Shown here: piece by piece, positions 1-63,537 of the stretch | Layout: the number at the start of each line of letters is the position of its first letter | Position numbering within the stretch: the stretch's first letter is position 1 | NCBI GenBank assembly: GCA_964525815.1 | Contig: CAZGJQ010000001.1 | Coordinates: 1-63,537 of the forward strand | DNA: 63,537 nt | From: an uncultured Oscillospiraceae bacterium | GTDB taxonomy: Bacteria > Bacillota > Clostridia > Oscillospirales > CAG-382 | Reading direction: 5' to 3' | Notes under the pieces: model-generated | Database searches by the model: none | Told to the model about the DNA's origin: nothing | Seen by the model: the letters and a program-made list of their open reading frames with translations, nothing else | Program-made: the position numbers and the translations under genes

Positions 1-126
1 ACGCAAATCCTTCCCCCGTTCCTACACTCCGCAGCGATTGGAGTAAACCATCATCAAGCTGTTGTAAAACTGGATGAAAAAACGACAGCGGGACCAACAG
101 CGATAAAATCGAATACCGGATATGAG

Positions 127-165
127 CCGAACAGGAAATATACTTTTTCTTGTTGGGCTTTTTTC
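127..165 (+). terminator. Terminator-like hairpin with T-run upstream of first gene
   Basis: CCGAACAGGAAA (127-138) pairs with TTTCTTGTTGGG (146-157; one G:T, one mismatch), followed by CTTTTTTC. It lies just upstream of GGAGG 179-183 and ATG 188. Confidence 0.35.
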
Positions 166-187
166 ATGCCCGGACACAGGAGGCAGC

Positions 188-1057
188 ATGGCAGTATGTA
201 GAGTTGAAAAGAACAAAAACTATACCACCATGTCCAACTATCATCTGCGAGACCCCAACCTGTCCAACAAAGCACGAGGACTTCTGTCCACGATGCTTTC
301 CCTCCCCGATAATTGGGATTACACAACACGAGGTCTTGCAAGGATTTGTAAGGACGGCGTGGATGGGATTACCGCCCAGCTCAAAGAGCTTGAACGGTAC
401 GGCTACCTTGTACGCCACCGTATTCGTGACAGCACCGGCAGAATCACGGATATGGAGTACATCATCTATGAGCGACCACATACGGCTTCACCAGATACGG
501 AAAAGCCGGATATGGCAAAACCGGATATGGCTTTCCCACGTCTGGAAACTCCCGCACAAATAAATATAGATAAAAGAAGTACAGAAGAAATAAATACTGA
601 TTCAGTAAATACTCATTCATTCTTTTCCGACGGTTCCCGTCCGTCTGTGCTTGCAGCACTTGAAGCGAAGCGAAAAGAAACGAGTGTCAGAGATATGGAT
701 GAGTATAGAGAACTCATAAAGGAGAATATCGACTATGACATTCTTCTCTCGGATATGCCGTATGACCAGGACCGTTTGGAGGAAATTCTGGAGCTGATTG
801 TGGAAACCGTTTGCTCTACGAAAAAATATATCCGAGTTGCCGGTTCGGACTTGCCTGCGGAAGTGGTTCGTTCCAGACTTCTCAAACTGGATGCGGGACA
901 CATTCAATTCGTGTTCGATTGTCTCAAAGAGAATACAACGAAAATTCGCAACATCAAGCAATACCTGTTGACCACGCTGTACAATGCCCCAGCCACCATC
1001 GGCAATTACTATTCAGCGTTGGTTCAGCATGATATGTACGGCGACTCTCGTGACTGA
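188..1057 (+). CDS. Winged-helix DNA-binding, replication-initiator/DnaD-like protein (conserved ICE gene; C-terminal part resembles DUF6017)
   Basis: The ORF-track frame 122..1057 was trimmed to ATG 188, which is preceded by GGAGG at 179-183. The N-terminus (MSNYHLRDPNLSNKARGLLSTMLSLPDNWDYT...LERYGYL) is a typical wHTH of ICE/phage replication organisers. Confidence 0.7.
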   Translation: MAVCRVEKNKNYTTMSNYHLRDPNLSNKARGLLSTMLSLPDNWDYTTRGLARICKDGVDGITAQLKELERYGYLVRHRIRDSTGRITDMEYIIYERPHTASPDTEKPDMAKPDMAFPRLETPAQINIDKRSTEEINTDSVNTHSFFSDGSRPSVLAALEAKRKETSVRDMDEYRELIKENIDYDILLSDMPYDQDRLEEILELIVETVCSTKKYIRVAGSDLPAEVVRSRLLKLDAGHIQFVFDCLKENTTKIRNIKQYLLTTLYNAPATIGNYYSALVQHDMYGDSRD

Positions 1058-1183
1058 CACGGGAGTATTTTTCGCCAAGGAAAGGAGGCTGACTTTTGGA
1101 AATCCATCTTTACCACCGAGAAAGACCGCCTTAGTGCGTTTCTTTCTTGACCTGCACACTCTTAACGGAAGGAGGTATGTATA

Positions 1184-1672
1184 TTGCAGGAAGAAGTTGA
1201 AAGCAGGACAGTTACACTGGCAATCACCACAACGAAGATGACCGCCAATGTTTTGAAACAGGCTATTTCCAAATATCTTGCACACCGCAAGGAAAAGAAA
1301 ATGGAGAAAGCCCGTGCCGGTCCTGTAAAACCCTGCGGGAAGCAAAGCGTGAAGCAGCTCGTAGGGCAAAATCAAGGTGTTACCAACATCGAGATTACAG
1401 ACAAGAACATCAAGGACTTTGAGCGAATTGCGAGGAAATATGGCGTTGATTTCGCTCTGAAAAAGGATAAGACCGGCGATATTCCCAAATACCTTGTTTT
1501 CTTCAAAGCTCGTGATGCCGATGCTCTGACGCAGGCATTCAAAGAGTACACGGCGAAAACCGACCGCAAGAAGGACCGTCCGTCTGTGCTCCATAAGCTC
1601 CGCAGATTCAAGGAACAGGCGGTGGACATCGACACGCCGAAGGTTCGCAAGAAGGAGCTGGATGCACGATGA
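1184..1672 (+). CDS. PcfB family protein (DUF3801)
   Basis: TTG start 8 nt after GGAGG (1171-1175). The motif GVTNIEITDKNIKDFERIARKYGVDFAL is characteristic of PcfB/DUF3801. It overlaps the next gene by 4 nt. Confidence 0.8.
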   Translation: MQEEVESRTVTLAITTTKMTANVLKQAISKYLAHRKEKKMEKARAGPVKPCGKQSVKQLVGQNQGVTNIEITDKNIKDFERIARKYGVDFALKKDKTGDIPKYLVFFKARDADALTQAFKEYTAKTDRKKDRPSVLHKLRRFKEQAVDIDTPKVRKKELDAR

Positions 1673-2293
1673 AACAGGTGAATTACAAAAAGCTCATTCT
1701 GCCCAATATCCCCTATGTGTTCATAGCCCTCTTTGCCACAAAGCTCGGACAGGCCGCACGGCTTGCACCGGGCTTTGACTTTTCCTCCAAGGTTCTGAAC
1801 ATCATGCAGGGATTCTCGATGGCATTTGAAAACATCCTGCCGAGCGTTCATCCGGTTGACCTATTGGTGGGTATTGCCGCCGCAGTCGGCTTAAAGCTGG
1901 CGGTCTACATCAAGGGCAAGAACGCCAAGAAGTTTCGCAAAAATCTGGAATACGGTTCGGCTCGCTGGGGTACACGGGAGGACATTGCGCCATTCGTTGA
2001 CCCTGTGTTTGAGAACAATGTCATTCTCACCCAAACAGAAAGCCTTATGATGTCCAACCGCCCCAAAGACCCCAAAAACGCACGAAACAAAAACGTGCTT
2101 GTGGTCGGCGGTTCGGGTTCCGGTAAGACGAGGTTCTTCATAAAGCCTCAGCTCTTACAAGCCCATTCTTCCTATGTGGTCACGGACCCGAAAGGCGGAT
2201 TAGTCAACGAAACAGGCGCTTTTCTGTTGCGAAAAAACTACCGCTTAAAAATTTTCAATACTATCAACTTCAAGAAGTCGATGCACTATAACC
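1669..2293 (+). CDS. virD4: Type IV coupling protein (VirD4/TraG/TcpA-like), exon 1
   Basis: N-terminal TM segments and Walker A VVGGSGSGKT. Family similarity ends at ...FKKSMHYN; the following residues in the ORF track are intron read-through. Confidence 0.85.
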
Positions 2294-3074
2294 GTGAAGC
2301 GACACGTTGCTCGCAAACAAACTTTGCGTGGGATTAATCCTGCAAAAAGGTAAAAGCGGCGGGAAAACATAGTTTTCCTAACTGATACCTCGAGGAGTGG
2401 AATGATGGGGTAACGCCCTGAAACGCTCCCCCTGATACTGCGTTGGAGGAAACGGAGTGCAGTCTCCGGGACTGACACAGCACGCTGAAGTCGGCTGTCT
2501 GCATCCGCTACTGTCCCTTTGGGGATAAGGCAAAACCGAGCCAGAGGTGGCCGGGGATGTTAGGCCGGGGGTCTATAAAATGCCTATGGAAAGAATGTGG
2601 TTCTCTGACCACTGACAAAAGTCCGAATGTACGGGTCTACAAGTCTCAAACGGCAGAAATGCCGTTGCCGCGTAAGCGGAGCATGTGGGGTAAAGTAAAA
2701 TTGGTTGTTATGAAATTCCCTGTGGCGTTACAGGCGTCACCCAGCATGCAGGCCCAGAGGACAAGCCTAAGGGTATTATGAACAGATAGAGGTAACGGAA
2801 CGTGGAAAGTTCCGGACGTGGAGCGATTGCACGCTATGAAGCGCTGAAAAGGAAAACCGTGTCGGCCATATCGGGAGGTGCGGTATAACTTTTCTTAATC
2901 CGGAATGAAAGTGCAGCCATGCTACCTGTGAAGCCGTGAATAAAGTAAGCGGTAGAGGGACGGGCTGTAGTCAGAGATGGATTGCAAGTATCATTTTCAT
3001 TCCTAACAAACATCATAGGTTCGAGTAGGACTAAGAAAGGCGAAAACCATGAGAAATCAGGTGAGTACCCGACT

Positions 3075-4985
3075 ATGGCAACAAAATCGAAGGTTCAAAA
3101 GAAGGCAAAATTACGCCATGCCGAATACTATGACTTCCAAAGCATTCAAGATAAGCTGTACGCCGACAGCGGCAAAGGGAAAATCTTTAAGAATTTGGTG
3201 GATATAATCACTATGCCGGAAAACATTCGGTTGGCATACCGCAACATTAAGAAGAACAGCGGGAGCAAAACGGCTGGCATAGACAACCATACAATTAAAT
3301 ATCTCGAAAATTTATCTGATGCGCAGCTAATCCGCGCAGTACAAAACAAATTACGCTGGTATGTTCCACAGAGCGTCCGCAGGGTTGAAATTCCCAAAGA
3401 TAACGACCCGTCGAAGAAGCGTCCGCTTGGCATCCCCACCATCATGGACAGACTGATACAGCAATGCGTGTTGCAGGTTTTGGAGCCGATATGCGAAGCA
3501 AAATTCCATGACCAAAGCTACGGCTTCCGGCCAAATCGCAGTCAGGAGAACGCTATCTCCAAGGTGTACAACAATATGCAGCTACGCCATCTGTATTATG
3601 TAGTGGATATCGACATCAAGGGCTTCTTTGACAATGTGAGCCATGGCAAGCTGCTGAAACAACTCTGGACATTGGGCATCCGTGACAAGAAGCTGCTGAG
3701 TATCATTTCAGCTATGCTGAAAGCGGAGGTGGCCGGTATCGGCTTCCCGAAAAGGGGTACGCCGCAGGGCGGCATCATTTCGCCGCTCTTGTCAAATGTA
3801 GTGCTCAACGAGTTGGATTGGTGGCTCGCAAGCCAATGGGAGTACTTCCCTACACGCCATCCGTTCAAATTCTATCGGCACAAAAATGGAAGCGAAAACA
3901 GAGGGAATATGTACACCTCGCTCCGTGCTTTCAGCAGATTGAAGGAAATTTCCTTCGTACGGTATGCGGACGACTTCAAAATCTTCACCAGCAGCTATCA
4001 AAATGCGGTAAAACTGTTCCATGCAACAAAGAATTGGCTGAAAGACCGCCTGAATCTGGATATCAGCCCCGAAAAATCCAAGTTAATTAACCTGAAAGAA
4101 CACTATTCGGAGTTTCTGGGATTCAAGATGAAGGTTGTTCCACGGGGAAAACGCCCGGACGGAAGCACAAAATATTCGGTCGAAAGCCATATCAAGGATA
4201 AAGCGCTGGATAAAATTCGAGAAAACCTTGCGCGGCTAACTTATGATATCGAGTTCCCTTCACAGGGTAAGCATACGCTGTACAGCGCAGTTTGTAAATA
4301 CAATGCGTATGTTATCGGTATTCATGAGTATTACGAGCTTGCAACACATATTTGCAATGACTTGAACGACATCGCCTTCTTTGTCCACAAGAGCCTGAAA
4401 GCACGGCTTCGAAACAGGCTTAAATCTGCTAAAGTTGTAAGGAAACGGAAAATTCCATGTAAAATCTCCACGGTTATCAAAAATCGGTATGGTGACAGCA
4501 ATCAATTGAAATATGTGGAGGGCTGCGCTCTTGCCCCGATTGGGTACGCACGACACAGAATCGCCAAGCAAAAGAAACGGTCGGTCAATTCCTACACACC
4601 GGAGGGCAGGGCTGAAATTCACAGCAGCTTGAACAACATTGATATGAATACCCTGCACTATCTGATGCGCAATCCTGTTCTACATTGTTCCATCGAATAC
4701 AACGACAACAGATTGTCGCTCTATTCGGCACAGCAGGGCAAATGTGCGCTCACGGGCAAACCGCTGACCATCGGCGATATCCACTGTCATCATAAAGTTC
4801 CCAAGCATTTGGGCGGCACGGACAAATACCAAAATCTTACGCTTATATGCGAAGCCGCCCACCGTCTAATCCACGCCACAAACATCGATACCATCGCAAA
4901 ATATATGGAAATCCTGAACCTTACACCCAAGCAGATGAAAACCCTGAATAGCTTTAGGAGCCTTGCTTCTGTTGAGAGTTGTTAG
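3075..4985 (+). CDS. Group II intron reverse transcriptase/maturase with C-terminal HNH endonuclease
   Basis: ATG 3075 gives MATKSKVQKK... RT motifs include RPLGIPTIMDRLIQQ and YADD (VRYADDFKIF). The maturase X region is followed by an HNH motif (CHHKVPKHLGGTDKYQNLTLICEAAHRLIH). Confidence 0.9.
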   Translation: MATKSKVQKKAKLRHAEYYDFQSIQDKLYADSGKGKIFKNLVDIITMPENIRLAYRNIKKNSGSKTAGIDNHTIKYLENLSDAQLIRAVQNKLRWYVPQSVRRVEIPKDNDPSKKRPLGIPTIMDRLIQQCVLQVLEPICEAKFHDQSYGFRPNRSQENAISKVYNNMQLRHLYYVVDIDIKGFFDNVSHGKLLKQLWTLGIRDKKLLSIISAMLKAEVAGIGFPKRGTPQGGIISPLLSNVVLNELDWWLASQWEYFPTRHPFKFYRHKNGSENRGNMYTSLRAFSRLKEISFVRYADDFKIFTSSYQNAVKLFHATKNWLKDRLNLDISPEKSKLINLKEHYSEFLGFKMKVVPRGKRPDGSTKYSVESHIKDKALDKIRENLARLTYDIEFPSQGKHTLYSAVCKYNAYVIGIHEYYELATHICNDLNDIAFFVHKSLKARLRNRLKSAKVVRKRKIPCKISTVIKNRYGDSNQLKYVEGCALAPIGYARHRIAKQKKRSVNSYTPEGRAEIHSSLNNIDMNTLHYLMRNPVLHCSIEYNDNRLSLYSAQQGKCALTGKPLTIGDIHCHHKVPKHLGGTDKYQNLTLICEAAHRLIHATNIDTIAKYMEILNLTPKQMKTLNSFRSLASVESC

Positions 4986-5013
4986 AATGACACGCAATCA
5001 CATCTTTGATGGC

Positions 5014-5047
5014 AAGCCGGGTGAGCTGAAAGGTTCATGCCCGGTTT
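5014..5047 (+). ncRNA. Group II intron domain V
   Basis: A 34-nt hairpin, AAGCCGGGTGAGCTGAAAGGTTCATGCCCGGTTT, with the AGC triad at 5015-5017, a GAAA loop at 5028-5031 and the closing stem AAGCCGGG/CCCGGTTT. Confidence 0.8.
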
Positions 5048-5096
5048 AGGGCGGGGGAAAATCCGCAGATAACATCAAAGGATTACCTATCGCTAT

Positions 5097-6289
5097 CCTT
5101 TGCTTATATCCATTCGGAGAAGGATATTTTGAAGTTGGTGACAACCCTAATCACCAATACCAAAGGTGACGGAAAATCCGGTGACGAGTTCTGGACGAAA
5201 GCGGAAACGCTGCTGTACACGGCTCTTATCGGATATATTCACTATGAAGCTCCGCCGGAAGAACAGAACTTTGCCACTCTGCTGGAGTTCATCAACGCTA
5301 TGGAAGTCCGTGAGGATGACGAGGAGTACAAAAATCCCGTTGACCGTATGTTTGAAGAACTGGCAGAAAAAGACCCAAACCACTTTGCGGTGCGCCAATA
5401 TGCAAAGTATTCTTTAGCGGCTGGCAAAACTGCTAAGTCGATTTTGGTGAGCTGCGGTGCTCGTCTGGCTCCCTTCGATATTGCAGAGCTTCGTGAAATC
5501 ACCATGTACGATGAGTTAGAGCTGGATACGCTTGGCGACAAGATATTCATTAACCCCAACGACCCCAAGGATAAGAGGTTTAGAAAGACGGCGCTGTTCC
5601 TCATTATGAGTGACACCGATTCGACCTTTAACTTCTTAATCTCTATGATTTATTCGCAGCTTTTCAACCTGCTTTGTGAGAAAGCTGATGACGTGTACGG
5701 TGGCAGATTGCCCGTCCACGTTCGATGCCTTATCGACGAGGCGGCGAATATCGGTCAGATTCCGAACCTTGAAAAGCTGGTAGCCACCATCCGAAGCCGT
5801 GAAATCTCTGCCTGTCTTGTCCTGCAGGCACAATCACAGTTAAAGGCTTTGTATAAGGACAATGCTGACACCATCATCGGTAACATGGACTCCCGTATCT
5901 TCCTGGGCGGTGCGGAACCGACCACGCTGAAAGAACTGAACCAGTCACTCGGCAAGGAAACGATTGATACCTTCAATACTGGTGAGAGCCGTGGCAGAGA
6001 GGTTTCTCATTCTCTTAACTATCAAAAGCTCGGAAAAGACCTTGCGACGATAGACGAGCTTGCCGTCCTTGATGGCGGTAAGTGCATCCTGCAGCTTCGT
6101 GGTGTAAGACCGTTTATGTCAAATAAATTCGATATAACCAAGCACCCGAACTACAAGTACCTGTCAGATGCAGACGACAGGAACTATTTCGATGTGGAAA
6201 AGTACCTCTCCACCCGTCTTAAAACCAAACCGGACGATGTTTACGAAGTTTTTGAAGTAGATGCGTCCGATGCGTCAGCAACCGCCTAA
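5097..6289 (+). CDS. virD4: Type IV coupling protein (VirD4/TraG/TcpA-like), exon 2
   Basis: It continues the frame of exon 1 after intron removal. The sequence includes TNTKGDGKSGDEFWTKAE and LIDEAANIG (Walker B-like). Confidence 0.85.
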
Positions 6290-6374
6290 CAAGCGGTTTT
6301 TATTATAGATAAGACGCCAAAGACAAAATGACCACTTTCAAAAATTAAACCAAACAAAAATTTTTGAAAGGAGC

Positions 6375-6437
6375 GCTGAAAGCAAGATTCTGTGGTCTGT
6401 GCGGCACTTGTGCCAATGCACACTCTTAGCTTTCAGC
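6375..6437 (+). promoter_or_regulatory. Leader hairpin separating the only SD-like sequence from the Maff2 start codon
   Basis: GCTGAAAGC (6375-6383) is perfectly complementary to GCTTTCAGC (6429-6437). AAAGGAG at 6367-6373 lies 1 nt before the stem and ATG 6449 lies 11 nt after it. There is no SD directly upstream of the ATG. Confidence 0.4.
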
Positions 6438-6448
6438 AACATTAGTAT

Positions 6449-6661
6449 ATGGCATTTTTTACTTCTGCAGTTGGTGTCCTCCAGACTCTCGTTATTGCTC
6501 TTGGTGCCGGTCTTGGCATTTGGGGTGTTATCAACCTTCTGGAAGGTTACGGTAACGACAACCCCGGTGCAAAGTCCCAGGGTATGAAGCAGCTCATGGC
6601 AGGCGGCGGTGTCGCTCTCATCGGTACGACCCTCGTTCCTTTGCTCTCCAGCTTGTTCTAA
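6449..6661 (+). CDS. Maff2 family small membrane protein
   Basis: A 70-aa protein with two hydrophobic segments and a central EGYGNDNPGAKSQGMKQL loop typical of the Maff2 family in Clostridial ICEs. Confidence 0.75.
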   Translation: MAFFTSAVGVLQTLVIALGAGLGIWGVINLLEGYGNDNPGAKSQGMKQLMAGGGVALIGTTLVPLLSSLF

Positions 6662-6697
6662 AGGACTGTTTCCGAAAGCAAATCAATTCCAGACCAT

Positions 6698-6729
6698 AAG
6701 GGGATACCGTTTGACGGCGGTATCCCCTT
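6698..6729 (+). other. Perfect 12-bp intercistronic hairpin (no T-run)
   Basis: AAGGGGATACCG (6698-6709) pairs with CGGTATCCCCTT (6718-6729) around an 8-nt loop. It sits between Maff2 and the VirB6-like gene, immediately before that gene's SD. Confidence 0.5.
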
Positions 6730-6750
6730 GAAAGGAGGGATACGCCGTCT

Positions 6751-7623
6751 ATGGGAATGATTATGGATTCGATAACCGAGTGGCTAAAAGAGATTTTGGT
6801 CAGCGGTATCATCAGTAATCTCTCCGGTATGTTCGACAGCGTGAACCAACAGGTCGGTGATATTGCAGGGCAAGTGGGAGCGACTCCCCAAGCGTGGAAC
6901 GGCGCAATCTACAACATGATACGAAGTTTGTCGGATAACGTCATCATCCCGATAGCCGGTGTCATACTTGCGTTCGTTATGACCCTGGAGCTAATCCAGA
7001 TGGTAGCGGACAAAAACAATATGCACGGCGATGTGGACACCTGGATGTTCTTTAAGTGGATTTTCAAGACGGCTGCCGCCGTGCTGATTGTCACCAACAC
7101 ATGGAACATCGTTATGGGCGTTTTCGATGTAGGTCAGAGTGTAGTGAATAGTGCCGCAGGCGTTATCGCACATGATACTTCCATCGACATCAATTCAATC
7201 GTTGTGGACTTGGAAGCCAGACTTATGGCGATGGATCTGGGGCCGCTATTCGGTCTGTGGTTCCAGAGCCTGTTTGTCGGCATCTGCACTTGGGCACTCA
7301 CTATCTGTATTTTCATCATCACCTACGGTCGCATGATTGAAATATACCTCGTGACCTCCGTTGCTCCTATCCCTATGGCAACGATGGTCAGCAAGGAAAG
7401 CGGAAACATGGGTCAGAATTACCTGCGCTCCCTGTTTGCGTTAGCTTTCCAAGCCTTTCTCATTATTGTCTGTGTGGCGATTTATGCGGCTCTCGTTCAG
7501 AACATCGCCGTTGGAACAGACATCAGTTATGCCATCTGGACTTGCATGGGTTACACGGTTCTGCTGTGCTTCACCCTGTTCAAGACCGGCTCTATGGCTA
7601 AATCTATCTTCTCGGCACATTAA
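6751..7623 (+). CDS. VirB6/TrbL-like polytopic membrane T4SS protein (CD1112-type)
   Basis: A 290-aa protein with multiple TM segments. SD GAAAGGAGGG lies upstream. The position between Maff2 and PrgI/VirB4 is as in related ICEs. Confidence 0.75.
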   Translation: MGMIMDSITEWLKEILVSGIISNLSGMFDSVNQQVGDIAGQVGATPQAWNGAIYNMIRSLSDNVIIPIAGVILAFVMTLELIQMVADKNNMHGDVDTWMFFKWIFKTAAAVLIVTNTWNIVMGVFDVGQSVVNSAAGVIAHDTSIDINSIVVDLEARLMAMDLGPLFGLWFQSLFVGICTWALTICIFIITYGRMIEIYLVTSVAPIPMATMVSKESGNMGQNYLRSLFALAFQAFLIIVCVAIYAALVQNIAVGTDISYAIWTCMGYTVLLCFTLFKTGSMAKSIFSAH

Positions 7624-7641
7624 GAACGGAGGTGGTTAAAT

Positions 7642-8010
7642 ATGGCTTATGTGCCCGTACCCAAAGACCTGAACGCAGTCAAAACCAAGGTTATGTTCAA
7701 CCTTACCAAACGTCAGCTCGTGTGCTTCGGCTCCGGTGCTGCGGTTGCCATTCCTCTGTTTTTTCTGTGTAAAAGCTGCATGGACACAAGTGTGGCGTCG
7801 CTCATTATGATTCTCGTCCTTTTGCCGTTTATGATGCTGGCCATGTACGAAAAGAACGGACAGCCCCTGGAAAAGATTGTCCGTAACATCGTGCAGGTCT
7901 GCATCCTGCGTCCCAAGCAGCGACCGTACCGGACCAACAACTTCTATACGGTACTGGAACGACAGGAAAAACTCGATAAGGAGGTATATCGTATTGTCCA
8001 CAAAAAGTAA
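7642..8010 (+). CDS. PrgI family T4SS membrane protein
   Basis: The N-terminus MAYVPVPKDLNAVKTKVMFNLTKRQLVCFG followed by TM segments is the PrgI-family signature. Confidence 0.75.
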   Translation: MAYVPVPKDLNAVKTKVMFNLTKRQLVCFGSGAAVAIPLFFLCKSCMDTSVASLIMILVLLPFMMLAMYEKNGQPLEKIVRNIVQVCILRPKQRPYRTNNFYTVLERQEKLDKEVYRIVHKK

Positions 8011-10381
8011 GCTCACGAGGGCGGAAAGAAAAGAAATTGAAGCCGCCATCGCAAGAGCGAAAAACCAGGATAAAAAGAAGAAGTCGGCACAGGACTCCAT
8101 TCCCTTTGAGCGAATGTTTCCCGACGGCATCTGCCGTGTGAAGCCCGGCTACTTCACCAAAACCATCCAGTTCCAGGACATCAACTATCAGCTCAATCAA
8201 AACGAAGATAAAACGGCTATCTTCGAGGGCTGGTGTGATTTCCTCAACTACTTCGACAGCTCTGTAAAATTCCAGTTGTCCTTTATGAATATGGCGGCAA
8301 ACAAGGACACCTATGGGAGCAGCATCGAAATCCCGTCACAGGGCGACGACTTTGACGGTATCCGTGAGGAATACACGGATATGCTGAGAAGCCAGCTTGC
8401 CCGTGGCAACAACGGTCTTATCAAGACCAAGTATCTGACCTTCGGTATTGAAGCGGCAAGCGTTAAGGAGGCAAAGCCGAGGCTTGACCGCATTGAGACC
8501 GACATTCTCAACAACTTTAAGAGGCTCGGCGTGACAGCAGAACCCTTGAACGGCAAACAGCGCCTTGCCTTGATGCACGGGATGTTCCACATGGATGAGC
8601 AGCTTGATTTCAACTTTTCTTGGGACTGGCTGGCACCCACCGGACTTTCCGTAAAGGACTTCATCGCCCCAAGCTCCTTTGAGTTTAGAAACGGCAAGGA
8701 GTTCGGTGTCGGCAAGAAACTGGGTGCCGTGTCCTTCCTGCAAATCCTTGCTCCCGAACTCAATGACCGTATGCTGGCAGACTTCCTTGATATGGAGTCC
8801 AGCTTGATTGTCACCATGCACATTCAGTCGGTTGACCAGGTAAAGGCAATCAAGACGGTTAAGCGTAAAATCACCGATTTGCAGAAAATGACCATTGAGG
8901 AACAGAAAAAGGCAGTTCGCTCCGGTTACGATATGGACATCATTCCAAGCGACCTTGCCACCTACGGCAATGAGGCAAAGAAAATCCTGCAGGATTTGCA
9001 GAGCCGTAACGAGCGTATGTTCCTTCTGACCTTCCTTGTGCTCAACACAGCAAACACCAAACAGCAGCTTGCCAACAACGTATTCCAGGCATCCAGCATT
9101 GCCCAGAAATACAACTGCCAGCTCACAAGACTCGACTTTCAGCAGGAAGAAGGGCTGATGTCCTCTCTGCCGTTGGGACTCAACCAAATCGAAATTCAGC
9201 GAGGCTTGACCACATCAAGCGTCGCTATTTTTGTACCCTTTACCACGCAGGAGTTGTTCCAGACCGGCGACGAAGCGCTGTACTGCGGCATCAACGCTCT
9301 TTCCAACAACCTCATTATGGTAGACCGAAAGAAGCTGAAGAACCCTAACGGCTTGATTCTTGGCACACCGGGCAGTGGTAAGTCCTTCTCGGCAAAGCGT
9401 GAGATTGCCAATGTGTTTCTCGTAACCGATGATGATATTATCATCTGCGACCCCGAAGCCGAGTACGGTCCCCTGGTGGAGCGTCTGCACGGACAGGTTA
9501 TCCGCATTTCTCCGACCTCGCCTCACTATATCAATCCCATGGATTTGAACCTCAACTATTCGGACGACGAAAATCCGTTGTCGCTGAAATCTGACTTTAT
9601 CCTCTCTCTGTGCGAGTTGATTGTCGGCGGCAAGGAGGGCTTGCAGCCTGTCGAAAAGACGGTCATCGACCGTTGTGTGCGATTGGTGTACCGGGACTAT
9701 CTGGCTGACCCCGTTCCCGAAAAGATGCCCATTCTGGAGGACTTGTACAACGAGCTTTTGAAACAGGAGGAAAAAGAAGCCCACTATATCGCAACCGCTT
9801 TGGAAATCTATGTTTCCGGCTCCCTCAATGTGTTCAACCACCGTACCAACGTGGATATTCACAGCCGTATCGTGTCCTACGACATCAAGGAGCTGGGAAA
9901 ACAGCTCAAGAAAATCGGTATGTTGATTGTCCAGGACCAGGTGTGGAACAGGGTGACGGTCAACCGTGAGGCACGGAAATCCACCCGCTACTATATCGAC
10001 GAAATGCACCTGCTTTTGAAGGAGGAGCAGACAGCAGCATACAGCGTCGAGATTTGGAAGCGATTCCGTAAATGGGGTGGCATCCCCACGGGTATCACGC
10101 AGAATGTCAAAGACCTGTTATCCAGCCGTGAGGTTGAGAACATCTTCGAGAACTCTGACTATATCTATATGCTGAACCAGGCATCCGGCGACCGTCAGAT
10201 TCTTGCCAAGCATCTGAATATATCGCCTCACCAGCTCTCGTATGTCACCCACAGCGGTGAAGGCGAAGGGCTGCTTTTTTATGGCTCCGTTATCCTGCCT
10301 TTCGTTGACCGATTCCCGAAGGATACCGAACTGTACCGTATCATGACCACCAAGCCGCAGGAACAGACGGCTAAGAATTAA
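7994..10381 (+). CDS. virB4: VirB4-like conjugal transfer ATPase
   Basis: The ORF-track frame 7877.. was trimmed to TTG 7994, 10 nt after AAGGAGG (7978-7983). It has Walker A GTPGSGKS, Walker B YYIDEMH and the typical VirB4 length. Confidence 0.85.
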   Translation: MSTKSKLTRAERKEIEAAIARAKNQDKKKKSAQDSIPFERMFPDGICRVKPGYFTKTIQFQDINYQLNQNEDKTAIFEGWCDFLNYFDSSVKFQLSFMNMAANKDTYGSSIEIPSQGDDFDGIREEYTDMLRSQLARGNNGLIKTKYLTFGIEAASVKEAKPRLDRIETDILNNFKRLGVTAEPLNGKQRLALMHGMFHMDEQLDFNFSWDWLAPTGLSVKDFIAPSSFEFRNGKEFGVGKKLGAVSFLQILAPELNDRMLADFLDMESSLIVTMHIQSVDQVKAIKTVKRKITDLQKMTIEEQKKAVRSGYDMDIIPSDLATYGNEAKKILQDLQSRNERMFLLTFLVLNTANTKQQLANNVFQASSIAQKYNCQLTRLDFQQEEGLMSSLPLGLNQIEIQRGLTTSSVAIFVPFTTQELFQTGDEALYCGINALSNNLIMVDRKKLKNPNGLILGTPGSGKSFSAKREIANVFLVTDDDIIICDPEAEYGPLVERLHGQVIRISPTSPHYINPMDLNLNYSDDENPLSLKSDFILSLCELIVGGKEGLQPVEKTVIDRCVRLVYRDYLADPVPEKMPILEDLYNELLKQEEKEAHYIATALEIYVSGSLNVFNHRTNVDIHSRIVSYDIKELGKQLKKIGMLIVQDQVWNRVTVNREARKSTRYYIDEMHLLLKEEQTAAYSVEIWKRFRKWGGIPTGITQNVKDLLSSREVENIFENSDYIYMLNQASGDRQILAKHLNISPHQLSYVTHSGEGEGLLFYGSVILPFVDRFPKDTELYRIMTTKPQEQTAKN

Positions 10382-10394
10382 GGAGGATTTCACT

Positions 10395-10898
10395 ATGAAC
10401 AACGAACACTATCTCATTCACAAGGACGACTACATCAAGCACATCGACGAAAAGGTGATGCTGTATTCCTTTGTGAAACAGCTCACTCACCACATCGGTA
10501 AACTGAAAGCCACCCATGAAAACGAACCCATTATGAAAATGGCGGCAACCTACGCCATCGCCGCCGAAAAGCTGTTTGACAGTTGGGGCATTCCCAAATC
10601 CTACCTTGTTTTTGATGACGAGGATGCCCTTGCCGAACTGATGGAGAACGAGCTGATTGCTCCCGAAGATGCAGGCTATTATCCCATCGACGATGAGGAA
10701 GATGATAACTGCAACTTTGAGTGTCGCTGCGGTGACTGCTGCGGCTGTTGCGCCGAGGATGAAGCGGACGGCTTCGACGATGACGAGGATGGCGTAGAAA
10801 GCGTGGATGACTTTATCGAAATGCTGGGAGCCATGTCCGCTGTAATTCACAACATCTTCGGTGATAAGGTGTCCGTTCACATCGTCATTGAGGACTAA
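10395..10898 (+). CDS. Highly acidic hypothetical protein with a Cys cluster
   Basis: A 167-aa protein with SD AAGGAGG upstream. It has D/E-rich stretches and CNFECRCGDCCGCC. No family was recognised. Confidence 0.6.
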   Translation: MNNEHYLIHKDDYIKHIDEKVMLYSFVKQLTHHIGKLKATHENEPIMKMAATYAIAAEKLFDSWGIPKSYLVFDDEDALAELMENELIAPEDAGYYPIDDEEDDNCNFECRCGDCCGCCAEDEADGFDDDEDGVESVDDFIEMLGAMSAVIHNIFGDKVSVHIVIED

Positions 10899-10931
10899 CC
10901 CTGCTTACCCTGCGATGGGAGGTGATTGCCT

Positions 10932-12683
10932 ATGAGTAAGCGTTCGCCAAGGCTGCAGTTTACCGACGAAGAACGGGCATCCCCGGAGCTTGAAAAGGTC
11001 ATTCGGAAAGCCGATAAAGCGGCGGACAAGCTGGACAAAGCCGAGGCAAAAATCCCGAAGAAAACCGTCAAACGCAAAGAGCGTATTGTGGGCGAGGATG
11101 GCAAGGTCACGGTAAAACTGCACTTTGAGGAAGTGGAAAAGAAAGCACCCTCCAAGCTCTCCCATGCGGTAACTGCCACGCCGGTCAACACCGTGCTTGG
11201 AACAGCGCACCGCAAAATCCGGGAGACCGAGGAGGATAATGTGGGCGTGGATGGTGCTCACAAACTGGAAGAAGTTGCCGAGGGCGGTGTGCGGACACTT
11301 GAATCCGCACACCGTTCCCATAAGCTCAAGCCTTACCGTGCGGCAGCTCATGCCGAGGTAAAAGCAGACAAAGCCAATATCCGTGCGCTGAATAAGCAGG
11401 CTCAGCAGCAGAACCCACAGTTTTCCAGCAACCCCTATTCCAGATGGCAGCAGAAGCGAGCCATTAAAAAGGAATTTATGGCGGCAAAGGCTGGCAAAGG
11501 TGCAAAGAATACGGCGCAGACAGCGCAAACCACGGCAAAGACCGCAAAGAAAGCCACAGAAGGAACAAAGAAAACAGCAGCGTTTTTCAAAGGGCATTGG
11601 AAAGGAGCCTTGATAGTCGTGGGTCTCTTTCTAATCGTGGCGTTCTTACTCGGTGTCGTTTCTTCTTGTTCGGTCATTGTACAAAGCGGTGTATCCGGTT
11701 TTAGTGCTTCCACCTACGCTGCCCAGGATGCCGATATGCAGGCTGCGGAGGCTCAGTATTGTGCCCTTGAAGCAGAGCTGCAGGAGTACCTGGACAACTA
11801 CGAAAGCACCCATGACTACGATGAATACCACTACGATTTGGATGAAATCGAACACGACCCCTATGTGCTGATTTCTGCTATCTCAGCCCTGCACGGCGGT
11901 GAATGGACGATTGATGAGGTCGGCGGTACCATCCAAATGCTGTTCGACAAGCAGTATATTCTAACGGAAACGGTCACAACCGAAACGAGGTATCGGACGG
12001 AAACCAGAACCGGAACCACCACCTATACAGACCCCGACACAGGAGAAACCGTTACCGAGGAATATGAGTACGAGGTTGAAGTCCCTTACACCTACTACAT
12101 CTGCACAGTGGAGCTTGAAAACTTTAACCTCTCTCATGTGCCGGTGTATATCATGAGCCAAGACCAACTCTCCATGTACGCCACCTATATGAGTTCCCTT
12201 GGGAATCGTCCCGACCTGTTCCCGGATTCGTCGTATGTGAACCGCTATTACAGCACCGAGTATGAGAATTATGAAATCCCGGCGGATGCTCTGTCTGACC
12301 CACAGTTCGCCGCTATGATGGAGGAAGCAGAGAAATACCTGGGCTATCCCTATGTATGGGGCGGTTCCTCACCTTTGACTTCCTTTGACTGCTCCGGTTT
12401 TGTCTCCTGGGTGGTCAACAACTGCGGTGTGGGCTGGAATATCGGCAGACTTGGTGCTTCGGGTCTGCTGGGTATCTGTACGAGAGTTTCTTCATCCAAT
12501 GTTCGCCCCGGTGACCTGGTATTCTTTGAGGGCACCTACGATACCACGGGAGCTTCCCATGTGGGTATCTATGTGGGCAATAACCGGATGATTCACTGTG
12601 GCGACCCTATCCAGTATGCTGACCTTTCCTCAAGCTACTGGCAACAGCACTTTTTAGCCTATGGGCGTTTACCAAGTCCGTAA
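10932..12683 (+). CDS. Membrane-anchored NlpC/P60 (C40) peptidoglycan hydrolase of the T4SS
   Basis: ATG 10932 lies 10 nt after GGAGG (10917-10921). There is a central TM segment and a C-terminal NlpC/P60 domain (YVWGGSSPLTSFDCSGFVSWV...HVGIYVGNNRMIH). Confidence 0.85.
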   Translation: MSKRSPRLQFTDEERASPELEKVIRKADKAADKLDKAEAKIPKKTVKRKERIVGEDGKVTVKLHFEEVEKKAPSKLSHAVTATPVNTVLGTAHRKIRETEEDNVGVDGAHKLEEVAEGGVRTLESAHRSHKLKPYRAAAHAEVKADKANIRALNKQAQQQNPQFSSNPYSRWQQKRAIKKEFMAAKAGKGAKNTAQTAQTTAKTAKKATEGTKKTAAFFKGHWKGALIVVGLFLIVAFLLGVVSSCSVIVQSGVSGFSASTYAAQDADMQAAEAQYCALEAELQEYLDNYESTHDYDEYHYDLDEIEHDPYVLISAISALHGGEWTIDEVGGTIQMLFDKQYILTETVTTETRYRTETRTGTTTYTDPDTGETVTEEYEYEVEVPYTYYICTVELENFNLSHVPVYIMSQDQLSMYATYMSSLGNRPDLFPDSSYVNRYYSTEYENYEIPADALSDPQFAAMMEEAEKYLGYPYVWGGSSPLTSFDCSGFVSWVVNNCGVGWNIGRLGASGLLGICTRVSSSNVRPGDLVFFEGTYDTTGASHVGIYVGNNRMIHCGDPIQYADLSSSYWQQHFLAYGRLPSP

Positions 12684-12694
12684 AGGAGGATGTT

Positions 12695-12952
12695 ATGAAC
12701 CCGAAAGTCGTGAAACTCCGTGAGGAGCGAGAAAAGAATGTGGCGAAGATTGCTTCACTGCAGGAAAGAAACAAGAAGATTGATGTGGACATTATCCGCA
12801 TCGAGAACACGGACATCATCGGAATGGTGCGGGAGTACGGTCTGTCGCCCGACGCTCTCTTTGAGCTGATTACGGCAGCAAAGAAGAACCCCATCCCGTC
12901 TGTGTCCATTCCCGAAACTATGGAAACGGAGGAAATGAACAGTCATGAATAA
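12695..12952 (+). CDS. DUF4315 family protein
   Basis: An 85-aa coiled-coil protein with KLREEREKN...ENTDIIGMVREYGLSP, as in DUF4315. It has a strong SD. Confidence 0.7.
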   Translation: MNPKVVKLREEREKNVAKIASLQERNKKIDVDIIRIENTDIIGMVREYGLSPDALFELITAAKKNPIPSVSIPETMETEEMNSHE

Positions 12953-14081
12953 ATTCAGAAAAATTTTTGCTCTTATGCTCGCTGTGCTTTGCATGGCGAG
13001 CTTTTCTATTACAGCATTTGCTTCGGGCGGCGACGAAGCACCGACCACGGGCGTAGAAGCCACCGAACCCACGGAAACCGCCGAGCCGACCGAAGGTGCA
13101 GAGGAAGTTCCTTATTCCTATGTCATCAATGAGGATGGCAGCGTGGTAATCACCTTGAACGATGCTGTCACCGAGGAAATCAAGACCACCGGAAAAGTCG
13201 TGACAAACGGCGGTCGTCTAAATCTGCGGACCGGAGCCGGTATGAGCTATGAGATTATCGACCAGCTCCGCTGCGGCGAGGAAGTCACCGTTATCGGCTC
13301 CGAGGGCGATTGGTATGAGGTCATCGTTCCCGAAAAGAAAGGATTTGTTCACAGCGACTATCTGGAGCTTATGCAAGAAGCCGAGCAGAACAGCAATATT
13401 GACTCTGCCTTGCTTTCCATGATTATGCAGTTCATGTCGAACGGTGTCGGCGGCGCTGATGGAGAAAGCGGAGAAGCCTTTACGCCAAGTGGCAATTTGA
13501 GCCTTATTGATGACTTTTTCCAGGTTGAAGCGGAAGCTACCGAAAACAGCCCTCAGCGAGATAAGCAGTTCATCACGTTGGAATCGAAGAACGGAAACAT
13601 CTTCTACCTTGTTATCGACCGCAACGGCGACCAGGAGAATGTGTACTTCATGAATCTGGTGGACGAAGCAGACCTTATGACTTTGATTGAGGCAAACAAA
13701 GACGGTACACAGGCTCCGGTTTGCTCCTGTACTGATAAATGCGCCGTTGGTGCTATCAAGACCGACTGCGAGATTTGCCGCACCAATATGAGTGAGTGTG
13801 TCGGCAGAGAGCCGGTGGTTGAAACCGAACCCACTGAGCCGACCGAAGAACCTGCCGAGGAAAAGCCTGCCGCCAATCCCATGCCCGTTATCATTCTTCT
13901 GATTGCCGGTGCAGGCGGCGGTGCGTTCTACTGGTTCAAAATCCGCAAGCCGAAGGACAAGACCACAGGAAACAACGACCTTGACGATTACGACTTCGGA
14001 CAGGATGACGAGGACTACGACGAGGAGACCGAAATTGACGATGCTGATTTGATGGCGGAAAGCGAGGAAAACAAAGGATAA
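12945..14081 (+). CDS. Secreted and anchored SH3 plus DUF4366 domain protein
   Basis: It has a signal peptide (MNKFRKIFALMLAVLCMASFSITAFA), an SH3b-like segment (RLNLRTGAGMSYEIIDQL...GDWYEV), a DUF4366-like core (FITLESKNGNIFYLVIDR), a C-terminal TM segment and an acidic tail. Confidence 0.75.
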   Translation: MNKFRKIFALMLAVLCMASFSITAFASGGDEAPTTGVEATEPTETAEPTEGAEEVPYSYVINEDGSVVITLNDAVTEEIKTTGKVVTNGGRLNLRTGAGMSYEIIDQLRCGEEVTVIGSEGDWYEVIVPEKKGFVHSDYLELMQEAEQNSNIDSALLSMIMQFMSNGVGGADGESGEAFTPSGNLSLIDDFFQVEAEATENSPQRDKQFITLESKNGNIFYLVIDRNGDQENVYFMNLVDEADLMTLIEANKDGTQAPVCSCTDKCAVGAIKTDCEICRTNMSECVGREPVVETEPTEPTEEPAEEKPAANPMPVIILLIAGAGGGAFYWFKIRKPKDKTTGNNDLDDYDFGQDDEDYDEETEIDDADLMAESEENKG

Positions 14082-14239
14082 TGCGTTTCTTTGACAGTTG
14101 TGTGGAGCGAGTGATGTTGGCAGATGTCGCAGAGGACATCGCCAATGACCTCGCTTTTGAAAGATATTTGAAGAAGCTCCATGAAAACAAGGAGCGTCAG
14201 AAAGCCTATCAAGCGAAAAAAGGAGAAAGACAAACATGA
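14081..14239 (+). CDS. Small translationally coupled ORF (52 aa), hypothetical
   Basis: Below the ORF-track cutoff. Its ATG overlaps the upstream stop (TAATG at 14079-14083) and its TGA overlaps the topB ATG (ATGA at 14236-14239). It translates as MRFFDSCVERVMLADVAEDIANDLAFERYLKKLHENKERQKAYQAKKGERQT. Confidence 0.4.
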   Translation: MRFFDSCVERVMLADVAEDIANDLAFERYLKKLHENKERQKAYQAKKGERQT

Positions 14240-16281
14240 CAAAAAGATTGGTAATTGCTGAAAAGCCCTCTGTGGGTATGTCCATCGCTGCCGTCCTCGG
14301 TGTAAAAGACCGCAAGGACGGCTACATGGAGGGTCGTGACTATATCGTATCCTGGGGGTTCGGACACCTCTGCGAGCTTGCCAACGCAGACAGCTACGAT
14401 GTGAAGTATGCCAAATGGAGCTATAACGACCTGCCCATCGTGCCTGCCAACTGGAAGTACAAAATCCCCCGTGACAAGTACAGCCAGTTCGCTACCTTGA
14501 AGCATCTGATGAATCGACCCGACGTGTCCAATGTCATCAACGCCTGTGATGCAGGGCGTGAGGGCGAGCTTATCTTCCGCAACATCTATCAGATGACCGG
14601 ATGCAAAAAGCCTATCTATCGCCTTTGGATTTCCTCTATGGAAGATGCCGCTATCGCCCAAGGCTTCCGTGAGCTGAAGGACGGCAAGGAGTACGACAAC
14701 CTCTTTGCCGCCGCCCGTTGCCGTGAGTGGGCTGACTGGCTCGTCGGTATCAACGCAACACGTCTTTTCTCCGTGTTGTATCACCGCACTTTGAATGTCG
14801 GTCGTGTGGTTTCTCCGACCCTCGCTCTGCTCGTTCAGCGTGAAGCGGATATTGGAGCGTTCAAGCCCGAACCCTTCTACACGGCAGAGCTTGACTTTGG
14901 TTCTTTTACAGCCGCAAGCGAGAAGTTCAAGAAGAAGTCCGATGCGGAGGCGGTCGTTCCTAAAGCCAATGAGCCTGTTGTGGTGGAGTCCGTCACAAGC
15001 AAGGAAAAGAGCGAGAAAGCTCCGGCACTCTATGATTTGACCACGCTCCAGAGAGAAGCGAACCGTCAGTTCGGCTACACCGCACAGCAGACCCTCGATT
15101 ACGTTCAGAGCCTTTATGAAAAGAAGCTCTGCACCTATCCCCGTACCGACAGTCGTTATCTCACCGATGATATGGCAAACGGCGTAAATGCCGTGGTCGA
15201 TTGCTCGGTTGGTATCTGCGGAGTGTCTGCACCTGCTGTAGTTCTGCGTGAGCAGATCTGCAACAGCAAAAAGGTGTCAGACCACCACGCTATTATCCCT
15301 ACAACGGTTGCCGCCAAGACCGATTTGAACATTCTGCCTGCAGGAGAGCGTGAAATTCTCACGATGATTGCAAAGCAGGTACTCCGTGCCGTCAGCGAGA
15401 GCTATCGTTATTGTGAAACGGTCGCTGTTATTACCTGTAACGGCAACACCTACACCACCAAGGGCAAGACCGTTTTGGAGACCGGATGGAAAGCCTACAA
15501 TGACAAGGAGCAGACCGATAAGATTCTGCCCGAACTTGCCGATGGTGACAAGCTGCAGGTCGCAAGCTCCGAAATCAAGGAAGGTATGACCAAGCCCCCG
15601 GCACACTTTACCGAGGATTCTCTACTGTCTGCTATGGAAGTGGCAGGAGCAAAGGAAATGCCCGATGATGCCGAGCGTAAGGGCTTGGGTACACCTGCAA
15701 CGAGAGCCGGTATCATCGAAAAGCTGATTGCTACGGGATTTGTGGAGCGTAAGAAAGCGAAAAAGACCGTTAGCCTTATTCCTGCACAGACGGGTATCTC
15801 TCTGATTACTGTTCTCCCCGAACAGCTTCAGTCCCCCTTGCTCACCGCAGAATGGGAGCACAAGCTGAAAATGGTGGAAAACGGCGAAATGGATGCCGAT
15901 ACCTTTATGGCAGAAATCTCCCTTATGGTCAGCGAGCTTATCAAAACCTACTCTGTCATTAAGGGTGCGGAGGTTCTGTTTCCCTCCGGTCGTGATGTAA
16001 TTGGCAAGTGCCCTCGCTGCGGTGGTGACGTTACCGAAAGTAAAAAGGGCTTTTTCTGCGAGACCAACGATTGCCGCTTCGGTCTGTGGCGTGACAACAA
16101 GTTCCTTACAAGCAAGAAAATCTCCCTGTCCAAGAAAATGGCGGCGACCTTGCTGAAAAACGGTCGTATCCCTGTTAAGGGTATCTTCTCCGAGAAAACC
16201 GGAAAGTCTTACGATGCAACCCTCGTAATGACCGACGACGGAGCAAAGACACTTTACAGTTTGGATTTCGGCAAGGAATAA
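14236..16281 (+). CDS. topB: DNA topoisomerase III
   Basis: TOPRIM N-terminus (RLVIAEKPSVGMSIAAVLG...SWGFGHL), a type IA topoisomerase core (YPRTDSRYL) and a C-terminal Zn-ribbon (CPRCGGDV...FFCE). Confidence 0.9.
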   Translation: MTKRLVIAEKPSVGMSIAAVLGVKDRKDGYMEGRDYIVSWGFGHLCELANADSYDVKYAKWSYNDLPIVPANWKYKIPRDKYSQFATLKHLMNRPDVSNVINACDAGREGELIFRNIYQMTGCKKPIYRLWISSMEDAAIAQGFRELKDGKEYDNLFAAARCREWADWLVGINATRLFSVLYHRTLNVGRVVSPTLALLVQREADIGAFKPEPFYTAELDFGSFTAASEKFKKKSDAEAVVPKANEPVVVESVTSKEKSEKAPALYDLTTLQREANRQFGYTAQQTLDYVQSLYEKKLCTYPRTDSRYLTDDMANGVNAVVDCSVGICGVSAPAVVLREQICNSKKVSDHHAIIPTTVAAKTDLNILPAGEREILTMIAKQVLRAVSESYRYCETVAVITCNGNTYTTKGKTVLETGWKAYNDKEQTDKILPELADGDKLQVASSEIKEGMTKPPAHFTEDSLLSAMEVAGAKEMPDDAERKGLGTPATRAGIIEKLIATGFVERKKAKKTVSLIPAQTGISLITVLPEQLQSPLLTAEWEHKLKMVENGEMDADTFMAEISLMVSELIKTYSVIKGAEVLFPSGRDVIGKCPRCGGDVTESKKGFFCETNDCRFGLWRDNKFLTSKKISLSKKMAATLLKNGRIPVKGIFSEKTGKSYDATLVMTDDGAKTLYSLDFGKE

Positions 16282-16287
16282 CGACAA

Positions 16288-16322
16288 TGCCGACCTGTGG
16301 GACTATTCCTTACGGGTCGGCA
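16288..16322 (+). terminator. Hairpin after topB
   Basis: TGCCGACC (16288-16295) pairs with GGTCGGCA (16315-16322). The T-run is weak. Confidence 0.4.
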
Positions 16323-16375
16323 AATTACATAGTCTTATACAATTTACATCTAATCTGTAGAAAGAATCAGAAAAA

Positions 16376-16387
16376 TGTGCTATAATA
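16376..16387 (+). promoter_or_regulatory. Extended -10 promoter element (TGCTATAAT)
   Basis: TGTGCTATAAT lies in an AT-rich intergenic region upstream of the GNAT leader. Confidence 0.4.
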
Positions 16388-16437
16388 ATTAAAGTCGATT
16401 GCAATTCGGCTTCAAATTAAATTTATTAAAGAGGTAA

Positions 16438-16530
16438 ATGCTGTTTGAAGAACAACAAGCCAATGGATATTGTAGCGTAAGCGGAGGCTTCGCAAATACT
16501 ACAATACCGCAAAGTCTCCGCCTTTTCTGA
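16438..16530 (+). CDS. Candidate 30-aa leader peptide overlapping a terminator hairpin
   Basis: AAAGAGG at 16429-16435 precedes ATG 16438. The ORF (MLFEEQQANGYCSVSGGFANTTIPQSLRLF) runs through the hairpin GCGGAGGCTT (16481-16490)/AAGTCTCCGC (16512-21) and stops in its T-run. Confidence 0.3.
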   Translation: MLFEEQQANGYCSVSGGFANTTIPQSLRLF

Positions 16531-16556
16531 TTTATTTTCAAAGGAGCAAAAATAAG

Positions 16557-17180
16557 ATGAAAACAAATTACAATATTCGTTTAGAAACAGAAAAAGACTA
16601 TAAGGAAGTTGAAAACCTTGTTCGAGAAGCGTTCTGGAATGTGTATCGTCCCGGATGTATGGAGCATTATCTTATTCACGAATTAAGGAAAAATCCCGAT
16701 TTCATCCGTGAACTTTATTTTGTGATGGAGCTTGACGGCAAAATCATCGGTCAAAACGCTTTTACCAAAGCAGAAATTATAACCGATGATGATGCTCACA
16801 TACCTGTTCTTACAATGGGACCAATCTGCGTCGCAAATGAGCTTAAACGGCAGGGATATGGAAAGGCTTTACTTGACTATTCTCTTGCAAAAGCTACCGA
16901 GCTTGGATATGGTGCAGTATGCTTTGAGGGTAATATTGATTTTTACAGCAAAAGTGGCTTTATTCTTGCAAGCAAAAAGAAAATTCACTACGAGGGTGAG
17001 CCGAGGGATGCTGTTGTGCCGTACTTCCTCTTAAAAGAACTGAAACAAGGTTATCTTGACGGTGTGGAAGGTGTATTTTATCAACCAATGGGACAGTACG
17101 CCGATGAAGCAGCCGCAGAGGAATTTGACAAACAGTTTCCCGAAAAGGAAAAACTGAAACTTCCCGGTCAGCTAATTTAA
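16557..17180 (+). CDS. GNAT family N-acetyltransferase (cargo)
   Basis: Acetyl-CoA binding motif (ELKRQGYGKALLDYSL), a 207-aa length and an AT-rich flanking context. Confidence 0.8.
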   Translation: MKTNYNIRLETEKDYKEVENLVREAFWNVYRPGCMEHYLIHELRKNPDFIRELYFVMELDGKIIGQNAFTKAEIITDDDAHIPVLTMGPICVANELKRQGYGKALLDYSLAKATELGYGAVCFEGNIDFYSKSGFILASKKKIHYEGEPRDAVVPYFLLKELKQGYLDGVEGVFYQPMGQYADEAAAEEFDKQFPEKEKLKLPGQLI

Positions 17181-17193
17181 TAAACGGATAAAT

Positions 17194-17231
17194 GAAGCCA
17201 ATCGCAAGGAGCAATCCAAGCGATTGGCTTC
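17194..17231 (+). terminator. 12-bp hairpin terminator after the GNAT gene
   Basis: GAAGCCAATCGC (17194-17205) pairs with GCGATTGGCTTC (17220-17231), followed by TTAT. Confidence 0.5.
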
Positions 17232-17309
17232 TTATATCCTACCAGAGCATTACATAGCAGTCTTAGACTTCGGTTTAAGGCTGCTAATTTTTTTGAAAGG
17301 AGTTAGTCT

Positions 17310-19622
17310 ATGGCTGAGAATGAAAAGCAGACCAACAAGGAAAGACTGAAAGACATTACCGACAGCATAGAAAGAGGTATCGAAGAACTCTTTCAATCCG
17401 ACAAGTACGCTGAATATCTCCGCACGATGAGCCGTTTTCACAAGTACAGCGTGAACAACACAATGCTCATCTATATGCAGAGGCCCGACGCCACTTTGGT
17501 GGCAGGCTTCAACAAGTGGAGAGACCAATTCGAGCGTAACGTGATGAAGGGCGAAAAAGGCATTAAAATCATCGCCCCCACGCCCTACAAAAAGAAGATT
17601 GAGCAAGAAAAGCGTGACCCCGACACCAACCTGCCTATGCTGGATGCGGACGGCAAGGTTATTGTCGAGGAAAAGGAAATCAAAATCCCGATGTTCAAGC
17701 CCGTAACGGTGTTTGATGTGTCGCAGACAGACGGAAAACCCCTGCCGCAGCTCGCCTCTGACCTCCAGGGCAATGTGCAGAACTACGAGGTCTTTATGGA
17801 AGCCTTGCGGCGTTCCTCTCCCGTACCGATTGACTTCAAGCCGATTGCGGATAACGCAGACGGCTATTTTTCCCTGGATAATCAGCGAATTACCATCCGT
17901 GAGGGTATGAGCGAAGTGCAAACGGTCTCTGCCGTCGTCCACGAAATCGCACACTCCAAGCTCCACAATCAGAAGAAAATCGAAGAACCGAAAGATGCCG
18001 AAAAGTATCAAGAGGTCGAGATTTTCGATGTACCCGGTCTGTTCTCCAACGGTCGCATTGACCCTGCCACCATTCCCGAAGGAATGTATGTCTATGACCT
18101 GCGTGGCTCTGACGATGACCCAGGACAGCCTATCACGGTGGAAAACCACGTTACTGTCAATCATGCCGGTTCGGTTATTACAGCCAAGCCCCTTGACCTT
18201 GGCGAAAATGGACGGCTGACCTTTACTGAGGAGGAAGGTCTGAACTTTGTCGGCGGTGAGATTTCCGCTTACCGTTTCTTAAATGAACAGAGAAAAGACC
18301 GCAACACCGAGGAGGTCGAAGCCGAAAGCATTTCTTTTGCCGTTTGTGCCTATTATGGTATTGCTACAGGTGAAAACAGCTTCGGCTATATCGCCACCTG
18401 GTCGAAGGACAAGGAACTGAAAGAGCTTCGTGCGAGCCTTGAGACCATCAACAAAACATCCTCCGAGCTGATTACCGACATCGACCGTCACTACGCCGAT
18501 ATTATGAAAGAGCGTGAGGCTGAAATGGCGATTGAAACCGAAGAAAAGCCTTTGGCAGAAATGAACATTCTGGAAATGGTAGACCATTTCATGGAGCAAG
18601 GAATGACCGAGGAACAGGCAAACGACCTTGCTCACGCAGAATGGCAGGCAAGAAAAATCAACGCCGAACCTGCGATGACGGAAGCGGTTGATGAAAGCAC
18701 GGCTTCCGGCGAGAGTACAGCGGCAATCGACCCGCCTATTGAGGAGGAACCTCCTACCCAAGCTCCCGATAACGGATATATGCCCGACCCGTCTATGTCT
18801 ATCGAGGCGATGAACGCTTACGGCTATATGGATTCGGATATGCTTCCTCTTTCCAAGGAACGAGCATTGGAGCTGTTTGAGCGTGATGTTCCCATTTATA
18901 TGCTCTACGAGGGCAACACCGAAGCGATGGCGTTCGACACCGAGGACATTGTTCTGTTCTCCGGTTGCTTTGGTATCACCCGTGAGGATTGGGATGCCAT
19001 CAAAAACGAAGTGCCCCCTATGGATGCCGATATTATCCGCCAGAAGCGTGAGCAGGCGTTCCTTGAAAGTCCCGGTGACACCTACGCTATCTATCAGTTG
19101 AAGCGTGACGATGCCACCACGGATATTCGCTTTATGAACTCCGACTATCTGAAATCCAAGGGCATTGAACCGCAGTACGAAAATTATGAGCTTATCTATA
19201 CCGGAGCACTCACCAAGGACGGCAGCCAGATGGATAAGTTAGAGGATTTGTACCGTGTTTTCAACATCGAGCACCCCCAGGACTTCACAGGACACAGCCT
19301 TTCTATCAGCGACATCGTGGCGTTAAAGCAGGCAGGTGTGGTATCCTATCACTACGTTGACAGCGTTGGATATAAGGAGCTGCACAACTTCCACAATACC
19401 GACAATTATCTGAAAAACGCAGAAATGCAGTTGGAAGATGACTACGGTATGATTGATGGTGTTATCAATAACGCACCGAAAGAGCCGGTCAAAGCTCCTG
19501 TTCCCAAGAAGGAAGAAACCAAATCAAAGAAACCGTCCGTTCTCGCAAAGCTCCGTCAGTACCAAACCGAGGACAGACAGCAAACTACACAGCACAGAAG
19601 TGCGGAAAGGGATTTAATATGA
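17310..19622 (+). CDS. ArdC-like ssDNA-binding/metalloprotease protein with YodL-like and DUF4316-like C-terminal regions
   Basis: ArdC-N/DUF1738-like segment (YSVNNTMLIYMQRPDATLVAGFNKWRDQFERNVMKGEKGIKI), an HExxH motif (VHEIAHSKLH), a YodL-like segment (YAIYQLKRDD...GHSLSISDIV) and NAEMQLEDDYGMIDGVINN. Confidence 0.75.
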   Translation: MAENEKQTNKERLKDITDSIERGIEELFQSDKYAEYLRTMSRFHKYSVNNTMLIYMQRPDATLVAGFNKWRDQFERNVMKGEKGIKIIAPTPYKKKIEQEKRDPDTNLPMLDADGKVIVEEKEIKIPMFKPVTVFDVSQTDGKPLPQLASDLQGNVQNYEVFMEALRRSSPVPIDFKPIADNADGYFSLDNQRITIREGMSEVQTVSAVVHEIAHSKLHNQKKIEEPKDAEKYQEVEIFDVPGLFSNGRIDPATIPEGMYVYDLRGSDDDPGQPITVENHVTVNHAGSVITAKPLDLGENGRLTFTEEEGLNFVGGEISAYRFLNEQRKDRNTEEVEAESISFAVCAYYGIATGENSFGYIATWSKDKELKELRASLETINKTSSELITDIDRHYADIMKEREAEMAIETEEKPLAEMNILEMVDHFMEQGMTEEQANDLAHAEWQARKINAEPAMTEAVDESTASGESTAAIDPPIEEEPPTQAPDNGYMPDPSMSIEAMNAYGYMDSDMLPLSKERALELFERDVPIYMLYEGNTEAMAFDTEDIVLFSGCFGITREDWDAIKNEVPPMDADIIRQKREQAFLESPGDTYAIYQLKRDDATTDIRFMNSDYLKSKGIEPQYENYELIYTGALTKDGSQMDKLEDLYRVFNIEHPQDFTGHSLSISDIVALKQAGVVSYHYVDSVGYKELHNFHNTDNYLKNAEMQLEDDYGMIDGVINNAPKEPVKAPVPKKEETKSKKPSVLAKLRQYQTEDRQQTTQHRSAERDLI

Positions 19623-19837
19623 ACTTCTCAAACGATGAAATGAACCTTATGTGTATCTATGATACCGGCGACAGAATGGGTACGCTGAAAGCTCTGCGTG
19701 ATATGAGAACAGAGCTTGACCGGGAGGAAATCGAGCTTCGTGCTATGACCGACTCTGCCATCGCTAAACTGGAAGCCATGACCGACGATGACTACGGCAA
19801 GCTGGAGTTGTACCCCGATTTCGACGATGAAGAATAA
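19619..19837 (+). CDS. Transposon-transfer assisting family protein
   Basis: A 72-aa protein with MNFSNDEMNLMCIYDTGDRMGTLKALRDM..., typical of this small family. It has an ATGA overlap with the upstream gene. Confidence 0.7.
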   Translation: MNFSNDEMNLMCIYDTGDRMGTLKALRDMRTELDREEIELRAMTDSAIAKLEAMTDDDYGKLELYPDFDDEE

Positions 19838-19846
19838 AATCAAGCG

Positions 19847-19871
19847 AGCCGCCCGAACTGTTCGGGCGGCT
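19847..19871. terminator. Bidirectional hairpin between convergent genes
   Basis: AGCCGCCCGA/TCGGGCGGCT inverted repeat located between the + gene end (19837) and the - gene end (19878). Confidence 0.55.
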
Positions 19872-19877
19872 ATGACT

Positions 19878-20906
19878 TTAATCATCTATTTTATCTTTTG
19901 GGTGTGCATGATGATGTTTTTCATCTTCTCCAATATGAGAATGAGGGTGACTGTGTTCAATCATATGGCTGTGGGTAGTGCCATCGTGCGTGTGGGTCAT
20001 AATGTGAGTGTGGGCGTGTGCGTGATAGGTAATCATTGTATCTGCAACAATTACGGCTGAACCCAATAACATCAGAACCAACGCAATAAAGTAATTTTGT
20101 GTGAGTGTTTCTTTCAAGAATACAAAAGACAAGAAAGCACCCACAAACGGTGCAATCGCATAGTATGCACTCGTTTTTGCTGCACCCAATATGCTTTGAG
20201 CTTTAATGTAATAGAAAATGCTCAAACCATAAGCCACAAAACCGAGACTTAGGGCAAGCAGCACAAGTAGCATATCGGGTAGTTGTTCTCCTATTACAAG
20301 AGCAATTATCAGCGAGCCAAGACCAGAAAAGATGCCTTTAAGGGTAACAATCTGATAGGGGCTTTTGTCTGAAATTTTACGGGTACAGTTGTTTTCAAGG
20401 CCCCAACACAAGGCGGCTAATAACACAAATCCCGAACCCCACGAAAATTGCAGGCTCGACATATCCTCGAAGCTGAGAATTGCACTTGATAAGGAAATTA
20501 GCACTATCGCAACCCAAAGACGCTTTGAAATTAGTTCCTTGAAAACCAATAGTGCAATCAGCGAGGTAGCAACGATTTCAAAATTGTTCAGTAGCGAAGC
20601 ATTGGATGATGTGGTATGCAGCAAGCCGAACATCAGAAAAATCGGTGCCAATATATCTAAGAAAATCATTCCGAGAGTATAGGGCAAATCACTTTTTGTT
20701 AAAAGCTTCGCCTTGTCAATTTTCTTGCGCTTGAAAAAGAACAATATGCCAACGCCAATTCCTGCACCAAGATACAGAAACGCTGCCATCATAGTAGGCT
20801 CGACATTCTTTAGCAACACCTTGGATGCAGGCATATTAAGAGCATAAAAAACGGCGGCAAGAATGGCAAATACCGTTGCTTTTATTTTGCTATTAGATTT
20901 CTTCAT
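19878..20906 (-). CDS. DMT/EamA family transporter with a His-rich C-terminal tail (cargo)
   Basis: About ten TM segments in two EamA-like halves. The C-terminus is TYHAHAHTHIMTHTHDGTTHSHMIEHSHPHSHIGEDEKHHHAHPKD. Confidence 0.8.
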   Translation of the reverse strand: MKKSNSKIKATVFAILAAVFYALNMPASKVLLKNVEPTMMAAFLYLGAGIGVGILFFFKRKKIDKAKLLTKSDLPYTLGMIFLDILAPIFLMFGLLHTTSSNASLLNNFEIVATSLIALLVFKELISKRLWVAIVLISLSSAILSFEDMSSLQFSWGSGFVLLAALCWGLENNCTRKISDKSPYQIVTLKGIFSGLGSLIIALVIGEQLPDMLLVLLALSLGFVAYGLSIFYYIKAQSILGAAKTSAYYAIAPFVGAFLSFVFLKETLTQNYFIALVLMLLGSAVIVADTMITYHAHAHTHIMTHTHDGTTHSHMIEHSHPHSHIGEDEKHHHAHPKDKIDD

Positions 20907-20910
20907 CGTG

Positions 20911-21186
20911 TTATCTCATATTAGCGAAACGCTCTACTGCCTTTGTAAAGCTCTCGATAGTCTTATCTGCATCTCCGTTTTCGATACCATCACGAACACA
21001 ATGCTTGATGTGACCTTCCAACACAACCTTTCCGCAGCTATGTACTGCTGATTTCACAGCGTTTAACTGCGATAGCACTTCCTCACAAGGCTTGTCCTCG
21101 TCAATCATTCGGTCGATGGCTTGAATCTGACCGATGATTTTATTCAATCTACGGTGTAGATTGAAGGTGTCCATACATTTACTCAT
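20911..21186 (-). CDS. csoR: CsoR/RcnR/FrmR family metal-sensing repressor
   Basis: A 91-aa protein with RLNKIIGQIQAIDRMIDEDKPCEEVLSQLNAVKSAVHSCG. The C..H..C ligand pattern matches DUF156 repressors. Confidence 0.8.
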   Translation of the reverse strand: MSKCMDTFNLHRRLNKIIGQIQAIDRMIDEDKPCEEVLSQLNAVKSAVHSCGKVVLEGHIKHCVRDGIENGDADKTIESFTKAVERFANMR

Positions 21187-21199
21187 AACATCCTCCTTT

Positions 21200-21250
21200 A
21201 TACCTATGGGGGTATGGGTATATTATACGCTATTGGTAAGATTTTTTCAA
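21200..21250 (-). promoter_or_regulatory. Sigma-A type promoter plus CsoR-type operator
   Basis: On the minus strand, TTGAAA (21245-21250), a 17-nt spacer and TATAAT (21222-21227). Immediately downstream is ATACCTATGGGGGTAT (21200-21215), an ATACC/GGTAT inverted repeat around a G-tract, like the copZA-type CsoR operators I recall. Confidence 0.5.
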
Positions 21251-21328
21251 TAGGCTCAAGAAAGTTTACAATTACATAGCCGACAGGACACCAACACACG
21301 GCTAACATTTCAGAAGGAGGTTTTTACA

Positions 21329-24300
21329 TTGCCAAGTAAACTGGACTTTTACTCACAAATGGCAGACCGAACAGCAAGGCAGGTCACAGGCAGTTTTGGT
21401 GAGTGGACGGCGTTCCTTGAAACAATGGGACGACTGTATAAGTACCCGTTCCACGAGCAGTTGATGATTTTCGCCCAAAAGCCAAACGCAACTGCCTGTG
21501 CCGACTATGACCTTTGGAATAAGCAGATGGGCAGATATGTCCGTCGTGGCACCAAGGGCATCGCTTTGATTGACACATCCGGCGACAATCCAAGGCTCAA
21601 ATATGTGTTTGATGTTTCCGATACAGGCGGCAGAGAGAACTCTCGCCGCCTTAATCTTTGGGAGTACAAGGACGAGCATCAAGACACTGTTACCGCAGCT
21701 CTGGAAAATCGCTTTGGCGTTTCCGGTGAGAAAGGTCTTGCCGACCAACTGGAGAAAATTGCATCCAAGCTCGTGACCGAATACTGGAACGACAACCGCC
21801 GTGACATCCTCGGCATCCTTGCCGATTCCTTCCTTGAGGAGTATGATGATTACAACGTAGAGGTTGCGTTCCGCAATGCCGCTACCGTGAGCACCACCTA
21901 CACGCTCATGTCTCGCTGTGGCCTGAACCCCGGCGATTACTTTGAGCACGAGGACTTTTTGAGCGTATTCGACTTTAACACCCGTGACACAATCGCTGCC
22001 CTCGGCACGGTTATCAGCAATACCTCCGAGCAGGTTTTAAGGCAGATTGCGGTCACAGTAAAAAATCACGAGCGAGAAGCAAGTCTGCAGCAGCAGGCGG
22101 AAAGGACACAGAGTTATGGAGAACACATTGAACTACACGAAGAACGGGGATTACTTTATCCCGAATCTGACGCTGACCGAGACCGAGACGAAGCCCCTGG
22201 GCAAGTATGGCAGGATGCGGAAGCAGTACCTGCAGGAGCACAGACCGGTGCTGTGGAACCAGATGATTCTGTCGGAGAGCCTGTACCCGCATCTGAGGGA
22301 AATCGACGAGACGGCGAACCGCAGAATGGAACAGATGATGCCCGAACTGATGAAAGCGAACGGCGTGACGGAGGAACTGAAAGCCAGCGACCCGATGAAG
22401 TGGGTGGGCTTGATGAACAACCTCAAAGCGCAAGCCGAAGAAACAATTCTCGCAGAACTGGTTCTGGCATAACCGGACAGCTAACCCTCTTTGACGTAGG
22501 GTTATTCCCAAGTGAACAAGAACAAATATCCTTCATTGATGAAGCGGAGAGTGTAAAACCTGCACCCTTCGCTTTTTCTTTTGCCCAGGAGGATATTGAC
22601 GATGTGCTTCGCCTTGCAAGCAACTCAGAGCACACACGAATGAATGTAGCTGCGGCTTTCCAAAAGCAAAAGCCGATGGATGAAATCGTGTCTCTGCTCC
22701 AAAAGGAATATCACGGCGGCGCAGGATTAAAGTCCGAGCGTGGTGAGTTCTCGGTATGGTATGCCGAGGACGGTATTCACCTTGCCAAAGGCAGAACGGC
22801 GAGATATTCCAAGACCGCACAGGTCATTTCTTGGGAGGATGCCGCCGAGCGTATCGGTCAGCTTATGGATGAGGGCAAGTACGCCACCAATGTGGAGCTT
22901 GCCGAAGCGGAGCTTCACGAGCGTACCGAGCTTTCTCATAAGCTGTGGTATATCCGTGGGGATTTGAGCGATGAAGCCAGGGAGCAGAATGTTCTCGGCA
23001 CTTTGCAGGACTACCGCAGAGGCGGTTTTCCCGATGCGACCGCAAGGCTCGCAGAGGATTTGAAAGACCCCACTTTCCGTGAAATGCTGTCTGCCGATTA
23101 CGCCGCTTTTATGGATGCCTACAAAGCAGAACGTGATGTAATGCGTTTCCACTACCACAAGCCCGTTGAGATTTGGAACGCTCTGCAAGACCTTGACTTG
23201 CCAAGGCGTGAATGTACCTCCGATATGGCAGAAGTGCCGAAGGTGGGAATGTTCATCACCGAGGACGAGATTGATGCGACCTTGAACCGAGGCAGTAATG
23301 TCAAGGGCGGCAAGGGTCGTATTTACGGTTATCTTACCGGCTCTCACAACTCTAAGGAAAAGGCAGACTTCCTAAAGAACGAGTACGGTATCGGCGGCAG
23401 CTCTCACTCTGTATCCGGTCGTGGATGGATTGACAGCTCCGGCAAGGGCATCCGCTTGCAGAAGCCCGATTGTGCCGATGTGGAGCTGAACTGGAACAAG
23501 GTTCTCACACGCTTTGAAAACCTTATCCGAAACGGCAGATATTTCACCCCCGAACAGAAAGCCAAGTATGAGGAAATGCAGACCCGTGAGGGACAATTCC
23601 GCAAGCTGATGGACGCATATAACGACATCAAGCACGAACATCCCGATGATATTGTGCTGTTCCAAGTCGGAGATTTCTTTGAAACGTACGGCGAGGATGC
23701 CAAAACCGCTGCAAAGCTGCTTGACCTCAATCTGACCACACGCCCCGTTGCCGGTGCCGGACGAGTGGAAATGTGCGGTATTCCTGCCCACACTTTGGAG
23801 CAGTCCGTTGAAAAGCTCCGTGCCACCCACGGCGTTACTGTCTCGGAGTTTAACGGCATCGTAAACGAGCATATAAGCCGTTCCTTGCCCGTTCTCCCGG
23901 CGGTTGAGGAATTATCCCAAGAACCTGAAATTGAGCCTGTAAGCGTTACAGAAGCCCCAAATGAGTCCCCACCTGCGACAGTTGAAGCTCCCGTTGTCTC
24001 CCGTGAAATCACGCAAGCTGAAATTGATGAAGCTCTGCAAAGATGGAATGGCGATATAGAAAGCAAGCGTTCCGTGGTTCGCTATATGGCAGACCACGCC
24101 CGTGAGCGTGACACAGCCGCTTGGCTCTCCAAGGAATACGGCGGCGATGTATCGAAGCCCCTGCACATCACCGTGACAGGTACGGACATTGATTATGAAA
24201 TGTCCTGGGCAAAGGTACAGCGCCGAGTGGCACAACTCATCAAGGAGGACAGGTTTTATACCCAAGAGGAATACGACCGTCTGGACGATATTGACCCCGT

Positions 24301-27300
24301 GTATATCCGTGCGGAGCTTGCCCAGCGTGGTATCGTGAACGGCGAATTGGTCGAACCCGAAAAGCTCGACAATGACCCTTTTATTCAGCAGGTAAACGCA
24401 GATGTGAAGTCACTTTCCGAGTCCGTTGAAGCGTGGGAAGCCGAACAGGAAGCGAAACGAAATGAAGCGATTGCAAGGTTGACCGATGAACAGCAGACCT
24501 TTGTGGAAGCTATGAATGTGGCAGGCTATGTGTATCAGCACAACGTTGGATATTCCGGCGAGCCTATCGTTTTCTATGCCAACACGGACAGCTATCCTAT
24601 CAGCTTTGCAAACTGGAACGATGCGTACGACTGGATTGATAATGCCGAGCTGAAGCTGGAACCCGGTCTCCGTGACAAGGTACAAGCGGTTCTTCATCCC
24701 GATGAACCACCTCGTATGACCGATGCGGAGTTTGCAGCCGAACACCTTGTCCCTCGTGAGTCCACCTATGAGATTGACGGTCGCAGATTTATCGTTGACA
24801 GCGTAAATCTTGACTTCGGAAGCGTTAGCCTGCAGGACGTGACCTTCCAGAACCAAACGGGCTTTCCGATTTTCAGAAGTGAATCCATTGAGTTTATGCG
24901 TAGGCTCGTGGAGATCAGCGAAGCACAGTGTAATGCGGAGCTGCCTACCGAGCCGAAACTGGAGTCCGAGACCGTGGCGTTTTACTCTGCGGAGGACAAT
25001 CATCTTCCGTATGATGTGGAAATCCGCACCATCAAGGCGGTCGAACCCGAACCGCCTACCCCTAAACCGGAGCTTCACAACTTCCAAATCACCGATGACC
25101 ACCTGGGCGAAGACGTGGTGACGGCGAACGCAGGCTTTTCGCCGAAAGCAAAGTTCCGTATGAATATGGATGCCATCAATCTTCTGAAAGAATTGGAGTT
25201 TGACGGCAGACAGGCAACACCGGAAGAACAGGTTATTTTGTCGAAATATGTCGGTTGGGGCGGTCTGGCAGATGCCTTTGATGAAACAAAGGACAACTGG
25301 AAGAACGAGTTCGCAGAGCTATACGCAACCCTTTCTCCCGAAGAATACGCCGCAGCACGAAGTTCTACACTGAACGCTCACTATACAAGTCCTACCGTCA
25401 TTAAGGCTATCTATGAAGCCGTTGGCAATATGGGCTTTGAGACCGGCAACATTCTGGAGCCGTCTATGGGCGTCGGCAATTTCTTCGGTTGTCTGCCCGA
25501 AACGATGCAGAACAGTAAGCTCTACGGCGTGGAGCTGGACAGCATCACAGGGCGAATCGCAAAACAGCTTTACCCCAAGGCAGACATCACTATTGCAGGC
25601 TTTGAGACCACCGACAGACGAGACTTCTATGACCTCGCTATCGGCAACGTGCCTTTCGGTCAGTACCAAGTGAACGACCGTGCTTATAACAAGCTCGGCT
25701 TTTCTATCCACGATTACTTTTTTGCCAAGGCTCTCGACCAGGTAAGACCGGGCGGTGTGGTTGCGTTCGTGACCTCCCGATACACCATGGATAAGCAATC
25801 TCCCGAAGTGCGTAAGTATATCGCACAGAGAGCCGAACTGCTCGGTGCTATCCGTCTGCCCAACAATGCTTTCAAGGCAAACGCAGGAACAGAGGTCGTC
25901 TCCGACATCATCTTCCTGCAAAAGCGTGACAGACCGATTGAGATTGAACCCGATTGGGTGCATCTTGGCAAGAACGACGACGGGTTTGCCATCAACAGCT
26001 ATTTCATCGACAACCCCGAAATGGTGCTTGGTCGCCAGACCTCGGAAAGCACACAGTACGGTAAACAGGACTTTACTGTTGAGCCGTATGAGGGCTTGGA
26101 TTTGAGCGTTCAGCTCAAGTACGCTATCCAGAACATCAAGGGCACTTATACCGAAGCGGAGCTTCCCGAACTCGGTGATGGTGAAGCCATTGATACCTCT
26201 ATCCCGGCAGACCCGAACGTAAAGAACTACTCCTATACCGTGGTGGACGGCGATGTGTACTACCGTGAAAACAGCCGAATGGTGAAGCCCGAACTCAACG
26301 CAACGGCAACGGAGCGTGTTAAGGGTATGGTGGAGCTTCGGGACTGCGTTCAAAAGCTCATCGGTCAGCAGATGGACGGTTTCGTTTCGGATGCGACCAT
26401 CCGTGAGACCCAAAGAGAGCTGAACGACCTCTACGACAAATTCACAGCAAAACACGGTCTTATCAACAGCCGTGGCAACGCACTTGCTTTTGCAGACGAC
26501 AGCTCCTATTATCTGCTTTGCTCTCTGGAAGTGCTCGACGAGGACAACAACCTCAAACGCAAGGCGGATATGTTCACCAAGCGTACCATTAAGCCGAGCG
26601 AGGTCGTGACCTCGGTTGACACGGCTGCGGAAGCTCTGGCAGTTTCTATCGCAGAGAAAGCCCGTGTGGATATGGAGTATATGTCCTCTCTGACCGGCAA
26701 GAGCGAAGAAGAACTCGCAAGCGATTTGCGTAGCGTTATCTATATGGATTTCAACCGCAAGCCCGATGGCCCGTACACTTGGCGTACTGCTGATGATTTT
26801 CTCTCCGGTAACGTCCGTGAAAAGCTCGCCTACTATCAGAAAGCTCTTGACCTTCTTCCCGAAGATGCGAACCACCGCAACGAGATTGCCGACAATGTGG
26901 AAGCTCTTAAAATGGCACAGCCCAAAGACCTGGATGCCTCTGAAATCGAAGTACGCCTCGGTGCAACGTGGATTGACAAGTCCTATATTCAGCAGTTTAT
27001 GGTGGAGACCTTTGAACCGCCGTATTACCTGCGCAGGAGCATCGAAGTGAACTACTCGCCTTTCTCGGCAGAATGGAACATTACGGGGAAATCTCAGCCG
27101 TCCTACAGCGACGTAAACGCCTATATGACCTACGGCACGGACAGAGCCAACGCCTACAAGATTTTGGAGGACACTCTGAATCTGCGTGATGTTCGTATCT
27201 ATGACACCGTAACTGACCCCGACGGCAAGGAAAGACGTGTGCTGAACTCCAAGGAAACGACCCTTGCACAGCAGAAGCAGCAGGCAATCAAAGATGCGTT

Positions 27301-30082
27301 CCAGGATTGGATTTGGAGAGACCCGGACAGACGACAGGAGCTTGTCACGAAGTACAACGAGCTTTTCAACTCCAATCGTCCCCGTGAGTACGACGGCTCT
27401 CATATCGTGTTCAGCGGTATGAACCCCGAAATCAAGCTCCGTGAACATCAGCTCAATGCCGTTGCTCACATTCTCTACGGCGGGAACACCTTGCTTGCAC
27501 ACGAAGTTGGCGCAGGCAAGACCTTTGAAATGGTCGCCGCCGCTATGGAAAGTAAACGCCTCGGTCTTTGTCAAAAGCCTTTGTTTGTCGTTCCCAACCA
27601 CTTGACCGAGCAATGGGCAAGTGAGTTCCTCCGTCTTTATCCGTCTGCCAATATTCTTGCCGCAACAAAAAAGGACTTTGAGCCGAGAAACCGCAAAAAG
27701 TTCTGCGGCAGAATTGCTACCGGCGACTACGATGCCATCATCATCGGACACAGCCAGTTTGAGCGTATTCCCGTATCCCAGGAACGACAGGAGCGACTTC
27801 TGCAGGAGCAGATTGCAGAGATTGAGGAGGGCTTGGAGGAACTGAAAGCCAGCCGAGCCGAACGCTTTACCATCAAATCCCTGGAGCGTACCAAAAAGGG
27901 CTTGGAGACGAGACTGCAGAAGCTCCAGGACAGCTCCCGCAAGGATGATGTAATCACCTTTGAACAGCTCGGCGTTGACCGTCTGTATGTGGACGAGGCG
28001 CACAATTACAAGAATTTGTTCCTCTACACGAAGATGCGAAACGTGGCAGGTCTCTCGACCACCGATGCACAGAAGTCCTCTGATATGCTTCTCAAATGCC
28101 GCTATATCGACGAGCTGACCGACAGCCGAGGCGTGATATTCGCAACGGGAACTCCCGTCTCTAACTCCATGACGGAGCTGTACACGATGATGCGATACCT
28201 GCAGCACGACACCATTCGCAACAAGGGATTGGCACACTTCGATTGTTGGGCATCCACTTTTGGAGAGACCACAACCGCCATTGAGCTTGCACCGGAGGGT
28301 ACGGGCTACCGAGCAAGAACACGATTTGCAAAGTTTTTCAATCTGCCCGAACTGATGAACCTGTTCAAAGAAGCGGCAGACATTAAGACAGCCGACCAGC
28401 TCAACCTACCGACCCCGACACCTATCTACCACAACGAAGTGGCACAGCCTACGGAAATCCAAAAGGCTATGGTGCAGGAGTTGTCCGAAAGAGCCGCTGC
28501 GGTTCATTCGGGTAAGGTTGACCCGTCCGTGGACAATATGCTTCGCATTACCTCAGACGGTCGCAAGCTCGGTCTCGACCAACGCATCATCAATCCAAAC
28601 CTTCCCGATGAGCCGACAAGTAAGGTCAATATGTGCGTGGATAACATTCATCGCATTTGGGAGGACGGTCACGCTGACAAGCTGACCCAGCTCGTGTTCT
28701 GTGATTTGAGCACACCGAAAAGCACAGCGACCAAGAGAGCTGCCAAAGCTCCTGCAGGAAATCTCGACAGCCCCGAAATCCGGGCATTGGAGCACCTTGC
28801 AGAAAAGGACGGCGGCACAGAGGAAGAACAGCGCTTCACCGTCTATGATGACATCCGAGACAAATTGGTGGAGCGTGGTATTCCGAGAGAACAGATTGCT
28901 TTCATTCACGAGGCAAATACCGAAGCCCGTAAAAAGGAATTGTTCAGCAAAGTCCGTTCCGGTCAAGTCCGTGTTCTTATGGGTTCCACCTTTAAGATGG
29001 GAGCCGGTATGAACGTCCAGGACAGGCTTATCGCACTCCACGACCTTGATGCACCCTGGAGACCCGGAGACCTTGAACAGCGTTCCGGTCGTATTATTCG
29101 CCAGGGCAATATGAACCCCGAAGTCCACATTTACCGCTATGTGACGGAGGCGACCTTCGATGCGTACCTTTGGCAGACCTTGGAGAACAAGCAGAAGTTT
29201 ATCTCGCAGATTATGACTTCCAAATCTCCCGTGAGAGCCTGCGATGACATTGACGAAACTGCACTTTCCTATGCGGAAATCAAAGCTCTGTGTGCCGGTG
29301 ATGAGCGAATTAAAGAGAAGATGGACCTGGATGTGGATGTTGCTCGTTTGAAGCTGATGAAGGCAAACCACCAAAGTCAGCAGTACCGCTTGGAGGACAA
29401 TCTGCTCCGTTATTTCCCCGAACAGATTGAGCAGAACAAGAAATTCATTGAAGGCTTCAATGCCGATATGAAAACTCTTGCAGAGCATCCTCACCCCGTT
29501 GACTGCTTTGCCGGTATGACAGTTAGGGGCGACGTGTTGACCGATAAGGAAAACGCAGGCGCAGCACTTGTTGATGCTTTCAAAGATGTTAAGGGACTTG
29601 ACCCTGTGCAGATTGGCACTTACCGAGGCTTTACGATGTCGCTCACCTTGGAGGACTTCGGGCGTGATTACGTTCTGACCCTCAAAGGACAGATGACCCA
29701 CCGTGTCACCCTCGGCAAAGACCCTCGTGGTAATTTGACAAGAATCGACAACGCTCTGAATGGTATGGCTGAACGCCTTAACACCGTTCAGGGCAAGCTC
29801 GACAGTCTCTATTCGCAGATGGAGACCGCAAAGCAGGAGCTTGGCAAGCCGTTCCCGCAGGAGGCAGAGCTGAAAGCGAAATCCGCAAGGCTGGCTGAAC
29901 TCAATATCGCTTTGAACATCGACGATAAGACCCCCCTTGAAGCTATGGCAGAGGAAGCTCCATCGAGAGCCGAGATTGCCAAATCCGCAAAACCGTCCGT
30001 CTTGCAAAAGCTCCATTCCTACGATAAGACGAGCAAGGCAGACCCGTTAGAACCGAAAAAATCCAAAGAGGAGGTACGCTGA
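21329..30082 (+). CDS. Giant polyvalent protein: ArdC-N-like ssDNA-binding, MutS-I-like, N6-adenine DNA methyltransferase and SNF2 helicase domains
   Basis: A single 2917-codon open frame with a TTG start 8 nt after GAAGGAGG. The domains are listed as separate features below. Confidence 0.85.
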   Translation: MPSKLDFYSQMADRTARQVTGSFGEWTAFLETMGRLYKYPFHEQLMIFAQKPNATACADYDLWNKQMGRYVRRGTKGIALIDTSGDNPRLKYVFDVSDTGGRENSRRLNLWEYKDEHQDTVTAALENRFGVSGEKGLADQLEKIASKLVTEYWNDNRRDILGILADSFLEEYDDYNVEVAFRNAATVSTTYTLMSRCGLNPGDYFEHEDFLSVFDFNTRDTIAALGTVISNTSEQVLRQIAVTVKNHEREASLQQQAERTQSYGEHIELHEERGLLYPESDADRDRDEAPGQVWQDAEAVPAGAQTGAVEPDDSVGEPVPASEGNRRDGEPQNGTDDARTDESERRDGGTESQRPDEVGGLDEQPQSASRRNNSRRTGSGITGQLTLFDVGLFPSEQEQISFIDEAESVKPAPFAFSFAQEDIDDVLRLASNSEHTRMNVAAAFQKQKPMDEIVSLLQKEYHGGAGLKSERGEFSVWYAEDGIHLAKGRTARYSKTAQVISWEDAAERIGQLMDEGKYATNVELAEAELHERTELSHKLWYIRGDLSDEAREQNVLGTLQDYRRGGFPDATARLAEDLKDPTFREMLSADYAAFMDAYKAERDVMRFHYHKPVEIWNALQDLDLPRRECTSDMAEVPKVGMFITEDEIDATLNRGSNVKGGKGRIYGYLTGSHNSKEKADFLKNEYGIGGSSHSVSGRGWIDSSGKGIRLQKPDCADVELNWNKVLTRFENLIRNGRYFTPEQKAKYEEMQTREGQFRKLMDAYNDIKHEHPDDIVLFQVGDFFETYGEDAKTAAKLLDLNLTTRPVAGAGRVEMCGIPAHTLEQSVEKLRATHGVTVSEFNGIVNEHISRSLPVLPAVEELSQEPEIEPVSVTEAPNESPPATVEAPVVSREITQAEIDEALQRWNGDIESKRSVVRYMADHARERDTAAWLSKEYGGDVSKPLHITVTGTDIDYEMSWAKVQRRVAQLIKEDRFYTQEEYDRLDDIDPVYIRAELAQRGIVNGELVEPEKLDNDPFIQQVNADVKSLSESVEAWEAEQEAKRNEAIARLTDEQQTFVEAMNVAGYVYQHNVGYSGEPIVFYANTDSYPISFANWNDAYDWIDNAELKLEPGLRDKVQAVLHPDEPPRMTDAEFAAEHLVPRESTYEIDGRRFIVDSVNLDFGSVSLQDVTFQNQTGFPIFRSESIEFMRRLVEISEAQCNAELPTEPKLESETVAFYSAEDNHLPYDVEIRTIKAVEPEPPTPKPELHNFQITDDHLGEDVVTANAGFSPKAKFRMNMDAINLLKELEFDGRQATPEEQVILSKYVGWGGLADAFDETKDNWKNEFAELYATLSPEEYAAARSSTLNAHYTSPTVIKAIYEAVGNMGFETGNILEPSMGVGNFFGCLPETMQNSKLYGVELDSITGRIAKQLYPKADITIAGFETTDRRDFYDLAIGNVPFGQYQVNDRAYNKLGFSIHDYFFAKALDQVRPGGVVAFVTSRYTMDKQSPEVRKYIAQRAELLGAIRLPNNAFKANAGTEVVSDIIFLQKRDRPIEIEPDWVHLGKNDDGFAINSYFIDNPEMVLGRQTSESTQYGKQDFTVEPYEGLDLSVQLKYAIQNIKGTYTEAELPELGDGEAIDTSIPADPNVKNYSYTVVDGDVYYRENSRMVKPELNATATERVKGMVELRDCVQKLIGQQMDGFVSDATIRETQRELNDLYDKFTAKHGLINSRGNALAFADDSSYYLLCSLEVLDEDNNLKRKADMFTKRTIKPSEVVTSVDTAAEALAVSIAEKARVDMEYMSSLTGKSEEELASDLRSVIYMDFNRKPDGPYTWRTADDFLSGNVREKLAYYQKALDLLPEDANHRNEIADNVEALKMAQPKDLDASEIEVRLGATWIDKSYIQQFMVETFEPPYYLRRSIEVNYSPFSAEWNITGKSQPSYSDVNAYMTYGTDRANAYKILEDTLNLRDVRIYDTVTDPDGKERRVLNSKETTLAQQKQQAIKDAFQDWIWRDPDRRQELVTKYNELFNSNRPREYDGSHIVFSGMNPEIKLREHQLNAVAHILYGGNTLLAHEVGAGKTFEMVAAAMESKRLGLCQKPLFVVPNHLTEQWASEFLRLYPSANILAATKKDFEPRNRKKFCGRIATGDYDAIIIGHSQFERIPVSQERQERLLQEQIAEIEEGLEELKASRAERFTIKSLERTKKGLETRLQKLQDSSRKDDVITFEQLGVDRLYVDEAHNYKNLFLYTKMRNVAGLSTTDAQKSSDMLLKCRYIDELTDSRGVIFATGTPVSNSMTELYTMMRYLQHDTIRNKGLAHFDCWASTFGETTTAIELAPEGTGYRARTRFAKFFNLPELMNLFKEAADIKTADQLNLPTPTPIYHNEVAQPTEIQKAMVQELSERAAAVHSGKVDPSVDNMLRITSDGRKLGLDQRIINPNLPDEPTSKVNMCVDNIHRIWEDGHADKLTQLVFCDLSTPKSTATKRAAKAPAGNLDSPEIRALEHLAEKDGGTEEEQRFTVYDDIRDKLVERGIPREQIAFIHEANTEARKKELFSKVRSGQVRVLMGSTFKMGAGMNVQDRLIALHDLDAPWRPGDLEQRSGRIIRQGNMNPEVHIYRYVTEATFDAYLWQTLENKQKFISQIMTSKSPVRACDDIDETALSYAEIKALCAGDERIKEKMDLDVDVARLKLMKANHQSQQYRLEDNLLRYFPEQIEQNKKFIEGFNADMKTLAEHPHPVDCFAGMTVRGDVLTDKENAGAALVDAFKDVKGLDPVQIGTYRGFTMSLTLEDFGRDYVLTLKGQMTHRVTLGKDPRGNLTRIDNALNGMAERLNTVQGKLDSLYSQMETAKQELGKPFPQEAELKAKSARLAELNIALNIDDKTPLEAMAEEAPSRAEIAKSAKPSVLQKLHSYDKTSKADPLEPKKSKEEVR
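21440..21620 (+). other. ArdC-N-like ssDNA-binding domain of the polyvalent protein
   Basis: YPFHEQLMIFAQKPNATACADYDLWNKQMGRYVRRGTKGIALI parallels the ArdC-N motif of the protein encoded at 17310. Confidence 0.5.
22116..22472 (+). CDS. tnpV: TnpV-family ORF nested out of frame inside the polyvalent gene
   Basis: The 118-aa ORF (MENTLNYTKNGDYFIPNLTLTETETKPLGKYGRMRKQYLQEHRPVLWNQM...GVTEELKASDPMKWVGLMNNLKAQAEE) matches the TnpV family of Tn4451-type elements along its whole length as I recall it. AAAGGA lies 9 nt upstream of the ATG, and third codon positions are strongly G/C-biased. Confidence 0.6.
   Translation: MENTLNYTKNGDYFIPNLTLTETETKPLGKYGRMRKQYLQEHRPVLWNQMILSESLYPHLREIDETANRRMEQMMPELMKANGVTEELKASDPMKWVGLMNNLKAQAEETILAELVLA
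23645..23842 (+). other. MutS domain I-like module of the polyvalent protein
   Basis: DDIVLFQVGDFFETYGEDAKTAAKLLDLNLTTR...VEMCGIPAHTLEQSVEKLRATHGVTV resembles the MutS N-terminal mismatch-binding domain. Confidence 0.6.
25370..25935 (+). other. N6-adenine DNA methyltransferase domain of the polyvalent protein
   Basis: AdoMet motif ILEPSMGVGNFFG and catalytic motif GNVPFG (25643-25660). Confidence 0.75.
27440..29110 (+). other. SNF2-family helicase domain of the polyvalent protein
   Basis: Motif I LAHEVGAGKTFEM, motif II YVDEAHNYKN and the helicase-C motif LEQRSGRIIRQGN. Confidence 0.8.
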
Positions 30083-30084
30083 TT

Positions 30085-30570
30085 ATGGATAGCGAGAAGA
30101 TAAATGTGCTCGTGGTTGAACCGGAGAAAAAGCCGTATATGAAAGAAATTTCATCGGAGCTTTCTTCTCTGCAGCACGAGGTCGGCGGCTATATTCAAGC
30201 CGTTTATCCCTATGATGAGCCTGTCGCCATTATTTGCGACGAAGAAGCGAAACTGAAAGGAAGCGAACTGAACCGTGTGCTCCGTGACGAGGACGGCAAA
30301 ATCTATGATGTGATTGCCGGCACATTCCTTGTCGTGGGTTTGGGCGAGGAGGATTTCTCCTCGCTCACTCCCGAACACGCAAAGCAGTTCAAGGAAAAGT
30401 TTGACACACCCGAAATGTTTATGCGGCTCAATGGCAAGCTGGTTATGATTCCTATGGAGGAAGAAAGAGTAAAAGCAAAGAAGCCGTCCGTGCTTCAAAA
30501 GCTCAACGATATGAAAACATTGGATGCCCCTTCTGCCGTTAAGAAGCCCCACGCAAAGGAGGAACGCTGA
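30085..30570 (+). CDS. DUF3846 domain protein
   Basis: INVLVVEPEKKPYMKEISSELSSLQHEVGGYIQAVYPYDEPVAIICDEEAKLKG is typical of DUF3846. It has a strong SD. Confidence 0.75.
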   Translation: MDSEKINVLVVEPEKKPYMKEISSELSSLQHEVGGYIQAVYPYDEPVAIICDEEAKLKGSELNRVLRDEDGKIYDVIAGTFLVVGLGEEDFSSLTPEHAKQFKEKFDTPEMFMRLNGKLVMIPMEEERVKAKKPSVLQKLNDMKTLDAPSAVKKPHAKEER

Positions 30571-31391
30571 TGACCAACGAAGAACTGAACACGGCATTGT
30601 ATGAAAAACTCTTTGCCGAGCAACAGGACTTCAAAGGGTGGCTGGTAAAACAGCCACCCGAAGAAATCCTCAAACACGCCTACGAGTATGTTATCCGTGA
30701 GGATATTGTTATCGAGATGGAGTACCACGACTTGACCGACGATGAGGCGAAAGCTCTGCTTGCCGATGAAAAGCCCCTGCAGGCTATCTTCTCTGTATAT
30801 GAAAATATCGAGGGCGGTCATATGGACGAAATCCGAGATTGTATTGAATCCAGGGCAAAGACCTGTATAGAAAATCAGCGTGAAGCCCTCCGCAATCTTC
30901 CCGTGTATATCTTCTCTGCGACCTTTGCTAAAGGACACGGAGAGCTTGAAGAATACCGAGCCTCGTTCAAGGCGAATGTTGCTTGCAGGGATGCCATCGA
31001 GGATGCGATTGCAAGCCACTACGCAGATAACCGTTTGGACGGTTCCTGTGTGCAGGAGGTCGTTGACCGTTTCGGTGCGGAGCGTGTTTCTTTCGTTCTT
31101 GCCAACACCATACAGCACAAGGATTGGGATGGGAGTATTTCTCCGCAGAATAAGGAGTGGGCAAAAGCCGAGCCTGTCCCGAATGACTTCGATGCCTGGA
31201 ACAACAAAAAAACCTTGGAGTATTCCTGCAACAAGGCTCACCCTGGTCTTATCAATCTGTTCGTCAATCGGTTCAGAAAGGAACAGGAGCTTGAAAAAGC
31301 AAAGAAGCCGTCTGTGCTGAAAAAGCTCCACGAGGCAAAAGCGGATGTGCCGAAAAAGTCTCCGAGCAAAACAAAGGAGGCTGAATTGTAA
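30570..31391 (+). CDS. DUF3849 domain protein
   Basis: ASFKANVACRDAIEDAIASHY...VSFVLANTIQHKDWDGSISPQNKEWA is typical of DUF3849. It has a 1-nt overlap with the upstream gene. Confidence 0.7.
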   Translation: MTNEELNTALYEKLFAEQQDFKGWLVKQPPEEILKHAYEYVIREDIVIEMEYHDLTDDEAKALLADEKPLQAIFSVYENIEGGHMDEIRDCIESRAKTCIENQREALRNLPVYIFSATFAKGHGELEEYRASFKANVACRDAIEDAIASHYADNRLDGSCVQEVVDRFGAERVSFVLANTIQHKDWDGSISPQNKEWAKAEPVPNDFDAWNNKKTLEYSCNKAHPGLINLFVNRFRKEQELEKAKKPSVLKKLHEAKADVPKKSPSKTKEAEL

Positions 31392-31729
31392 TGGCAAATC
31401 GCAATCGCCCCGTTCAAGTGAAATTCCGTGTAACACCGGAAGAACGCAAAATGATTGACAGGCGTATGGAGCAAGCAGGCACGATGAACATGGCGGCATA
31501 TCTTCGCAAAATGGCTATCGACGGATATGTGGTCAAGCTGGAACTGCCGGAGCTACGTGATTTAATTTCCTTGCTCCGTCGTACCAGCAACAACTTCAAT
31601 CAGATTGCCCGCCGAGTAAACTCAACCGACCGCATCTATGCCGATGATATTGCCGAGATGAAAAATCTGCTGGAACAGATTTGGGAGGCAGACAACCGCA
31701 TCCTCGAAAAGCTCGCCGCCATCGACTGA
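31391..31729 (+). CDS. mobC: MobC family relaxosome accessory protein
   Basis: A 112-aa RHH-type N-terminus (VKFRVTPEERKMIDRRMEQAG) and LRRTSNNFNQIARRVN, the MobC signature. It has a TAATG overlap with the upstream gene. Confidence 0.85.
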   Translation: MANRNRPVQVKFRVTPEERKMIDRRMEQAGTMNMAAYLRKMAIDGYVVKLELPELRDLISLLRRTSNNFNQIARRVNSTDRIYADDIAEMKNLLEQIWEADNRILEKLAAID

Positions 31730-31795
31730 GCCGTGACATCCTTGCGAATTTTTCAAAGTCACGGTACAATAAAGTCAGAAAAGGAGGGATTTTCG

Positions 31796-32086
31796 ATGAA
31801 GTTCATTTTGAAGATATTGGCGGCACCTGTAATTGCAATCCTGGTAGTGTTCATCTGGTTGTGTGCCTTGCTGCTGAAATTGTCCGCCTGGGTGTTCGGC
31901 ATTGTGAGCACAATCCTCGGTGTGCTCGGTCTTGCGGTTCTGATTCTCGACAATGTGACCAACGGCATTATCATCTTAGTGTTTGCCTTCCTCGTAAGTC
32001 CCGTGGGCTTGCCAATGGTAGCAGCCTGGATGATTGGACAAATACAGAGATTTCGTTACTTCGTGCAGGATGCAATTTACGGATAA
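31796..32086 (+). CDS. Small three-TM membrane protein, hypothetical
   Basis: The ORF-track frame was trimmed to ATG 31796, which follows AAAGGAGGGA. The protein begins MKFILKILAAPVIAILVVFIWLCALLL... Confidence 0.6.
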   Translation: MKFILKILAAPVIAILVVFIWLCALLLKLSAWVFGIVSTILGVLGLAVLILDNVTNGIIILVFAFLVSPVGLPMVAAWMIGQIQRFRYFVQDAIYG

Positions 32087-32122
32087 TTCAACTTCGACAC
32101 AGGTTGTGTACAAGTTAATTTG

Positions 32123-32156
32123 AGACGGGTGTGGCTTTGGCTGTGCCCGTCTTTTA
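32123..32156 (+). terminator. Hairpin plus T-run immediately upstream of the relaxase SD (terminator, or possibly an oriT-associated repeat)
   Basis: AGACGGG (32123-32129) pairs with CCCGTCT (32146-32152), followed by TTTTACA. Confidence 0.35.
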
Positions 32157-32177
32157 CATAGGAGGAGGTGAACGACT

Positions 32178-33575
32178 ATCGCAACAACACGCATTATTCC
32201 CATGCACATTACCAAGGGCAAAACCCTTGCCCAGTCCATTTCAGACAGAACAGACTACGGCTTGAATCCCGAAAAGACGAATGACGGTGAATTGACATCT
32301 GCCTATGCCTGCGACCCTCGCTCCTTTGTAGCAGAGGTCTTAGTGTCGAAAAGGCAATACAAACATTTTACCGGCAAGGAAGAAAAGAACGATGTGCTCG
32401 TTTACCAGGTTCGCCAATCCTTCAAGCCGGGGGAAGTGACACCGGAAGAAGCAAATCAAATCGGTTATGATTTCGCCTCCCGCTTTCTCAAAGGAAAACA
32501 CGCTTTCTTTGTTTGCACGCACACAGATAAATCTCATATCCATAATCATATTTATTGGAACGCTGTCACGCTGGATTGCAAAAAGAAATTCAGAGATTTC
32601 CGCAGGTCGCACAGAGCCGTCTCCCGTCTGAGTGACCTTATCTGCACCGAACATCAGTTGTCGGTCATTGATAAACCGCAGCGTGGTGGCACAGCCTACA
32701 ATAAGTGGCACGGCTTTAAGGGAAAACCGTCCCATCGTGAATTGCTGCGGATTGCCATTGATGAAGCTCTGGAGCAGAAGCCCCATGACTTTGATGCGTT
32801 CCTTTCACTTCTTGCCGAACAGGGCTTCAAAGTGAAAAACGGAAAACACCTTACCTTTGTTCATCCCGACTTCAAGCAAAACATCCGAATGTACACTCTG
32901 GGCGATGAATACTCGGAGGATGCTGTTCGTGCTATCATCAAGGGGCAGAGAGTGCATCAGCCGAAGAAACGCAGAAAGGTATGGGACGCCAACAGACCGC
33001 AGAGCATTATCGACATTCAAGCCAAGCTCGCCGCAGGCAAGGGCGAGGGCTATCGTCGTTGGGCGACCGTTGAGAACCTGAAGCGTATGGCAAAGACAAA
33101 GCTCTATATGGATGAGCACGGTCTGGACTATGATGCAATGTCGGCTCGCAAATCCGAACTGGCAAAGAAAGAAAAAGAGCTTTCTGCGAAAATCACAGAA
33201 GCTCAAAATCGGATTGCCGAGGTCAATGTCCTAAAGACCCATATCGTCAATTATTCCAAAACAAGGGATGTGTACGTTGCCTACCGGAAGTCCGGTTACT
33301 CAAAAAAGTATTTGGAGGAACACGAGGATGACATCATCATCCACAAGGCGGCAAAGAAAGCATTTGACGAATTGGGCGTGAAGAAGCTCCCGACCATCAA
33401 GAGCCTGCAGGTGGAATTTGCCGAACTGCTTACCACGAAAAAAGAAGCGTATGCGGAACTGAAAAAAGTACGTGACGAGCTTCGTGACATTGCCGTTCAC
33501 ACGGCAAACTATGAAGAATTGCGTGACCTCGCTGAGCGAGATCCACGCAAAGAGAAAGAGCACGGTCGTGAATGA
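32178..33575 (+). CDS. Relaxase/mobilisation nuclease (PF03432-type, HxDxxxHxH motif), probable non-ATG start
   Basis: Histidine triad HTDKSHIHNHIYWN. The conserved relaxase N-terminus (I)ATTRIIPMHITKGKT extends 8 codons upstream of the first ATG (32202) to ATC 32178, which lies 9 nt after GGAGGAGG (32161-32168). An in-frame TGA is at 32169. Confidence 0.8.
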   Translation: MATTRIIPMHITKGKTLAQSISDRTDYGLNPEKTNDGELTSAYACDPRSFVAEVLVSKRQYKHFTGKEEKNDVLVYQVRQSFKPGEVTPEEANQIGYDFASRFLKGKHAFFVCTHTDKSHIHNHIYWNAVTLDCKKKFRDFRRSHRAVSRLSDLICTEHQLSVIDKPQRGGTAYNKWHGFKGKPSHRELLRIAIDEALEQKPHDFDAFLSLLAEQGFKVKNGKHLTFVHPDFKQNIRMYTLGDEYSEDAVRAIIKGQRVHQPKKRRKVWDANRPQSIIDIQAKLAAGKGEGYRRWATVENLKRMAKTKLYMDEHGLDYDAMSARKSELAKKEKELSAKITEAQNRIAEVNVLKTHIVNYSKTRDVYVAYRKSGYSKKYLEEHEDDIIIHKAAKKAFDELGVKKLPTIKSLQVEFAELLTTKKEAYAELKKVRDELRDIAVHTANYEELRDLAERDPRKEKEHGRE

Positions 33576-33660
33576 CCGTGCTCCATTAGCGTCGGAACGA
33601 TGCGTAGCCACAGATGAAATCTGTGTTAAAGGGGTTCGGGGATGTTTCCCAGACAAGCGA

Positions 33661-33699
33661 TTTATATGCCTCTGCTTCGGCAGGGGCATATAAATTTTT
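33661..33699 (+). terminator. Strong intrinsic terminator ending the transfer operon
   Basis: TTTATATGCCTCTGC / GCAGGGGCATATAAA forms a 15-bp stem (one G:T) with a TTCG loop, followed by TTTTT. An extra hairpin, GAGCACGGTC/GACCGTGCTC, lies at 33558-33583 over the stop codon. Confidence 0.7.
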
Positions 33700-33749
33700 G
33701 CACGAGTGGGTACCGCCGTGCCCTGCTTGCCAAGTATGTTTGCCTCGTA

Positions 33750-35948
33750 CTATTCGATAGTTCTGATATAGTTCTTCAGTTTTACAATTCTGTCCTCCGT
33801 GTCAATACCATCGGGGTTTTGTGAAATAGCGAGTGTCTCGACAACGCTATCATCGTCATTGTTATAAACCACATAAGAATCGTTTTCGCATGAGATATAG
33901 GTATGAGCATAAATCAAATATTGTCCCATATCGTCTCTGGACAAATGAACATCGTCGGCTTCTTTTAAGTAAGGCATATATGTATTCTGTGACCATGCGG
34001 ATTTTGTCTGCATAATGGAGAATAAGTACGGCTTAGTATCAGCTTCATTATTGCTTAACTTGCCGAAGCTACCTGGACGAAAAACAGAATACTTTACATA
34101 GTAATAATTCCATGGATAAATCCCATCGTTCTCACACTTCGTAATAAATGCTGAGGAGATATTATCAAGTACATCATCATTGAATGTCTCATTAGTATCC
34201 AACAAAGAAATTAAAATTGTCTTTGTATTGTCAAATCCGCTATTGGCGCTTCTGTGAAAAAGCTCATTCCACGCCAACTGCAGCCGCTTAGATGCATACT
34301 GATAACGCCATTTATTTCTTTCTTGTTGCCCATAATTTCCGGTAGCCATTAATGCACAGTCAATCTTATCCCAAGAACAGGTAAAGAGAGATGTGAAGCG
34401 AGGGCCATAAGAAAGGTTTTCAAGTCCGATAATTCCAATTTGTCCATATAGCATTTCATTGTCTTCAAGTGCAAAGACTGCTTCTGCAAGGTCTGGATGT
34501 TCTTCCAAAAATTCGAGCTTCTCTTTTTCCTCTTTCAACTGATTTACATTGAAGTTGTTTTCAATGCTGTCATCAATCAAGCCAGTAAGAATAACTGCAT
34601 CGACCGCTTGAAGAATAGCGGGGATTCTATTTCTATCAAGTCTGTCGCTGACCTCATCTTCAGAATTTTGAATCAAGTTATTTACTATTCTAATTCTTCG
34701 GACAAAATCATCCTTTGATACTTCCTCCTGATGTTTCAGATATACCGTGATAGCATAAAGCAACACAATTCGGTTTAATGGGAATTGACGGATTCTGCCG
34801 GATTTATCCGAGTAGGAGTGGATGCAATCCTCAAAAATATCAATCTTGTTTCTGGAATCAACAACGATTTTTCCTGTTTCATGGGTATGGCTCATAAAGG
34901 ATGTTAGAAACTCCGTAGGATTACTATATCCATCAATAAAGCACCAACAATTAAAGAATGCTTCAAGCGTTGCGATATTGTTCAGGGTGTTTTCACCCTG
35001 TGCAGAAAAATACAAGTGAAGCAAATCGAAAACATCATTGCTGTAGCTCTGAGGTGACTCACCGTTCCGATAACAAATCATATCGCAAATGAATTTGAAA
35101 TAACGCAAAAACTTATCGTCAATGATATTGTCATCTACATCGTCATCACTTCCGTTACGATACTTCCAAAGAAGGTCTGTCCATGTCTTATCAATACTTG
35201 CAAAGATTCTGTCAGCGTTTTTTTCTCCGGTCTCTCCGTCAAGTATTCTGATTTCACGCTCCAACTCTGCTTTGAAGTGTTCAAAGAGAGTCAATGGCTT
35301 ACCACGAGAGTTCATCTTAATGTAAAGCTCATCGGTGAGTCCCATATCTTTTATGGGCAGGAAGTAAAAAGTAATAGCTTGATTCTCTAAACGCTCCCAA
35401 ATGTTTGGAACATCCTTAAAGCGTTCATTAATTGCATCCAGCATAACTAACATTGAGCTGATAGTCGGGTCTTTTTTCCAATCCAGTGGGAACCATGCTT
35501 GATTGATAATTTCCGAAGAAAGGTTGCCCTCAAATGATGGAACAAAGTCAACTAACTCTGTGCAAAAATATCTTGCACTATATCTTGTTTCATAGCTGAA
35601 TCCTTTAAGGAACTCGTATTTTTCTGCAGAAATCTTTTCTTTCTTTGCGGCGTACCAATGCAACAAGAATAGCGTGGTTAAACGCTGCTGGCCGTCCAAG
35701 GGAGTCATCGTGCCTTTATCATCGATGTCACCGTACACAAAGTCCAAGGTGATGGAATCGCCGGCAATGGCATTATAGAGAGAATCCAGAAAACGAACTC
35801 TTATTCTATTCACATCATCGTCCACACGCCCTTGAGCATAGTCACGCTGAATGAGTGGAATAGCAATTTTCTTAAGCTGAACAGGTTCTTCACCGTCCAT
35901 AAACGCAGTTTCAAATATATCAATAAATGAGCGGAGTGTTGCACCCAT
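33750..35948 (-). CDS. DUF262 (ParB-like nuclease superfamily) protein with a long uncharacterised C-terminal region
   Basis: N-terminal IPLIQRDYAQGR and DGQQRLTTLFLLHWY. No DUF1524/His-Me motif was seen in the C-terminal half. It has a TAATG overlap with the upstream gene. Confidence 0.75.
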   Translation of the reverse strand: MGATLRSFIDIFETAFMDGEEPVQLKKIAIPLIQRDYAQGRVDDDVNRIRVRFLDSLYNAIAGDSITLDFVYGDIDDKGTMTPLDGQQRLTTLFLLHWYAAKKEKISAEKYEFLKGFSYETRYSARYFCTELVDFVPSFEGNLSSEIINQAWFPLDWKKDPTISSMLVMLDAINERFKDVPNIWERLENQAITFYFLPIKDMGLTDELYIKMNSRGKPLTLFEHFKAELEREIRILDGETGEKNADRIFASIDKTWTDLLWKYRNGSDDDVDDNIIDDKFLRYFKFICDMICYRNGESPQSYSNDVFDLLHLYFSAQGENTLNNIATLEAFFNCWCFIDGYSNPTEFLTSFMSHTHETGKIVVDSRNKIDIFEDCIHSYSDKSGRIRQFPLNRIVLLYAITVYLKHQEEVSKDDFVRRIRIVNNLIQNSEDEVSDRLDRNRIPAILQAVDAVILTGLIDDSIENNFNVNQLKEEKEKLEFLEEHPDLAEAVFALEDNEMLYGQIGIIGLENLSYGPRFTSLFTCSWDKIDCALMATGNYGQQERNKWRYQYASKRLQLAWNELFHRSANSGFDNTKTILISLLDTNETFNDDVLDNISSAFITKCENDGIYPWNYYYVKYSVFRPGSFGKLSNNEADTKPYLFSIMQTKSAWSQNTYMPYLKEADDVHLSRDDMGQYLIYAHTYISCENDSYVVYNNDDDSVVETLAISQNPDGIDTEDRIVKLKNYIRTIE

Positions 35949-37660
35949 TATGCTTCCTCCTTTTCCAAAACGATAGGCTCATCCAAATAATCTGCGAGCA
36001 CGATATTTATGGCATTGACATAAGAAATTCGGTCAGCCTGTCCCCAAAAGTGGAGTTGATTATCCGCAGAAGGTGTATAGTATTTCAAGAATGCCATCTT
36101 TGTGCAGAACGGAATATACTGCCCCTTTTTATCCATGTCTACAATAACATTTCTCTTTACATCAAAAGTAGAATTGTTGAGTGCTGCGTTGTCGGCAGTG
36201 TTCAGCAAAGCAAGATTGGCAATGGAGTGCAAATACTCAGTATTACCAGATACGGAGAGCATAGCAAGAACCTTTTGCTGGATTCCCTCAAATTCAGTAC
36301 GCTCGAGTTTGGATTTATCTATGGCAGCCTGCATTTCTTCAACCAACATATCGTGGCTATGCCCTATAGATTTGACCGAAGGAATATGAAGTGCAAGCCA
36401 TTCTTTCCATACCTCTTGGGTACGCATACCTTCAGATTGCTGTGCGTGGATATGCTCCAAGCTCCAAGAAACTTTGCTGCTTTTATTATACTTAAATTTG
36501 TCGAACGGAAACCATTGTGTGTGTTCGCCGTTTTGTCTTACAGATTCAACGTTGAACAAGAACAAAAGCGTGCTTATACGCTTATATTCCAAAGGTTTTT
36601 CATAACTCAACTCAGAGTAGTTACCAGATATAGCGACACTATTTTTTATGAACCCATTGAGCATAGAGTTGAACTCGTCTTTGGTTTTGTTTTCCGACAG
36701 TTCAAAAATTTTATGTAGGGTTAAAGTATTAGACGCAATAAGATAACCAATTTTATGATAAAGTTCATGGTTCTCAAACCAGTCTTTCAAGATAAGGAAT
36801 GTCTGCTGAATCTTTCTCCAAATCTTATCCAGGGAGTTTGTATTACGCATTTCATCAAACTTAAAGAATGTGTAATACTTTTCACGAGTTGAGTCTTGTT
36901 TGCCGGAAATCAAATCAAGAACAAGGTCAATGCGTGTTTGATATTTGTTTTTAATGTTATTGGTCAAAAAATACCACAAAGAATCATTGTGTAGTTCCTT
37001 TTCGATGTTATCCCATTGCAAGGAAATTTCCTCTTGCTTTTTTCTATCCATATTGTCAGAACTGTCACGGCTGAGAAACATTGCCTTTACAAGTTCAGCA
37101 CTTGTGAGAGGAATTTTGCCTATGTTCAAGCGAGTAAACAAGGAAATAGCATCTTCGTTCTCGCCAACTTCGTACCAAATAATTTTTACATCCTCTTTGA
37201 AGTATTCAAAAATGTGCATGACGCGAATCTGCATATCCTGTTCAAACCATTTTTGAATTGTTATGTATGCATTGGCAATGAACCAAAAGTCGATGTTATC
37301 TTCCTGCTTAGACAAATCAACAGTCTTCAAAAAATCTGCAGACTGTTCTCTTGTTTCGTATGAAATAGAGAATGCAGGCTCACTAAAGAATGGGTTGACA
37401 TTCTTCATGTATTTATAGATGAGATACAGGGTTGTGAGTCTCTGCTGACCATCAACAAGCTCAAAGGCTTCGCCTCTTTTACGGACGACAACAGGCTGTA
37501 GGCAATAATTATTCTTGCCATTTTGGTAAACATCGTCCAGAAGACGAGTGACTTCATCCTCGCCCCATCTATATCCCCGCTGGTATGAGGGGACAAAAAA
37601 CTCACCCTTTATTTCTCCAACAAACTTGGTAACAAGTATTATATTGTTATTTGTAGTCAT
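35948..37660 (-). CDS. GmrSD/BrxU-like DUF262 plus DUF1524 protein (type IV restriction-like)
   Basis: Trimmed to ATG 37660 (MTTNNNIILV), 11 nt after the upstream stop. It has the DUF262 motifs FFVPSYQRGYRWG and VDGQQRLTTLYLIY, plus a C-terminal DUF1524-like SLEHIHAQQSE...NLALLNTADNAALNNSTF. Confidence 0.8.
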   Translation of the reverse strand: MTTNNNIILVTKFVGEIKGEFFVPSYQRGYRWGEDEVTRLLDDVYQNGKNNYCLQPVVVRKRGEAFELVDGQQRLTTLYLIYKYMKNVNPFFSEPAFSISYETREQSADFLKTVDLSKQEDNIDFWFIANAYITIQKWFEQDMQIRVMHIFEYFKEDVKIIWYEVGENEDAISLFTRLNIGKIPLTSAELVKAMFLSRDSSDNMDRKKQEEISLQWDNIEKELHNDSLWYFLTNNIKNKYQTRIDLVLDLISGKQDSTREKYYTFFKFDEMRNTNSLDKIWRKIQQTFLILKDWFENHELYHKIGYLIASNTLTLHKIFELSENKTKDEFNSMLNGFIKNSVAISGNYSELSYEKPLEYKRISTLLFLFNVESVRQNGEHTQWFPFDKFKYNKSSKVSWSLEHIHAQQSEGMRTQEVWKEWLALHIPSVKSIGHSHDMLVEEMQAAIDKSKLERTEFEGIQQKVLAMLSVSGNTEYLHSIANLALLNTADNAALNNSTFDVKRNVIVDMDKKGQYIPFCTKMAFLKYYTPSADNQLHFWGQADRISYVNAINIVLADYLDEPIVLEKEEA

Positions 37661-37671
37661 ACTTTCCCGCC

Positions 37672-38079
37672 CTAAAGTTCTTTCAATCGTTCCAACCATT
37701 TTTGGATGCTACCATCTTTGAAAAAGCCAAGCAACGCACCGTCGCAAAATCGTTCAGCGCGGACAGCGCCCATAATCAAAGCCATTATACATTGAGCATC
37801 CAATTTTGAAACATCTGCGTCGCTCATGGATTTACTTCCCCATTCAAGCCCGTTTTGGTTCAAAACATCACCATATCTTGTCAGTTCGAAATCGCTATTC
37901 TTATCGCTGAAATCGTACACATCATCGATAAAGTGATGAACCATTTTGGAGTAGTTTACAAAAGGCATCTGAATAGGGCATTCCGGAGTGCCATCATTTT
38001 TATGGTCGATGGCCCAAGTGCCAAACTTATCTTCATCCAGATGAGGAAGATACTTTGTCAGATTTTCAAATTTACTCAT
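37672..38079 (-). CDS. DUF6508-like protein (family recalled from memory)
   Basis: Trimmed to ATG 38079 after AAGGAGG. It has PECPIQMPFVNYSKMVHHFIDDVY and a C-terminal RAERFCDGALLGFFKDGSIQKWLERLK. Confidence 0.6.
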   Translation of the reverse strand: MSKFENLTKYLPHLDEDKFGTWAIDHKNDGTPECPIQMPFVNYSKMVHHFIDDVYDFSDKNSDFELTRYGDVLNQNGLEWGSKSMSDADVSKLDAQCIMALIMGAVRAERFCDGALLGFFKDGSIQKWLERLKEL

Positions 38080-38227
38080 TTTCAACCTCCTTACCTTCCT
38101 CAAAAGTTGTGTCAATGCCTATAAGCTCCTGGACTTATTGACATTCCACATATTCGAGAGCTTTCAGACCAATCATAGAATTTTTCGTAATGATCATCCC
38201 AAGTCACCACCGACCCACGCTTTCTGG

Positions 38228-38887
38228 TTATTTGATTTCCCACACAAAGGTAGCGGTGTCGCTCACATCAATGTCATCGGGCTGGATATCCATATCAGCC
38301 ATTGCTCTCATTGGCATAGCCATAACTCTTTCTTCAAGCATATAGTCTGTGCGAGAAATAATATTGAGTTCGCCCCAATTATAATCAAGGGTAAGCAGGT
38401 CACCCAGTTCCACATCGGATGCTTCACACAGGACTTTTGCTTTTTCTCGTGCATTGATAGTAGCAGACTTCAAAAGCTCCTTATTAACTGCAGACGGGTC
38501 TTTCACCGTAAAGGCGATAGAAAGCTCCGGCTTCGCAAGGGATTTTGAAATAGCACTAAGTGTTTGAGCCAAACGCTTTGTATCGAAGTCAAATTCAACC
38601 TTTAACCGATGGCTACACACATAACCGCTGAATACGCTCTTATAATTCCCGTTTTTATTCTTAACACTCTCGTAGGCGGTGCGGACATTGAAGCTTGTAG
38701 TCCTCACTGATTTCTTCTCAAAGCCAACAGCTTCAAGAGAGACGTTAAGGTAATCAATCTGCTGTGCAGCTTGCTCCATCGTTTCTTCGTATTCCATACC
38801 TTGTGCTTCAAGGTTCATGGACACGACAACATAATCGGGAGCAGTCTTTACATTTCCCATTCCTTTGACTGTAATTGTTCTTGGCAT
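38228..38887 (-). CDS. SIMPL (DUF541) domain protein lacking a signal peptide
   Basis: It begins MPRTITVKGMGNVKTAPDYVVVSMNLEAQG, the first beta-strand of SIMPL domains, directly with no hydrophobic leader. ATG 38887 lies 7 nt after GGAGG. Confidence 0.7.
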   Translation of the reverse strand: MPRTITVKGMGNVKTAPDYVVVSMNLEAQGMEYEETMEQAAQQIDYLNVSLEAVGFEKKSVRTTSFNVRTAYESVKNKNGNYKSVFSGYVCSHRLKVEFDFDTKRLAQTLSAISKSLAKPELSIAFTVKDPSAVNKELLKSATINAREKAKVLCEASDVELGDLLTLDYNWGELNIISRTDYMLEERVMAMPMRAMADMDIQPDDIDVSDTATFVWEIK

Positions 38888-38901
38888 AGTCATTCCTCCC
38901 G

Positions 38902-41900
38902 TTATAATGATTTCATCACATCAAGCAAACGCTGATAGCTATCAACATCGTGATATTTTACATTCTCCGTGGAAATCTCATTAAAGAGTTTTCTTGCACA
39001 AGAGATTTTGGCTTTTTCAATGGGCCTCATGCTAAGGCTTTCCATTGTTCCTTTTGTTTCTGCAATAAAGAAGATGTGCTTTACTGTACCCTCGTTAAAT
39101 GCAATCGCCCAGTCGGGAGAGTAGTTGCCAACCGGAGTAGGAATATGGAATCCTCTCGGCAGCTTAGCATAAACACACACTTCATCGGCGTTATCCAAGT
39201 CCTCTGCGAATCGGCGCTCCACGCTCTTTTCTGCGTAGCCGTCAGTAAATACATAATCTTGAATATGCTTAGTCGCCTTAAACGCCTTATCGATGCTTGC
39301 CGATGTTTTTTCTGCGGTGAAGATAGTGCTGTCATATTCGCCCTCGATTTGGTCGTAGGAGATATGCTCGACAATCATTGTAGCTTTCTGCTCGTTAATT
39401 AGACGAACAACCTTGGCGATAAATTCTTCGGGGTTCGCCTTGTACATGGCAAACTTCAAAGGCGAGATGCCCTTGATAATCTCAACCACAGTCTTACGGG
39501 TGAGAACAGTGCCCTCCGCAATCTTTCCAACAAGGTCATACTTGATATGGCTTACTTCGCCTCGTTTGAGAGTGGTTGTACGGGTCTTTGCAGTCTTAAA
39601 CGCCTCGCCACGCTCCAATGCGTTTGTGCTCATTTCCTCGGTCTGTTCGCCCTTGGAGACGGTGTAGGTCAGCTCGGAAACGAACAGCTCCTTGTCGATA
39701 TGTTCGATAGCCTTTTTAATCAGCTCTGAGCTTTCAAAGGAAACGGCGTAGGCATATTTGTGATTGATACGCTTCCAAAGCTCTTGGAACTCCTGCTTAT
39801 GGAAGTTCTTGTTAAGCTCGTTCTTTTCAATTTTGGTCTGCTTGCCGTCATCAATCATACGAGCAAGAGCGGATTCATCAAAGATGGCCTGCACGAGGGT
39901 ATGTACCCCCTCTGCCATAGGAGCAAGGCTGCCGGGCATAGGAGCAAGCGTACCCATTTCCAAATCCATGCGGTACTTGTCCGTAACCTTTCTATCCATA
40001 TCCACATAGCTGTTCTGAATCAGATAGAACTCAATATTACTTGCAGTCTTTTCATCAATGGCTATAGGCTTGCCGTCTACCTTGACGAACTTGCCCTTAA
40101 AGTAATCGCTGGTAGCAGCGGTCGGGCGGTCGTATAGAACCTTCTTGATGTCGGATTGCAAATCCGCAACGAAGCCCTTATAACTTTCACTTGCGATAAC
40201 CGTCAGCTTGTTGATGTTGTGGATGCTCTCGCCGAGAACCTCCATATCCATTCTGTTACCGACCTGGTTGACACAAAGACGGAGACCACGTCCAACTTCC
40301 TGCCGCTTCTGCGTGGAGCTGTCGCTATGTTTTAGCGTACAAATCTGGAACACATTGGGGTTATCCCAGCCTTCACGCAGAGCCGAGTGAGAGAAGATAA
40401 ATCTTGTCGGCTCGCCAAAGGAAAGCAAGCGCTCCTTGTTCTTCAAGATAAGGTCATAAGCGGAAATATCATCCGAGAACTCAGAGCCACGCTTGAGGGC
40501 AGAGTTCACGCTATGACCGGTCTTCTTGTCGATACTGAAATAGCCCTTGTGGGTATCAGCGATTTCAATCTCTCGCAAATACTTCTGATACGGCGTGTCA
40601 AACATTGTCAGATATTCGTTGAGAATGGCGGTGTATTCTTCTTCAAAAATCTTTCCATATTCACCGAGTAGCTCGTTGCCGTCCTCGTCATACCGGCGGT
40701 ACTTGGCAACCTCGTCAATGAAGAACAAAGACAGGGTTTTTATACCCATTTCAAACAGCTTTTCTTCTTTCTCAAAGTGAGATTGAATGGTCTCTCTTAT
40801 TTGGATACGGCGCATATCCTGCTCAACAATATCGCCGATAACCTCGCCTTGGTGGATAACGGTGCCGCCTGTGAATGTCACAGTACCGCTAAGTGGCTCA
40901 ATGTCGGAGATAACATAGCCGTTCTTATACTGCTCCATTTCGTTTGATTTGTAGTAGAGGTCATCGCCCACGGCAAAAGTAAAGAGTTTTCGTGCGTGAC
41001 CTGCGTTCTGTGCAACCTCGATTTCCAGTTTTGCCATAGGCGGCTTGTTCGGGGACAGAATAATATTTTCAAGATAGAGATACTTGCTCGTGCCGCTGAG
41101 GTTCTTAACCTCAAAGCCCTTGACCTCAATCTTCTTAACGAGCTTTTTGTTAAAGGCATCCAGAGCATCCAGTACATACACAAGGTTGTGCTCCTTGGCA
41201 TGGGTAGCCGAATAGTTCAAGCTGAACAGAGGATTGAAGTTTTTGAGCGCCTTTTGTGTAACTTCGCCGCCCATTTTCTGCGGCTCGTCCAGAATGATGA
41301 TAGGTCTGTTCGCCTTGATAACATCAATCGGACGGCGAGAGCCGAACTCATCACGCTTGGAGTAAATAATGCGGGCTTCCTTGCTTTTTCCGTCCTCTTT
41401 CAAGGAGGAAGCGAAAGCCTGGGTATTGATAATCATGACATTGATACCGGAGCCGGATGAGAAGTTGTCAAGCTCGTTGAGGTTAGAGCTGTTGTAGATG
41501 AAGAAGCGGGCCTTCTTGCCGTACTGCTCCATAAAGTGGTCGGCGGTAATCTGGAAGGTCTTATTGACCCCCTCACGGATAGCAACGCTCGGCACAACGA
41601 CAATGAACTTGCTCCAGCCGTAACGCTTGTTCAGCTCAAACATGGTCTTGATGTAGACATAGGTTTTGCCCGTGCCGGTCTCCATTTCGATATCAAGAGA
41701 GCAACGCCCGATGTTACCAATGAGCTTGTCCGAGGTCTTGATATTGTTCTCGCTTTGTATGGCACGGATGTTTTCAAGCAACTGAGCGTCGGTCAGCTCG
41801 ATAGCTTCATTTTTATAGCCGGTGTCGCCCATGATATCGTCGTCATCATTGAGCATGGCAAGCTGCATCTGCTGATTTGGCTGGAGCTTGCCCAGGTCGC

Positions 41901-42003
41901 GGATATATGTAGTCCGGTCGTAGTTGGGCTGCCCGTTAAATACACGAACAATCGCCTCCACGGCTTCGGTTTGATACTGCTGTATCTTGAAATTGAATTT
42001 CAT
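38902..42003 (-). CDS. res: Type III restriction enzyme Res subunit
   Basis: Trimmed to ATG 42003 (MKFNFKIQQYQTEAV) after GGAGGAG. It has helicase motifs METGTGKTYVY and ILDEPQKMGG, plus a C-terminal PD-(D/E)xK (YSPDWAIAF...FIAETKG). Confidence 0.9.
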   Translation of the reverse strand: MKFNFKIQQYQTEAVEAIVRVFNGQPNYDRTTYIRDLGKLQPNQQMQLAMLNDDDDIMGDTGYKNEAIELTDAQLLENIRAIQSENNIKTSDKLIGNIGRCSLDIEMETGTGKTYVYIKTMFELNKRYGWSKFIVVVPSVAIREGVNKTFQITADHFMEQYGKKARFFIYNSSNLNELDNFSSGSGINVMIINTQAFASSLKEDGKSKEARIIYSKRDEFGSRRPIDVIKANRPIIILDEPQKMGGEVTQKALKNFNPLFSLNYSATHAKEHNLVYVLDALDAFNKKLVKKIEVKGFEVKNLSGTSKYLYLENIILSPNKPPMAKLEIEVAQNAGHARKLFTFAVGDDLYYKSNEMEQYKNGYVISDIEPLSGTVTFTGGTVIHQGEVIGDIVEQDMRRIQIRETIQSHFEKEEKLFEMGIKTLSLFFIDEVAKYRRYDEDGNELLGEYGKIFEEEYTAILNEYLTMFDTPYQKYLREIEIADTHKGYFSIDKKTGHSVNSALKRGSEFSDDISAYDLILKNKERLLSFGEPTRFIFSHSALREGWDNPNVFQICTLKHSDSSTQKRQEVGRGLRLCVNQVGNRMDMEVLGESIHNINKLTVIASESYKGFVADLQSDIKKVLYDRPTAATSDYFKGKFVKVDGKPIAIDEKTASNIEFYLIQNSYVDMDRKVTDKYRMDLEMGTLAPMPGSLAPMAEGVHTLVQAIFDESALARMIDDGKQTKIEKNELNKNFHKQEFQELWKRINHKYAYAVSFESSELIKKAIEHIDKELFVSELTYTVSKGEQTEEMSTNALERGEAFKTAKTRTTTLKRGEVSHIKYDLVGKIAEGTVLTRKTVVEIIKGISPLKFAMYKANPEEFIAKVVRLINEQKATMIVEHISYDQIEGEYDSTIFTAEKTSASIDKAFKATKHIQDYVFTDGYAEKSVERRFAEDLDNADEVCVYAKLPRGFHIPTPVGNYSPDWAIAFNEGTVKHIFFIAETKGTMESLSMRPIEKAKISCARKLFNEISTENVKYHDVDSYQRLLDVMKSL

Positions 42004-43298
42004 GTATTTGCTCCTCCTTCCAAGTAGAGAATAGCTACAGAAATCAAGGCAAGGCAACGCCTGTAAAAATAGTCGTATTGCCTGTTATCTATAATATCAA
42101 TCTTGGTCGTTTCATGATGACGGATTCTGAAACTATTCCCTATGTTGGTTAGGGCCTTAAACTCTGCTTCATACATAGATTTGAAGTTCGGCTCAGAACA
42201 ACTCATGTCGTCAATTATTTTATTTGCGGAATGTGCCTTGTCGAGTGCCGGAGAATAATACGTTTTCAGCCGTTCAAACGCATCCCAAAGCTTTTCTACA
42301 GCGATTTGCTTATTGCTATCGTGATAGTAGCGTTCAGCTTCGGTAACAAGTTCCTTTAACCCCATTTCCGATATAGACGATATCTCATTCTTGCTAATGG
42401 ACACATCAAGCGTGTTTATGAGACGACCTTGTTCAAACTTGTAATTGATGGAGTTCAGTTTGAATAATGCATTTAACTGCGCTGCAAATGCTCCTTCTGA
42501 GTTGTAATTCTCGTATAGTTCCAACGCATCAAAAACATAGAACGGAGAGTTCTTTAAGATGAATTGCTTCATATCATTAGTCTCTACATAGTTCCCGGAA
42601 GCATCATAGCATTTAGGGGTGTAAAACTGCGAGAGGTCTCGAAAAACGCATTCACTTGTGGTTATTTCGTATTGCCAACCTGTCTCATCGGTTTCCCTAT
42701 AAACTGTGGTGAATTTTTCGAGCAATGCACATAATTGGCTTCGCATCTTCATAGTCAAGGAAAGTTTCAACCGTTTGGATTTAATATCAGTTTGGTTTCT
42801 TTGAGAAAATGGTATAAACAAAGCTGTTTCCTCTGGATTATACTTCTTCCAACCATAAACATCACGACCAGATATTTTGCTTTCGGGATACAACTCATAT
42901 CCGTCATTGCGAAGCAAGCCGTTTACAGCATCGAGAAACTCTTTCCAATATCCATTTTCAACTCTCACAGCCGGATGAAATGAAGCACAAAGGAATTTGA
43001 GAAGCACCTCGTCATCGCCATCAAGAAGCTGGAACCTTTCATCTTCAAATACCCAATCATCCTCATAGTCGTTGTTGTTGATGGTGTGCTGCCAGATGTC
43101 ACCCTCTGCGTTATCAAAACGACTATCGAAGCTTGGTAAGGCAGATAAATCGTATAGCCGCTTTAGAAAATCCATTTCGCTCAATTTACCGTAACAAGAG
43201 CATTGGATTCTCTTTGATTCCCAAAATTCCTGCACGTCCATACCGTATTGAAACAGAGCGAAAATATCCCGTTTGGTTATTTCGGTAATCTGTTTCAC
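42000..43298 (-). CDS. AbiJ-N-terminal-domain-like protein with an uncharacterised C-terminal domain, inserted between mod and res
   Basis: A GTG start lies directly after the mod TAA, with AAGGAAGGTG upstream. The N-terminal pattern FLKRLYDLSALPSFDSRFDNAEGDIWQHTINNNDYEDDWVFEDERFQLLDGDDEVLLKFLCASFHPAVR matches what I recall as AbiJ-NTD4. The C-terminus has IGNSFRIRHHE. Confidence 0.65.
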   Translation of the reverse strand: MKQITEITKRDIFALFQYGMDVQEFWESKRIQCSCYGKLSEMDFLKRLYDLSALPSFDSRFDNAEGDIWQHTINNNDYEDDWVFEDERFQLLDGDDEVLLKFLCASFHPAVRVENGYWKEFLDAVNGLLRNDGYELYPESKISGRDVYGWKKYNPEETALFIPFSQRNQTDIKSKRLKLSLTMKMRSQLCALLEKFTTVYRETDETGWQYEITTSECVFRDLSQFYTPKCYDASGNYVETNDMKQFILKNSPFYVFDALELYENYNSEGAFAAQLNALFKLNSINYKFEQGRLINTLDVSISKNEISSISEMGLKELVTEAERYYHDSNKQIAVEKLWDAFERLKTYYSPALDKAHSANKIIDDMSCSEPNFKSMYEAEFKALTNIGNSFRIRHHETTKIDIIDNRQYDYFYRRCLALISVAILYLEGGANT

Positions 43299-45254
43299 TT
43301 AGAGCACCTTCCTTACTGTCGAAGGACTGATAGAAGCAAAAATTTGGTCGAAGTTTGTCAGCACCGAGTCGCTTGCCATTCCGCTGTCACGGAACACGGC
43401 GTAGTAGGGCTGCTGCTTTGCAATAGTCGTAACAACATCGTCGGAGATGTTGTTGTCAAAGCAGGCATACAAAAAGCCGTCTGCAACATTGAACACCTTG
43501 CAGCCGTTGATAGTAGTTTCCTCAATCTTGGAGGAAAGGAGCACACCGAGGTCAAGCATAACCTGAAACAGCAAATCTTCGGGAGTTCTCTCCTCTTTGA
43601 TGTTGCTGGCGTAGTTGTCAAAGGTGGCCTGCGCAACCTCGTCGGGCTTGTAGAACACTTCCTTCATGTTGGATGTGTCGCATTTGAGCACACGGAAGCC
43701 TGTGTCAAGGTTCTGTGCCGTCAAGCCGTTTTCTTCTTTGATTTTTGCGCCTGCACGGCGGATGCGTTCTTTGCCGATTTCGCAGATGTTTTTGTAGCCG
43801 GCCTTGTAAGCCTCGCTTTTTTCGTCGGTTTCTTCGGGGATTTGCACCATGATGAATTTGCGTTTGCCCCCGTCCTCGGCGTTGAGCTGCATGACTGCGT
43901 GGGCGGTGGTGGCAGAGCCGGAAAAAAAGTCCAAAATTGTATCACTGCCAGAAGAAAGCATATTCATCATGTAAGTTATGACATCAACAGGTTTCACATT
44001 TTCAAATACTCTAACACCATTAAATAAATCTTGAACGCATTGTGTGCCTACATTATATATACTCATCATTTCTTTGGGGATTAAAGTAGAAGGAGCCCCC
44101 ATAGCTTCTCCCAAATATTTTTTGATGTAAATATTCCAATGAGCTTGTTCACCGTTTGCAGATACTAGAGGGCCCGTTGTGGTCTTTTTGAATGTGACCA
44201 TATTATCCTTTAACACTTCATCGAATTTCGGACGAATAAAGCGATATATATATCCGTCCTTTGGATATACAACTTCACCATCGGGACACTCTATACCATA
44301 TTTTTGATTAACATTGGTAGATTTATTCTTAAACACAAAGTCCTTATCACGATATAGTCCTCTATCGTCTTTTTGCGTGTACATTTTGATTGCATCAGAA
44401 GACAGCGGTGCATATATTGTGTTCAAATCATTTTTATTCTTAGTGTACACAAGAATATACTCATGTGTTTTACTTGCGAACTTTGGTCTAATTCCACCTG
44501 CCGTAGAACAGTTCCAGATAAAGCAGTTTACTAGATTATCTTCACCAAAAATGTCATTGCAACATTTTTTCATGTTTTCGATTTCATTATCATCAATGCT
44601 TATTACGAGAACACCCTGGTCGGAGAGTAAGTCTTTTGCCAGTCTAAGGCGAGGATAAATCATATTAAGCCAATCAGTATGAAAACGACCGTTGCTATCG
44701 AGGTTTTTTACAAGGCGGTTGCCCTCATCATCAAACTGCCCGCTGTGTTCCATGTATTCATCGGTGCTTTGGGCAAAGTTATCCTCATACACAAAATCGT
44801 TGCCCGTGTTATAGGGCGGGTCTATGTAAATCATCTTTATTTTGCCAAGGTAGGTTTCCTGTAAGAGCTTCAACACCTCAAGGTTATCACCCTCGATATA
44901 GAGGTTTTCAGTTGTTTCAAAGTCTACACTTCCGCTGCTGCAATAGGGCTTGCCGCTGCTGTCTGCTCCTGTAGGAAATTCTTCATCATCACGAACCGGG
45001 CGCAGGGTTTTGGCAATGGGAGTATTGGCAAGCAAAACAGACTTCTTCTTGTCCGGCCATGTAAATTGATAGCGCTCCTCCTTGCCCTCAACAACCTTGA
45101 CAGAGATTTCCTGCATCAGCACATCCTTGTCAATAGCACGGACAACCTCGCCGTTCTCGTCAATAGCCTCCGTGACAGCGTTGGGGAACATAGCCGCCAA
45201 CGCTCTGAAATTATCATCGGCTTTGTTCGCCGTTTGCATTTTAAGTTTATCCAT
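43299..45254 (-). CDS. mod: Type III R-M Mod subunit (N6-adenine DNA methyltransferase, beta class)
   Basis: Catalytic IDPPYNTGNDF lies upstream of the AdoMet motif DFFSGSATTAHAV. GGAGGA is 8 nt before the ATG. Confidence 0.9.
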   Translation of the reverse strand: MDKLKMQTANKADDNFRALAAMFPNAVTEAIDENGEVVRAIDKDVLMQEISVKVVEGKEERYQFTWPDKKKSVLLANTPIAKTLRPVRDDEEFPTGADSSGKPYCSSGSVDFETTENLYIEGDNLEVLKLLQETYLGKIKMIYIDPPYNTGNDFVYEDNFAQSTDEYMEHSGQFDDEGNRLVKNLDSNGRFHTDWLNMIYPRLRLAKDLLSDQGVLVISIDDNEIENMKKCCNDIFGEDNLVNCFIWNCSTAGGIRPKFASKTHEYILVYTKNKNDLNTIYAPLSSDAIKMYTQKDDRGLYRDKDFVFKNKSTNVNQKYGIECPDGEVVYPKDGYIYRFIRPKFDEVLKDNMVTFKKTTTGPLVSANGEQAHWNIYIKKYLGEAMGAPSTLIPKEMMSIYNVGTQCVQDLFNGVRVFENVKPVDVITYMMNMLSSGSDTILDFFSGSATTAHAVMQLNAEDGGKRKFIMVQIPEETDEKSEAYKAGYKNICEIGKERIRRAGAKIKEENGLTAQNLDTGFRVLKCDTSNMKEVFYKPDEVAQATFDNYASNIKEERTPEDLLFQVMLDLGVLLSSKIEETTINGCKVFNVADGFLYACFDNNISDDVVTTIAKQQPYYAVFRDSGMASDSVLTNFDQIFASISPSTVRKVL

Positions 45255-46128
45255 TATCCTGTTCCTCCGTTTCCTTTACTGGAAATATCGTCTTTAATTC
45301 AAGGGCAATTTCTTCGGCAGTCATAGCCGCCGTTGTCATAGCCTTTCTATCGGCAATCATCGGGCTATATTCCACCACTTGTTTTTTCGTTAGGTCATGC
45401 CAAATGGGAAGGATTGTTTTCCCGTTCACCGTTTCTAACTGAAACAGAGCGTTTAGCTCAGTCTTTGTCCAATATTTATGTTCCGCTATATAATTAGGTG
45501 ATAAAACCACAATACCATATCGAGATTTTCTCAATCCGTTGTCTATTCGTTCTCTCATTGAATCTCCCCATTGCAGGCGTTGAGTATCATACCAAACCTT
45601 GAAGCCAATTTTCTCCATTTCAGCAACAAACTCATCAACAAAAGACTCTTTATCTTCAAAAGCGTGAGATACAAAAACATCATATTCTTCGCTTGTGTCA
45701 CTAATGGTATCAGTCAGAATAGTCGGAGCTAAGCTTGTTGTAACTCGCTGCCGCAATTCAGCAATTCGGGCTTCATAAGCAGACTGAACTTGCTTGCTCG
45801 CCTTGTCTTGCTTTTTCTGGTCAGCCTGCTGTGCCTTTTGCAACTTCAAATACGCATCATTACGCTTATTCCTTTTGTCGGAGATTTTCTTGCCCAAGTC
45901 TGCACTTTCGCCAGACCTTTTTGCATAGTCACCCTGCCACCCCGAAATCTGTTTCAATTTGCTCGATGCCGTAGTAGCAGATGTGCTTTTTGTTATGCTT
46001 TTTTGAGTGCTATTGATTTTCCCTTGAAGATTAGCACAGTCTTTATCTTTAGCCGCCTTTTTCTTTTCAAGGTCAGCTATTTCTTTATCAAGCGTATTAA
46101 CTTGTCTTTGATATTGGTCAATTGACAT
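45247..46128 (-). CDS. Coiled-coil plus TIR domain protein
   Basis: The first roughly 148 aa are K/Q/A-rich and coiled-coil-like. The TIR domain begins YDVFVSHAFEDKESFVDEF...GIVVLSPNYIAEHKYWTKTELNAL. It has an ATGA overlap with DUF4391 and an 8-nt overlap with mod. Confidence 0.8.
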   Translation of the reverse strand: MSIDQYQRQVNTLDKEIADLEKKKAAKDKDCANLQGKINSTQKSITKSTSATTASSKLKQISGWQGDYAKRSGESADLGKKISDKRNKRNDAYLKLQKAQQADQKKQDKASKQVQSAYEARIAELRQRVTTSLAPTILTDTISDTSEEYDVFVSHAFEDKESFVDEFVAEMEKIGFKVWYDTQRLQWGDSMRERIDNGLRKSRYGIVVLSPNYIAEHKYWTKTELNALFQLETVNGKTILPIWHDLTKKQVVEYSPMIADRKAMTTAAMTAEEIALELKTIFPVKETEEQDNG

Positions 46129-46733
46129 CAGACCACCTCTAAATCTTTCTTCAACTTATTTATCTGCTGCACCATCTCAAACTTTTTGTTCGGCTGTTTT
46201 TCTGTGCGGGCTTGTTTTTCAAGGCGGTCAATCTCTTTTTGTAGTCGCTGCCGTTTATCATCAGCCGCAATCTGTTCATCAAGGGTGTTTTCGCCCTCTA
46301 TCTCTACTCCGCCCACCTGCACGACTATATTTTCCCATACGGCATCGAGGGTTAAGCCCTTTAGCGGCAATTCGAAGGAGTTTTTCGGCTTCCATGGGGT
46401 CTGCATCAACCTTGTGTGATAAATGGCAAGTTTATGTTCATTGCCGCATTCTAAAACAAACAACATATTCTGCTCTATTAGCTTTGACAATGTGGCGATT
46501 GTGCTCTCAGCAAAGTCTTTCTTTTTAAGCATCGCCTGCACCACAAAAAAGGTTTTAACCTGCTGCCCCTCAGGGATCAGTATCTTAGCGGGCGACACTT
46601 CGTTTACAATGATGATTTTTGAAATATCGGCATCAATCTTTTCTTTTGCTGCCGTGTTCATCTGGAATTTTGAATATATCGCTTTCTTGGGGAGCTGCTT
46701 GTGCAGCTCCGTTACCTTTGGAAGTCCTAACAT
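46128..46733 (-). CDS. DUF4391 domain protein
   Basis: A 201-aa protein with FFVVQAMLKKKDF...MLFVLECGNEHKLAIYH, as I recall for DUF4391. That family is typically adjacent to SNF2 helicases and methyltransferases. Confidence 0.65.
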   Translation of the reverse strand: MLGLPKVTELHKQLPKKAIYSKFQMNTAAKEKIDADISKIIIVNEVSPAKILIPEGQQVKTFFVVQAMLKKKDFAESTIATLSKLIEQNMLFVLECGNEHKLAIYHTRLMQTPWKPKNSFELPLKGLTLDAVWENIVVQVGGVEIEGENTLDEQIAADDKRQRLQKEIDRLEKQARTEKQPNKKFEMVQQINKLKKDLEVV

Positions 46734-46737
46734 GCGC

Positions 46738-49700
46738 TCACCTCACCACTAAAAAGCATATCAGCTCAAAATCGTCTAAGCCTTTTATCTCGCCGGATAA
46801 AAAGCTAACCTGACCGCCGCCTAAAAAACTGTCAATGTCGTTTTCTTCCTTAACATCAATAATGGAATTGATAGCCTCGGAGAGAAGCTCGGAAATCTCA
46901 CTCATGTCACGGCCGTCTTCGGTTTCATCATTAAAACGGTGATACAGCTCCTCAATAGGCTTGTCCTGCCCACGGCATACAAAACGCATGATGTCAAGCA
47001 TTTTCTTGGGCTGGAGATAGTCGCAAACGACTTCGCCCTCATCGCTTACATAGACCATGTAGAACGGATGAAGTCTATTTTTGTTGTCAATGTTGATGCT
47101 CTGGGCACGGTTTTTCAAAACATAAATAACCCCCGGAGGGCAATCAGCAGAGGCAGGAGCAACGGCGTGAAGTCCCATAGGGGTGCGCTCCAGTTCGGGA
47201 TGCCGCTTGATATAATCGAGCAAATCCAGACGAAACTCGTTAAGTCCCAAGTCCATAATGGATATACCGGTTGACATTTCCTCAATATCAACCACTTCTT
47301 CTTGCAACCGTTGGAGCTGTGCTTTGCGGTATTCGAGGTCGTTCTTTTCTTCGTTGGAGAGGATATTATCGTCGCCGGTGGCGGTCATATCCACAATCTT
47401 CATTCGGGTCTCAACCTTGGATTTCAGATTGATATATTCGTCAAGAGTAATATCGGGCCAGAAGTTCACAAGCTGAATCACCTTATTTTTGCTGCCAATA
47501 CGGTCAACACGACCAAAACGCTGAATAATCCGGACAGGGTTCCAATGTATGTCGTAGTTGATAACATAGTCGCAATCCTGCAAGTTCTGACCTTCGGAGA
47601 TACAGTCGGTTGCGATCAAAATATCAATAGCGGTCTTGTCACCAGGCATCAATAGCTCTTTGTCCTTTGAAACAGGAGAAAAGCAGGTCAGAACCGTGTT
47701 CATGTCTGCCTTTTTAAGCTTAGCCGTTGTACGCCCCTCAACAGAGCCGGTGATAACAGCGGTGTGTAGGCCGAACTTTTTCTGCATATAAGGAGCGACA
47801 TTATCATAGAGGTACATTGCCGTGTCGGCGAAGGCAGTAAAGATAATAACCTTTTTATTGTCCTCATTGCTAGAGTGTTCAATCTTATTTCTGAGATCAG
47901 CCAAAAGCACCTGCAGCTTGTTGTCGTGCTCTGGTGTAATATCGTCAACCATGATGGTGAGCAGCTCCAAAATATCTTGGTCTTTTGCCAGCTCTGCTCG
48001 CCAAGAAATTCTATCCATATCGGCAAGGTCGATCTGGACCTTTTTGCCGATAGATACAAACTCATCACCATTTTGGTCATCAAGGTCGTATTCATCAGCA
48101 TTGGAGATGTCAGTAAGGTCGATTTTGGCACCGGTGGTGCATTCATAACTATCAATTGTTTTTATGGTCTCATCAATTATCCCCTTAATTCTGCGAAGCG
48201 TAAGGTTAAAGGAGAAGACAGAGCTTTCCATACGCTTCATAAGGTTTATTGCCATGAGGCGGCGAATACCAAGCTCACGGTTGGATTGAGTAAACCCTAC
48301 ATTTACTTTATTATCTCCGTACATCTCTGCGTACTTTTCCATACGGCTCGGCAGTATGTAGTGAGATGGACGGTAAATATCCAGATTGAGCTTTGCAAGC
48401 TGCTCAAATATTTCATTGTAGCTAATTGCATCCTTCAGGTCGGTCAGATGAGGTCTGTGAGACTTGGGAGGCAATCTTTCGGGGAACTTACCTATAGCGG
48501 TGGTGTCGTAGTATTTTTCAATATGTTTTCTGGAACGAGCGATTGTTACGCTGTCAAGCACTTCAAAAAAGTCAAAGTCCAACATCCTGAGCAAATTATC
48601 GGTAGTGCGGTCGCAAGGGTCCCACTTGCTCCATGTGTTGAACGCTTTTTGTGCGTTTCTGAAAATCTCATCAATAGTGTGAGAGGTTTTTAGCTTGTTA
48701 TCCAGCTGCTTAGAGTCACCCTCATAGGCGAGCTGAAGCTGATTCTTCAAATCGTTGAAACGGGTATTGACGGGCGTTGCAGACATCATAAGCACCTTTG
48801 TCTTTACGCCTTTACGAATAACCTGCTTCAAAAGTGTAGTGTAGCGATTATCTTTTTCGTCATCTTCCTTGTCCAGCTTACCGCCGTTTCGGAAGTTGTG
48901 GGATTCATCGATAACAACGAGGTCATAGGTATCCCAGCGCAGACGAGACAAATCCGTGCCGTTAGATGTGCCGTTAGTACGCCCAAGGTCGGTATGATAG
49001 AGAACCTTGTAGTTCAAGCGGTCTTCTGCGAGAGGGTTGTTGATATAGTTGTCACGATATGTATTCCAGTTGTTTGAGAGCTTCTTTGGGCAAAGAACAA
49101 GAACACTCTTGTTTCTGGTTTCGTAATACTTAATTACCGCCAAAGCAGTAAATGTCTTACCAAGACCAACAGAGTCGGCAAGAATACAACCGTTGTATTT
49201 TTCAAGTTTATTGATAATTGCAAGAGCAGCATCTCGCTGGAAGTTAAACAGCATACCCCAAACCTTGCTGTCCTTAAAGCCGGTGGCTTCATTAGGCAGC
49301 GTATCTTCGGATACATCATCCAGAAACTCATTGAAAATATTAAACAGCGTAATGAAGTAAATAAACTCTGGCGAGTTCTCATTATAAACCGCCGTGATAT
49401 TCTCAACCACTTGGTCAGTTACATCCTGGAAATTCTTCTTGTCGTTCCAAAGCTGTTCAAAGAGGTCTATGTAGCTTTTGCTCATCGGGAACGATAATCT
49501 CTGCGTGAAGTTATAGGCATAATTGCCACGCTCACAACCAAGGTCAACGGTGGTGAACTCGTTGAACGGCATATATGTGTATTGGTCCTTCTCATTCATA
49601 ACATTGAGGAATCCGGGCACTACCTGGCTGGTCGTATTGGATTTGAATGTTGCCTTTTGTTTAATCCATTCCGCACACTCTTTTGCAATAGCTCGTTGTG

Positions 49701-50004
49701 TCAGCTCGTTGCGGAGACGAATTTCAAACTCTGTACCATAGAGGTTTTGCTCACGGGTCATACGAGGAATGTAAAACTCACGCTTGGATTTCTCAGCCTT
49801 GTCCATCGTGAAAGTAGGAGAGGTAAAAATGAACTGTAAATCCTCAATACCGGAAAGGTTCTTCTTCAATTCCTCATAAGCATAGATAGAAAAGCAGACC
49901 GCTGCGATTCTCAGCTTGCTTTTCTTTGTAATTGTCTCTGATAAATCATCACGAACCCGTGTATTGATATTATCTATCATCTTTGGCATCGATATTGCTT
50001 CCAT
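46738..50004 (-). CDS. SNF2-family helicase (1088 aa)
   Basis: Motif I ILADSVGLGKTFTA, motif II VVIDESHNFRN, motif III MSATPVNTR and motif VI QRFGRVDRIGS. GGAGG lies 8 nt before ATG 50004. The N-terminal roughly 250 aa were not assigned. Confidence 0.9.
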   Translation of the reverse strand: MEAISMPKMIDNINTRVRDDLSETITKKSKLRIAAVCFSIYAYEELKKNLSGIEDLQFIFTSPTFTMDKAEKSKREFYIPRMTREQNLYGTEFEIRLRNELTQRAIAKECAEWIKQKATFKSNTTSQVVPGFLNVMNEKDQYTYMPFNEFTTVDLGCERGNYAYNFTQRLSFPMSKSYIDLFEQLWNDKKNFQDVTDQVVENITAVYNENSPEFIYFITLFNIFNEFLDDVSEDTLPNEATGFKDSKVWGMLFNFQRDAALAIINKLEKYNGCILADSVGLGKTFTALAVIKYYETRNKSVLVLCPKKLSNNWNTYRDNYINNPLAEDRLNYKVLYHTDLGRTNGTSNGTDLSRLRWDTYDLVVIDESHNFRNGGKLDKEDDEKDNRYTTLLKQVIRKGVKTKVLMMSATPVNTRFNDLKNQLQLAYEGDSKQLDNKLKTSHTIDEIFRNAQKAFNTWSKWDPCDRTTDNLLRMLDFDFFEVLDSVTIARSRKHIEKYYDTTAIGKFPERLPPKSHRPHLTDLKDAISYNEIFEQLAKLNLDIYRPSHYILPSRMEKYAEMYGDNKVNVGFTQSNRELGIRRLMAINLMKRMESSVFSFNLTLRRIKGIIDETIKTIDSYECTTGAKIDLTDISNADEYDLDDQNGDEFVSIGKKVQIDLADMDRISWRAELAKDQDILELLTIMVDDITPEHDNKLQVLLADLRNKIEHSSNEDNKKVIIFTAFADTAMYLYDNVAPYMQKKFGLHTAVITGSVEGRTTAKLKKADMNTVLTCFSPVSKDKELLMPGDKTAIDILIATDCISEGQNLQDCDYVINYDIHWNPVRIIQRFGRVDRIGSKNKVIQLVNFWPDITLDEYINLKSKVETRMKIVDMTATGDDNILSNEEKNDLEYRKAQLQRLQEEVVDIEEMSTGISIMDLGLNEFRLDLLDYIKRHPELERTPMGLHAVAPASADCPPGVIYVLKNRAQSINIDNKNRLHPFYMVYVSDEGEVVCDYLQPKKMLDIMRFVCRGQDKPIEELYHRFNDETEDGRDMSEISELLSEAINSIIDVKEENDIDSFLGGGQVSFLSGEIKGLDDFELICFLVVR

Positions 50005-50086
50005 GTTTTCAACCTCCGCCCGGCATCGTAGTTTTTCTGTGGTGCCAGAACCATTTTATAAAATTAGCTGTACGATAAAACGGACA

Positions 50087-50299
50087 TTACGCTTTGTCCG
50101 TGCGTACAGCTTCACAAATATCCCCTATGTCACAATCCAAATACTCACAAATACGCAACAGAATAGAAAGGGCTACTTCTTCTCCCTTGTTGAGTTTACT
50201 CATAGTACCTGTCGCAAGCTGCAAGTCTTTGCGTAGCTTGGGTTTAGAAATCTCTTTTTCAATAAGCAGTACCCAAAGTTTCTTATAACTAATTTTCAT
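50087..50299 (-). CDS. Small XRE/Cro-type HTH protein heading the defence island
   Basis: A 70-aa protein with KDLQLATGTMSKLNKGEEVALSILLRICEYL, an HTH_26/YozG-like motif. SD GAAGAGG lies upstream. Confidence 0.7.
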   Translation of the reverse strand: MKISYKKLWVLLIEKEISKPKLRKDLQLATGTMSKLNKGEEVALSILLRICEYLDCDIGDICEAVRTDKA

Positions 50300-50480
50300 A
50301 AATTTTACCTCTTCACCTTATGATAGTCTAAAAAGGTTAGCGTTAAAGTACACGAACTGTATTATAACACAAACCAACACAGATTGCAATAAAATGCTCT
50401 GTAAATTAAAGAAAACATTGCAACTTCTTGAAGCGTTTATTTGCATGAATAGAAATTGGATAAGACGAACTTATTTATGT

Positions 50481-50522
50481 AAAAAATTAGCACAAGCCAT
50501 GTGTCAATGCGTGGCTTGTGCT
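50481..50522 (-). terminator. Intrinsic terminator after the yolD-like gene
   Basis: AGCACAAGCCA (50489-50499) pairs with TGGCTTGTGCT (50512-50522). On the minus strand it is followed by AATTTTTT. Confidence 0.7.
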
Positions 50523-50945
50523 TTATTCAAGAAATTGAAAAATATCGCTCTCAAGATTTATCACATCATCCATGGGTATCTTTGTTCCGTTTGTCGTTGT
50601 GATCATCCGTTCGTATTCGTCAACCTTTTTGATTTTATCTGTAGTGGTTAGGTAAGCACCGCCGGATTTTGTTTCGTCCGGTTTGAAATATGTAATAGCA
50701 ATATCGGGCTGCTCGTCCAGCCTTTCAAAGAGAATCTGAAATTTCATATTCAAGTTACTGAGAGCTTCTTCATCCAGTTCTATCTTTTCATCCGTAAGCC
50801 GACCGGTCTCCTTGATGGCGGCATCATACCCTGTAAGGGCGGCAAAAGGAGAGAATTGTGCAGCCCGGTCTTTCAAGGACATCTGCGGCCTCGTCTTTGA
50901 TATAGGATGCGGCAGATTGATAATGTCATCATAATCACCAGTCAT
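50523..50945 (-). CDS. YolD-like protein
   Basis: RAAQFSPFAALTGYDAAI and its position downstream of a Y-family polymerase, with an ATGA overlap, are typical of the YolD family. Confidence 0.75.
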   Translation of the reverse strand: MTGDYDDIINLPHPISKTRPQMSLKDRAAQFSPFAALTGYDAAIKETGRLTDEKIELDEEALSNLNMKFQILFERLDEQPDIAITYFKPDETKSGGAYLTTTDKIKKVDEYERMITTTNGTKIPMDDVINLESDIFQFLE

Positions 50946-52450
50946 GCCTTGTGTCCTCCAATCTGTGCATTCCGGTCTTTGGCGGTCGCACCTTCTTCAA
51001 GGTTCATACCCTTTAGGATGGCGTTTTTGCCGTACCGCTTCTTGATGGTCAACATGGCTTGTTGCATTTTCTTTTCTCGTTCAAGCTCTGCTTGTTCTCG
51101 CGCCTGTTTTACTTGAAGTGCCTCGTAGTCTGTGAATAAGTCGAGCTGTTCAAAGCCGACATTTTTCTGTGGTGCGGTGGATTCCTCTATCACACGACCT
51201 GCGGTGATATTCAATCTTCTTACAAGAAGGTTTTTATCTACAATACGGTCATACAGTTCCGAAACGGCAGATAATATTTTCTTGGTGGAAGATGTATAGC
51301 CGTCAAGATTTATCGTGCCATGAGCGTGTTTGGGGATTTGGCGACCATAGTGGTCTTTTGTGATTTCGCCGTGGTACTTGCTCTTGATTACAGGGTCTGT
51401 CAAATTCTCAATATCATATCCAACCGTAATAACAATTTGGTCTGTGACAAGTCCTTTGCTTACCAAGTCTAAAACAAGCAGATCTGCCATTTCACGAAGA
51501 ACGAGTTTTGCCTTATTTGTCTTGTACGGATAATGCAAGACCTGTCCCGAACCCAGACTGTTGGTAGACGGTTTATAGGCTTTTATCGCTTCAATCGTGC
51601 AAGGTTCCCAACCCCATGCATGGTCAATTAGCAGTTCCGCATTTTTCCCAAAGAGCTTGTATAGCTTGTCCTCGTCATTTACGGAGCAGCGAGCAATATC
51701 GCCCATCGTGAACATTCCATTTTCTTCGAGCTTCTTAGCATACCCTCTGCCAACTCGCCAAAAGTCGGTCAAAGGTTGGTGCTTCCATAGCGTTTTTCTA
51801 AAGGTCATTTCGTCAAGCTCTGCAACACGGACACCGTTTTCGTCGGCGGGGATATGCTTTGCAACAATGTCCATAGCGACCTTACAGAGGAACAGATTTG
51901 TTCCAATTCCTGCGGTCGCTGTAATTCCGGTTGTCTCCACTACATCCAAAATAATCTTCATGGCAAGGTCGTGCGGAGACAGCTTATATGTATTCAAGTA
52001 GTCGGTGACATCCATAAACACTTCGTCGATGGAATACACCACAATGTCCTCCGGTGCGACATATTTCATATAGACACTATAGATGCGGGTGCTATATTCC
52101 ATGTAGTGCGCCATTCTCGGAGGGGCAATTATAAAGTCTATTGCAAGTTCTGGATTTGCTTGTAGTTCTGAATATAAGTGGGACGAACCATCTTGTCTTC
52201 GCCCAGGAGCATCGTGCCGTCGCCCTATATTGGCTTCCTTAATTCTTTGTTTAACCTCAAACAATCGTCCTCGTCCAGAGATTCCATAGGACTTGAGTGA
52301 GGGTGTAACCGCCAGGCAGATAGTCTTGTCCGTGCGGCTTTCGTCTGCAACGACAAGGTTGGTGTCCATTGGGTCAAGACCTCGTTCTCTGCACTCAACC
52401 GAAGCATAGAACGATTTGAGGTCAATGGCGATATAGGTTCTTTGTTTCAT
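50942..52450 (-). CDS. Y-family (UmuC/UvrX/DinB-like) translesion DNA polymerase
   Basis: Trimmed to ATG 52450. It has IAIDLKSFYASVECRERGLDP, SIDEVFMDVT and ATAGIGTNLFLCKVA. Confidence 0.85.
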   Translation of the reverse strand: MKQRTYIAIDLKSFYASVECRERGLDPMDTNLVVADESRTDKTICLAVTPSLKSYGISGRGRLFEVKQRIKEANIGRRHDAPGRRQDGSSHLYSELQANPELAIDFIIAPPRMAHYMEYSTRIYSVYMKYVAPEDIVVYSIDEVFMDVTDYLNTYKLSPHDLAMKIILDVVETTGITATAGIGTNLFLCKVAMDIVAKHIPADENGVRVAELDEMTFRKTLWKHQPLTDFWRVGRGYAKKLEENGMFTMGDIARCSVNDEDKLYKLFGKNAELLIDHAWGWEPCTIEAIKAYKPSTNSLGSGQVLHYPYKTNKAKLVLREMADLLVLDLVSKGLVTDQIVITVGYDIENLTDPVIKSKYHGEITKDHYGRQIPKHAHGTINLDGYTSSTKKILSAVSELYDRIVDKNLLVRRLNITAGRVIEESTAPQKNVGFEQLDLFTDYEALQVKQAREQAELEREKKMQQAMLTIKKRYGKNAILKGMNLEEGATAKDRNAQIGGHKA

Positions 52451-52513
52451 GCCTCGGTCACTCCTCTCGAATAACATCAGCTATGCAAGCTGAAACTAAC
52501 TATACACAATTGG

Positions 52514-53992
52514 TTAATTCTTTAAATAATCTGTTACAGCTTTTTTTATTTGCAAAACAAACTGATGGTACATCGGAAGTAGACCATGTTCAGTATTGGG
52601 CGTAGCAAAAGTAAGGTCATTCCATTTTTCGGGATTTTTCTCTTGCTCTTGTAAGCATGATAAAAAACTCATGTTCTGCAAAACCATAAGCTCGATTTCC
52701 TTTAATGGAACAATTTTGACATGGCTATGTATATACTGTTTTTCCTCTTGCGTGATGTCGCCAACTTTTTTAATTCGCATTTCAAATACTTTATCATATA
52801 CTTTGTTTTTTGGAACCACAGCATCTTCTAATACAACGGCTACACCAAATAAATTCTTTTGGTCATAGCCCTTATCTAAATTAAAATGATTATCTGAAAA
52901 ATTTATTATTTGTTGATAGACCTGAAGTATTGCATCTGCATATATTTTAATTTCTCGTTCAATTTCTTCTTGGTTAAACTGTCGTATTTTCAAACTTGGC
53001 GATAATGCTTTAGTATCATAGAAAGTACAATAATCTCCTTCAGACACTATAACATCCGGCGTCCGAAATTCATTTCTGCCAATCGTATAAATAATTTCAG
53101 GACTAATCCATGTAACGCTTGGAATTTCTTTGTATATATCGAACAGATACCTTTCAATTACATCTTTTCCAAACTTTTTTCGCAACATATCGTTTCCTGA
53201 TGTGAGTCTATTTAACAATGATTCCGTAACTGCATTTATTACCAAATAAGGAGATGGAATATATGTGAATTTGGAATCCGAAACTAATGGATAAACATAT
53301 TGTATTTTTAATCCGTAATAATAATCTAATACATTGTCCTTATATAGTGTTGTCAATTCCTTCTTGTACTTATCCTTTTCGATGCACAACTTCTGAAAGA
53401 CGTTATCTATTTGAAACGCCTTTGCCAATAACCTCTGACATTCTTTAGCATCTCCTTGCTTATGTGCTTCATGGCTACAATATACAAATACTATATAAGC
53501 AAATATCATAAAATCGACATATGAAGCCTGAAACTTTTGGTAAAATTCCGACTTCATATCAATGTTAGAATTAGAAAAACCAAAGAAATAATTATAACGA
53601 AATAATTTCTGTAAAAATACGCCCTGTACGGGATGTTGTTGTAGAGCAGAAATCATCATAAACGTATCGGCATATGTTCCGTTTGTTTCTGCAAGTGTCA
53701 ACTCAGGATGCCAATAATTACGAATTTTTGTTATGATTTTTGAAAAAATTTCTGAATCTATTTGCTGGTCAACACTATCATTATCATAAATCACAGAAAA
53801 AGCCGCAAATGTTTCTAATTCCCAGGGCATTATATTCTGATTAAATGCTAGTTTCATATCGACTTCAGAACTACTCATTATCCTTGATGCAAACCGTTGA
53901 CACATCATCATTTTGCTATCAAATGAATATTCCTCCAATTCTTTTAGGAACGATAGTTTAGAGTGAGTTAAATCATCTTCGGGCATAAACAT
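52514..53992 (-). CDS. Hypothetical 492-aa protein, very AT-rich, with a possible PD-(D/E)xK motif
   Basis: Trimmed to ATG 53992, 6 nt after AGGAGG. No family was recognised. The candidate nuclease motif is RTPDVIVSEGDYCTFYDTKA. Confidence 0.6.
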   Translation of the reverse strand: MFMPEDDLTHSKLSFLKELEEYSFDSKMMMCQRFASRIMSSSEVDMKLAFNQNIMPWELETFAAFSVIYDNDSVDQQIDSEIFSKIITKIRNYWHPELTLAETNGTYADTFMMISALQQHPVQGVFLQKLFRYNYFFGFSNSNIDMKSEFYQKFQASYVDFMIFAYIVFVYCSHEAHKQGDAKECQRLLAKAFQIDNVFQKLCIEKDKYKKELTTLYKDNVLDYYYGLKIQYVYPLVSDSKFTYIPSPYLVINAVTESLLNRLTSGNDMLRKKFGKDVIERYLFDIYKEIPSVTWISPEIIYTIGRNEFRTPDVIVSEGDYCTFYDTKALSPSLKIRQFNQEEIEREIKIYADAILQVYQQIINFSDNHFNLDKGYDQKNLFGVAVVLEDAVVPKNKVYDKVFEMRIKKVGDITQEEKQYIHSHVKIVPLKEIELMVLQNMSFLSCLQEQEKNPEKWNDLTFATPNTEHGLLPMYHQFVLQIKKAVTDYLKN

Positions 53993-54046
53993 TACTTGCC
54001 TCCTTTGTTCAATCAAACAATATTCTACAAATTCTTGTTTGTTGGA

Positions 54047-54214
54047 TTAAACGCAAAGGCTCGCAGCCCACTCGTTTAACTCCGCTTTACTTACATTGCT
54101 CTTAAAAACTTTGCCGTCAACCAATTTAGCGTTCGGGCAGCTTGGGGCAAGTTTTTCGTTTGTCTTTCCCATAGCGCTACCGCCAGAAGTGGTAAACGGT
54201 ACAATGTTCCTCAT
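54047..54214 (-). CDS. Small ORF (55 aa) translationally coupled to immA-like gene
   Basis: Below the ORF-track cutoff. It has an ATGA overlap with the ImmA-like stop at 54211-54214 and translates as MRNIVPFTTSGGSAMGKTNEKLAPSCPNAKLVDGKVFKSNVSKAELNEWAASLCV. Confidence 0.3.
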   Translation of the reverse strand: MRNIVPFTTSGGSAMGKTNEKLAPSCPNAKLVDGKVFKSNVSKAELNEWAASLCV

Positions 54215-54753
54215 TTCAAAAAATCACTTCTATGCTCTATCCTGCGAAGGTTATAGCCGGTTTCAGCAAGATGGGCAATCTTCAAAGCAACAAGGTTAAT
54301 ATCGGTATTCATAGCCCTTGAAATTTGCTCTGATGTGTAATCGTAATGATATATATACTCAAGGATTTCATCGGTATCCAGCAGGATTTCAGAAGCCACA
54401 ATATTTGCTTCGTATTCCGGTTTAGTTGTCATATCGTATAGCATGAACTCCTTGATGGCTTTGCCTTTTGCAAGGTGGCGGTGTAATTGGTCGTGACCAA
54501 TCTCATGGGCACAGACAATACGCTGCATCCTCTCACTTAAATCTTGGTTAATAAAGATAAAGCGGTTTCTCTTAATTACCTTGTACATTCCTTTTAACGG
54601 TCCAATGTCTTCACAGAACAGAACCTCGATTCCAAGCTCGTCAGCAATACGGAATGGGTCTCTTGTGCCGCAGCGTTTGACAAGAGAACTGCCAACTTTG
54701 GATAGACTTTCAGCGTTAATAATCCCACCTCCCATCGTGGAATACTTTATCAT
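54211..54753 (-). CDS. ImmA/IrrE family metallopeptidase
   Basis: HExxH motif in VCAHEIGHDQLH. It lies immediately downstream of an XRE repressor gene. Confidence 0.8.
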   Translation of the reverse strand: MIKYSTMGGGIINAESLSKVGSSLVKRCGTRDPFRIADELGIEVLFCEDIGPLKGMYKVIKRNRFIFINQDLSERMQRIVCAHEIGHDQLHRHLAKGKAIKEFMLYDMTTKPEYEANIVASEILLDTDEILEYIYHYDYTSEQISRAMNTDINLVALKIAHLAETGYNLRRIEHRSDFLK

Positions 54754-54776
54754 CCTTTTCGTACCAAAAAGCGGAC

Positions 54777-55196
54777 TTATTCTGTTTCAGTTGCTTTTCG
54801 ATACTTTTTCGGTGTGTATTTTTTGTTCTTTTCCTTTGCAATCCAGTAAGCATCGTTCAGCGCCTTCATTGCTCCCTCGATAGCTTCCTCACTCAGCGAA
54901 CCACCGGCAAACATTCCGGTCACTTCACTAACAAGCTCGTCTATATCCCGGGCAGCCTTGGAACCGCCTTTTTCGTGAGCGTCAGCAACCATCATGCCGC
55001 TGCTGCCCAAAAGATACTCGGTTGTCGTACCCAGTGCGTCTGCAATCCTCTGAACAACCTCAATTTGATAAGGTCTGCGGGAACCGAGTTCGTAATTTTG
55101 AATTGTGCGGGTTGAGACGCCAGCCAATTTGGCCAGTTCCGCCTGCGTGATATTTGCTTCGCCTCTCTTTGCTTTCAATCGGTCTTTGAAAATCAT
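54777..55196 (-). CDS. XRE-family HTH repressor (ImmR-like)
   Basis: ITQAELAKLAGVSTRTIQNYELGSRRP. SD AAGAGGTG lies upstream. Confidence 0.85.
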   Translation of the reverse strand: MIFKDRLKAKRGEANITQAELAKLAGVSTRTIQNYELGSRRPYQIEVVQRIADALGTTTEYLLGSSGMMVADAHEKGGSKAARDIDELVSEVTGMFAGGSLSEEAIEGAMKALNDAYWIAKEKNKKYTPKKYRKATETE

Positions 55197-55220
55197 AAGG
55201 CACCTCTTTCTTTAATTTTT

Positions 55221-55367
55221 GCGAACACGAACACTTTTTCACAACATTCTATTGACGCGAAATTATGTTCGTGCTAAAATGTACTCACGAACACGCAATA
55301 ATGTTCGTTAAATTATCATACCACACGAAATTAAGAGTGTCAACAAAAACACGAAATATTGTTCGTG
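55221..55367. promoter_or_regulatory. Divergent promoter region with multiple CACGAA/TTCGTG (Cheo-box-like) operator half-sites
   Basis: Plus-strand promoter: TTGACG 55252-55257, 17 nt, TAAAAT 55275-55280. Minus-strand promoter: TTGACA (55338-55343), 17 nt, TATGAT (55315-55320). The 14-mers are CGAAATTATGTTCG (55258-55271), CGCAATAATGTTCG (55294-55307) and CGAAATATTGTTCG (55352-55365). Extra CGAACA half-sites lie at 55222-55233 and 55288-55292. Confidence 0.6.
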
Positions 55368-55402
55368 CAGATTTTTAACTTTTTTGTGAACGGAGGGTTT
55401 TT

Positions 55403-55663
55403 ATGCTAAACACACGATGCCGCAAGGCTTATGTTTCGGTTAATGTCGATATTGATGAGGAGGGTGGCCTTCATCCACGGCTTATCAGGTGGAAGGACGG
55501 GCTTGTATTCCAAATCGACCAGGTTTTATTCAAATGTCGTGCCGCCTCTAAAAAGGTCGGCGGCGGCGGAATAAGATATACCGTTATGATTAGAGGAAGG
55601 GAGTCGTTTCTATTCCATGAGGGTAATAAATGGTTCGTAGAAGCAAAGGAGGATTGCCAATGA
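55403..55663 (+). CDS. Small conserved hypothetical protein (86 aa)
   Basis: CGGAGGG SD lies upstream. The protein has a beta-rich pattern (LIRWKDGLVFQIDQVL...GGGGIRYTVMIRGRESFLFHEGNKWFVE). Its function is unknown. Confidence 0.6.
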   Translation: MLNTRCRKAYVSVNVDIDEEGGLHPRLIRWKDGLVFQIDQVLFKCRAASKKVGGGGIRYTVMIRGRESFLFHEGNKWFVEAKEDCQ

Positions 55664-56394
55664 TTTTATCTCACGCAAAAATTGAAGAAATTGCAGCAGC
55701 GGTCACAAAGGACTTCAACTTGTTTTTCTTCGGACAGGAAACGAATGAAGGAAAAAGGATGCCGCAAGTGACCCCTATTGACCAGTTTGCAAAAGAATAT
55801 CTTCACCTGAGTGTATCATTTGAAAATCTCTCCACGGATGGCAGCTTTTGTGGGTTGACGGCTTATGAGGATACGGAATACTCAATCGAAGAAAACGGAA
55901 TTGAAAGAATAATTCCATTAAAAAAGAATCAGGTTCTTTTGGATAGCAGTTTTATCGCTCCCGGCAATATCAGAAAACTCTGTGGCAAGCGTAGGTTCAC
56001 CCTTGCCCATGAATGTGCTCATCAGCTTCTTTTCCAACTGGAATCGGACGAGCAGAAGGCAGCGTGTTGCAAGCTATATACCGAACGCCGTACATATTCC
56101 TTGAGAGATTTGAAATCCAACGAGGATTGGAATGAATGGCAGGCAAATGCTTTGGGAGCCGCTATACTGATGCCGCAGAAGGAAATAGACCTTGCTATGT
56201 GGCGATTTGCACCAGACAGGATTATTCAAAACTATAATGGCTGGCTTCTCCAGCATGACCGTATGGCGGTCGAAATGATGTGCGGCACTTTTGGAGTATC
56301 TAAAGCTGCTCTTTTGATTCGTCTCCGGCACCTCGATTATCTGGAAGACCGACCATATTCGGAATATAAAGAGCCTTGGGAGGTGTGGGCATGA
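55660..56394 (+). CDS. Second ImmA/IrrE-like metallopeptidase
   Basis: Trimmed to ATG 55660 after GGAGG, with an ATGA overlap with the upstream ORF. HExxH motif in FTLAHECAHQLLF. Confidence 0.75.
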   Translation: MILSHAKIEEIAAAVTKDFNLFFFGQETNEGKRMPQVTPIDQFAKEYLHLSVSFENLSTDGSFCGLTAYEDTEYSIEENGIERIIPLKKNQVLLDSSFIAPGNIRKLCGKRRFTLAHECAHQLLFQLESDEQKAACCKLYTERRTYSLRDLKSNEDWNEWQANALGAAILMPQKEIDLAMWRFAPDRIIQNYNGWLLQHDRMAVEMMCGTFGVSKAALLIRLRHLDYLEDRPYSEYKEPWEVWA

Positions 56395-56633
56395 GAAAGA
56401 ATATCAGAGTTCAAGAACCATCACAAGAAATGCAACTGAAAATAATACGGGCAAGGACGGCAATAGCCTCACAAAAACAGCGAAATATCAAGTGCCCGTA
56501 TTGCTGCCACAATGCGATTACCGTCTATGAAGACACAAGAGGTCATGTGGAGGCGAAGTGCAAAAAATGCGGTTGTGTTACTGTCTTCAATGTGCTTAGC
56601 ATGAGAAGACTTCGCCACTATTTACACAAGTAG
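56391..56633 (+). CDS. Small zinc-ribbon protein (80 aa)
   Basis: ATGA overlap with the upstream gene. It has CPYCCH...CKKCGC (two CxxC pairs). Confidence 0.6.
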   Translation: MRKNIRVQEPSQEMQLKIIRARTAIASQKQRNIKCPYCCHNAITVYEDTRGHVEAKCKKCGCVTVFNVLSMRRLRHYLHK

Positions 56634-56700
56634 TTAAGAAAAAACTAAATATAGTTCATAGCTGAGCTGTGGAGCCGCCTGAAAGGTGTAGTCATCCCAA

Positions 56701-56815
56701 AAGCCGCATGAGATAGAAGTACGCAAGTATTTCTATTTTATCGGCACGGGAATTGTGACCACCCTCATGCGGCTCTTTTTTTGACCTTTCTGCTGTTCCC
56801 ATCAGCGGAAAGGTC
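56701..56815 (+). other. Two consecutive stable hairpins, the first nested and followed by a T-run
   Basis: P1 is AGCCGCATGAG (56702-56712) with CTCATGCGGCT (56764-56774), then CTTTTTTT. It encloses ATAGAAGTAC-GCAA-GTATTTCTAT (56713-56736). The second hairpin is GACCTTTCTGCTG (56783-56795) with CAGCGGAAAGGTC (56803-56815). Confidence 0.5.
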
Positions 56816-56923
56816 TTTATGTTATATACCCAATTTTGCCGTACAGTACGGCGTTGTCGTGGTCCTCCGCTTTGGAATTTGACTTCACCAAAAATCAAAT
56901 TTCAAAAAAACGGAGGAACCAAT

Positions 56924-57415
56924 ATGTCAAACAGATTTAACAAAACAAGCATTTATGCCCTTAACAAGAAATACCCGGATGCCGTCGTGTACCCGACTGC
57001 GGATGGGAAGCAGGTTCGTGTCACTTGTGACGACTTTCCGAGCGAAGCCGATTTTCTCGCTTTCAAAGAGTGGTCTGATGAAAACTTCCACGAGGAAGAA
57101 AACCTTGAACACAGAGAATCCAATCACACTTTGTCTATGGATGATTTGTCCGAAGCAGCTCTTGCCGTCCCTGCAGACGATGTTGCTATGATTCGTCGCC
57201 AAGAACAAGCTGAGAAACGCCGCAAAGAAAAAGAACTCGTCATTCAAATGAAGGACAAGCTCACGGACATACAATTCCGCAGACTTTGGATGTATTGCGT
57301 TGATGGTCTGGACACCTATGAAATTGGCGAATTGGAGGGGTCAAGCCACCAGGCGGTATCTAAGTCAATTCGTCTCGCAATAAAAAAATTAAAAAGATTT
57401 TCGCTGAAACCATAA
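56924..57415 (+). CDS. Sigma-70 region-4-like HTH protein
   Basis: Trimmed to ATG 56924 after CGGAGGA. The C-terminal LTDIQFRRLWMYCVDGLDTYEIGELEGSSHQAVSKSIRLAIKKLK is a sigma r4/LuxR-like HTH. Confidence 0.7.
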   Translation: MSNRFNKTSIYALNKKYPDAVVYPTADGKQVRVTCDDFPSEADFLAFKEWSDENFHEEENLEHRESNHTLSMDDLSEAALAVPADDVAMIRRQEQAEKRRKEKELVIQMKDKLTDIQFRRLWMYCVDGLDTYEIGELEGSSHQAVSKSIRLAIKKLKRFSLKP

Positions 57416-57871
57416 AAATGGGTTGCTAAAACGCCCCCAAAACGGCGATAGGTGAAGGAACAAAATCATGTGTCCTTCACCGCACCGAATGAAGTTACTT
57501 AAAACGAGTTCGTGCAACGGCTCCTTGACAACTGAATATTCACTCATCAGATACATTCCTGTGTACCACGAGCTACGGCAGGGTGAACGCCACGACCCTA
57601 TTTCATAGGCGAGCGACAATTCACCACAACCTGCGAGATTCGGATTGCTCCCGAACCGGCGACGACGGACACAGGGTTAATGATACTTCTGTAATTCGCA
57701 GCCCGGTCACAAAGAAGACGGGGAGGTTAGATTCCTATGGAACGGTCTCGCAAGCCGTCGTCTGATGAATCCCACTACCGGGGGCGGAGATAAATACGGT
57801 AATAAGCAAACATTCGAGGAGTGAGCCGCTAAGGTGGTTCGCTCCTGTACATAAAAGACAAAGGAGGCTTT

Positions 57872-58777
57872 ATGGAACTTAAAATTGACCCAGAATTTGA
57901 GGACAAGATACCGCCTCTTACAGCCGAAGAATTTCAGCAGCTTGAAAGTAATATTCTCGCTGACGGATTGGTGATTAGCCCAATTATCACTTGGAATGGT
58001 GTTATCGTGGACGGGCACAACCGCTACCGCATTGTGAGCAAGCACCCCCTCATTCAGTTTACCACTTGTGAGAAAGCCTTTATTGACCGATACGAAGCGA
58101 TTGCCTGGATTTGTAAAAATCAGCTCGGTCGCAGAAATCTTACTCTTAATCAGAAGAAGTATCTGATTGGAAAGCAATATGAGGTTGAAAAGCAAAGGCA
58201 AGGTACAAACAATCAGTACATTCAAGCCAAAAGTGAAAGTTCCCAGATTGGGAACTTTCACTCGACCGAAAAGACCTGTGACCGTATCGCAAAAGAAAAT
58301 AGCATCAGTAAAAACTCCGTGCTTCGTGCAGAAGCCTATTCAAAGGCAGTAGATATTGCCGATGAAATCGAACCCGGTATCCGAGCTGAATTTCTAAACG
58401 GCAGCATAAGAGCTACAGAGAAAGAGATTCATGCTCTTGCAAGAGCAGACCCTGAAGACAGACCGGCAATCATCGAGGAAATACGAAAACCGCCAGATGA
58501 CAAAAAGAAACCACCGTCCAAACCTATCGGAAAGCCATTGACCAAAGTGGAACAAGCATCCGTAGATATGCTGACCACCCGTGGTAAGGGTACGGTGGAA
58601 GATATGCTCTATGAATTGGAGGATTCTTTGGATTCCTTGATGTTTCGCTGGACAATGTGTCTTTCCAATAACCGAGATTACTTTTCTGACGAGAAGTATC
58701 GGTCTCAAATTCATCAGTTAGCCCATACAGGACTTAATTACTTACAAAAAATACTTATAGGAGAAATACCAAAATGA
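57872..58777 (+). CDS. ParB N-terminal (ParB/Srx) domain protein
   Basis: IITWNGVIVDGHNRYRI and RNLTLNQKKYLIGKQY. It has a strong SD, AAAGGAGG. Confidence 0.7.
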   Translation: MELKIDPEFEDKIPPLTAEEFQQLESNILADGLVISPIITWNGVIVDGHNRYRIVSKHPLIQFTTCEKAFIDRYEAIAWICKNQLGRRNLTLNQKKYLIGKQYEVEKQRQGTNNQYIQAKSESSQIGNFHSTEKTCDRIAKENSISKNSVLRAEAYSKAVDIADEIEPGIRAEFLNGSIRATEKEIHALARADPEDRPAIIEEIRKPPDDKKKPPSKPIGKPLTKVEQASVDMLTTRGKGTVEDMLYELEDSLDSLMFRWTMCLSNNRDYFSDEKYRSQIHQLAHTGLNYLQKILIGEIPK

Positions 58778-59556
58778 AGACAAAGAAGTTTATGTTCAAG
58801 GAAATCATGCTTTCCAGTGCTCAAATTGAAGTGCCGAGAGGGACATATCAGCGTAAATTCAACGCCCGGCGTGCTCTCAAAATTGCCGAGGATTTTGATG
58901 AGCGCATCGCCAACGAACCCAAGGTCAGCTATCGTGACGGAAGATATTTCGTTTTTGACGGTCAGCACACCATCGCTGCCCGTAAGCTTCGCAATGGGGG
59001 CAACGACCTCCAATTTAAGTGCAAGGTATACTTTGACATGACCGAGAAGGACGAGGCTATGCTGTTCGCACAGCAGACCGGAATTTCGGCTTCGCTTTCC
59101 GCCGGTGCTCGCATCCGTGCTTTGATTTTCGGCGGCGACCCTATTGCCATTGCTTTTATGGAAGCCAACAATAACATCGGCATCTGTTTGGATTACGACC
59201 AGGAGCGTGGACTGAACCGTATCGGCTGCATAAAGACCGCCTATGATGCCTACAACAGCATCGGTGAGGAACGCTACAAGGAAGCTATGCTCATCTTGAA
59301 AACGACTTGGAATGGCGAACCAGATTCCTTCCGTTCGGAAAATGTTATCGGTGTGACCCGTTTTGTTGACCTCTACCATGACGAATACTGTTCCCATCGC
59401 CTTGTGACCCAGCTCCGCTATGTTGATCCGCTTACCATTTATCGTGAGGGGCGAGCGACCGGCATCAACCTTGCGGGATACAAAAAGTATCTGTACCAGG
59501 TACTACGCATTTACAACGGCAACAGTAAGAAGAAGACCCTACCGTTGAAATTTTGA
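58774..59556 (+). CDS. Second ParB-like/DUF6551-like protein
   Basis: ATGA overlap with the upstream gene. YQRKFNARRALKIAEDFD...YFVFDGQHTIAA is a ParB-like nuclease fold motif. Confidence 0.65.
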   Translation: MKTKKFMFKEIMLSSAQIEVPRGTYQRKFNARRALKIAEDFDERIANEPKVSYRDGRYFVFDGQHTIAARKLRNGGNDLQFKCKVYFDMTEKDEAMLFAQQTGISASLSAGARIRALIFGGDPIAIAFMEANNNIGICLDYDQERGLNRIGCIKTAYDAYNSIGEERYKEAMLILKTTWNGEPDSFRSENVIGVTRFVDLYHDEYCSHRLVTQLRYVDPLTIYREGRATGINLAGYKKYLYQVLRIYNGNSKKKTLPLKF

Positions 59557-59634
59557 TATATCCATGTGGCGACTATGGCATTGCTGTAGTCGCTTTGACA
59601 TACCCGCTATGGAATGTAGAAAGGAACCTACCGT

Positions 59635-60015
59635 ATGAAAGATAACTGGAATTATCGTCGTGGTGACATTTACCTTGTTGACCTCGGCACAAATATTGGC
59701 TCGGAGCAAGGCGGTTGCCGCCCGGTATTAGCTATCCAAAATAATGTAGGAAATCATTACGGACCTACTCTAATCGTCGTTCCGATTACATCTCGCTTTT
59801 GGAAGAAAGCAAACCAACCCACTCATTCTGTACTTGAGGGAGTACCTAACCTTACAAGCCCCTCCGTGGTACTTACAGAGCAGATTATCACCATTGATAA
59901 AACAAGGGTGATGAAATATCTCGGAAAAGTCTCTGATGAGCAAATGAACAATATTGATAAGGCGATTATGGTCAGCCTGAATTTGGGACAGTCTTTTAGG
60001 GATTGCCCCATTTAA
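59635..60015 (+). CDS. mazF: PemK/MazF family toxin endoribonuclease
   Basis: RRGDIYLVDLGTNIGSEQGGCRPVLAIQNNVGNHYGPTLIVVPITS is the canonical MazF/PemK N-terminus. Confidence 0.85.
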   Translation: MKDNWNYRRGDIYLVDLGTNIGSEQGGCRPVLAIQNNVGNHYGPTLIVVPITSRFWKKANQPTHSVLEGVPNLTSPSVVLTEQIITIDKTRVMKYLGKVSDEQMNNIDKAIMVSLNLGQSFRDCPI

Positions 60016-60077
60016 GTTATACACATTAAGAATCAAAAAATCGCATAGAGATGTAGCTGGCTCGAAAGGAGGGCTGT

Positions 60078-60329
60078 ATGCAGGATTCGATGATTACCTA
60101 CATGAAGAATATTGACCTTAAAGATATCAACCGTGATGAGCTGGTGGACATCCGTGATGTTAAGGTAAATACGGCACTTCCCAAACGGGAGCGTGCCGTT
60201 GATTTTATCCGCCAGATTGGAAATCCATATTGCTACAAGCACGGCAAATATGTGGTAAAGGTCGGCTTCTCCGATACAGAGGTATCCTTGGAGGAACGAC
60301 TTGCCGGGTACATTCGCTCGAAGTGCTGA
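60078..60329 (+). CDS. Small conserved protein commonly preceding large serine recombinases (DUF6870-like)
   Basis: An 83-aa protein with VDIRDVKVNTALPKRERAVDFIRQIGNPYCYKHGKYVVKVGF. SD GAAAGGAGGG lies upstream. Confidence 0.6.
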   Translation: MQDSMITYMKNIDLKDINRDELVDIRDVKVNTALPKRERAVDFIRQIGNPYCYKHGKYVVKVGFSDTEVSLEERLAGYIRSKC

Positions 60330-60432
60330 CATCCTCGACAGCATGGGACGGAATAAGTAAAATACAGGCAGGACTAAAACGACGCTCCAAGCTCGGTGGT
60401 TTTGCCATTACTGAGATAAGGAGTGTACAATC

Positions 60433-62064
60433 ATGCTAAATACGCAGAAAAAGATTTGGAATGCCACACTCTATCTCCGTCTGTCCCGTGACGATGGCGA
60501 TAAGGAGGAGTCCAACAGCATTACCGGACAGCGTGAGCTGCTCCGGGACTACATATCGCAACGCCCCGAACTCAGGGAGTATGCGGTAAGGGTTGACGAT
60601 GGTTTTTCCGGTTCAACCTTTGAAAGACCGAGTTTTCAGAAAATGATTGAGGATGTTAAAGCAGGACGAACGGACTGCATTATCGTCAAAGACCTCAGCC
60701 GCTTCGGTCGTAACTATCTGGATGCCGGTGAGTATATCGAAAAGATATTCCCATTCCTCGGTGTCCGCTTCATTGCTGTCAATGACCATTATGACAGCCT
60801 CGGAGACAAGAAAGCCTCCGATGACTTAATTATTCCGATCAAAAACCTTATCAACGAAGCCTATTGCCGTGATATATCGGTGAAGATTCGCTCTCAGCTT
60901 GAAATCAAGCGAAAGAACGGCCAGTTCCTCGGCTCCTTTGCCACCTTTGGCTATCTTAAAGATGAACAAAACAAAAACAAGCTGGTCGTTGATGAGTACG
61001 CTGCCGATATTGTTCGTGACATCTTCAAATGGAAATTGGAGGGTGTCAGCCCACAGGATATAGCCGATACCCTTAATAAGCTGGGTGTCCTCTCTCCGAT
61101 GGAATACAAACGCTCCCTTGGGATGAAGTTCACCACTTCTTTTAAGACCAACACCAAAGCCTTATGGTCTGCAGGTACGGTGATTCGTATTCTAAAAAAC
61201 CCGATTTATACCGGCGTTCTCGTGCAAGGCAAGGAAACCACACCAAGCTATAAGGTTCATAAACGCATTACCAAGGATGAAAGCGAGTGGATTGTCATAG
61301 AGGACAGTCACGAAGCCATCATTACAAAAATTGACTTTAACAGCGTTCAAAAGATATTGAAACTGGATACCCGCCGCAGTCCGGATGACGAAGCGGTTCA
61401 GTTATTCAGCGGTATGGTGTTCTGTGGCGATTGCGGTGCCAGTATGGTTCGTAAAACCGTTCCCGCAGGCGGCAGGAAATATATTTATTATGTTTGCTCT
61501 GCCCATAAGCAGGACAAAAACTGCTCTCCCCATCGAATGAGAGATACAGTCCTTGAGGGAATCGTGCTGGACAGCTTGAAACAGCACATCCGTGAGGTAG
61601 TGGATATGAGCGAGCTGATAGAGATTACAGACACAGCTCCGCTTCGTACCGCACAGGCTCAAAAGGTTCAAAGGCAGCTTGACAAAAAGCACGAGGAATA
61701 TGAGAAACTCCAAAAACTGCTGATGTCGCTGTATGAAAACCTTACGGACGGTATTATCGACCGTGAGGAATATGCACGGCTAAAACAAAGCTTTGCCATC
61801 CGTGCCGATGAAACTGAAAAGCAGATGGACGCTCTCAGAGAAAGCCTTACCGATATTCAAAATCATGGTACGGAAAATGCGTGGACGGATGAGTTCATCA
61901 AACGGCAAGGATTGACGGCTCTTGACCGTGCCGTGGTGGTTGCACTGATAGATAAAATCTTGATACACAGCGATGATGTGCTGGAAATCATTTATCGCTG
62001 GCAGGATGAGTTTGCTTGGCAGATTGACATTCTTAGGAGTGCAAGGCTGCGGGAGGTAGTATAA
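60433..62064 (+). CDS. Large serine recombinase
   Basis: Resolvase catalytic domain (ATLYLRLSRDDGD...GQRELL; IVKDLSRFGRN), a recombinase domain, and a Zn-ribbon (CGDCGASM...YYVCSAH) followed by a coiled coil. Confidence 0.9.
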   Translation: MLNTQKKIWNATLYLRLSRDDGDKEESNSITGQRELLRDYISQRPELREYAVRVDDGFSGSTFERPSFQKMIEDVKAGRTDCIIVKDLSRFGRNYLDAGEYIEKIFPFLGVRFIAVNDHYDSLGDKKASDDLIIPIKNLINEAYCRDISVKIRSQLEIKRKNGQFLGSFATFGYLKDEQNKNKLVVDEYAADIVRDIFKWKLEGVSPQDIADTLNKLGVLSPMEYKRSLGMKFTTSFKTNTKALWSAGTVIRILKNPIYTGVLVQGKETTPSYKVHKRITKDESEWIVIEDSHEAIITKIDFNSVQKILKLDTRRSPDDEAVQLFSGMVFCGDCGASMVRKTVPAGGRKYIYYVCSAHKQDKNCSPHRMRDTVLEGIVLDSLKQHIREVVDMSELIEITDTAPLRTAQAQKVQRQLDKKHEEYEKLQKLLMSLYENLTDGIIDREEYARLKQSFAIRADETEKQMDALRESLTDIQNHGTENAWTDEFIKRQGLTALDRAVVVALIDKILIHSDDVLEIIYRWQDEFAWQIDILRSARLREVV

Positions 62065-63537
62065 ATGGCAAGGACAAAACGAAAGACAAATCCGCTTGTG
62101 CAGGAGGTGGCGACTCCCGCACCGGAAAAGAGAATATACAAAACAGCCGCCTATGTTCGCTTGTCCGTAGAAGACAGCGGAAAGCCAGGTACAGATACTA
62201 TTGAGGGACAAAAGGCTCTGCTGACCTCTTTTATTGAAAGCAAGGAAACGATGGAGCTTGTTTCTCTGTTCTGTGACAACGGGCGAACCGGCACGGACTT
62301 TGACCGCCCTCAGTTTGAGAAAATGATGGATGAGGTCCGCAGAGGTCGTATTGATTGCATCGTAGTGAAAGACCTATCCCGTTTCGGTCGCAACTATAAA
62401 GAAACCGGCAATTACCTGGAGCGTATCTTTCCGTTTCTCGGCGTTCGCTTCATCGCCGTCAATGACAATTTCGATACGCTGACGGCAGAACGGACGCAGG
62501 ATGGCTATATCGTGCCTCTCAAAAACCTTATCAACGAGGTTTATAGCAAAGATATTTCTAAAAAATCTGCATCTGCTCTCCATGTCAAGCAACAGAACGG
62601 TGAGTTCATCGGAGCGTGGGCACCGTATGGATACAGCAAAGACCCCGACAATAAGCACCACCTTGTTATTAACGAGGAAACAGCTCCCGTCGTACAGCAG
62701 ATATTCCGCTTACGTTATGAGGGTATCAGCGTGGTGCGGATAGGCAGGCGGCTCAACGATGCCGGTATTCTTTCCCCCTCGGCATATCTCTACGAAACAG
62801 GCGAGGTCAAGACAGAGAAATACAAGGGTGTGCTGTGGCATACGCAGATTATCAAGAGCATTTTAGCACATCCGGTTTACATAGGTCACATGGTTCAAGG
62901 GCGCAAAAGGCAGTCCTTTTATGAGGGTAAACGACAGACCTATGTGGACGAAGCCGACTGGATTATCGTCCGAAATACCCACGAACCGATTATTGATGAA
63001 GAAACCTTTGAGACGGTTCAGAAAATTGCATATCAAAAAAAGAGGGAATACAACGACCGCCTTGGAAAGTTCTCACATCTGGAACACACTGAGAATATTC
63101 TGCAAGGGCTTGTATGGTGTCCGAACTGCCAAAGACCGATGGTTCGATACAAGAATGTAAGCCACGAGAAAAAGCTGTGGTACACCTATATCTGCCCCAG
63201 TCATGCTGATGACCCTGCCCGCTGCTCCTTTGTGAGCATCCGTGAGGATGAACTGAATGAGGTGCTCTTTACGGCCATACAGTCACAGATAGATATAGCT
63301 GCGGATATGGAAGCGGTGGTGAAGAAGCTGAACGCACAACCGGACTACCGCCGTCAGCGTTCCGATTCCACAGCAAAGTTGGAAATGGCAAGGCGTACTC
63401 TAAAGCGTACCCATTCTCTCTATGACAGCCTGTATCAGAACTATGTGGAACAGCTTATGACCGAGCAAGAATATGTAACCCTCAAAGCAAGGTACAAAGC
63501 TGAAGCTGAGGAAGCCGAAAGGCTAATTGCCGTTTTG
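62065..63537 (+). CDS. Second large serine recombinase (3' end truncated by the window edge)
   Basis: Not in the ORF track because no stop is reached. ATG 62065 directly follows the TAA of the upstream gene. It translates as MARTKRKTN...AAYVRLSVEDSGK...VVKDLSRFGRNY...CPNCQRPM...YICPSH and remains open to 63537. Confidence 0.85.
   Translation, partial: MARTKRKTNPLVQEVATPAPEKRIYKTAAYVRLSVEDSGKPGTDTIEGQKALLTSFIESKETMELVSLFCDNGRTGTDFDRPQFEKMMDEVRRGRIDCIVVKDLSRFGRNYKETGNYLERIFPFLGVRFIAVNDNFDTLTAERTQDGYIVPLKNLINEVYSKDISKKSASALHVKQQNGEFIGAWAPYGYSKDPDNKHHLVINEETAPVVQQIFRLRYEGISVVRIGRRLNDAGILSPSAYLYETGEVKTEKYKGVLWHTQIIKSILAHPVYIGHMVQGRKRQSFYEGKRQTYVDEADWIIVRNTHEPIIDEETFETVQKIAYQKKREYNDRLGKFSHLEHTENILQGLVWCPNCQRPMVRYKNVSHEKKLWYTYICPSHADDPARCSFVSIREDELNEVLFTAIQSQIDIAADMEAVVKKLNAQPDYRRQRSDSTAKLEMARRTLKRTHSLYDSLYQNYVEQLMTEQEYVTLKARYKAEAEEAERLIAVL

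Follow-up and report, generated by a model that had tools for sequence, protein, structure and literature searches.

Defence genes nested in operons of the restriction or BREX type are known to be a rich source from which new immune systems are obtained. Such genes have been documented in BREX, DISARM, Hma and type I RM systems, and seven of the Hma-embedded candidates were validated experimentally (bioRxiv 10.1101/2024.01.29.577857). For HEPN, RhuM and DOC genes that lie inside R-M operons, a role as PrrC-like back-up defences has been predicted (PMC3710099); in the same paper the N-terminal domains (NTDs) of AbiJ proteins are predicted to be sensors, and AbiJ proteins devoid of NTDs are the ones commoner in R-M operons. 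SadR, an Abi_C protein, was shown experimentally to be a HEPN RNase defending against phages, and its R225A mutation abolished RNase activity as well as defence (PMC13590631). Published surveys of embedding dealt with Hma, BREX, DISARM and type I systems, and here the same logic is found in a type III-like cassette, which is common in human-gut Firmicutes and represents an unusually clean form of embedding, with two fixed slots, precise gene borders and a ribosome-binding site built into the end of mod.

The window analysed is a stretch of 63,537 nucleotides from an uncultured Oscillospiraceae bacterium (contig CAZGJQ010000001.1), in which the cassette is carried on a conjugative element of gut Firmicutes. 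All its genes lie on the minus strand, in the order SNF2 helicase, DUF4391, a slot, mod, a slot, res. The SNF2-family helicase (1088 aa, 46738..50004) matches SNF2-rel_dom, Helicase_C and the PADLOC profile C3a139 “HKD+Snf2” (1.7e-130), and is preceded by a candidate operon promoter TTGCAA-17-TATAAT with an extended TG (50361..50389), identified by consensus match only; counts in a promoter and terminator scan of the operon equalled the expectation from shuffled sequences and were uninformative. No notable tandem repeats were found in the cassette. The DUF4391 protein (201 aa, 46128..46733; PF14335, 5.4e-31), a component present in all cassettes of this kind, is followed by a TIR-domain protein (293 aa, 45247..46128; TIR_2, 3.1e-18; PADLOC PDC-S66, 8.4e-98), which occupies the DUF4391-mod slot, hypervariable in relatives. 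The next genes encode a bona fide type III Mod methyltransferase (651 aa, 43299..45254; PF01555, E 7.7e-34; PADLOC MTase_III, 3.6e-216) and a Res helicase with a C-terminal endonuclease (1033 aa from the ATG at 42003, 38902..42003; ResIII plus RE_endonuc, E 3.1e-29; PADLOC REase_III, 1.5e-290; NCBIfam PRK15483, 6.5e-114). Between these two lies the gene considered here as ORF X (42000..43298), so that instead of two adjacent type III genes there is a six-gene cassette with SNF2 and DUF4391 upstream.

The first-pass annotation of this DNA had described a 432-codon ORF between mod and res without stating its strand, and its account of both gene borders proved accurate. The GTG start of ORF X (43298..43296) directly abuts the TAA of mod (43301..43299) with zero spacer, and its TGA overlaps the ATG of res in an ATGA (42003..42000). 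A Shine-Dalgarno sequence AAGGAAGG for ORF X lies within the 3′ end of mod, 8 nt 5′ of the GTG (43307..43314), while that of res, GGAGGAG, lies within the 3′ end of ORF X, 7 nt 5′ of the res ATG (42011..42017).

The same annotation took adjacency of mod and res as canonical, a premise that fails in this cassette family. The search for other loci of the same arrangement, in a metagenome sample anchored on DUF4391, covered 55 complete mod-res junctions of related cassettes and found a gene in 53. RhuM proteins were the most frequent occupants (18), followed by Abi_C HEPN proteins and short proteins consisting of a leader and the C-terminal module of ORF X (7 each), a 204-aa protein with RNKYAH (5), DUF2971 (4), full-length ORF X (2), Fic+Bro-N and the Shedu-like SduA_C (1 each), the rest being small coiled-coil or TM proteins and others. 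At least 16 alternative, unrelated genes share this position in related bacteria, and cassettes with Res proteins 72–75% identical carry unrelated genes there, or none, as in locus L093, whose junction is an empty 150 nt. Borders of the exchange are sharp. Occupants abut the mod stop by −4 to +1 nt, with larger offsets only in two artefacts caused by upstream-extended ORF calls, and the res ATG by −11 to +16 nt in all cases. Of the 27 cassettes displayed, 24 have a near-identical 3′ end of mod, GTAAGGAAGGTGCTG followed by the stop, together with its Shine-Dalgarno sequence, whichever gene follows (variants are L091 and L093 with CGGAAG, and L007 with GAGGAAGG), and only two of the 27 deviate from the conserved 5′ end of res, ATGAA(A/G)TT(T/C)AA. 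Hence the conserved end of mod supplies the ribosome-binding site of whichever gene fills the slot, and the ribosome-binding site of res is carried by each occupant. With such sites at both junctions, translation of the cargo is coupled to that of Mod and Res, and the cargo moves with them; since at least 16 alternative genes use the same position, the junction can be regarded as a slot into which back-up defence genes are plugged.

ORF X belongs to a large family. The search gave 1399 homologues, the best 120 of which have 379–434 aa and are mostly full-length, and the family comprises 2044 cluster representatives at 50% identity. Copies embedded between mod and res, 10 distinct sequences with 63–97% identity and all intact, make up a clade of their own, and dN/dS computed on unsaturated pairs was 0.10–0.15 at dS 0.09–0.18. 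The idea of a degenerate remnant, which the first-pass annotation had named among its refuting conditions, was therefore rejected, as every embedded copy is intact and under purifying selection. A one-off insertion was likewise rejected, since loci of this layout are also present in Cellulosilyticum, Ruminococcus, Clostridia, Eubacteriales and Treponema MAGs as well as many metagenomes. Many homologues, low dN/dS and a Shine-Dalgarno sequence 8 nt 5′ of the GTG make ORF X more than a chance ORF and mark it as a functional gene. Beyond the embedded clade, relatives at 43–61% identity also occur in places where the surrounding 10 kb contain no type III system, such as the borders of ICEs beside rumA. 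To call all distant relatives stand-alone would be too strong, as some of them adjoin a type I HsdR, a type IIG enzyme or helicases. On an Enterococcus plasmid, a shorter relative adjoins another type III system, whose mod and res are adjacent with a 12-nt gap.

Two roles had been offered for the inserted gene at first pass: a sensor or regulator of the restriction complex, and an abortive effector co-translated with it. In the former case ORF X would be an accessory subunit that modulates the type III enzyme (its specificity, assembly or activity) and would not itself be a defence effector. Its position and translational coupling agree with such a role, as does the lack of the canonical HEPN Arg in its C-terminal module, which might for this reason be non-catalytic. 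However, a regulator of the enzyme would hardly be confined to 2 of the 55 cassettes, with one junction left empty and others filled by toxins such as RhuM, Fic and Abi_C. ORF X also co-occurs with Mod proteins that are only 41–75% identical to that of the window and with at least seven different states of the DUF4391-mod slot, including no gene; its family is widespread without type III genes nearby; and its first domain is elsewhere fused to Ser/Thr kinases and to Shedu SduA nuclease domains, as is typical of sensor-effector defence proteins. We consider the subunit or regulator role highly improbable. Judged from sequence, ORF X does not belong to the restriction enzyme but to a set of at least 16 cargo genes.

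Domain analysis retained the AbiJ kinship claimed at first pass and corrected the domain. The peptide strings quoted then are indeed present in ORF X, but the first 160 or so residues, assigned to AbiJ_NTD4, match AbiJ_NTD3 (PF18860, aa 3–157, 42828..43292, E 8.4e-54), a domain predicted to sense the invader or to regulate, in accordance with the role proposed for such domains (PMC3710099). AbiJ_NTD4 (PF18863) follows as a weak match at aa 164–298 (42405..42809, E 2.1e-7, 31.9 bits against a cut-off of 34), which recurs in 24 of 38 family members with a best E of 1.7e-11. The C-terminus, held at first to be unassignable, turned out to be assignable in part: PADLOC candidate PDC-S32 matches aa 249–426 (E 8.3e-51) over positions 116–300 of a 301-position profile, hence over its C-terminal ~60%, while the N-terminal part of the profile corresponds to NTD4 in relatives of ~300 aa. 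The helical module itself (aa 303–425, 42024..42392), which together with NTD4 makes up PDC-S32, matches nothing else. Existing names agree with this architecture: a relative with 74% identity is an “AbiJ-related protein” in UniRef, and the ~300-aa proteins with NTD4 and module are “AbiJ-NTD4 domain-containing” in RefSeq. NCBIfam has no family for ORF X or DUF4391, phmmer against PDB sequences gave for ORF X only spurious matches to MLH1 and L28, and the full-length model, with its low pTM of 0.41 because the protein is multi-domain, had no Foldseek match in PDB or among viral structures. Literature searches on PDC-S32, on DUF4391 and on “type III restriction-modification” together with RhuM retrieved nothing relevant.

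The sensor domains bear on another reading, in which ORF X is a guard of the PrrC type, bound and silenced by Mod/Res and firing when a phage anti-restriction protein disables the enzyme, so that the slot position reflects a physical partnership. Speaking for it are the exact placement between both subunit genes with coupling on either side, the distinct and strongly conserved clade formed by embedded copies apart from their non-embedded relatives, the neighbourhood of the shorter relative to the Enterococcus type III system, and the precedent of PrrC-EcoprrI, the logic of which was extended by prediction to HEPN genes in R-M operons (PMC3710099). Yet specific binding of Mod/Res by all of the unrelated proteins that use this slot is unlikely, ORF X keeps its own sensor-type NTDs, and in this it differs from those AbiJ proteins that are commoner in R-M operons (PMC3710099). 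Relatives living without a type III system, and the divergence of the Mod proteins accompanying ORF X, which is not bound to one of them, point in the same direction. Such a partnership is thus a minor possibility.

Whether the C-terminal module is of HEPN type was judged from its predicted structure and from conservation. The AF2 model of the domain (pLDDT 84, pTM 0.80) is a four-helix up-down bundle whose helices 2 and 3 are separated by an insert (helices 312–326, 330–348, 370–389 and 405–425; insert 354–366), as in the HEPN superfamily. A Foldseek check of the C-terminus, proposed at first pass, placed HEPN proteins on top (2hsb, 4nqf, 2q00, AbiV 9bj6 and 1wol), all with E ≥ 0.38; the fold match to 2hsb has prob 0.98 and TM 0.57–0.60, designed helical bundles score similarly, and the HEPN-enriched matches came only from the domain-only model, not from the full-length one. 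Matches to PaREP1 (HEPN-T) were registered in 6 of 38 members, weak and below the gathering score (best E 0.0036); they fall in full-length members, two matches with coordinates seen are in register on helices 1–2, and ten short family members gave none. No significant sequence or profile link of the module to any HEPN family was found, and the profile of the C-terminal family had no matches among PDB sequences. Abi_C (PF14355) was matched neither by the C-terminal 190 or 127 aa of ORF X nor by any of 38 diverse family members at E ≤ 10; in hhalign the C-terminal family and Abi_C were aligned with a probability of 1.6%, which is weak negative evidence because the Abi_C alignment is shallow (13 sequences, Neff 1.6).

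Conservation within the family centres on the element G387-N388-S-F-R-I392-R393-H394-H-E396 (42111..42140) between the last two helices. It belongs to the IGNSFRIRHHE string (42111..42143), which the first-pass annotation rightly described as not matching the HEPN motif Rx4-6H: there is no Arg 4–6 residues before the invariant His, and the R-[polar]-x3-6-H RNase motif of the AbiJ family is absent. By spacing, G387 takes the place of the canonical catalytic Arg. In 61 sequences with 29–63% identity G387, N388, I392, R393, H394 and E396 are 100% conserved, R391 is variable, and the module as a whole has eight invariant residues, among them N, R, H and E. Two of the motif residues (G387-N388) end the penultimate helix, and R393-H394-x-E396 lies in the first part of the loop to the last one. 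This place of the motif, the additional helix that follows helix 2 and precedes helix 3, and the acidic-x3-basic element D339..R343 of helix 2 fit the description of HEPN domains (PMC3710099), and the PaREP1 family likewise lacks the motif R and keeps H. Most likely the C-terminal ~125 aa form a divergent HEPN domain with a rewired motif, G-N-x4-R-H-x-E where Abi_C has R-N-x5-H. Since the catalytic Arg, the loss of which inactivates SadR, is absent, the module could also be inactive or act otherwise.

If it were inactive, ORF X would be a sensor without its own nuclease, in which a dead HEPN-like or adaptor domain activates a separate effector: a SadR-like Abi_C RNase in some genomes, and here possibly Res or the TIR protein of the DUF4391-mod slot. 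Besides the missing Arg, this is suggested by six genomes in which a full-length relative stands directly 3′ of a 265–271-aa Abi_C gene (loci L016, L041, L046, L047, L056 and L058; distances from −44 to +3 nt, overlap in five of six), in what looks like a two-gene unit. On the other hand, eight residues kept invariant at such low identity are typical of an active site, a 212-aa short form with leader and module only fills the slot without an Abi_C partner, and ORF X has no fixed partner in the cassette, since the genes found beside it in the DUF4391-mod slot are many and varied, or absent. Thus, we regard an effector-less ORF X as quite unlikely. In favour of a HEPN-like module, the mod-res slot also carries canonical Abi_C proteins, two of which (L112 and L145) have an N-terminal leader of ~75–85 aa that by inspection is visibly similar to that of the short C-module proteins, which suggests that Abi_C and the C-module are functionally interchangeable.

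Weighing these data, we think it probable that ORF X is an AbiJ-related accessory defence gene, carried as interchangeable cargo of the slot and probably providing a HEPN-like abortive second layer. Co-expressed with the restriction system, it would add a defence of the abortive-infection type: the NTDs may silence the effector at the C-terminus as long as they detect neither a phage component nor failed restriction; once they do, the effector would damage RNA in HEPN-like manner and phage growth would stop at the cell's cost. The abortive effector co-translated with the restriction complex, as suggested at first pass, is supported by the AbiJ-type NTDs, the HEPN-like module, the coupling on both sides and the toxin- or Abi-type genes that alternate in the slot (RhuM, Abi_C HEPN, Fic/DOC, Shedu-like). 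A bolder extension, speculative and in our opinion improbable, is that the mod-res position is a generalised guard socket for any toxin checked by, or sensing, Mod/Res, and that the module, its catalytic Arg being relocated (G-N-x4-R-H-x-E), represents a HEPN-derived nuclease family not recognised before; then the plugged-in toxin, be it RhuM, Fic, Abi_C, a Shedu-like protein or ORF X, would fire when phages neutralise restriction. The slot with its varied cargo, many genes of which have no known function, offers a catalogue of candidate defence genes together with a natural test chassis. The family joins AbiJ sensor domains to a HEPN-like module with a rewired motif, and if activity of this module proves true, the notion of the HEPN active site would widen.

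AbiJ and SadR are among the known systems closest to ORF X. Its N-terminal domains are those defined on AbiJ proteins (NTD3 strong, NTD4 weak), sensor-type domains precede a small C-terminal helical effector, the last two helices enclose a polar motif with an N-to-H spacing of 6, as in R-N-EYGDA-H of SadR, and the family occurs in defence contexts and on mobile elements. It differs in having two NTDs in tandem, in a C-terminal domain without an Abi_C match at any threshold tried, and in Gly at the catalytic Arg position, Arg directly before His and an invariant Glu after it. The best structural matches of the module are HEPN-T proteins of the PaREP1/8 and AF0298 types (2q00, 2hsb), with weak in-register profile matches to PaREP1, but those are archaeal, linked to minimal nucleotidyltransferases and share no genomic context with ORF X, and the similarity is below significance (E 0.004–0.4). 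With PrrC of the EcoprrI type Ic operon it shares the placement of a putative HEPN-type effector within an R-M operon and a plausible back-up function for cases in which restriction fails. PrrC, however, has an ABC-ATPase N-domain fused to a canonical Rx4-6H HEPN and is almost exclusive to type I systems, whereas ORF X has AbiJ NTDs, no ATPase domain by Pfam or NCBIfam and a type III-like cassette, in which it is one of many alternative occupants. Finally, the guilt-by-embedding candidates of PADLOC (HEC/PDC) include both cargo genes of the window, as the C-terminal ~180 aa of ORF X match PDC-S32 and its TIR neighbour matches PDC-S66, and both are nested in a multi-gene defence system as described in the preprint. 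What distinguishes the present case is NTD3 placed ahead of the PDC-S32 unit and a cassette with two fixed slots, a built-in ribosome-binding site and junctions precise to the gene border.

The 432-codon open reading frame that the first-pass annotation had placed between type III mod and res (ORF X) was found at 43298..42000 on the minus strand, and both of its junctions were as described there: the GTG codon (43298..43296) abuts the mod stop TAA (43301..43299), and the TGA codon forms an ATGA overlap with the start of res (42003..42000). A strong Shine-Dalgarno element, AAGGAAGG (43314..43307), lies inside mod 8 nt 5' of this GTG, and GGAGGAG for res (42017..42011) lies inside ORF X 7 nt 5' of the res ATG. 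Both flanking genes belong to type III (PADLOC MTase_III, 3.6e-216, for Mod; REase_III, 1.5e-290, with ResIII helicase and RE_endonuc for Res). A one-off insertion was rejected, since homologues of 71–75% identity sit in the same cassette arrangement: SNF2 helicase, DUF4391, variable gene, mod, ORF X, res. When one genome per species was scanned, relatives turned up in 229 species. Among the 80 best-matching loci the cassette location was limited to relatives at least 66% identical, and those of 61% identity or less had no related mod/res within 10 kb. Cassette-borne copies, hosted by MAGs of Cellulosilyticum, Ruminococcus, Clostridia, Eubacteriales and Treponema, form an exclusive clade of 10 distinct sequences (63–97% mutual identity, 43–61% to others) with dN/dS of 0.10–0.15 in pairs with dS of 0.09–0.18, which indicates a functional gene that was probably captured once.

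Some irregularities were observed in neighbouring genes. In the related loci L003, L004 and L005 mod is broken by a poly-A frameshift (about 8590–8600); three assemblies have A8 in this tract, and two that are otherwise identical have A7 (L001 and L002 were compared), and this difference could be either a long-read homopolymer error or phase variation of type III mod. The SNF2 gene is likewise split in L003 and L005. The SNF2 protein of the window (46738..50004, minus strand) has no Pfam domain across its N-terminal ~250 aa (residues 1–250), aligns end to end with PADLOC C3a139, described as 'HKD+Snf2', and may include an HKD/PLD nuclease domain that is degenerate or has diverged.

Occupancy of the mod-res junction was surveyed in 80 metagenome loci fetched with DUF4391, an anchor independent of ORF X (DUF4391 65–78% and Res mostly 72–75% identical to those of the window). 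A gene occupies 53 of the 55 complete junctions: RhuM (PF13310, 5.5e-109) in 18 loci, an Abi_C HEPN protein (2.9e-26) in 7, a 212-aa protein made of a short leader and the C-terminal module of ORF X (46% identical) also in 7, a 204-aa protein with RNKYAH motif in 5, DUF2971 in 4, small coiled-coil or membrane proteins of 118–139 aa in 4, other proteins of 197, 202, 221 and 261 aa in 4, ORF X itself in 2, and Fic/DOC with Bro-N or SduA_C (Shedu-like) in one each. Because near-identical cassettes manage without ORF X, it is unlikely to be a subunit or a regulator of restriction. Two junctions lack an intact ORF. In L093 (7259..9300) the spacer is non-coding and 150 nt long, a GGGAGG of the spacer itself precedes res, and the mod 3' end is a variant; in L132 (12478..13506) the 1,024-nt gap has no long ORF and may represent a RhuM gene that has decayed.

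All occupants start from −4 to +1 nt relative to the mod stop, bar two artefacts (upstream-extended ORF calls), and end from −11 to +16 nt relative to the res ATG. Of the 27 displayed cassettes, 24 share a near-identical mod 3' end (...GTAAGGAAGGTGCTG-stop) and all but two keep the res 5' end ATGAA(A/G)TT(T/C)AA, and GGAGG for res is supplied by each cargo itself. The junction is thus a plug-in site that comes with its own ribosome-binding site, and homologous recombination in the conserved flanks would be the simplest explanation for cargo exchange. By inspection, a similar N-terminal leader of ~75–85 aa, without Pfam match, is common to two Abi_C occupants (the long ones, in L112 and L145) and to the short C-module proteins (L095, L096, L098, L101, L107, L137 and L144). 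Its pattern, NR.YAE.IISAL..DLE.DYK...SRAEKLFG..., is followed either by the Abi_C protein or by the C-terminal module of ORF X, which argues that the two modules may be interchangeable effectors.

Variability is just as high in the second slot, which separates DUF4391 from mod. The window has a coiled-coil + TIR protein there (45247..46128, minus strand; PADLOC PDC-S66, 8.4e-98), and relatives have proteins of 379, 213, 172+281, 599, 448, 696+464 or 743 aa, or nothing, which leaves a 9-nt gap. In the related loci L001–L170 these cargos are unrelated (162–743 aa) and also include two-gene pairs and another TIR type; many of the proteins terminate ...NG right before the mod start. Since ORF X was found with at least 7 different second-slot states and with Mod proteins 41–75% identical to that of the window, it is not bound to one partner or specificity.

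The first-pass annotation had likened the beginning of ORF X to AbiJ N-terminal domain 4; the AbiJ type was right and the number wrong, as residues 3–157 are AbiJ_NTD3 (PF18860, E 8.4e-54). AbiJ_NTD4 matches residues 164–298 weakly (PF18863, 31.9 bits vs a cut-off of 34), no Pfam or NCBIfam family matched residues ~300–432, and PADLOC candidate PDC-S32 covers residues 249–426 (E 8.3e-51). The protein is not classed as bona fide AbiJ. Its family is large (1399 matches in a database clustered at 90% identity, and 2044 cluster representatives at 50% identity) and modular: NTD3 is elsewhere fused to Ser/Thr kinases or joined to Shedu SduA nuclease domains, and relatives of ~300 aa, named 'AbiJ-NTD4 domain-containing protein' in RefSeq, consist of NTD4 and the C-terminal module.

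For residues 296–432 AlphaFold2 gave a confident model (pLDDT 84, pTM 0.80), a predicted helical bundle with helices 312–326, 330–348, 354–366, 370–389 and 405–425. W338, K354, G387, N388, I392, R393, H394 and E396 are invariant in 61 sequences (29–63% identity), and R391, which had been singled out earlier, turned out to be variable among them. The motif G-N-x-[FY]-x-I-R-H-x-E takes up the C-terminal end of the penultimate helix and the loop towards the last one. PMC3710099 describes for HEPN domains an acidic-x3-basic element in helix 2 and an insert that separates helices 2 and 3; in the model, D339-x3-R343 falls in helix 2, and an additional helix occupies the position of this insert. The top Foldseek matches of the domain model in PDB were the HEPN proteins 2hsb (prob 0.98, TM 0.57–0.60), 4nqf, 2q00, AbiV 9bj6 and 1wol, all with E-values of at least 0.38 and with similar scores given by designed helical bundles. 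Pfam PaREP1, a HEPN-T family (PDB 2q00) that is devoid of R and keeps H, matched weakly 6 of 38 diverse members (best E 0.0036), in register on helices 1–2 in both matches viewed with coordinates. In the SadR motif R-N-EYGDA-H residues R225, N226 and H232 are needed for RNase activity and defence (PMC13590631). ORF X has the same spacing of 6 from N388 to H394, and by spacing G387 stands in place of the canonical Arg. Other results speak against homology: Abi_C matched none of the 38 diverse members, hhalign of the module against a shallow Abi_C alignment was negative, and the module profile had no matches among PDB sequences. Taking together the fold, motif position, PaREP1 matches, SadR spacing and these negatives, we regard the module as likely to be a HEPN domain that has diverged and whose active site is non-canonical.

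Some non-embedded relatives are located at borders of integrated elements, where they adjoin a rumA/rlmD-type methyltransferase gene (28 loci, immediately upstream in 23), with ParA-like (Pfam-confirmed) and ParB-like (by inspection) genes downstream in 11 border loci. Some lie 3' of a 1108-aa DEAD helicase gene, others adjoin type I HsdR, an Eco57I-like enzyme or other helicases, and some are plasmid-borne, within defence islands. In six genomes (L016, L041, L046, L047, L056 and L058; about 9200–11300 in L016, L041 and L047) full-length relatives (55–58% identical) directly follow a SadR-like Abi_C HEPN gene (265–271 aa, E 8.5e-26) at distances from −44 to +3 nt, overlapping it in five, which looks like a two-gene unit in which a canonical HEPN and the non-canonical module form a pair. 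On a plasmid of Enterococcus sp. DA9 (L171, NZ_CP042840.1, 6653..13670) one shorter relative precedes an ordinary type III pair by 1.2 kb. The genes just upstream of its adjacent mod and res (12-nt gap) encode a 301-aa 'AbiJ-NTD4 domain-containing protein', composed of NTD4 and C-module, and a hypothetical protein of 260 aa, and a ParB-N protein overlaps the res end. The sole match in the phage collection was a full-length relative (62% identical) at 5054..6334 of MT837286.1, a putatively viral, unannotated 7.2-kb metagenomic contig from human faeces labelled 'Bacteriophage sp.'. The distinctness of the embedded clade makes a specific partnership conceivable, in which ORF X would be guarded by Mod/Res like PrrC. 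However, slot cargos are varied and unrelated, ORF X retains its NTDs and non-embedded relatives exist; we therefore favour an autonomous ORF X, co-expressed and co-transferred with the cassette.

The contig is a conjugative element, as read from positions 1..35000 and 50942..52477 of the window: a group II intron RT+HNH (2982–4985), VirB4/TraG-like ATPase (7877–10381), NlpC/P60 (10926–12683), topoisomerase III (14236–16281), polyvalent ArdC-N+LPD28+YodL+DUF4316 protein (17310–19622), giant 2917-aa MutS_I+SNF2 protein (21329–30082), MobA/VirD2 relaxase (32202–33575) and Y-family polymerase (50942–52477). Defence cargo is placed after the relaxase: two tandem GmrSD-like genes (33750..37699, minus strand, directly 3' of res and on its strand), DUF6508 (37672..38115) and SIMPL/DUF541 (38228..38893) genes, both on the minus strand, and the cassette. 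Thus an element with anti-restriction functions is also a carrier of the restriction cassette. The 732-aa GmrSD-like protein matches GmrSD_N only, and the 583-aa one (35948..37699) matches PADLOC HEC-06, one of nine tested Hma-embedded candidates, of which seven were confirmed (bioRxiv 10.1101/2024.01.29.577857).

Domain architecture, conservation, purifying selection, the slot with its coupling signals and the nature of the alternative cargos are shown here. Judging by the families involved, ORF X would provide a second defence layer of abortive-infection type, its NTDs sensing an invader component or holding the effector silent, and its C-terminal module being the toxic, probably RNA-targeting, part. 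In searchable literature, neither the DUF4391/SNF2 type III-like cassette nor its two slots nor the C-terminal module motif was found described. Embedding as a general phenomenon is already known, being a documented hallmark of defence genes, and the ORF X protein family is already catalogued, as a candidate, PDC-S32 and PDC-S66 both originating from the same study (bioRxiv 10.1101/2024.01.29.577857). A sensing or silencing role was proposed for AbiJ NTDs, and the same second-layer role for HEPN, RhuM and DOC genes in R-M operons (PMC3710099).

Follow-up and report, generated by a model that had tools for sequence, protein, structure and literature searches.

A coiled-coil TIR gene as a probable exchangeable, NAD+-depleting defence cargo of a type III-like restriction–modification operon

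In the window (the whole stretch of DNA analysed, 63,537 nt), a gene encoding a coiled-coil TIR protein (CC-TIR) is located between the DUF4391 gene and the mod methyltransferase gene of a type III-like restriction–modification (R-M) operon. The gene can be exchanged as a cassette: it occupies a hypervariable slot, referred to here as slot 1, and is not itself part of the R-M system. Its product is almost certainly a TIR enzyme that destroys NAD, and the gene is probably a single-gene defence cargo of slot 1 that acts through NAD+-depleting abortive infection. The coordinates of all features are collected in Table 1.

Table 1. Features of the CC-TIR gene and its host operon (positions in the window)
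Feature	Coordinates	Strand	Details and evidence
CC-TIR gene	45247..46128	minus	ATG start, 293 aa; ORF listing, Pfam, PADLOC
N-terminal helical hairpin/coiled coil, residues 1–132	45733..46128	minus	AlphaFold2 prediction
TIR domain, residues 147–282	45283..45690	minus	PDB sequence search, Foldseek
Catalytic glutamate codon GAG, E224	45457..45459	minus	W220-T-K-T-E224 (WxxxE), aligned to AbTir E208
Host-derived mod leader	45247..45272	minus	GGAGGA 45263–45268, mod ATG 45252–45254, TAA 45247–45249
Exchangeable cassette, 899 bp	45273..46171	minus	Last 14 DUF4391 codons and most of the TIR gene; blastn
Small HTH_26 regulator, first operon gene	50087..50299	minus	70-aa HTH_26 5′ of SNF2 in related loci
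SNF2-family helicase, 1088 aa	46738..50004	minus	Pfam SNF2-rel_dom, ResIII, Helicase_C
DUF4391 gene, 201 aa, left anchor of slot 1	46128..46733	minus	Pfam DUF4391 5e-31
Type III Mod methyltransferase, 651 aa, right anchor of slot 1	43299..45254	minus	PADLOC MTase_III 4e-216, Pfam N6_N4_Mtase 8e-34
AbiJ-like gene, 432 aa, slot 2 cargo	42000..43298	minus	Pfam AbiJ_NTD3 8e-54
Type III Res endonuclease, 1033 aa from ATG 42003	38902..42003	minus	PADLOC REase_III 2e-290, Pfam ResIII + RE_endonuc

The open reading frame at 45247–46128 was confirmed as real: it lies on the minus strand, begins at an ATG and encodes 293 amino acid residues. An earlier reading of this DNA (the sequence-only reading) had placed a coiled-coil TIR frame between DUF4391 and the methyltransferase, and the ORF listing, Pfam and AlphaFold2 agree with it. 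At the 3′ junction, the TAA stop of the TIR gene (45249–45247) follows the mod ATG (45254–45252), and the last 8 nt of the TIR gene are exactly the first 8 nt of mod (ATGGATAA), as had been described; the mod Shine-Dalgarno sequence GGAGGA was likewise found within the TIR coding sequence, at 45268–45263. At the 5′ junction, the DUF4391 stop TGA (46130–46128) and the TIR ATG (46128–46126) overlap by 1 nt, so that the reported overlap stands, whereas the reported motif does not: it is TGATG and not ATGA. A genuine ATGA overlap was found two genes further downstream, between the stop of the AbiJ-like gene and the start of res (42003–42000).

These overlaps had been taken to force co-expression of the TIR gene with the methyltransferase. 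Co-orientation and tight packing were borne out, but a coupling specific to the TIR gene was not, given that the identical 8-nt overlap is present in 13 of 59 related loci with at least eight unrelated cargo families, and that cargo and mod overlap or abut in 36 of the 59. The overlap recurs with unrelated cargo because the conserved 5′ end of mod, ATGGATAAA, provides the TAA. This host-derived leader is kept 5′ of mod across loci with unrelated cargo, it encodes the last eight residues of the TIR protein, and its TAA terminates any cargo ORF that runs into it. It is the slot, and not the TIR gene, that accounts for the overlap with mod. Promoter and terminator scans gave signals at chance level only, and it is therefore the packing of the genes that points to co-transcription.

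In the TIR protein, Pfam detected TIR_2 (3e-18, residues 151–247) and TIR (4e-13), and matches to PDB sequences span residues 146–281. The PDB sequence search of the TIR domain returned AbTir (2e-36), BtpA/TcpB (2e-34), BtTir (6e-34) and PdTIR (4e-33), with values from 1e-31 to 1e-36 overall, and Foldseek gave target-normalised TM-scores (TMt) mostly of 0.73–0.79 with AbTir/TcpB/BtTir/PdTIR structures (4lzp, 7uxr, 3h16, 7uwg). The N-terminal hairpin was predicted by AlphaFold2 as two helices (residues 3–44 and 51–132), whose block-mean pLDDT exceeds 90 in most blocks as far as about residue 100 and declines to 73–82 by residue 130; the C-terminal tail has a pLDDT below 50. Full-length homologues with as little as about 30% identity still have the hairpin. 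The sequence-only reading had proposed locating the catalytic glutamate by structure and alignment, and an intact one was identified: E224, in a WxxxE motif, aligns with AbTir E208, whose E208A mutant is inactive. The further AbTir residues G174, S176, K202, W204, T205 and W227 correspond to G188, S190, K218, W220, T221 and W243, and all seven positions are invariant among 25 homologues. As judged by these alignments, the TIR domain belongs to the AbTir/TcpB/BtTir clade with its active-site residues all kept. The protein also matches the PADLOC model PDC-S66 (PDLC05062) at 8.4e-98, with residues 1–282 on profile positions 1–280 of 282, and the same model is matched by nine of the nine CC-TIR cargo genes in the locus survey described below.

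Whether such a protein is an NADase, a check that had also been proposed, has in effect been addressed with an assayed orthologue in the same slot. P0066, which is 68% identical to the TIR protein and occupies the same DUF4391-TIR-Mod slot, is CLOBOL_01188 of Clostridium (Enterocloster) bolteae ATCC BAA-613 (100% identity). According to Weagley et al. 2022 (PMC9092222), its TIR domain turns NAD+ into non-cyclic ADPR and nicotinamide (Nam); the assayed material was the isolated TIR domain expressed in E. coli, and the full-length enzyme may yield another product. CLOBOL_01188 was also used by Manik et al. 2022, and it is transcribed in vivo at ∼45 TPM.

This product bears on whether the TIR protein works as in Thoeris, namely by sensing infection and making a cyclic ADPR isomer that switches on a separate effector, for which the AbiJ-like gene, the nearby SIMPL or DUF6508 genes, or a gene elsewhere in the genome would be candidates. 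AbTir and BtTir, the closest solved relatives, produce 2′cADPR; W220, the aromatic residue required for cyclisation, is present; and the TIR domain matches PADLOC ThsB models (e.g., PDLC00417, 7e-36). However, the orthologue's product is not cyclic, the BcThsB fold is distant (TMt only 0.35), and PF08937 (ThsB_TIR) was not matched by the protein in Pfam. The earlier observation that no ThsA-like partner is visible held up: Pfam and PADLOC gave no SIR2/SLOG, macro, SAVED or CARF domain for the operon, and a ThsA effector (SIR2/SLOG or macro) was absent from the operon, its flanks and the neighbourhood of the TIR gene in related loci, which fits an orthologue yielding ADPR and Nam rather than a cyclic signal. 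The SIMPL and DUF6508-like genes, which had been put forward as partners, have to be given up, since they persist where AAA_13 replaces the TIR gene and were not found in the other TIR-bearing loci of the survey. The AbiJ-like gene stands beside the TIR gene in two of nine loci, a link that is not significant (Fisher p = 0.17), and no conserved TIR partner gene was found across the surveyed loci. A signalling role of this kind is very improbable.

The core operon has the order HTH, SNF2 helicase, DUF4391, (slot 1), Mod, (slot 2), Res. Mod and Res lie in one operon, as in type III R-M systems, although Res scores under the cut-off of the NCBIfam type III Res model and SNF2 and DUF4391 are additions that type III systems do not typically have. 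The SNF2 helicase is ∼70% identical across the surveyed loci and scores under the NCBIfam DrmD cut-off, and the small regulator matches a VanU-like HTH model of NCBIfam (3e-21) under the curated cut-off. The target-recognition region of Mod (∼43932–44543) is variable and not alignable between sister elements. In slot 2, the C-terminus of the AbiJ-like protein matches PADLOC PDC-S32 (8e-51); the gene is missing in the sister locus L194, with RhuM or other genes in its place elsewhere, and it is a second, independent exchangeable cargo.

For the survey, 80 species-level loci were retrieved by DUF4391 homology. SNF2 lies directly 5′ of DUF4391 in 76 of them, and in the other four there is an assembly break or little or no sequence upstream of DUF4391. 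Across the 80 species, at least 44 gene clusters were counted in slot 1 and at least 37 in slot 2, most of them without annotation. Among the 72 species-level loci with a conserved core, which were used for the slot 1 statistics, the slot ranges from 9 to 8244 bp in length, is empty in seven, and accommodates 44 gene clusters altogether (∼43 besides CC-TIR). Further occupants include RES, SIR2+HerA, ThsB-type TIR, AAA_13/PrrC-like, AbiH, KAP NTPase and Schlafen genes. Genuine ThsB-type TIRs are a separate slot 1 cargo, in L036 and L080.

Exchange of the cassette is directly visible in the sister elements L192–L201, whose flanks are ∼95% identical and which carry AAA_13 where the TIR gene stands here. 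In blastn comparisons with L192, L193 and L194, the ∼95% identity ends at 46172 and returns at 45272; the AAA_13 cassette measures 2273 bp, and both junctions are seen in alignments A4 and A5. The swap breakpoints are located 44 nt 5′ of the DUF4391 stop and 18 nt 5′ of the mod ATG. Moreover, scars between the cargo genes of L039 and L071 consist of remnants of the mod 5′ and DUF4391 3′ ends. In L078 the TIR protein is 84% identical and DUF4391 just 55%, and in L082 the values are 70% and 48%; by these comparisons, TIR identity is decoupled from host identity. The TIR gene as a fixed part of the R-M operon, which the sequence-only reading had implied, is contradicted by the near-isogenic sisters with AAA_13 at this position.

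The contents of the slot also bear on whether the enzyme is antiviral at all. It could instead be an addiction or stabilisation toxin of the mobile element, or act on the gut environment or the host, as has been suggested for Tcp virulence factors and gut microbial TIR products, and have hitch-hiked in the slot. The initial work on the TcpB/BtpA relatives treated them as virulence factors that interfere with TLRs, and that on others as sources of gut NAD metabolites; the in vivo transcription of CLOBOL_01188 comes from a study without a phage-infection focus; and the region around the operon is conjugative-element-like (relaxase at 32202–33575, ImmA/HTH pair). [quoted passage not shown] In addition, Pfam gives TIR alone, the remainder of the protein being modelled as a long helical hairpin of cytoplasmic type, and no conserved cognate antitoxin adjoins the TIR gene. 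There is accordingly little chance that the cassette has a purpose other than defence.

That TIR genes recur in DUF4391-containing loci, for which the sequence-only reading had suggested a survey, was found in nine of the 72 species-level loci. Metagenomic members of the close TIR subfamily (at least 63% identity) are followed by mod in 77 of 79 loci and preceded by DUF4391 in 66 of 73. Among more distant members, five contexts were examined, two of them again beside R-M genes: full-length members follow a lone type III Res (42% identity) and a Dcm/EcoRII type II system (35%), another (38%) is a solitary gene in Catenibacterium, and the L152 member follows a UvrD-like gene. In this small sample, the CC-TIR family is thus also found outside the SNF2-DUF4391-Mod-Res host.

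The near-exclusive confinement of the close subfamily to slot 1 is a pattern also expected of a host-dependent, PrrC-like effector; PrrC, according to Payne et al. (bioRxiv 10.1101/2024.01.29.577857), is similarly all but restricted to type I R-M. The Mod/Res complex, or else SNF2-DUF4391, might bind CC-TIR and keep it silent; a phage anti-restriction protein that disables restriction would then free it to burn NAD+, and the SNF2-DUF4391-Mod-Res core would be a chassis for interchangeable suicide effectors. The two distant members that directly adjoin R-M genes, the PrrC/RloC-like AAA_13 protein that fills slot 1 in the sister elements, the tight packing and presumed translational coupling of the TIR gene to mod, and the wealth of NAD+-targeting or suicide effectors in the slot (TIR in 12 cargo ORFs, RES in three, SIR2 in one) point the same way. 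Cassette exchange at the conserved flanks nevertheless suffices to explain the confinement, TIR presence does not co-vary with its host (Mod, SNF2 and Res are no more similar to those of the window in TIR loci than in loci without TIR), a solitary family member exists, and the core is intact in the 7/72 loci with an empty slot 1. When cargo families were compared, the helical hairpin was absent from every family of slot 1 other than CC-TIR, which leaves the cargo without a shared docking module. Silencing by the restriction enzyme or its associated proteins is, on this evidence, doubtful. Its widest form, a two-slot chassis with plug-in suicide effectors that are each physically gated by the restriction complex, would generalise the PrrC/EcoprrI guard and is unlikely too; its effectors may include CC-TIR, ThsB-type TIR, RES and SIR2 NADases, PrrC-like ATPases and DUF4365 nucleases, and CC-TIR may then deplete NAD+ specifically when anti-restriction factors cripple the type III enzyme.

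As an exchangeable defence cargo that acts by itself, which is the preferred reading, the TIR gene would be co-transcribed and translationally coupled with the operon, and for this reason its product would be present constitutively and kept inactive, perhaps as a coiled-coil-mediated dimer by analogy with AbTir. On an infection cue, the TIR domains would assemble into an active head-to-tail form, and NAD+ depletion would then arrest or kill the infected cell by abortive infection, as a second layer next to restriction. Because the TIR protein itself would be the effector, a second-messenger receptor would be unnecessary, and the lack of a ThsA-like partner would have the same cause. The earlier suggestion of an abortive back-up that is triggered when restriction fails is possible. 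Turnover of the cassettes would proceed via recombination at the conserved flanks.

If the preferred reading is true, CLOBOL_01188, a biochemically characterised gut NADase that has so far been studied, like its relatives, as an NAD-metabolising enzyme or virulence factor, gains a defence-type genomic context, and the widespread SNF2-DUF4391-Mod-Res operon of Clostridia has two cargo slots. The operon would be a ready source of new defence candidates, because the published guilt-by-embedding survey missed this host, and it is a natural system in which to ask whether embedded effectors are autonomous or R-M-guarded.

Among known systems, CLOBOL_01188 shares the coiled coil + TIR architecture and the same slot, in the order SNF2-DUF4391-TIR-Mod-AbiJ-like-Res, although in another species and another mobile element (an integrase element, then IS66). 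The papers on it regard it as a gut NAD-metabolising enzyme, and in the text of Weagley et al. 2022 (PMC9092222) covered by a term search its R-M operon position is not discussed. AbTir, BtTir, TcpB (BtpA) and PdTIR, bacterial coiled-coil TIR NADases whose TIR-domain structures are solved, are ∼45–50% identical over the TIR domain and have the same active-site residues, with WxxxE and Gly/Ser of the BB loop; in AbTir, too, a coiled coil stands N-terminal to the TIR domain. AbTir and BtTir make 2′cADPR, whereas the closest assayed orthologue of the TIR protein makes ADPR, and the BtTir-like P0258 is encoded in a region that resembles a defence island and not in an R-M slot. Thoeris likewise has a bacterial TIR in an anti-phage context, and its ThsB models in PADLOC match the domain; it differs in that ThsA is absent here, the TIR is of the AbTir clade instead of ThsB_TIR (PF08937), and the orthologue's product is non-cyclic. 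PrrC in the EcoprrI type Ic R-M system is also a suicide effector between R-M genes and is co-expressed with them, as is predicted here. PrrC is kept inactive by the R-M complex and freed by the phage Stp peptide, a mode of control that is hypothetical for CC-TIR, and PrrC cleaves tRNA whereas CC-TIR is predicted to hydrolyse NAD+.

Bacterial TIR domains had been said not to be known as parts of type III R-M operons. This was too strong, since PDC-S66 is one of 145 phage-defence candidates in a PADLOC set that was assembled from genes nested within BREX, DISARM or type I R-M systems (Payne et al., bioRxiv 10.1101/2024.01.29.577857). The likeness to this guilt-by-embedding pattern covers the full-length HMM match and a co-oriented gene nested at a variable position in a multi-gene defence operon; the difference lies in the host, which in the survey of Payne et al. 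was Hma, BREX, DISARM or type I R-M only and is here type III-like with SNF2 and DUF4391. As in embedded cargo generally, the gene is nested and co-oriented, its slot is variable or empty, and its family also occurs outside the host. Swappable defence genes in an R-M operon are a pattern already described for other systems, and the TIR finding extends the known patterns and breaks none of them.

The TIR gene was confirmed as an ORF with an ATG start encoding a product of 293 amino acid residues, and it lies within a tightly packed row of minus-strand genes, with tight spacing at every junction. It occupies the interval between the DUF4391 and Mod genes (slot 1) of an operon in which the interval between Mod and Res (slot 2) is also filled. 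The 3' end of the gene has ATGGATAA in common with mod, as the sequence-only reading had stated: the TIR stop TAA occupies 45249-45247 and the mod start ATG 45254-45252, and the GGAGGA that had been placed inside the TIR coding sequence was located at 45268-45263. The ATGA described at the DUF4391/TIR junction had to be corrected to TGATG, with a 1-nt overlap at 46128; a genuine ATGA overlap was found instead at the AbiJ-like/Res junction. A mechanical ORF list puts the res start at TTG 42057 (38902-42057, 1051 aa). The ATG at 42003 is favoured by related loci and by the sequence, in which GGAGGAG precedes it and ATGA overlaps the AbiJ-like stop, and Res therefore has 1033 residues, not 1051.

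Features of the window in the operon, its downstream genes and the surrounding element
Feature	Positions	Strand	Remark
2917-aa ORF	21329-30082		
Relaxase	32202-33575		
SIMPL (DUF541), DUF6508 and two GmrSD-family genes (583 and 732 aa)	33750-38893	-	downstream of res
Type III Res gene, 1033 aa	38902-42003	-	start ATG 42003
AbiJ-like gene, 432 aa	42000-43298	-	slot 2
Type III Mod gene	43299-45254	-	
TIR gene	45247-46128	-	
DUF4391 gene	46128-46733	-	
SNF2 helicase gene	46738-50004	-	
HTH_26 gene, 70 aa	50087-50299	-	
Y-family polymerase and YolD-like gene	50523-52477		
ImmA/IrrE-HTH pairs	54211-55196, 55630-56394		

Pfam matched TIR_2 and TIR at residues 149-251 of the protein, and a sequence search of the PDB returned AbTir, BtpA/TcpB, BtTir and PdTIR, matched over residues 146-281 (E = 1e-31 to 1e-36). 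An AlphaFold2 model, with 25 homologues as input, predicted an N-terminal hairpin of two helices (3-44 and 51-132; block-mean pLDDT mostly >90 to about residue 100) with the TIR domain behind it at moderate confidence. When Foldseek was used, the same four bacterial TIR structures were the top matches, with a target-normalised TM-score (TMt) mostly of 0.73-0.79, and BcThsB matched poorly (TMt 0.35). The AbTir residues whose importance was shown by Manik et al. (G174, S176, K202, W204, T205, E208 and W227) have as counterparts G188, S190, K218, W220, T221, E224 and W243, which are invariant across 25 homologues. According to this alignment, the catalytic glutamate that the sequence-only reading had proposed to locate is present as E224, corresponding to AbTir E208 (GAG codon at 45459-45457). 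The whole TIR protein is also spanned by the PADLOC phage-defence candidate model PDC-S66 (8e-98).

The homologous protein P0066, with 68% identity to the window TIR, shares 100% identity with CLOBOL_01188 of Clostridium bolteae ATCC BAA-613, whose sequence Weagley et al. (2022) give in their supplement (PMC9092222). The TIR domain of CLOBOL_01188 converts NAD+ to ADPR and nicotinamide, and its transcript was found at about 45 TPM in the gnotobiotic mouse caecum (PMC9092222); it was chosen by Manik et al. to represent the producers of non-cyclic ADPR. In E. bolteae genomes and metagenomes, this orthologue is found in the order SNF2-DUF4391-TIR-Mod-AbiJ-like-Res, in the same slot as the window TIR. 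Given the products of CLOBOL_01188 and its position, the proposed NADase activity is effectively established for a same-slot orthologue, as an isolated domain of that protein rather than of the window's own. HMPREF0367_01592, considered as a second assayed orthologue, was dropped as a different TIR protein with Sel1 repeats. In some of the E. bolteae-type loci L005, L007 and L008, SNF2 is absent and DUF4391 is cut to 110-127 aa, with TIR-Mod-AbiJ-like-Res intact; the truncated DUF4391 adjoins a Dam-like methylase and phage tail/baseplate genes, which suggests that the operon was rearranged at a prophage boundary.

The decisive comparison, on whether the TIR is cargo, was with sister elements (L192-L201), retrieved via a DUF4391 protein that falls into one 90% cluster with that of the window. 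Their backbone has ~95% DNA identity to the window's, the common genes being ImmA/HTH, Y-family polymerase, HTH_26, SNF2, DUF4391, Mod, AbiJ-like, Res, SIMPL, DUF6508 and GmrSD, and a 742-aa AAA_13 gene is located at the position of the window's TIR gene. Homology to the sisters ends at window position 46172, 44 nt ahead of the DUF4391 stop, and restarts at 45272, 18 nt ahead of the mod ATG; the unit that was swapped thus spans window 45273-46171. The conserved mod leader of the host operon supplies the Shine-Dalgarno sequence, the final eight codons of the TIR gene and the TAA at which it ends. This origin accounts both for the disordered tail of the TIR model and for the identical ATGGATAA overlap in 13 of the 59 loci, whose cargo belongs to eight or more unrelated families.

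Remnants of slot flanks were seen in two other loci. In L039 (12358-12543), a 17-codon remnant of the mod N-terminus directly follows the TIR stop and is followed by a remnant of the DUF4391 C-terminus and then by more cargo; in L071 (about 11435-14581), remnants of the mod 5'-end and the DUF4391 3'-end, duplicated like those of L039, lie between cargo genes. These remnants look like scars left by recombination at the conserved flanks of the slot, through which cassettes accreted. In its central part (window ~43932-44543), Mod is unalignable between sister elements that are otherwise 91-95% identical, and Mod length ranges from 613 to 651 aa, which suggests that the target-recognition domain has been swapped and that methylation specificities therefore differ.

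More than 4,700 clusters of DUF4391 proteins were found. The window proteins were mapped onto 80 species-level loci encoding DUF4391 relatives, in which the order SNF2 (about 70% identity), DUF4391, Mod, Res (about 72%) is conserved. Slot 1 was measurable in 72 loci, with lengths of 9-8244 bp, and was empty in seven; its 90 ORFs, 87 of them co-oriented with the operon, fell into 44 clusters. Recurrence of a TIR gene at this position, which the sequence-only reading had proposed to survey, was found in 9 of these 72 loci, all with the same coiled-coil TIR (CC-TIR) cluster. The other occupants include a ~600-aa DUF4365 family (10 ORFs), RES-domain (3) and ThsB-type TIR (3) proteins, an AAA_13/PrrC-like ATPase (2), SIR2 with HerA, AbiH, KAP NTPase, Schlafen, DUF6680 and many families without annotation, and only one transposase. 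The biggest families (the ~600-aa DUF4365 family and those of 351-420 aa, ~285 aa and ~214 aa) had no PADLOC match. Slot 2 is similarly variable (37 gene clusters over 59 loci), holding RhuM, AbiJ-like, Abi_C, nucleoside deoxyribosyltransferase-like, DUF2971, YhcG nuclease and Schlafen genes; the AbiJ-like protein of the window matches the PADLOC candidate PDC-S32 in its C-terminal half. The SNF2-DUF4391-Mod-Res operon is an embedding platform with two slots, and it occurs in Clostridia and, among a few MAGs, in Bacteroidia, Spirochaetota and Proteobacteria. TIR and host identities are discordant (84% for TIR versus 55% for DUF4391 in L078; 70% versus 48% in L082). Three consecutive genes fill slot 1 of L078 (10608-15163): a 459-aa ORF, a 740-aa HerA-like ORF (DUF87) and the 84%-identical CC-TIR gene. 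The census gave one SIR2_2 match, of which the 459-aa ORF is the probable source; if so, two NAD+-targeting systems are stacked in this slot.

Among 1.84 billion representative proteins, 242 clusters matched at E <= 1e-30, a set that includes TIR-domain-only matches. The best 150 of these contained about 100 full-length homologues of 280-295 aa with 30-53% identity, and the coiled-coil plus TIR architecture therefore represents a large family. In the close subfamily (>=63% identity to the window TIR; 80 metagenomic loci), mod was downstream in 77 of 79 testable loci, and 66 of 73 had DUF4391 on the upstream side. Such near-confinement to slot 1, together with the PrrC-like gene held by the same slot elsewhere, would fit the attractive alternative reading of a guard comparable to PrrC, with the TIR released upon inhibition of restriction. 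However, cassette exchange via the flanks accounts for this pattern too, and the TIR does not co-vary with Mod, Res or SNF2; we consider such a guard unlikely. Among more distant full-length relatives, one of 53% identity is in the same slot, one of 42% is carried by a serine-recombinase element, immediately behind a lone type III Res, and one of 35% (P0414, loci L183/L184) lies behind a Dcm methylase and an EcoRII-like enzyme of a type II system. A relative of 38% identity is solitary in Catenibacterium, and one of 41% has a protein kinase gene close by on a short contig. The AbTir/BtTir-like protein P0258 is encoded in a defence-island-like region, not in an R-M slot. The contexts of the full-length relatives show that the CC-TIR family is not tied to the SNF2-DUF4391 core, though it tends to lie near R-M genes. 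On the 3' side of the P0414 gene, DUF3574/SAM-lyase-like, NUDIX hydrolase and short-chain dehydrogenase genes were observed, unusual neighbours for a defence gene. No CC-TIR relatives were found on viral contigs, and a tblastn search of plasmids gave TIR-domain matches (e.g., DUF1883-TIR) and no full-length homologue.

The operon and its flanks contain no SIR2/SLOG or macro domain, in agreement with the earlier remark that a ThsA-like partner is lacking, and no SAVED or CARF domain. SIMPL and DUF6508, which had been put forward as candidate partners, are kept in the TIR-less sisters and are missing from every other informative TIR locus; together with the GmrSD genes, they follow the element backbone, not the TIR. 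An obligate partnership with the AbiJ-like gene was ruled out, as only 2 of the 9 species-level TIR loci contain this gene (Fisher p = 0.17); it is missing from the near-isogenic sister L194, where slot 2 is empty, and is replaced by RhuM in locus L009. In L152 and L009, the gene of 295/299 aa that precedes the TIR was likewise rejected as a conserved partner, because the two proteins are without similarity. When a docking domain common to the N-termini of slot-1 cargo was sought with phmmer and a coiled-coil HMM, only CC-TIR genes were matched.

The SIMPL, DUF6508 and two GmrSD-family genes downstream of res make the region a defence island. The features at window 21329-33575 and 50523-56394 suggest a mobile element, and the whole locus is probably carried on an integrative conjugative element from a Clostridia bacterium of the gut. 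Another variable patch, with flanks ~95% identical, was observed at window 52482-54152; it contains an ORF of 500 aa (52514-54016, GC about 0.32-0.39) with no Pfam match, and its counterpart in the sisters is a GNAT acetyltransferase plus a metallo-beta-lactamase-fold gene, or a 147-aa ORF.

Taken together, the TIR is best supported as an embedded, exchangeable, single-gene NAD+-depleting effector. Because promoter and terminator scans gave counts at chance level, we infer its co-transcription and translational coupling with the operon from the shared leader and the close spacing of the genes. An NADase that is expressed constitutively would have to be controlled after translation. In AbTir, the coiled coil drives dimerisation, the full-length form is suppressed at first and activity requires higher-order TIR assembly (Manik et al.). 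By analogy, the hairpin may keep the TIR enzyme as an inactive dimer; an infection cue would then allow TIR assembly, and the assembled enzyme would convert NAD+ to ADPR and nicotinamide, with arrest of the cell.

The two-slot platform is a more promising lead than the TIR itself. Literature searches found no description of a TIR within the SNF2-DUF4391-Mod-Res arrangement, and the term 'PDC-S66' was not found in the supplements of the preprint by Payne et al. (bioRxiv 10.1101/2024.01.29.577857). The TIR family is already known as a candidate of Payne et al., and its close orthologue as a characterised NADase; the cassette boundaries at the nucleotide level and the link of CLOBOL_01188 to a defence context are new. 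Assignment of the host operon to DISARM, Dpd or Zorya was ruled out, since no core gene reaches an NCBIfam equivalog cut-off. The nesting of defence genes in defence operons is established, as for PrrC in EcoprrI and BrxU in BREX, and the hosts surveyed by Payne et al. were Hma, BREX, DISARM and type I R-M; the type III-like SNF2-DUF4391-Mod-Res host, which has no NCBIfam name, lies outside that survey and is new.
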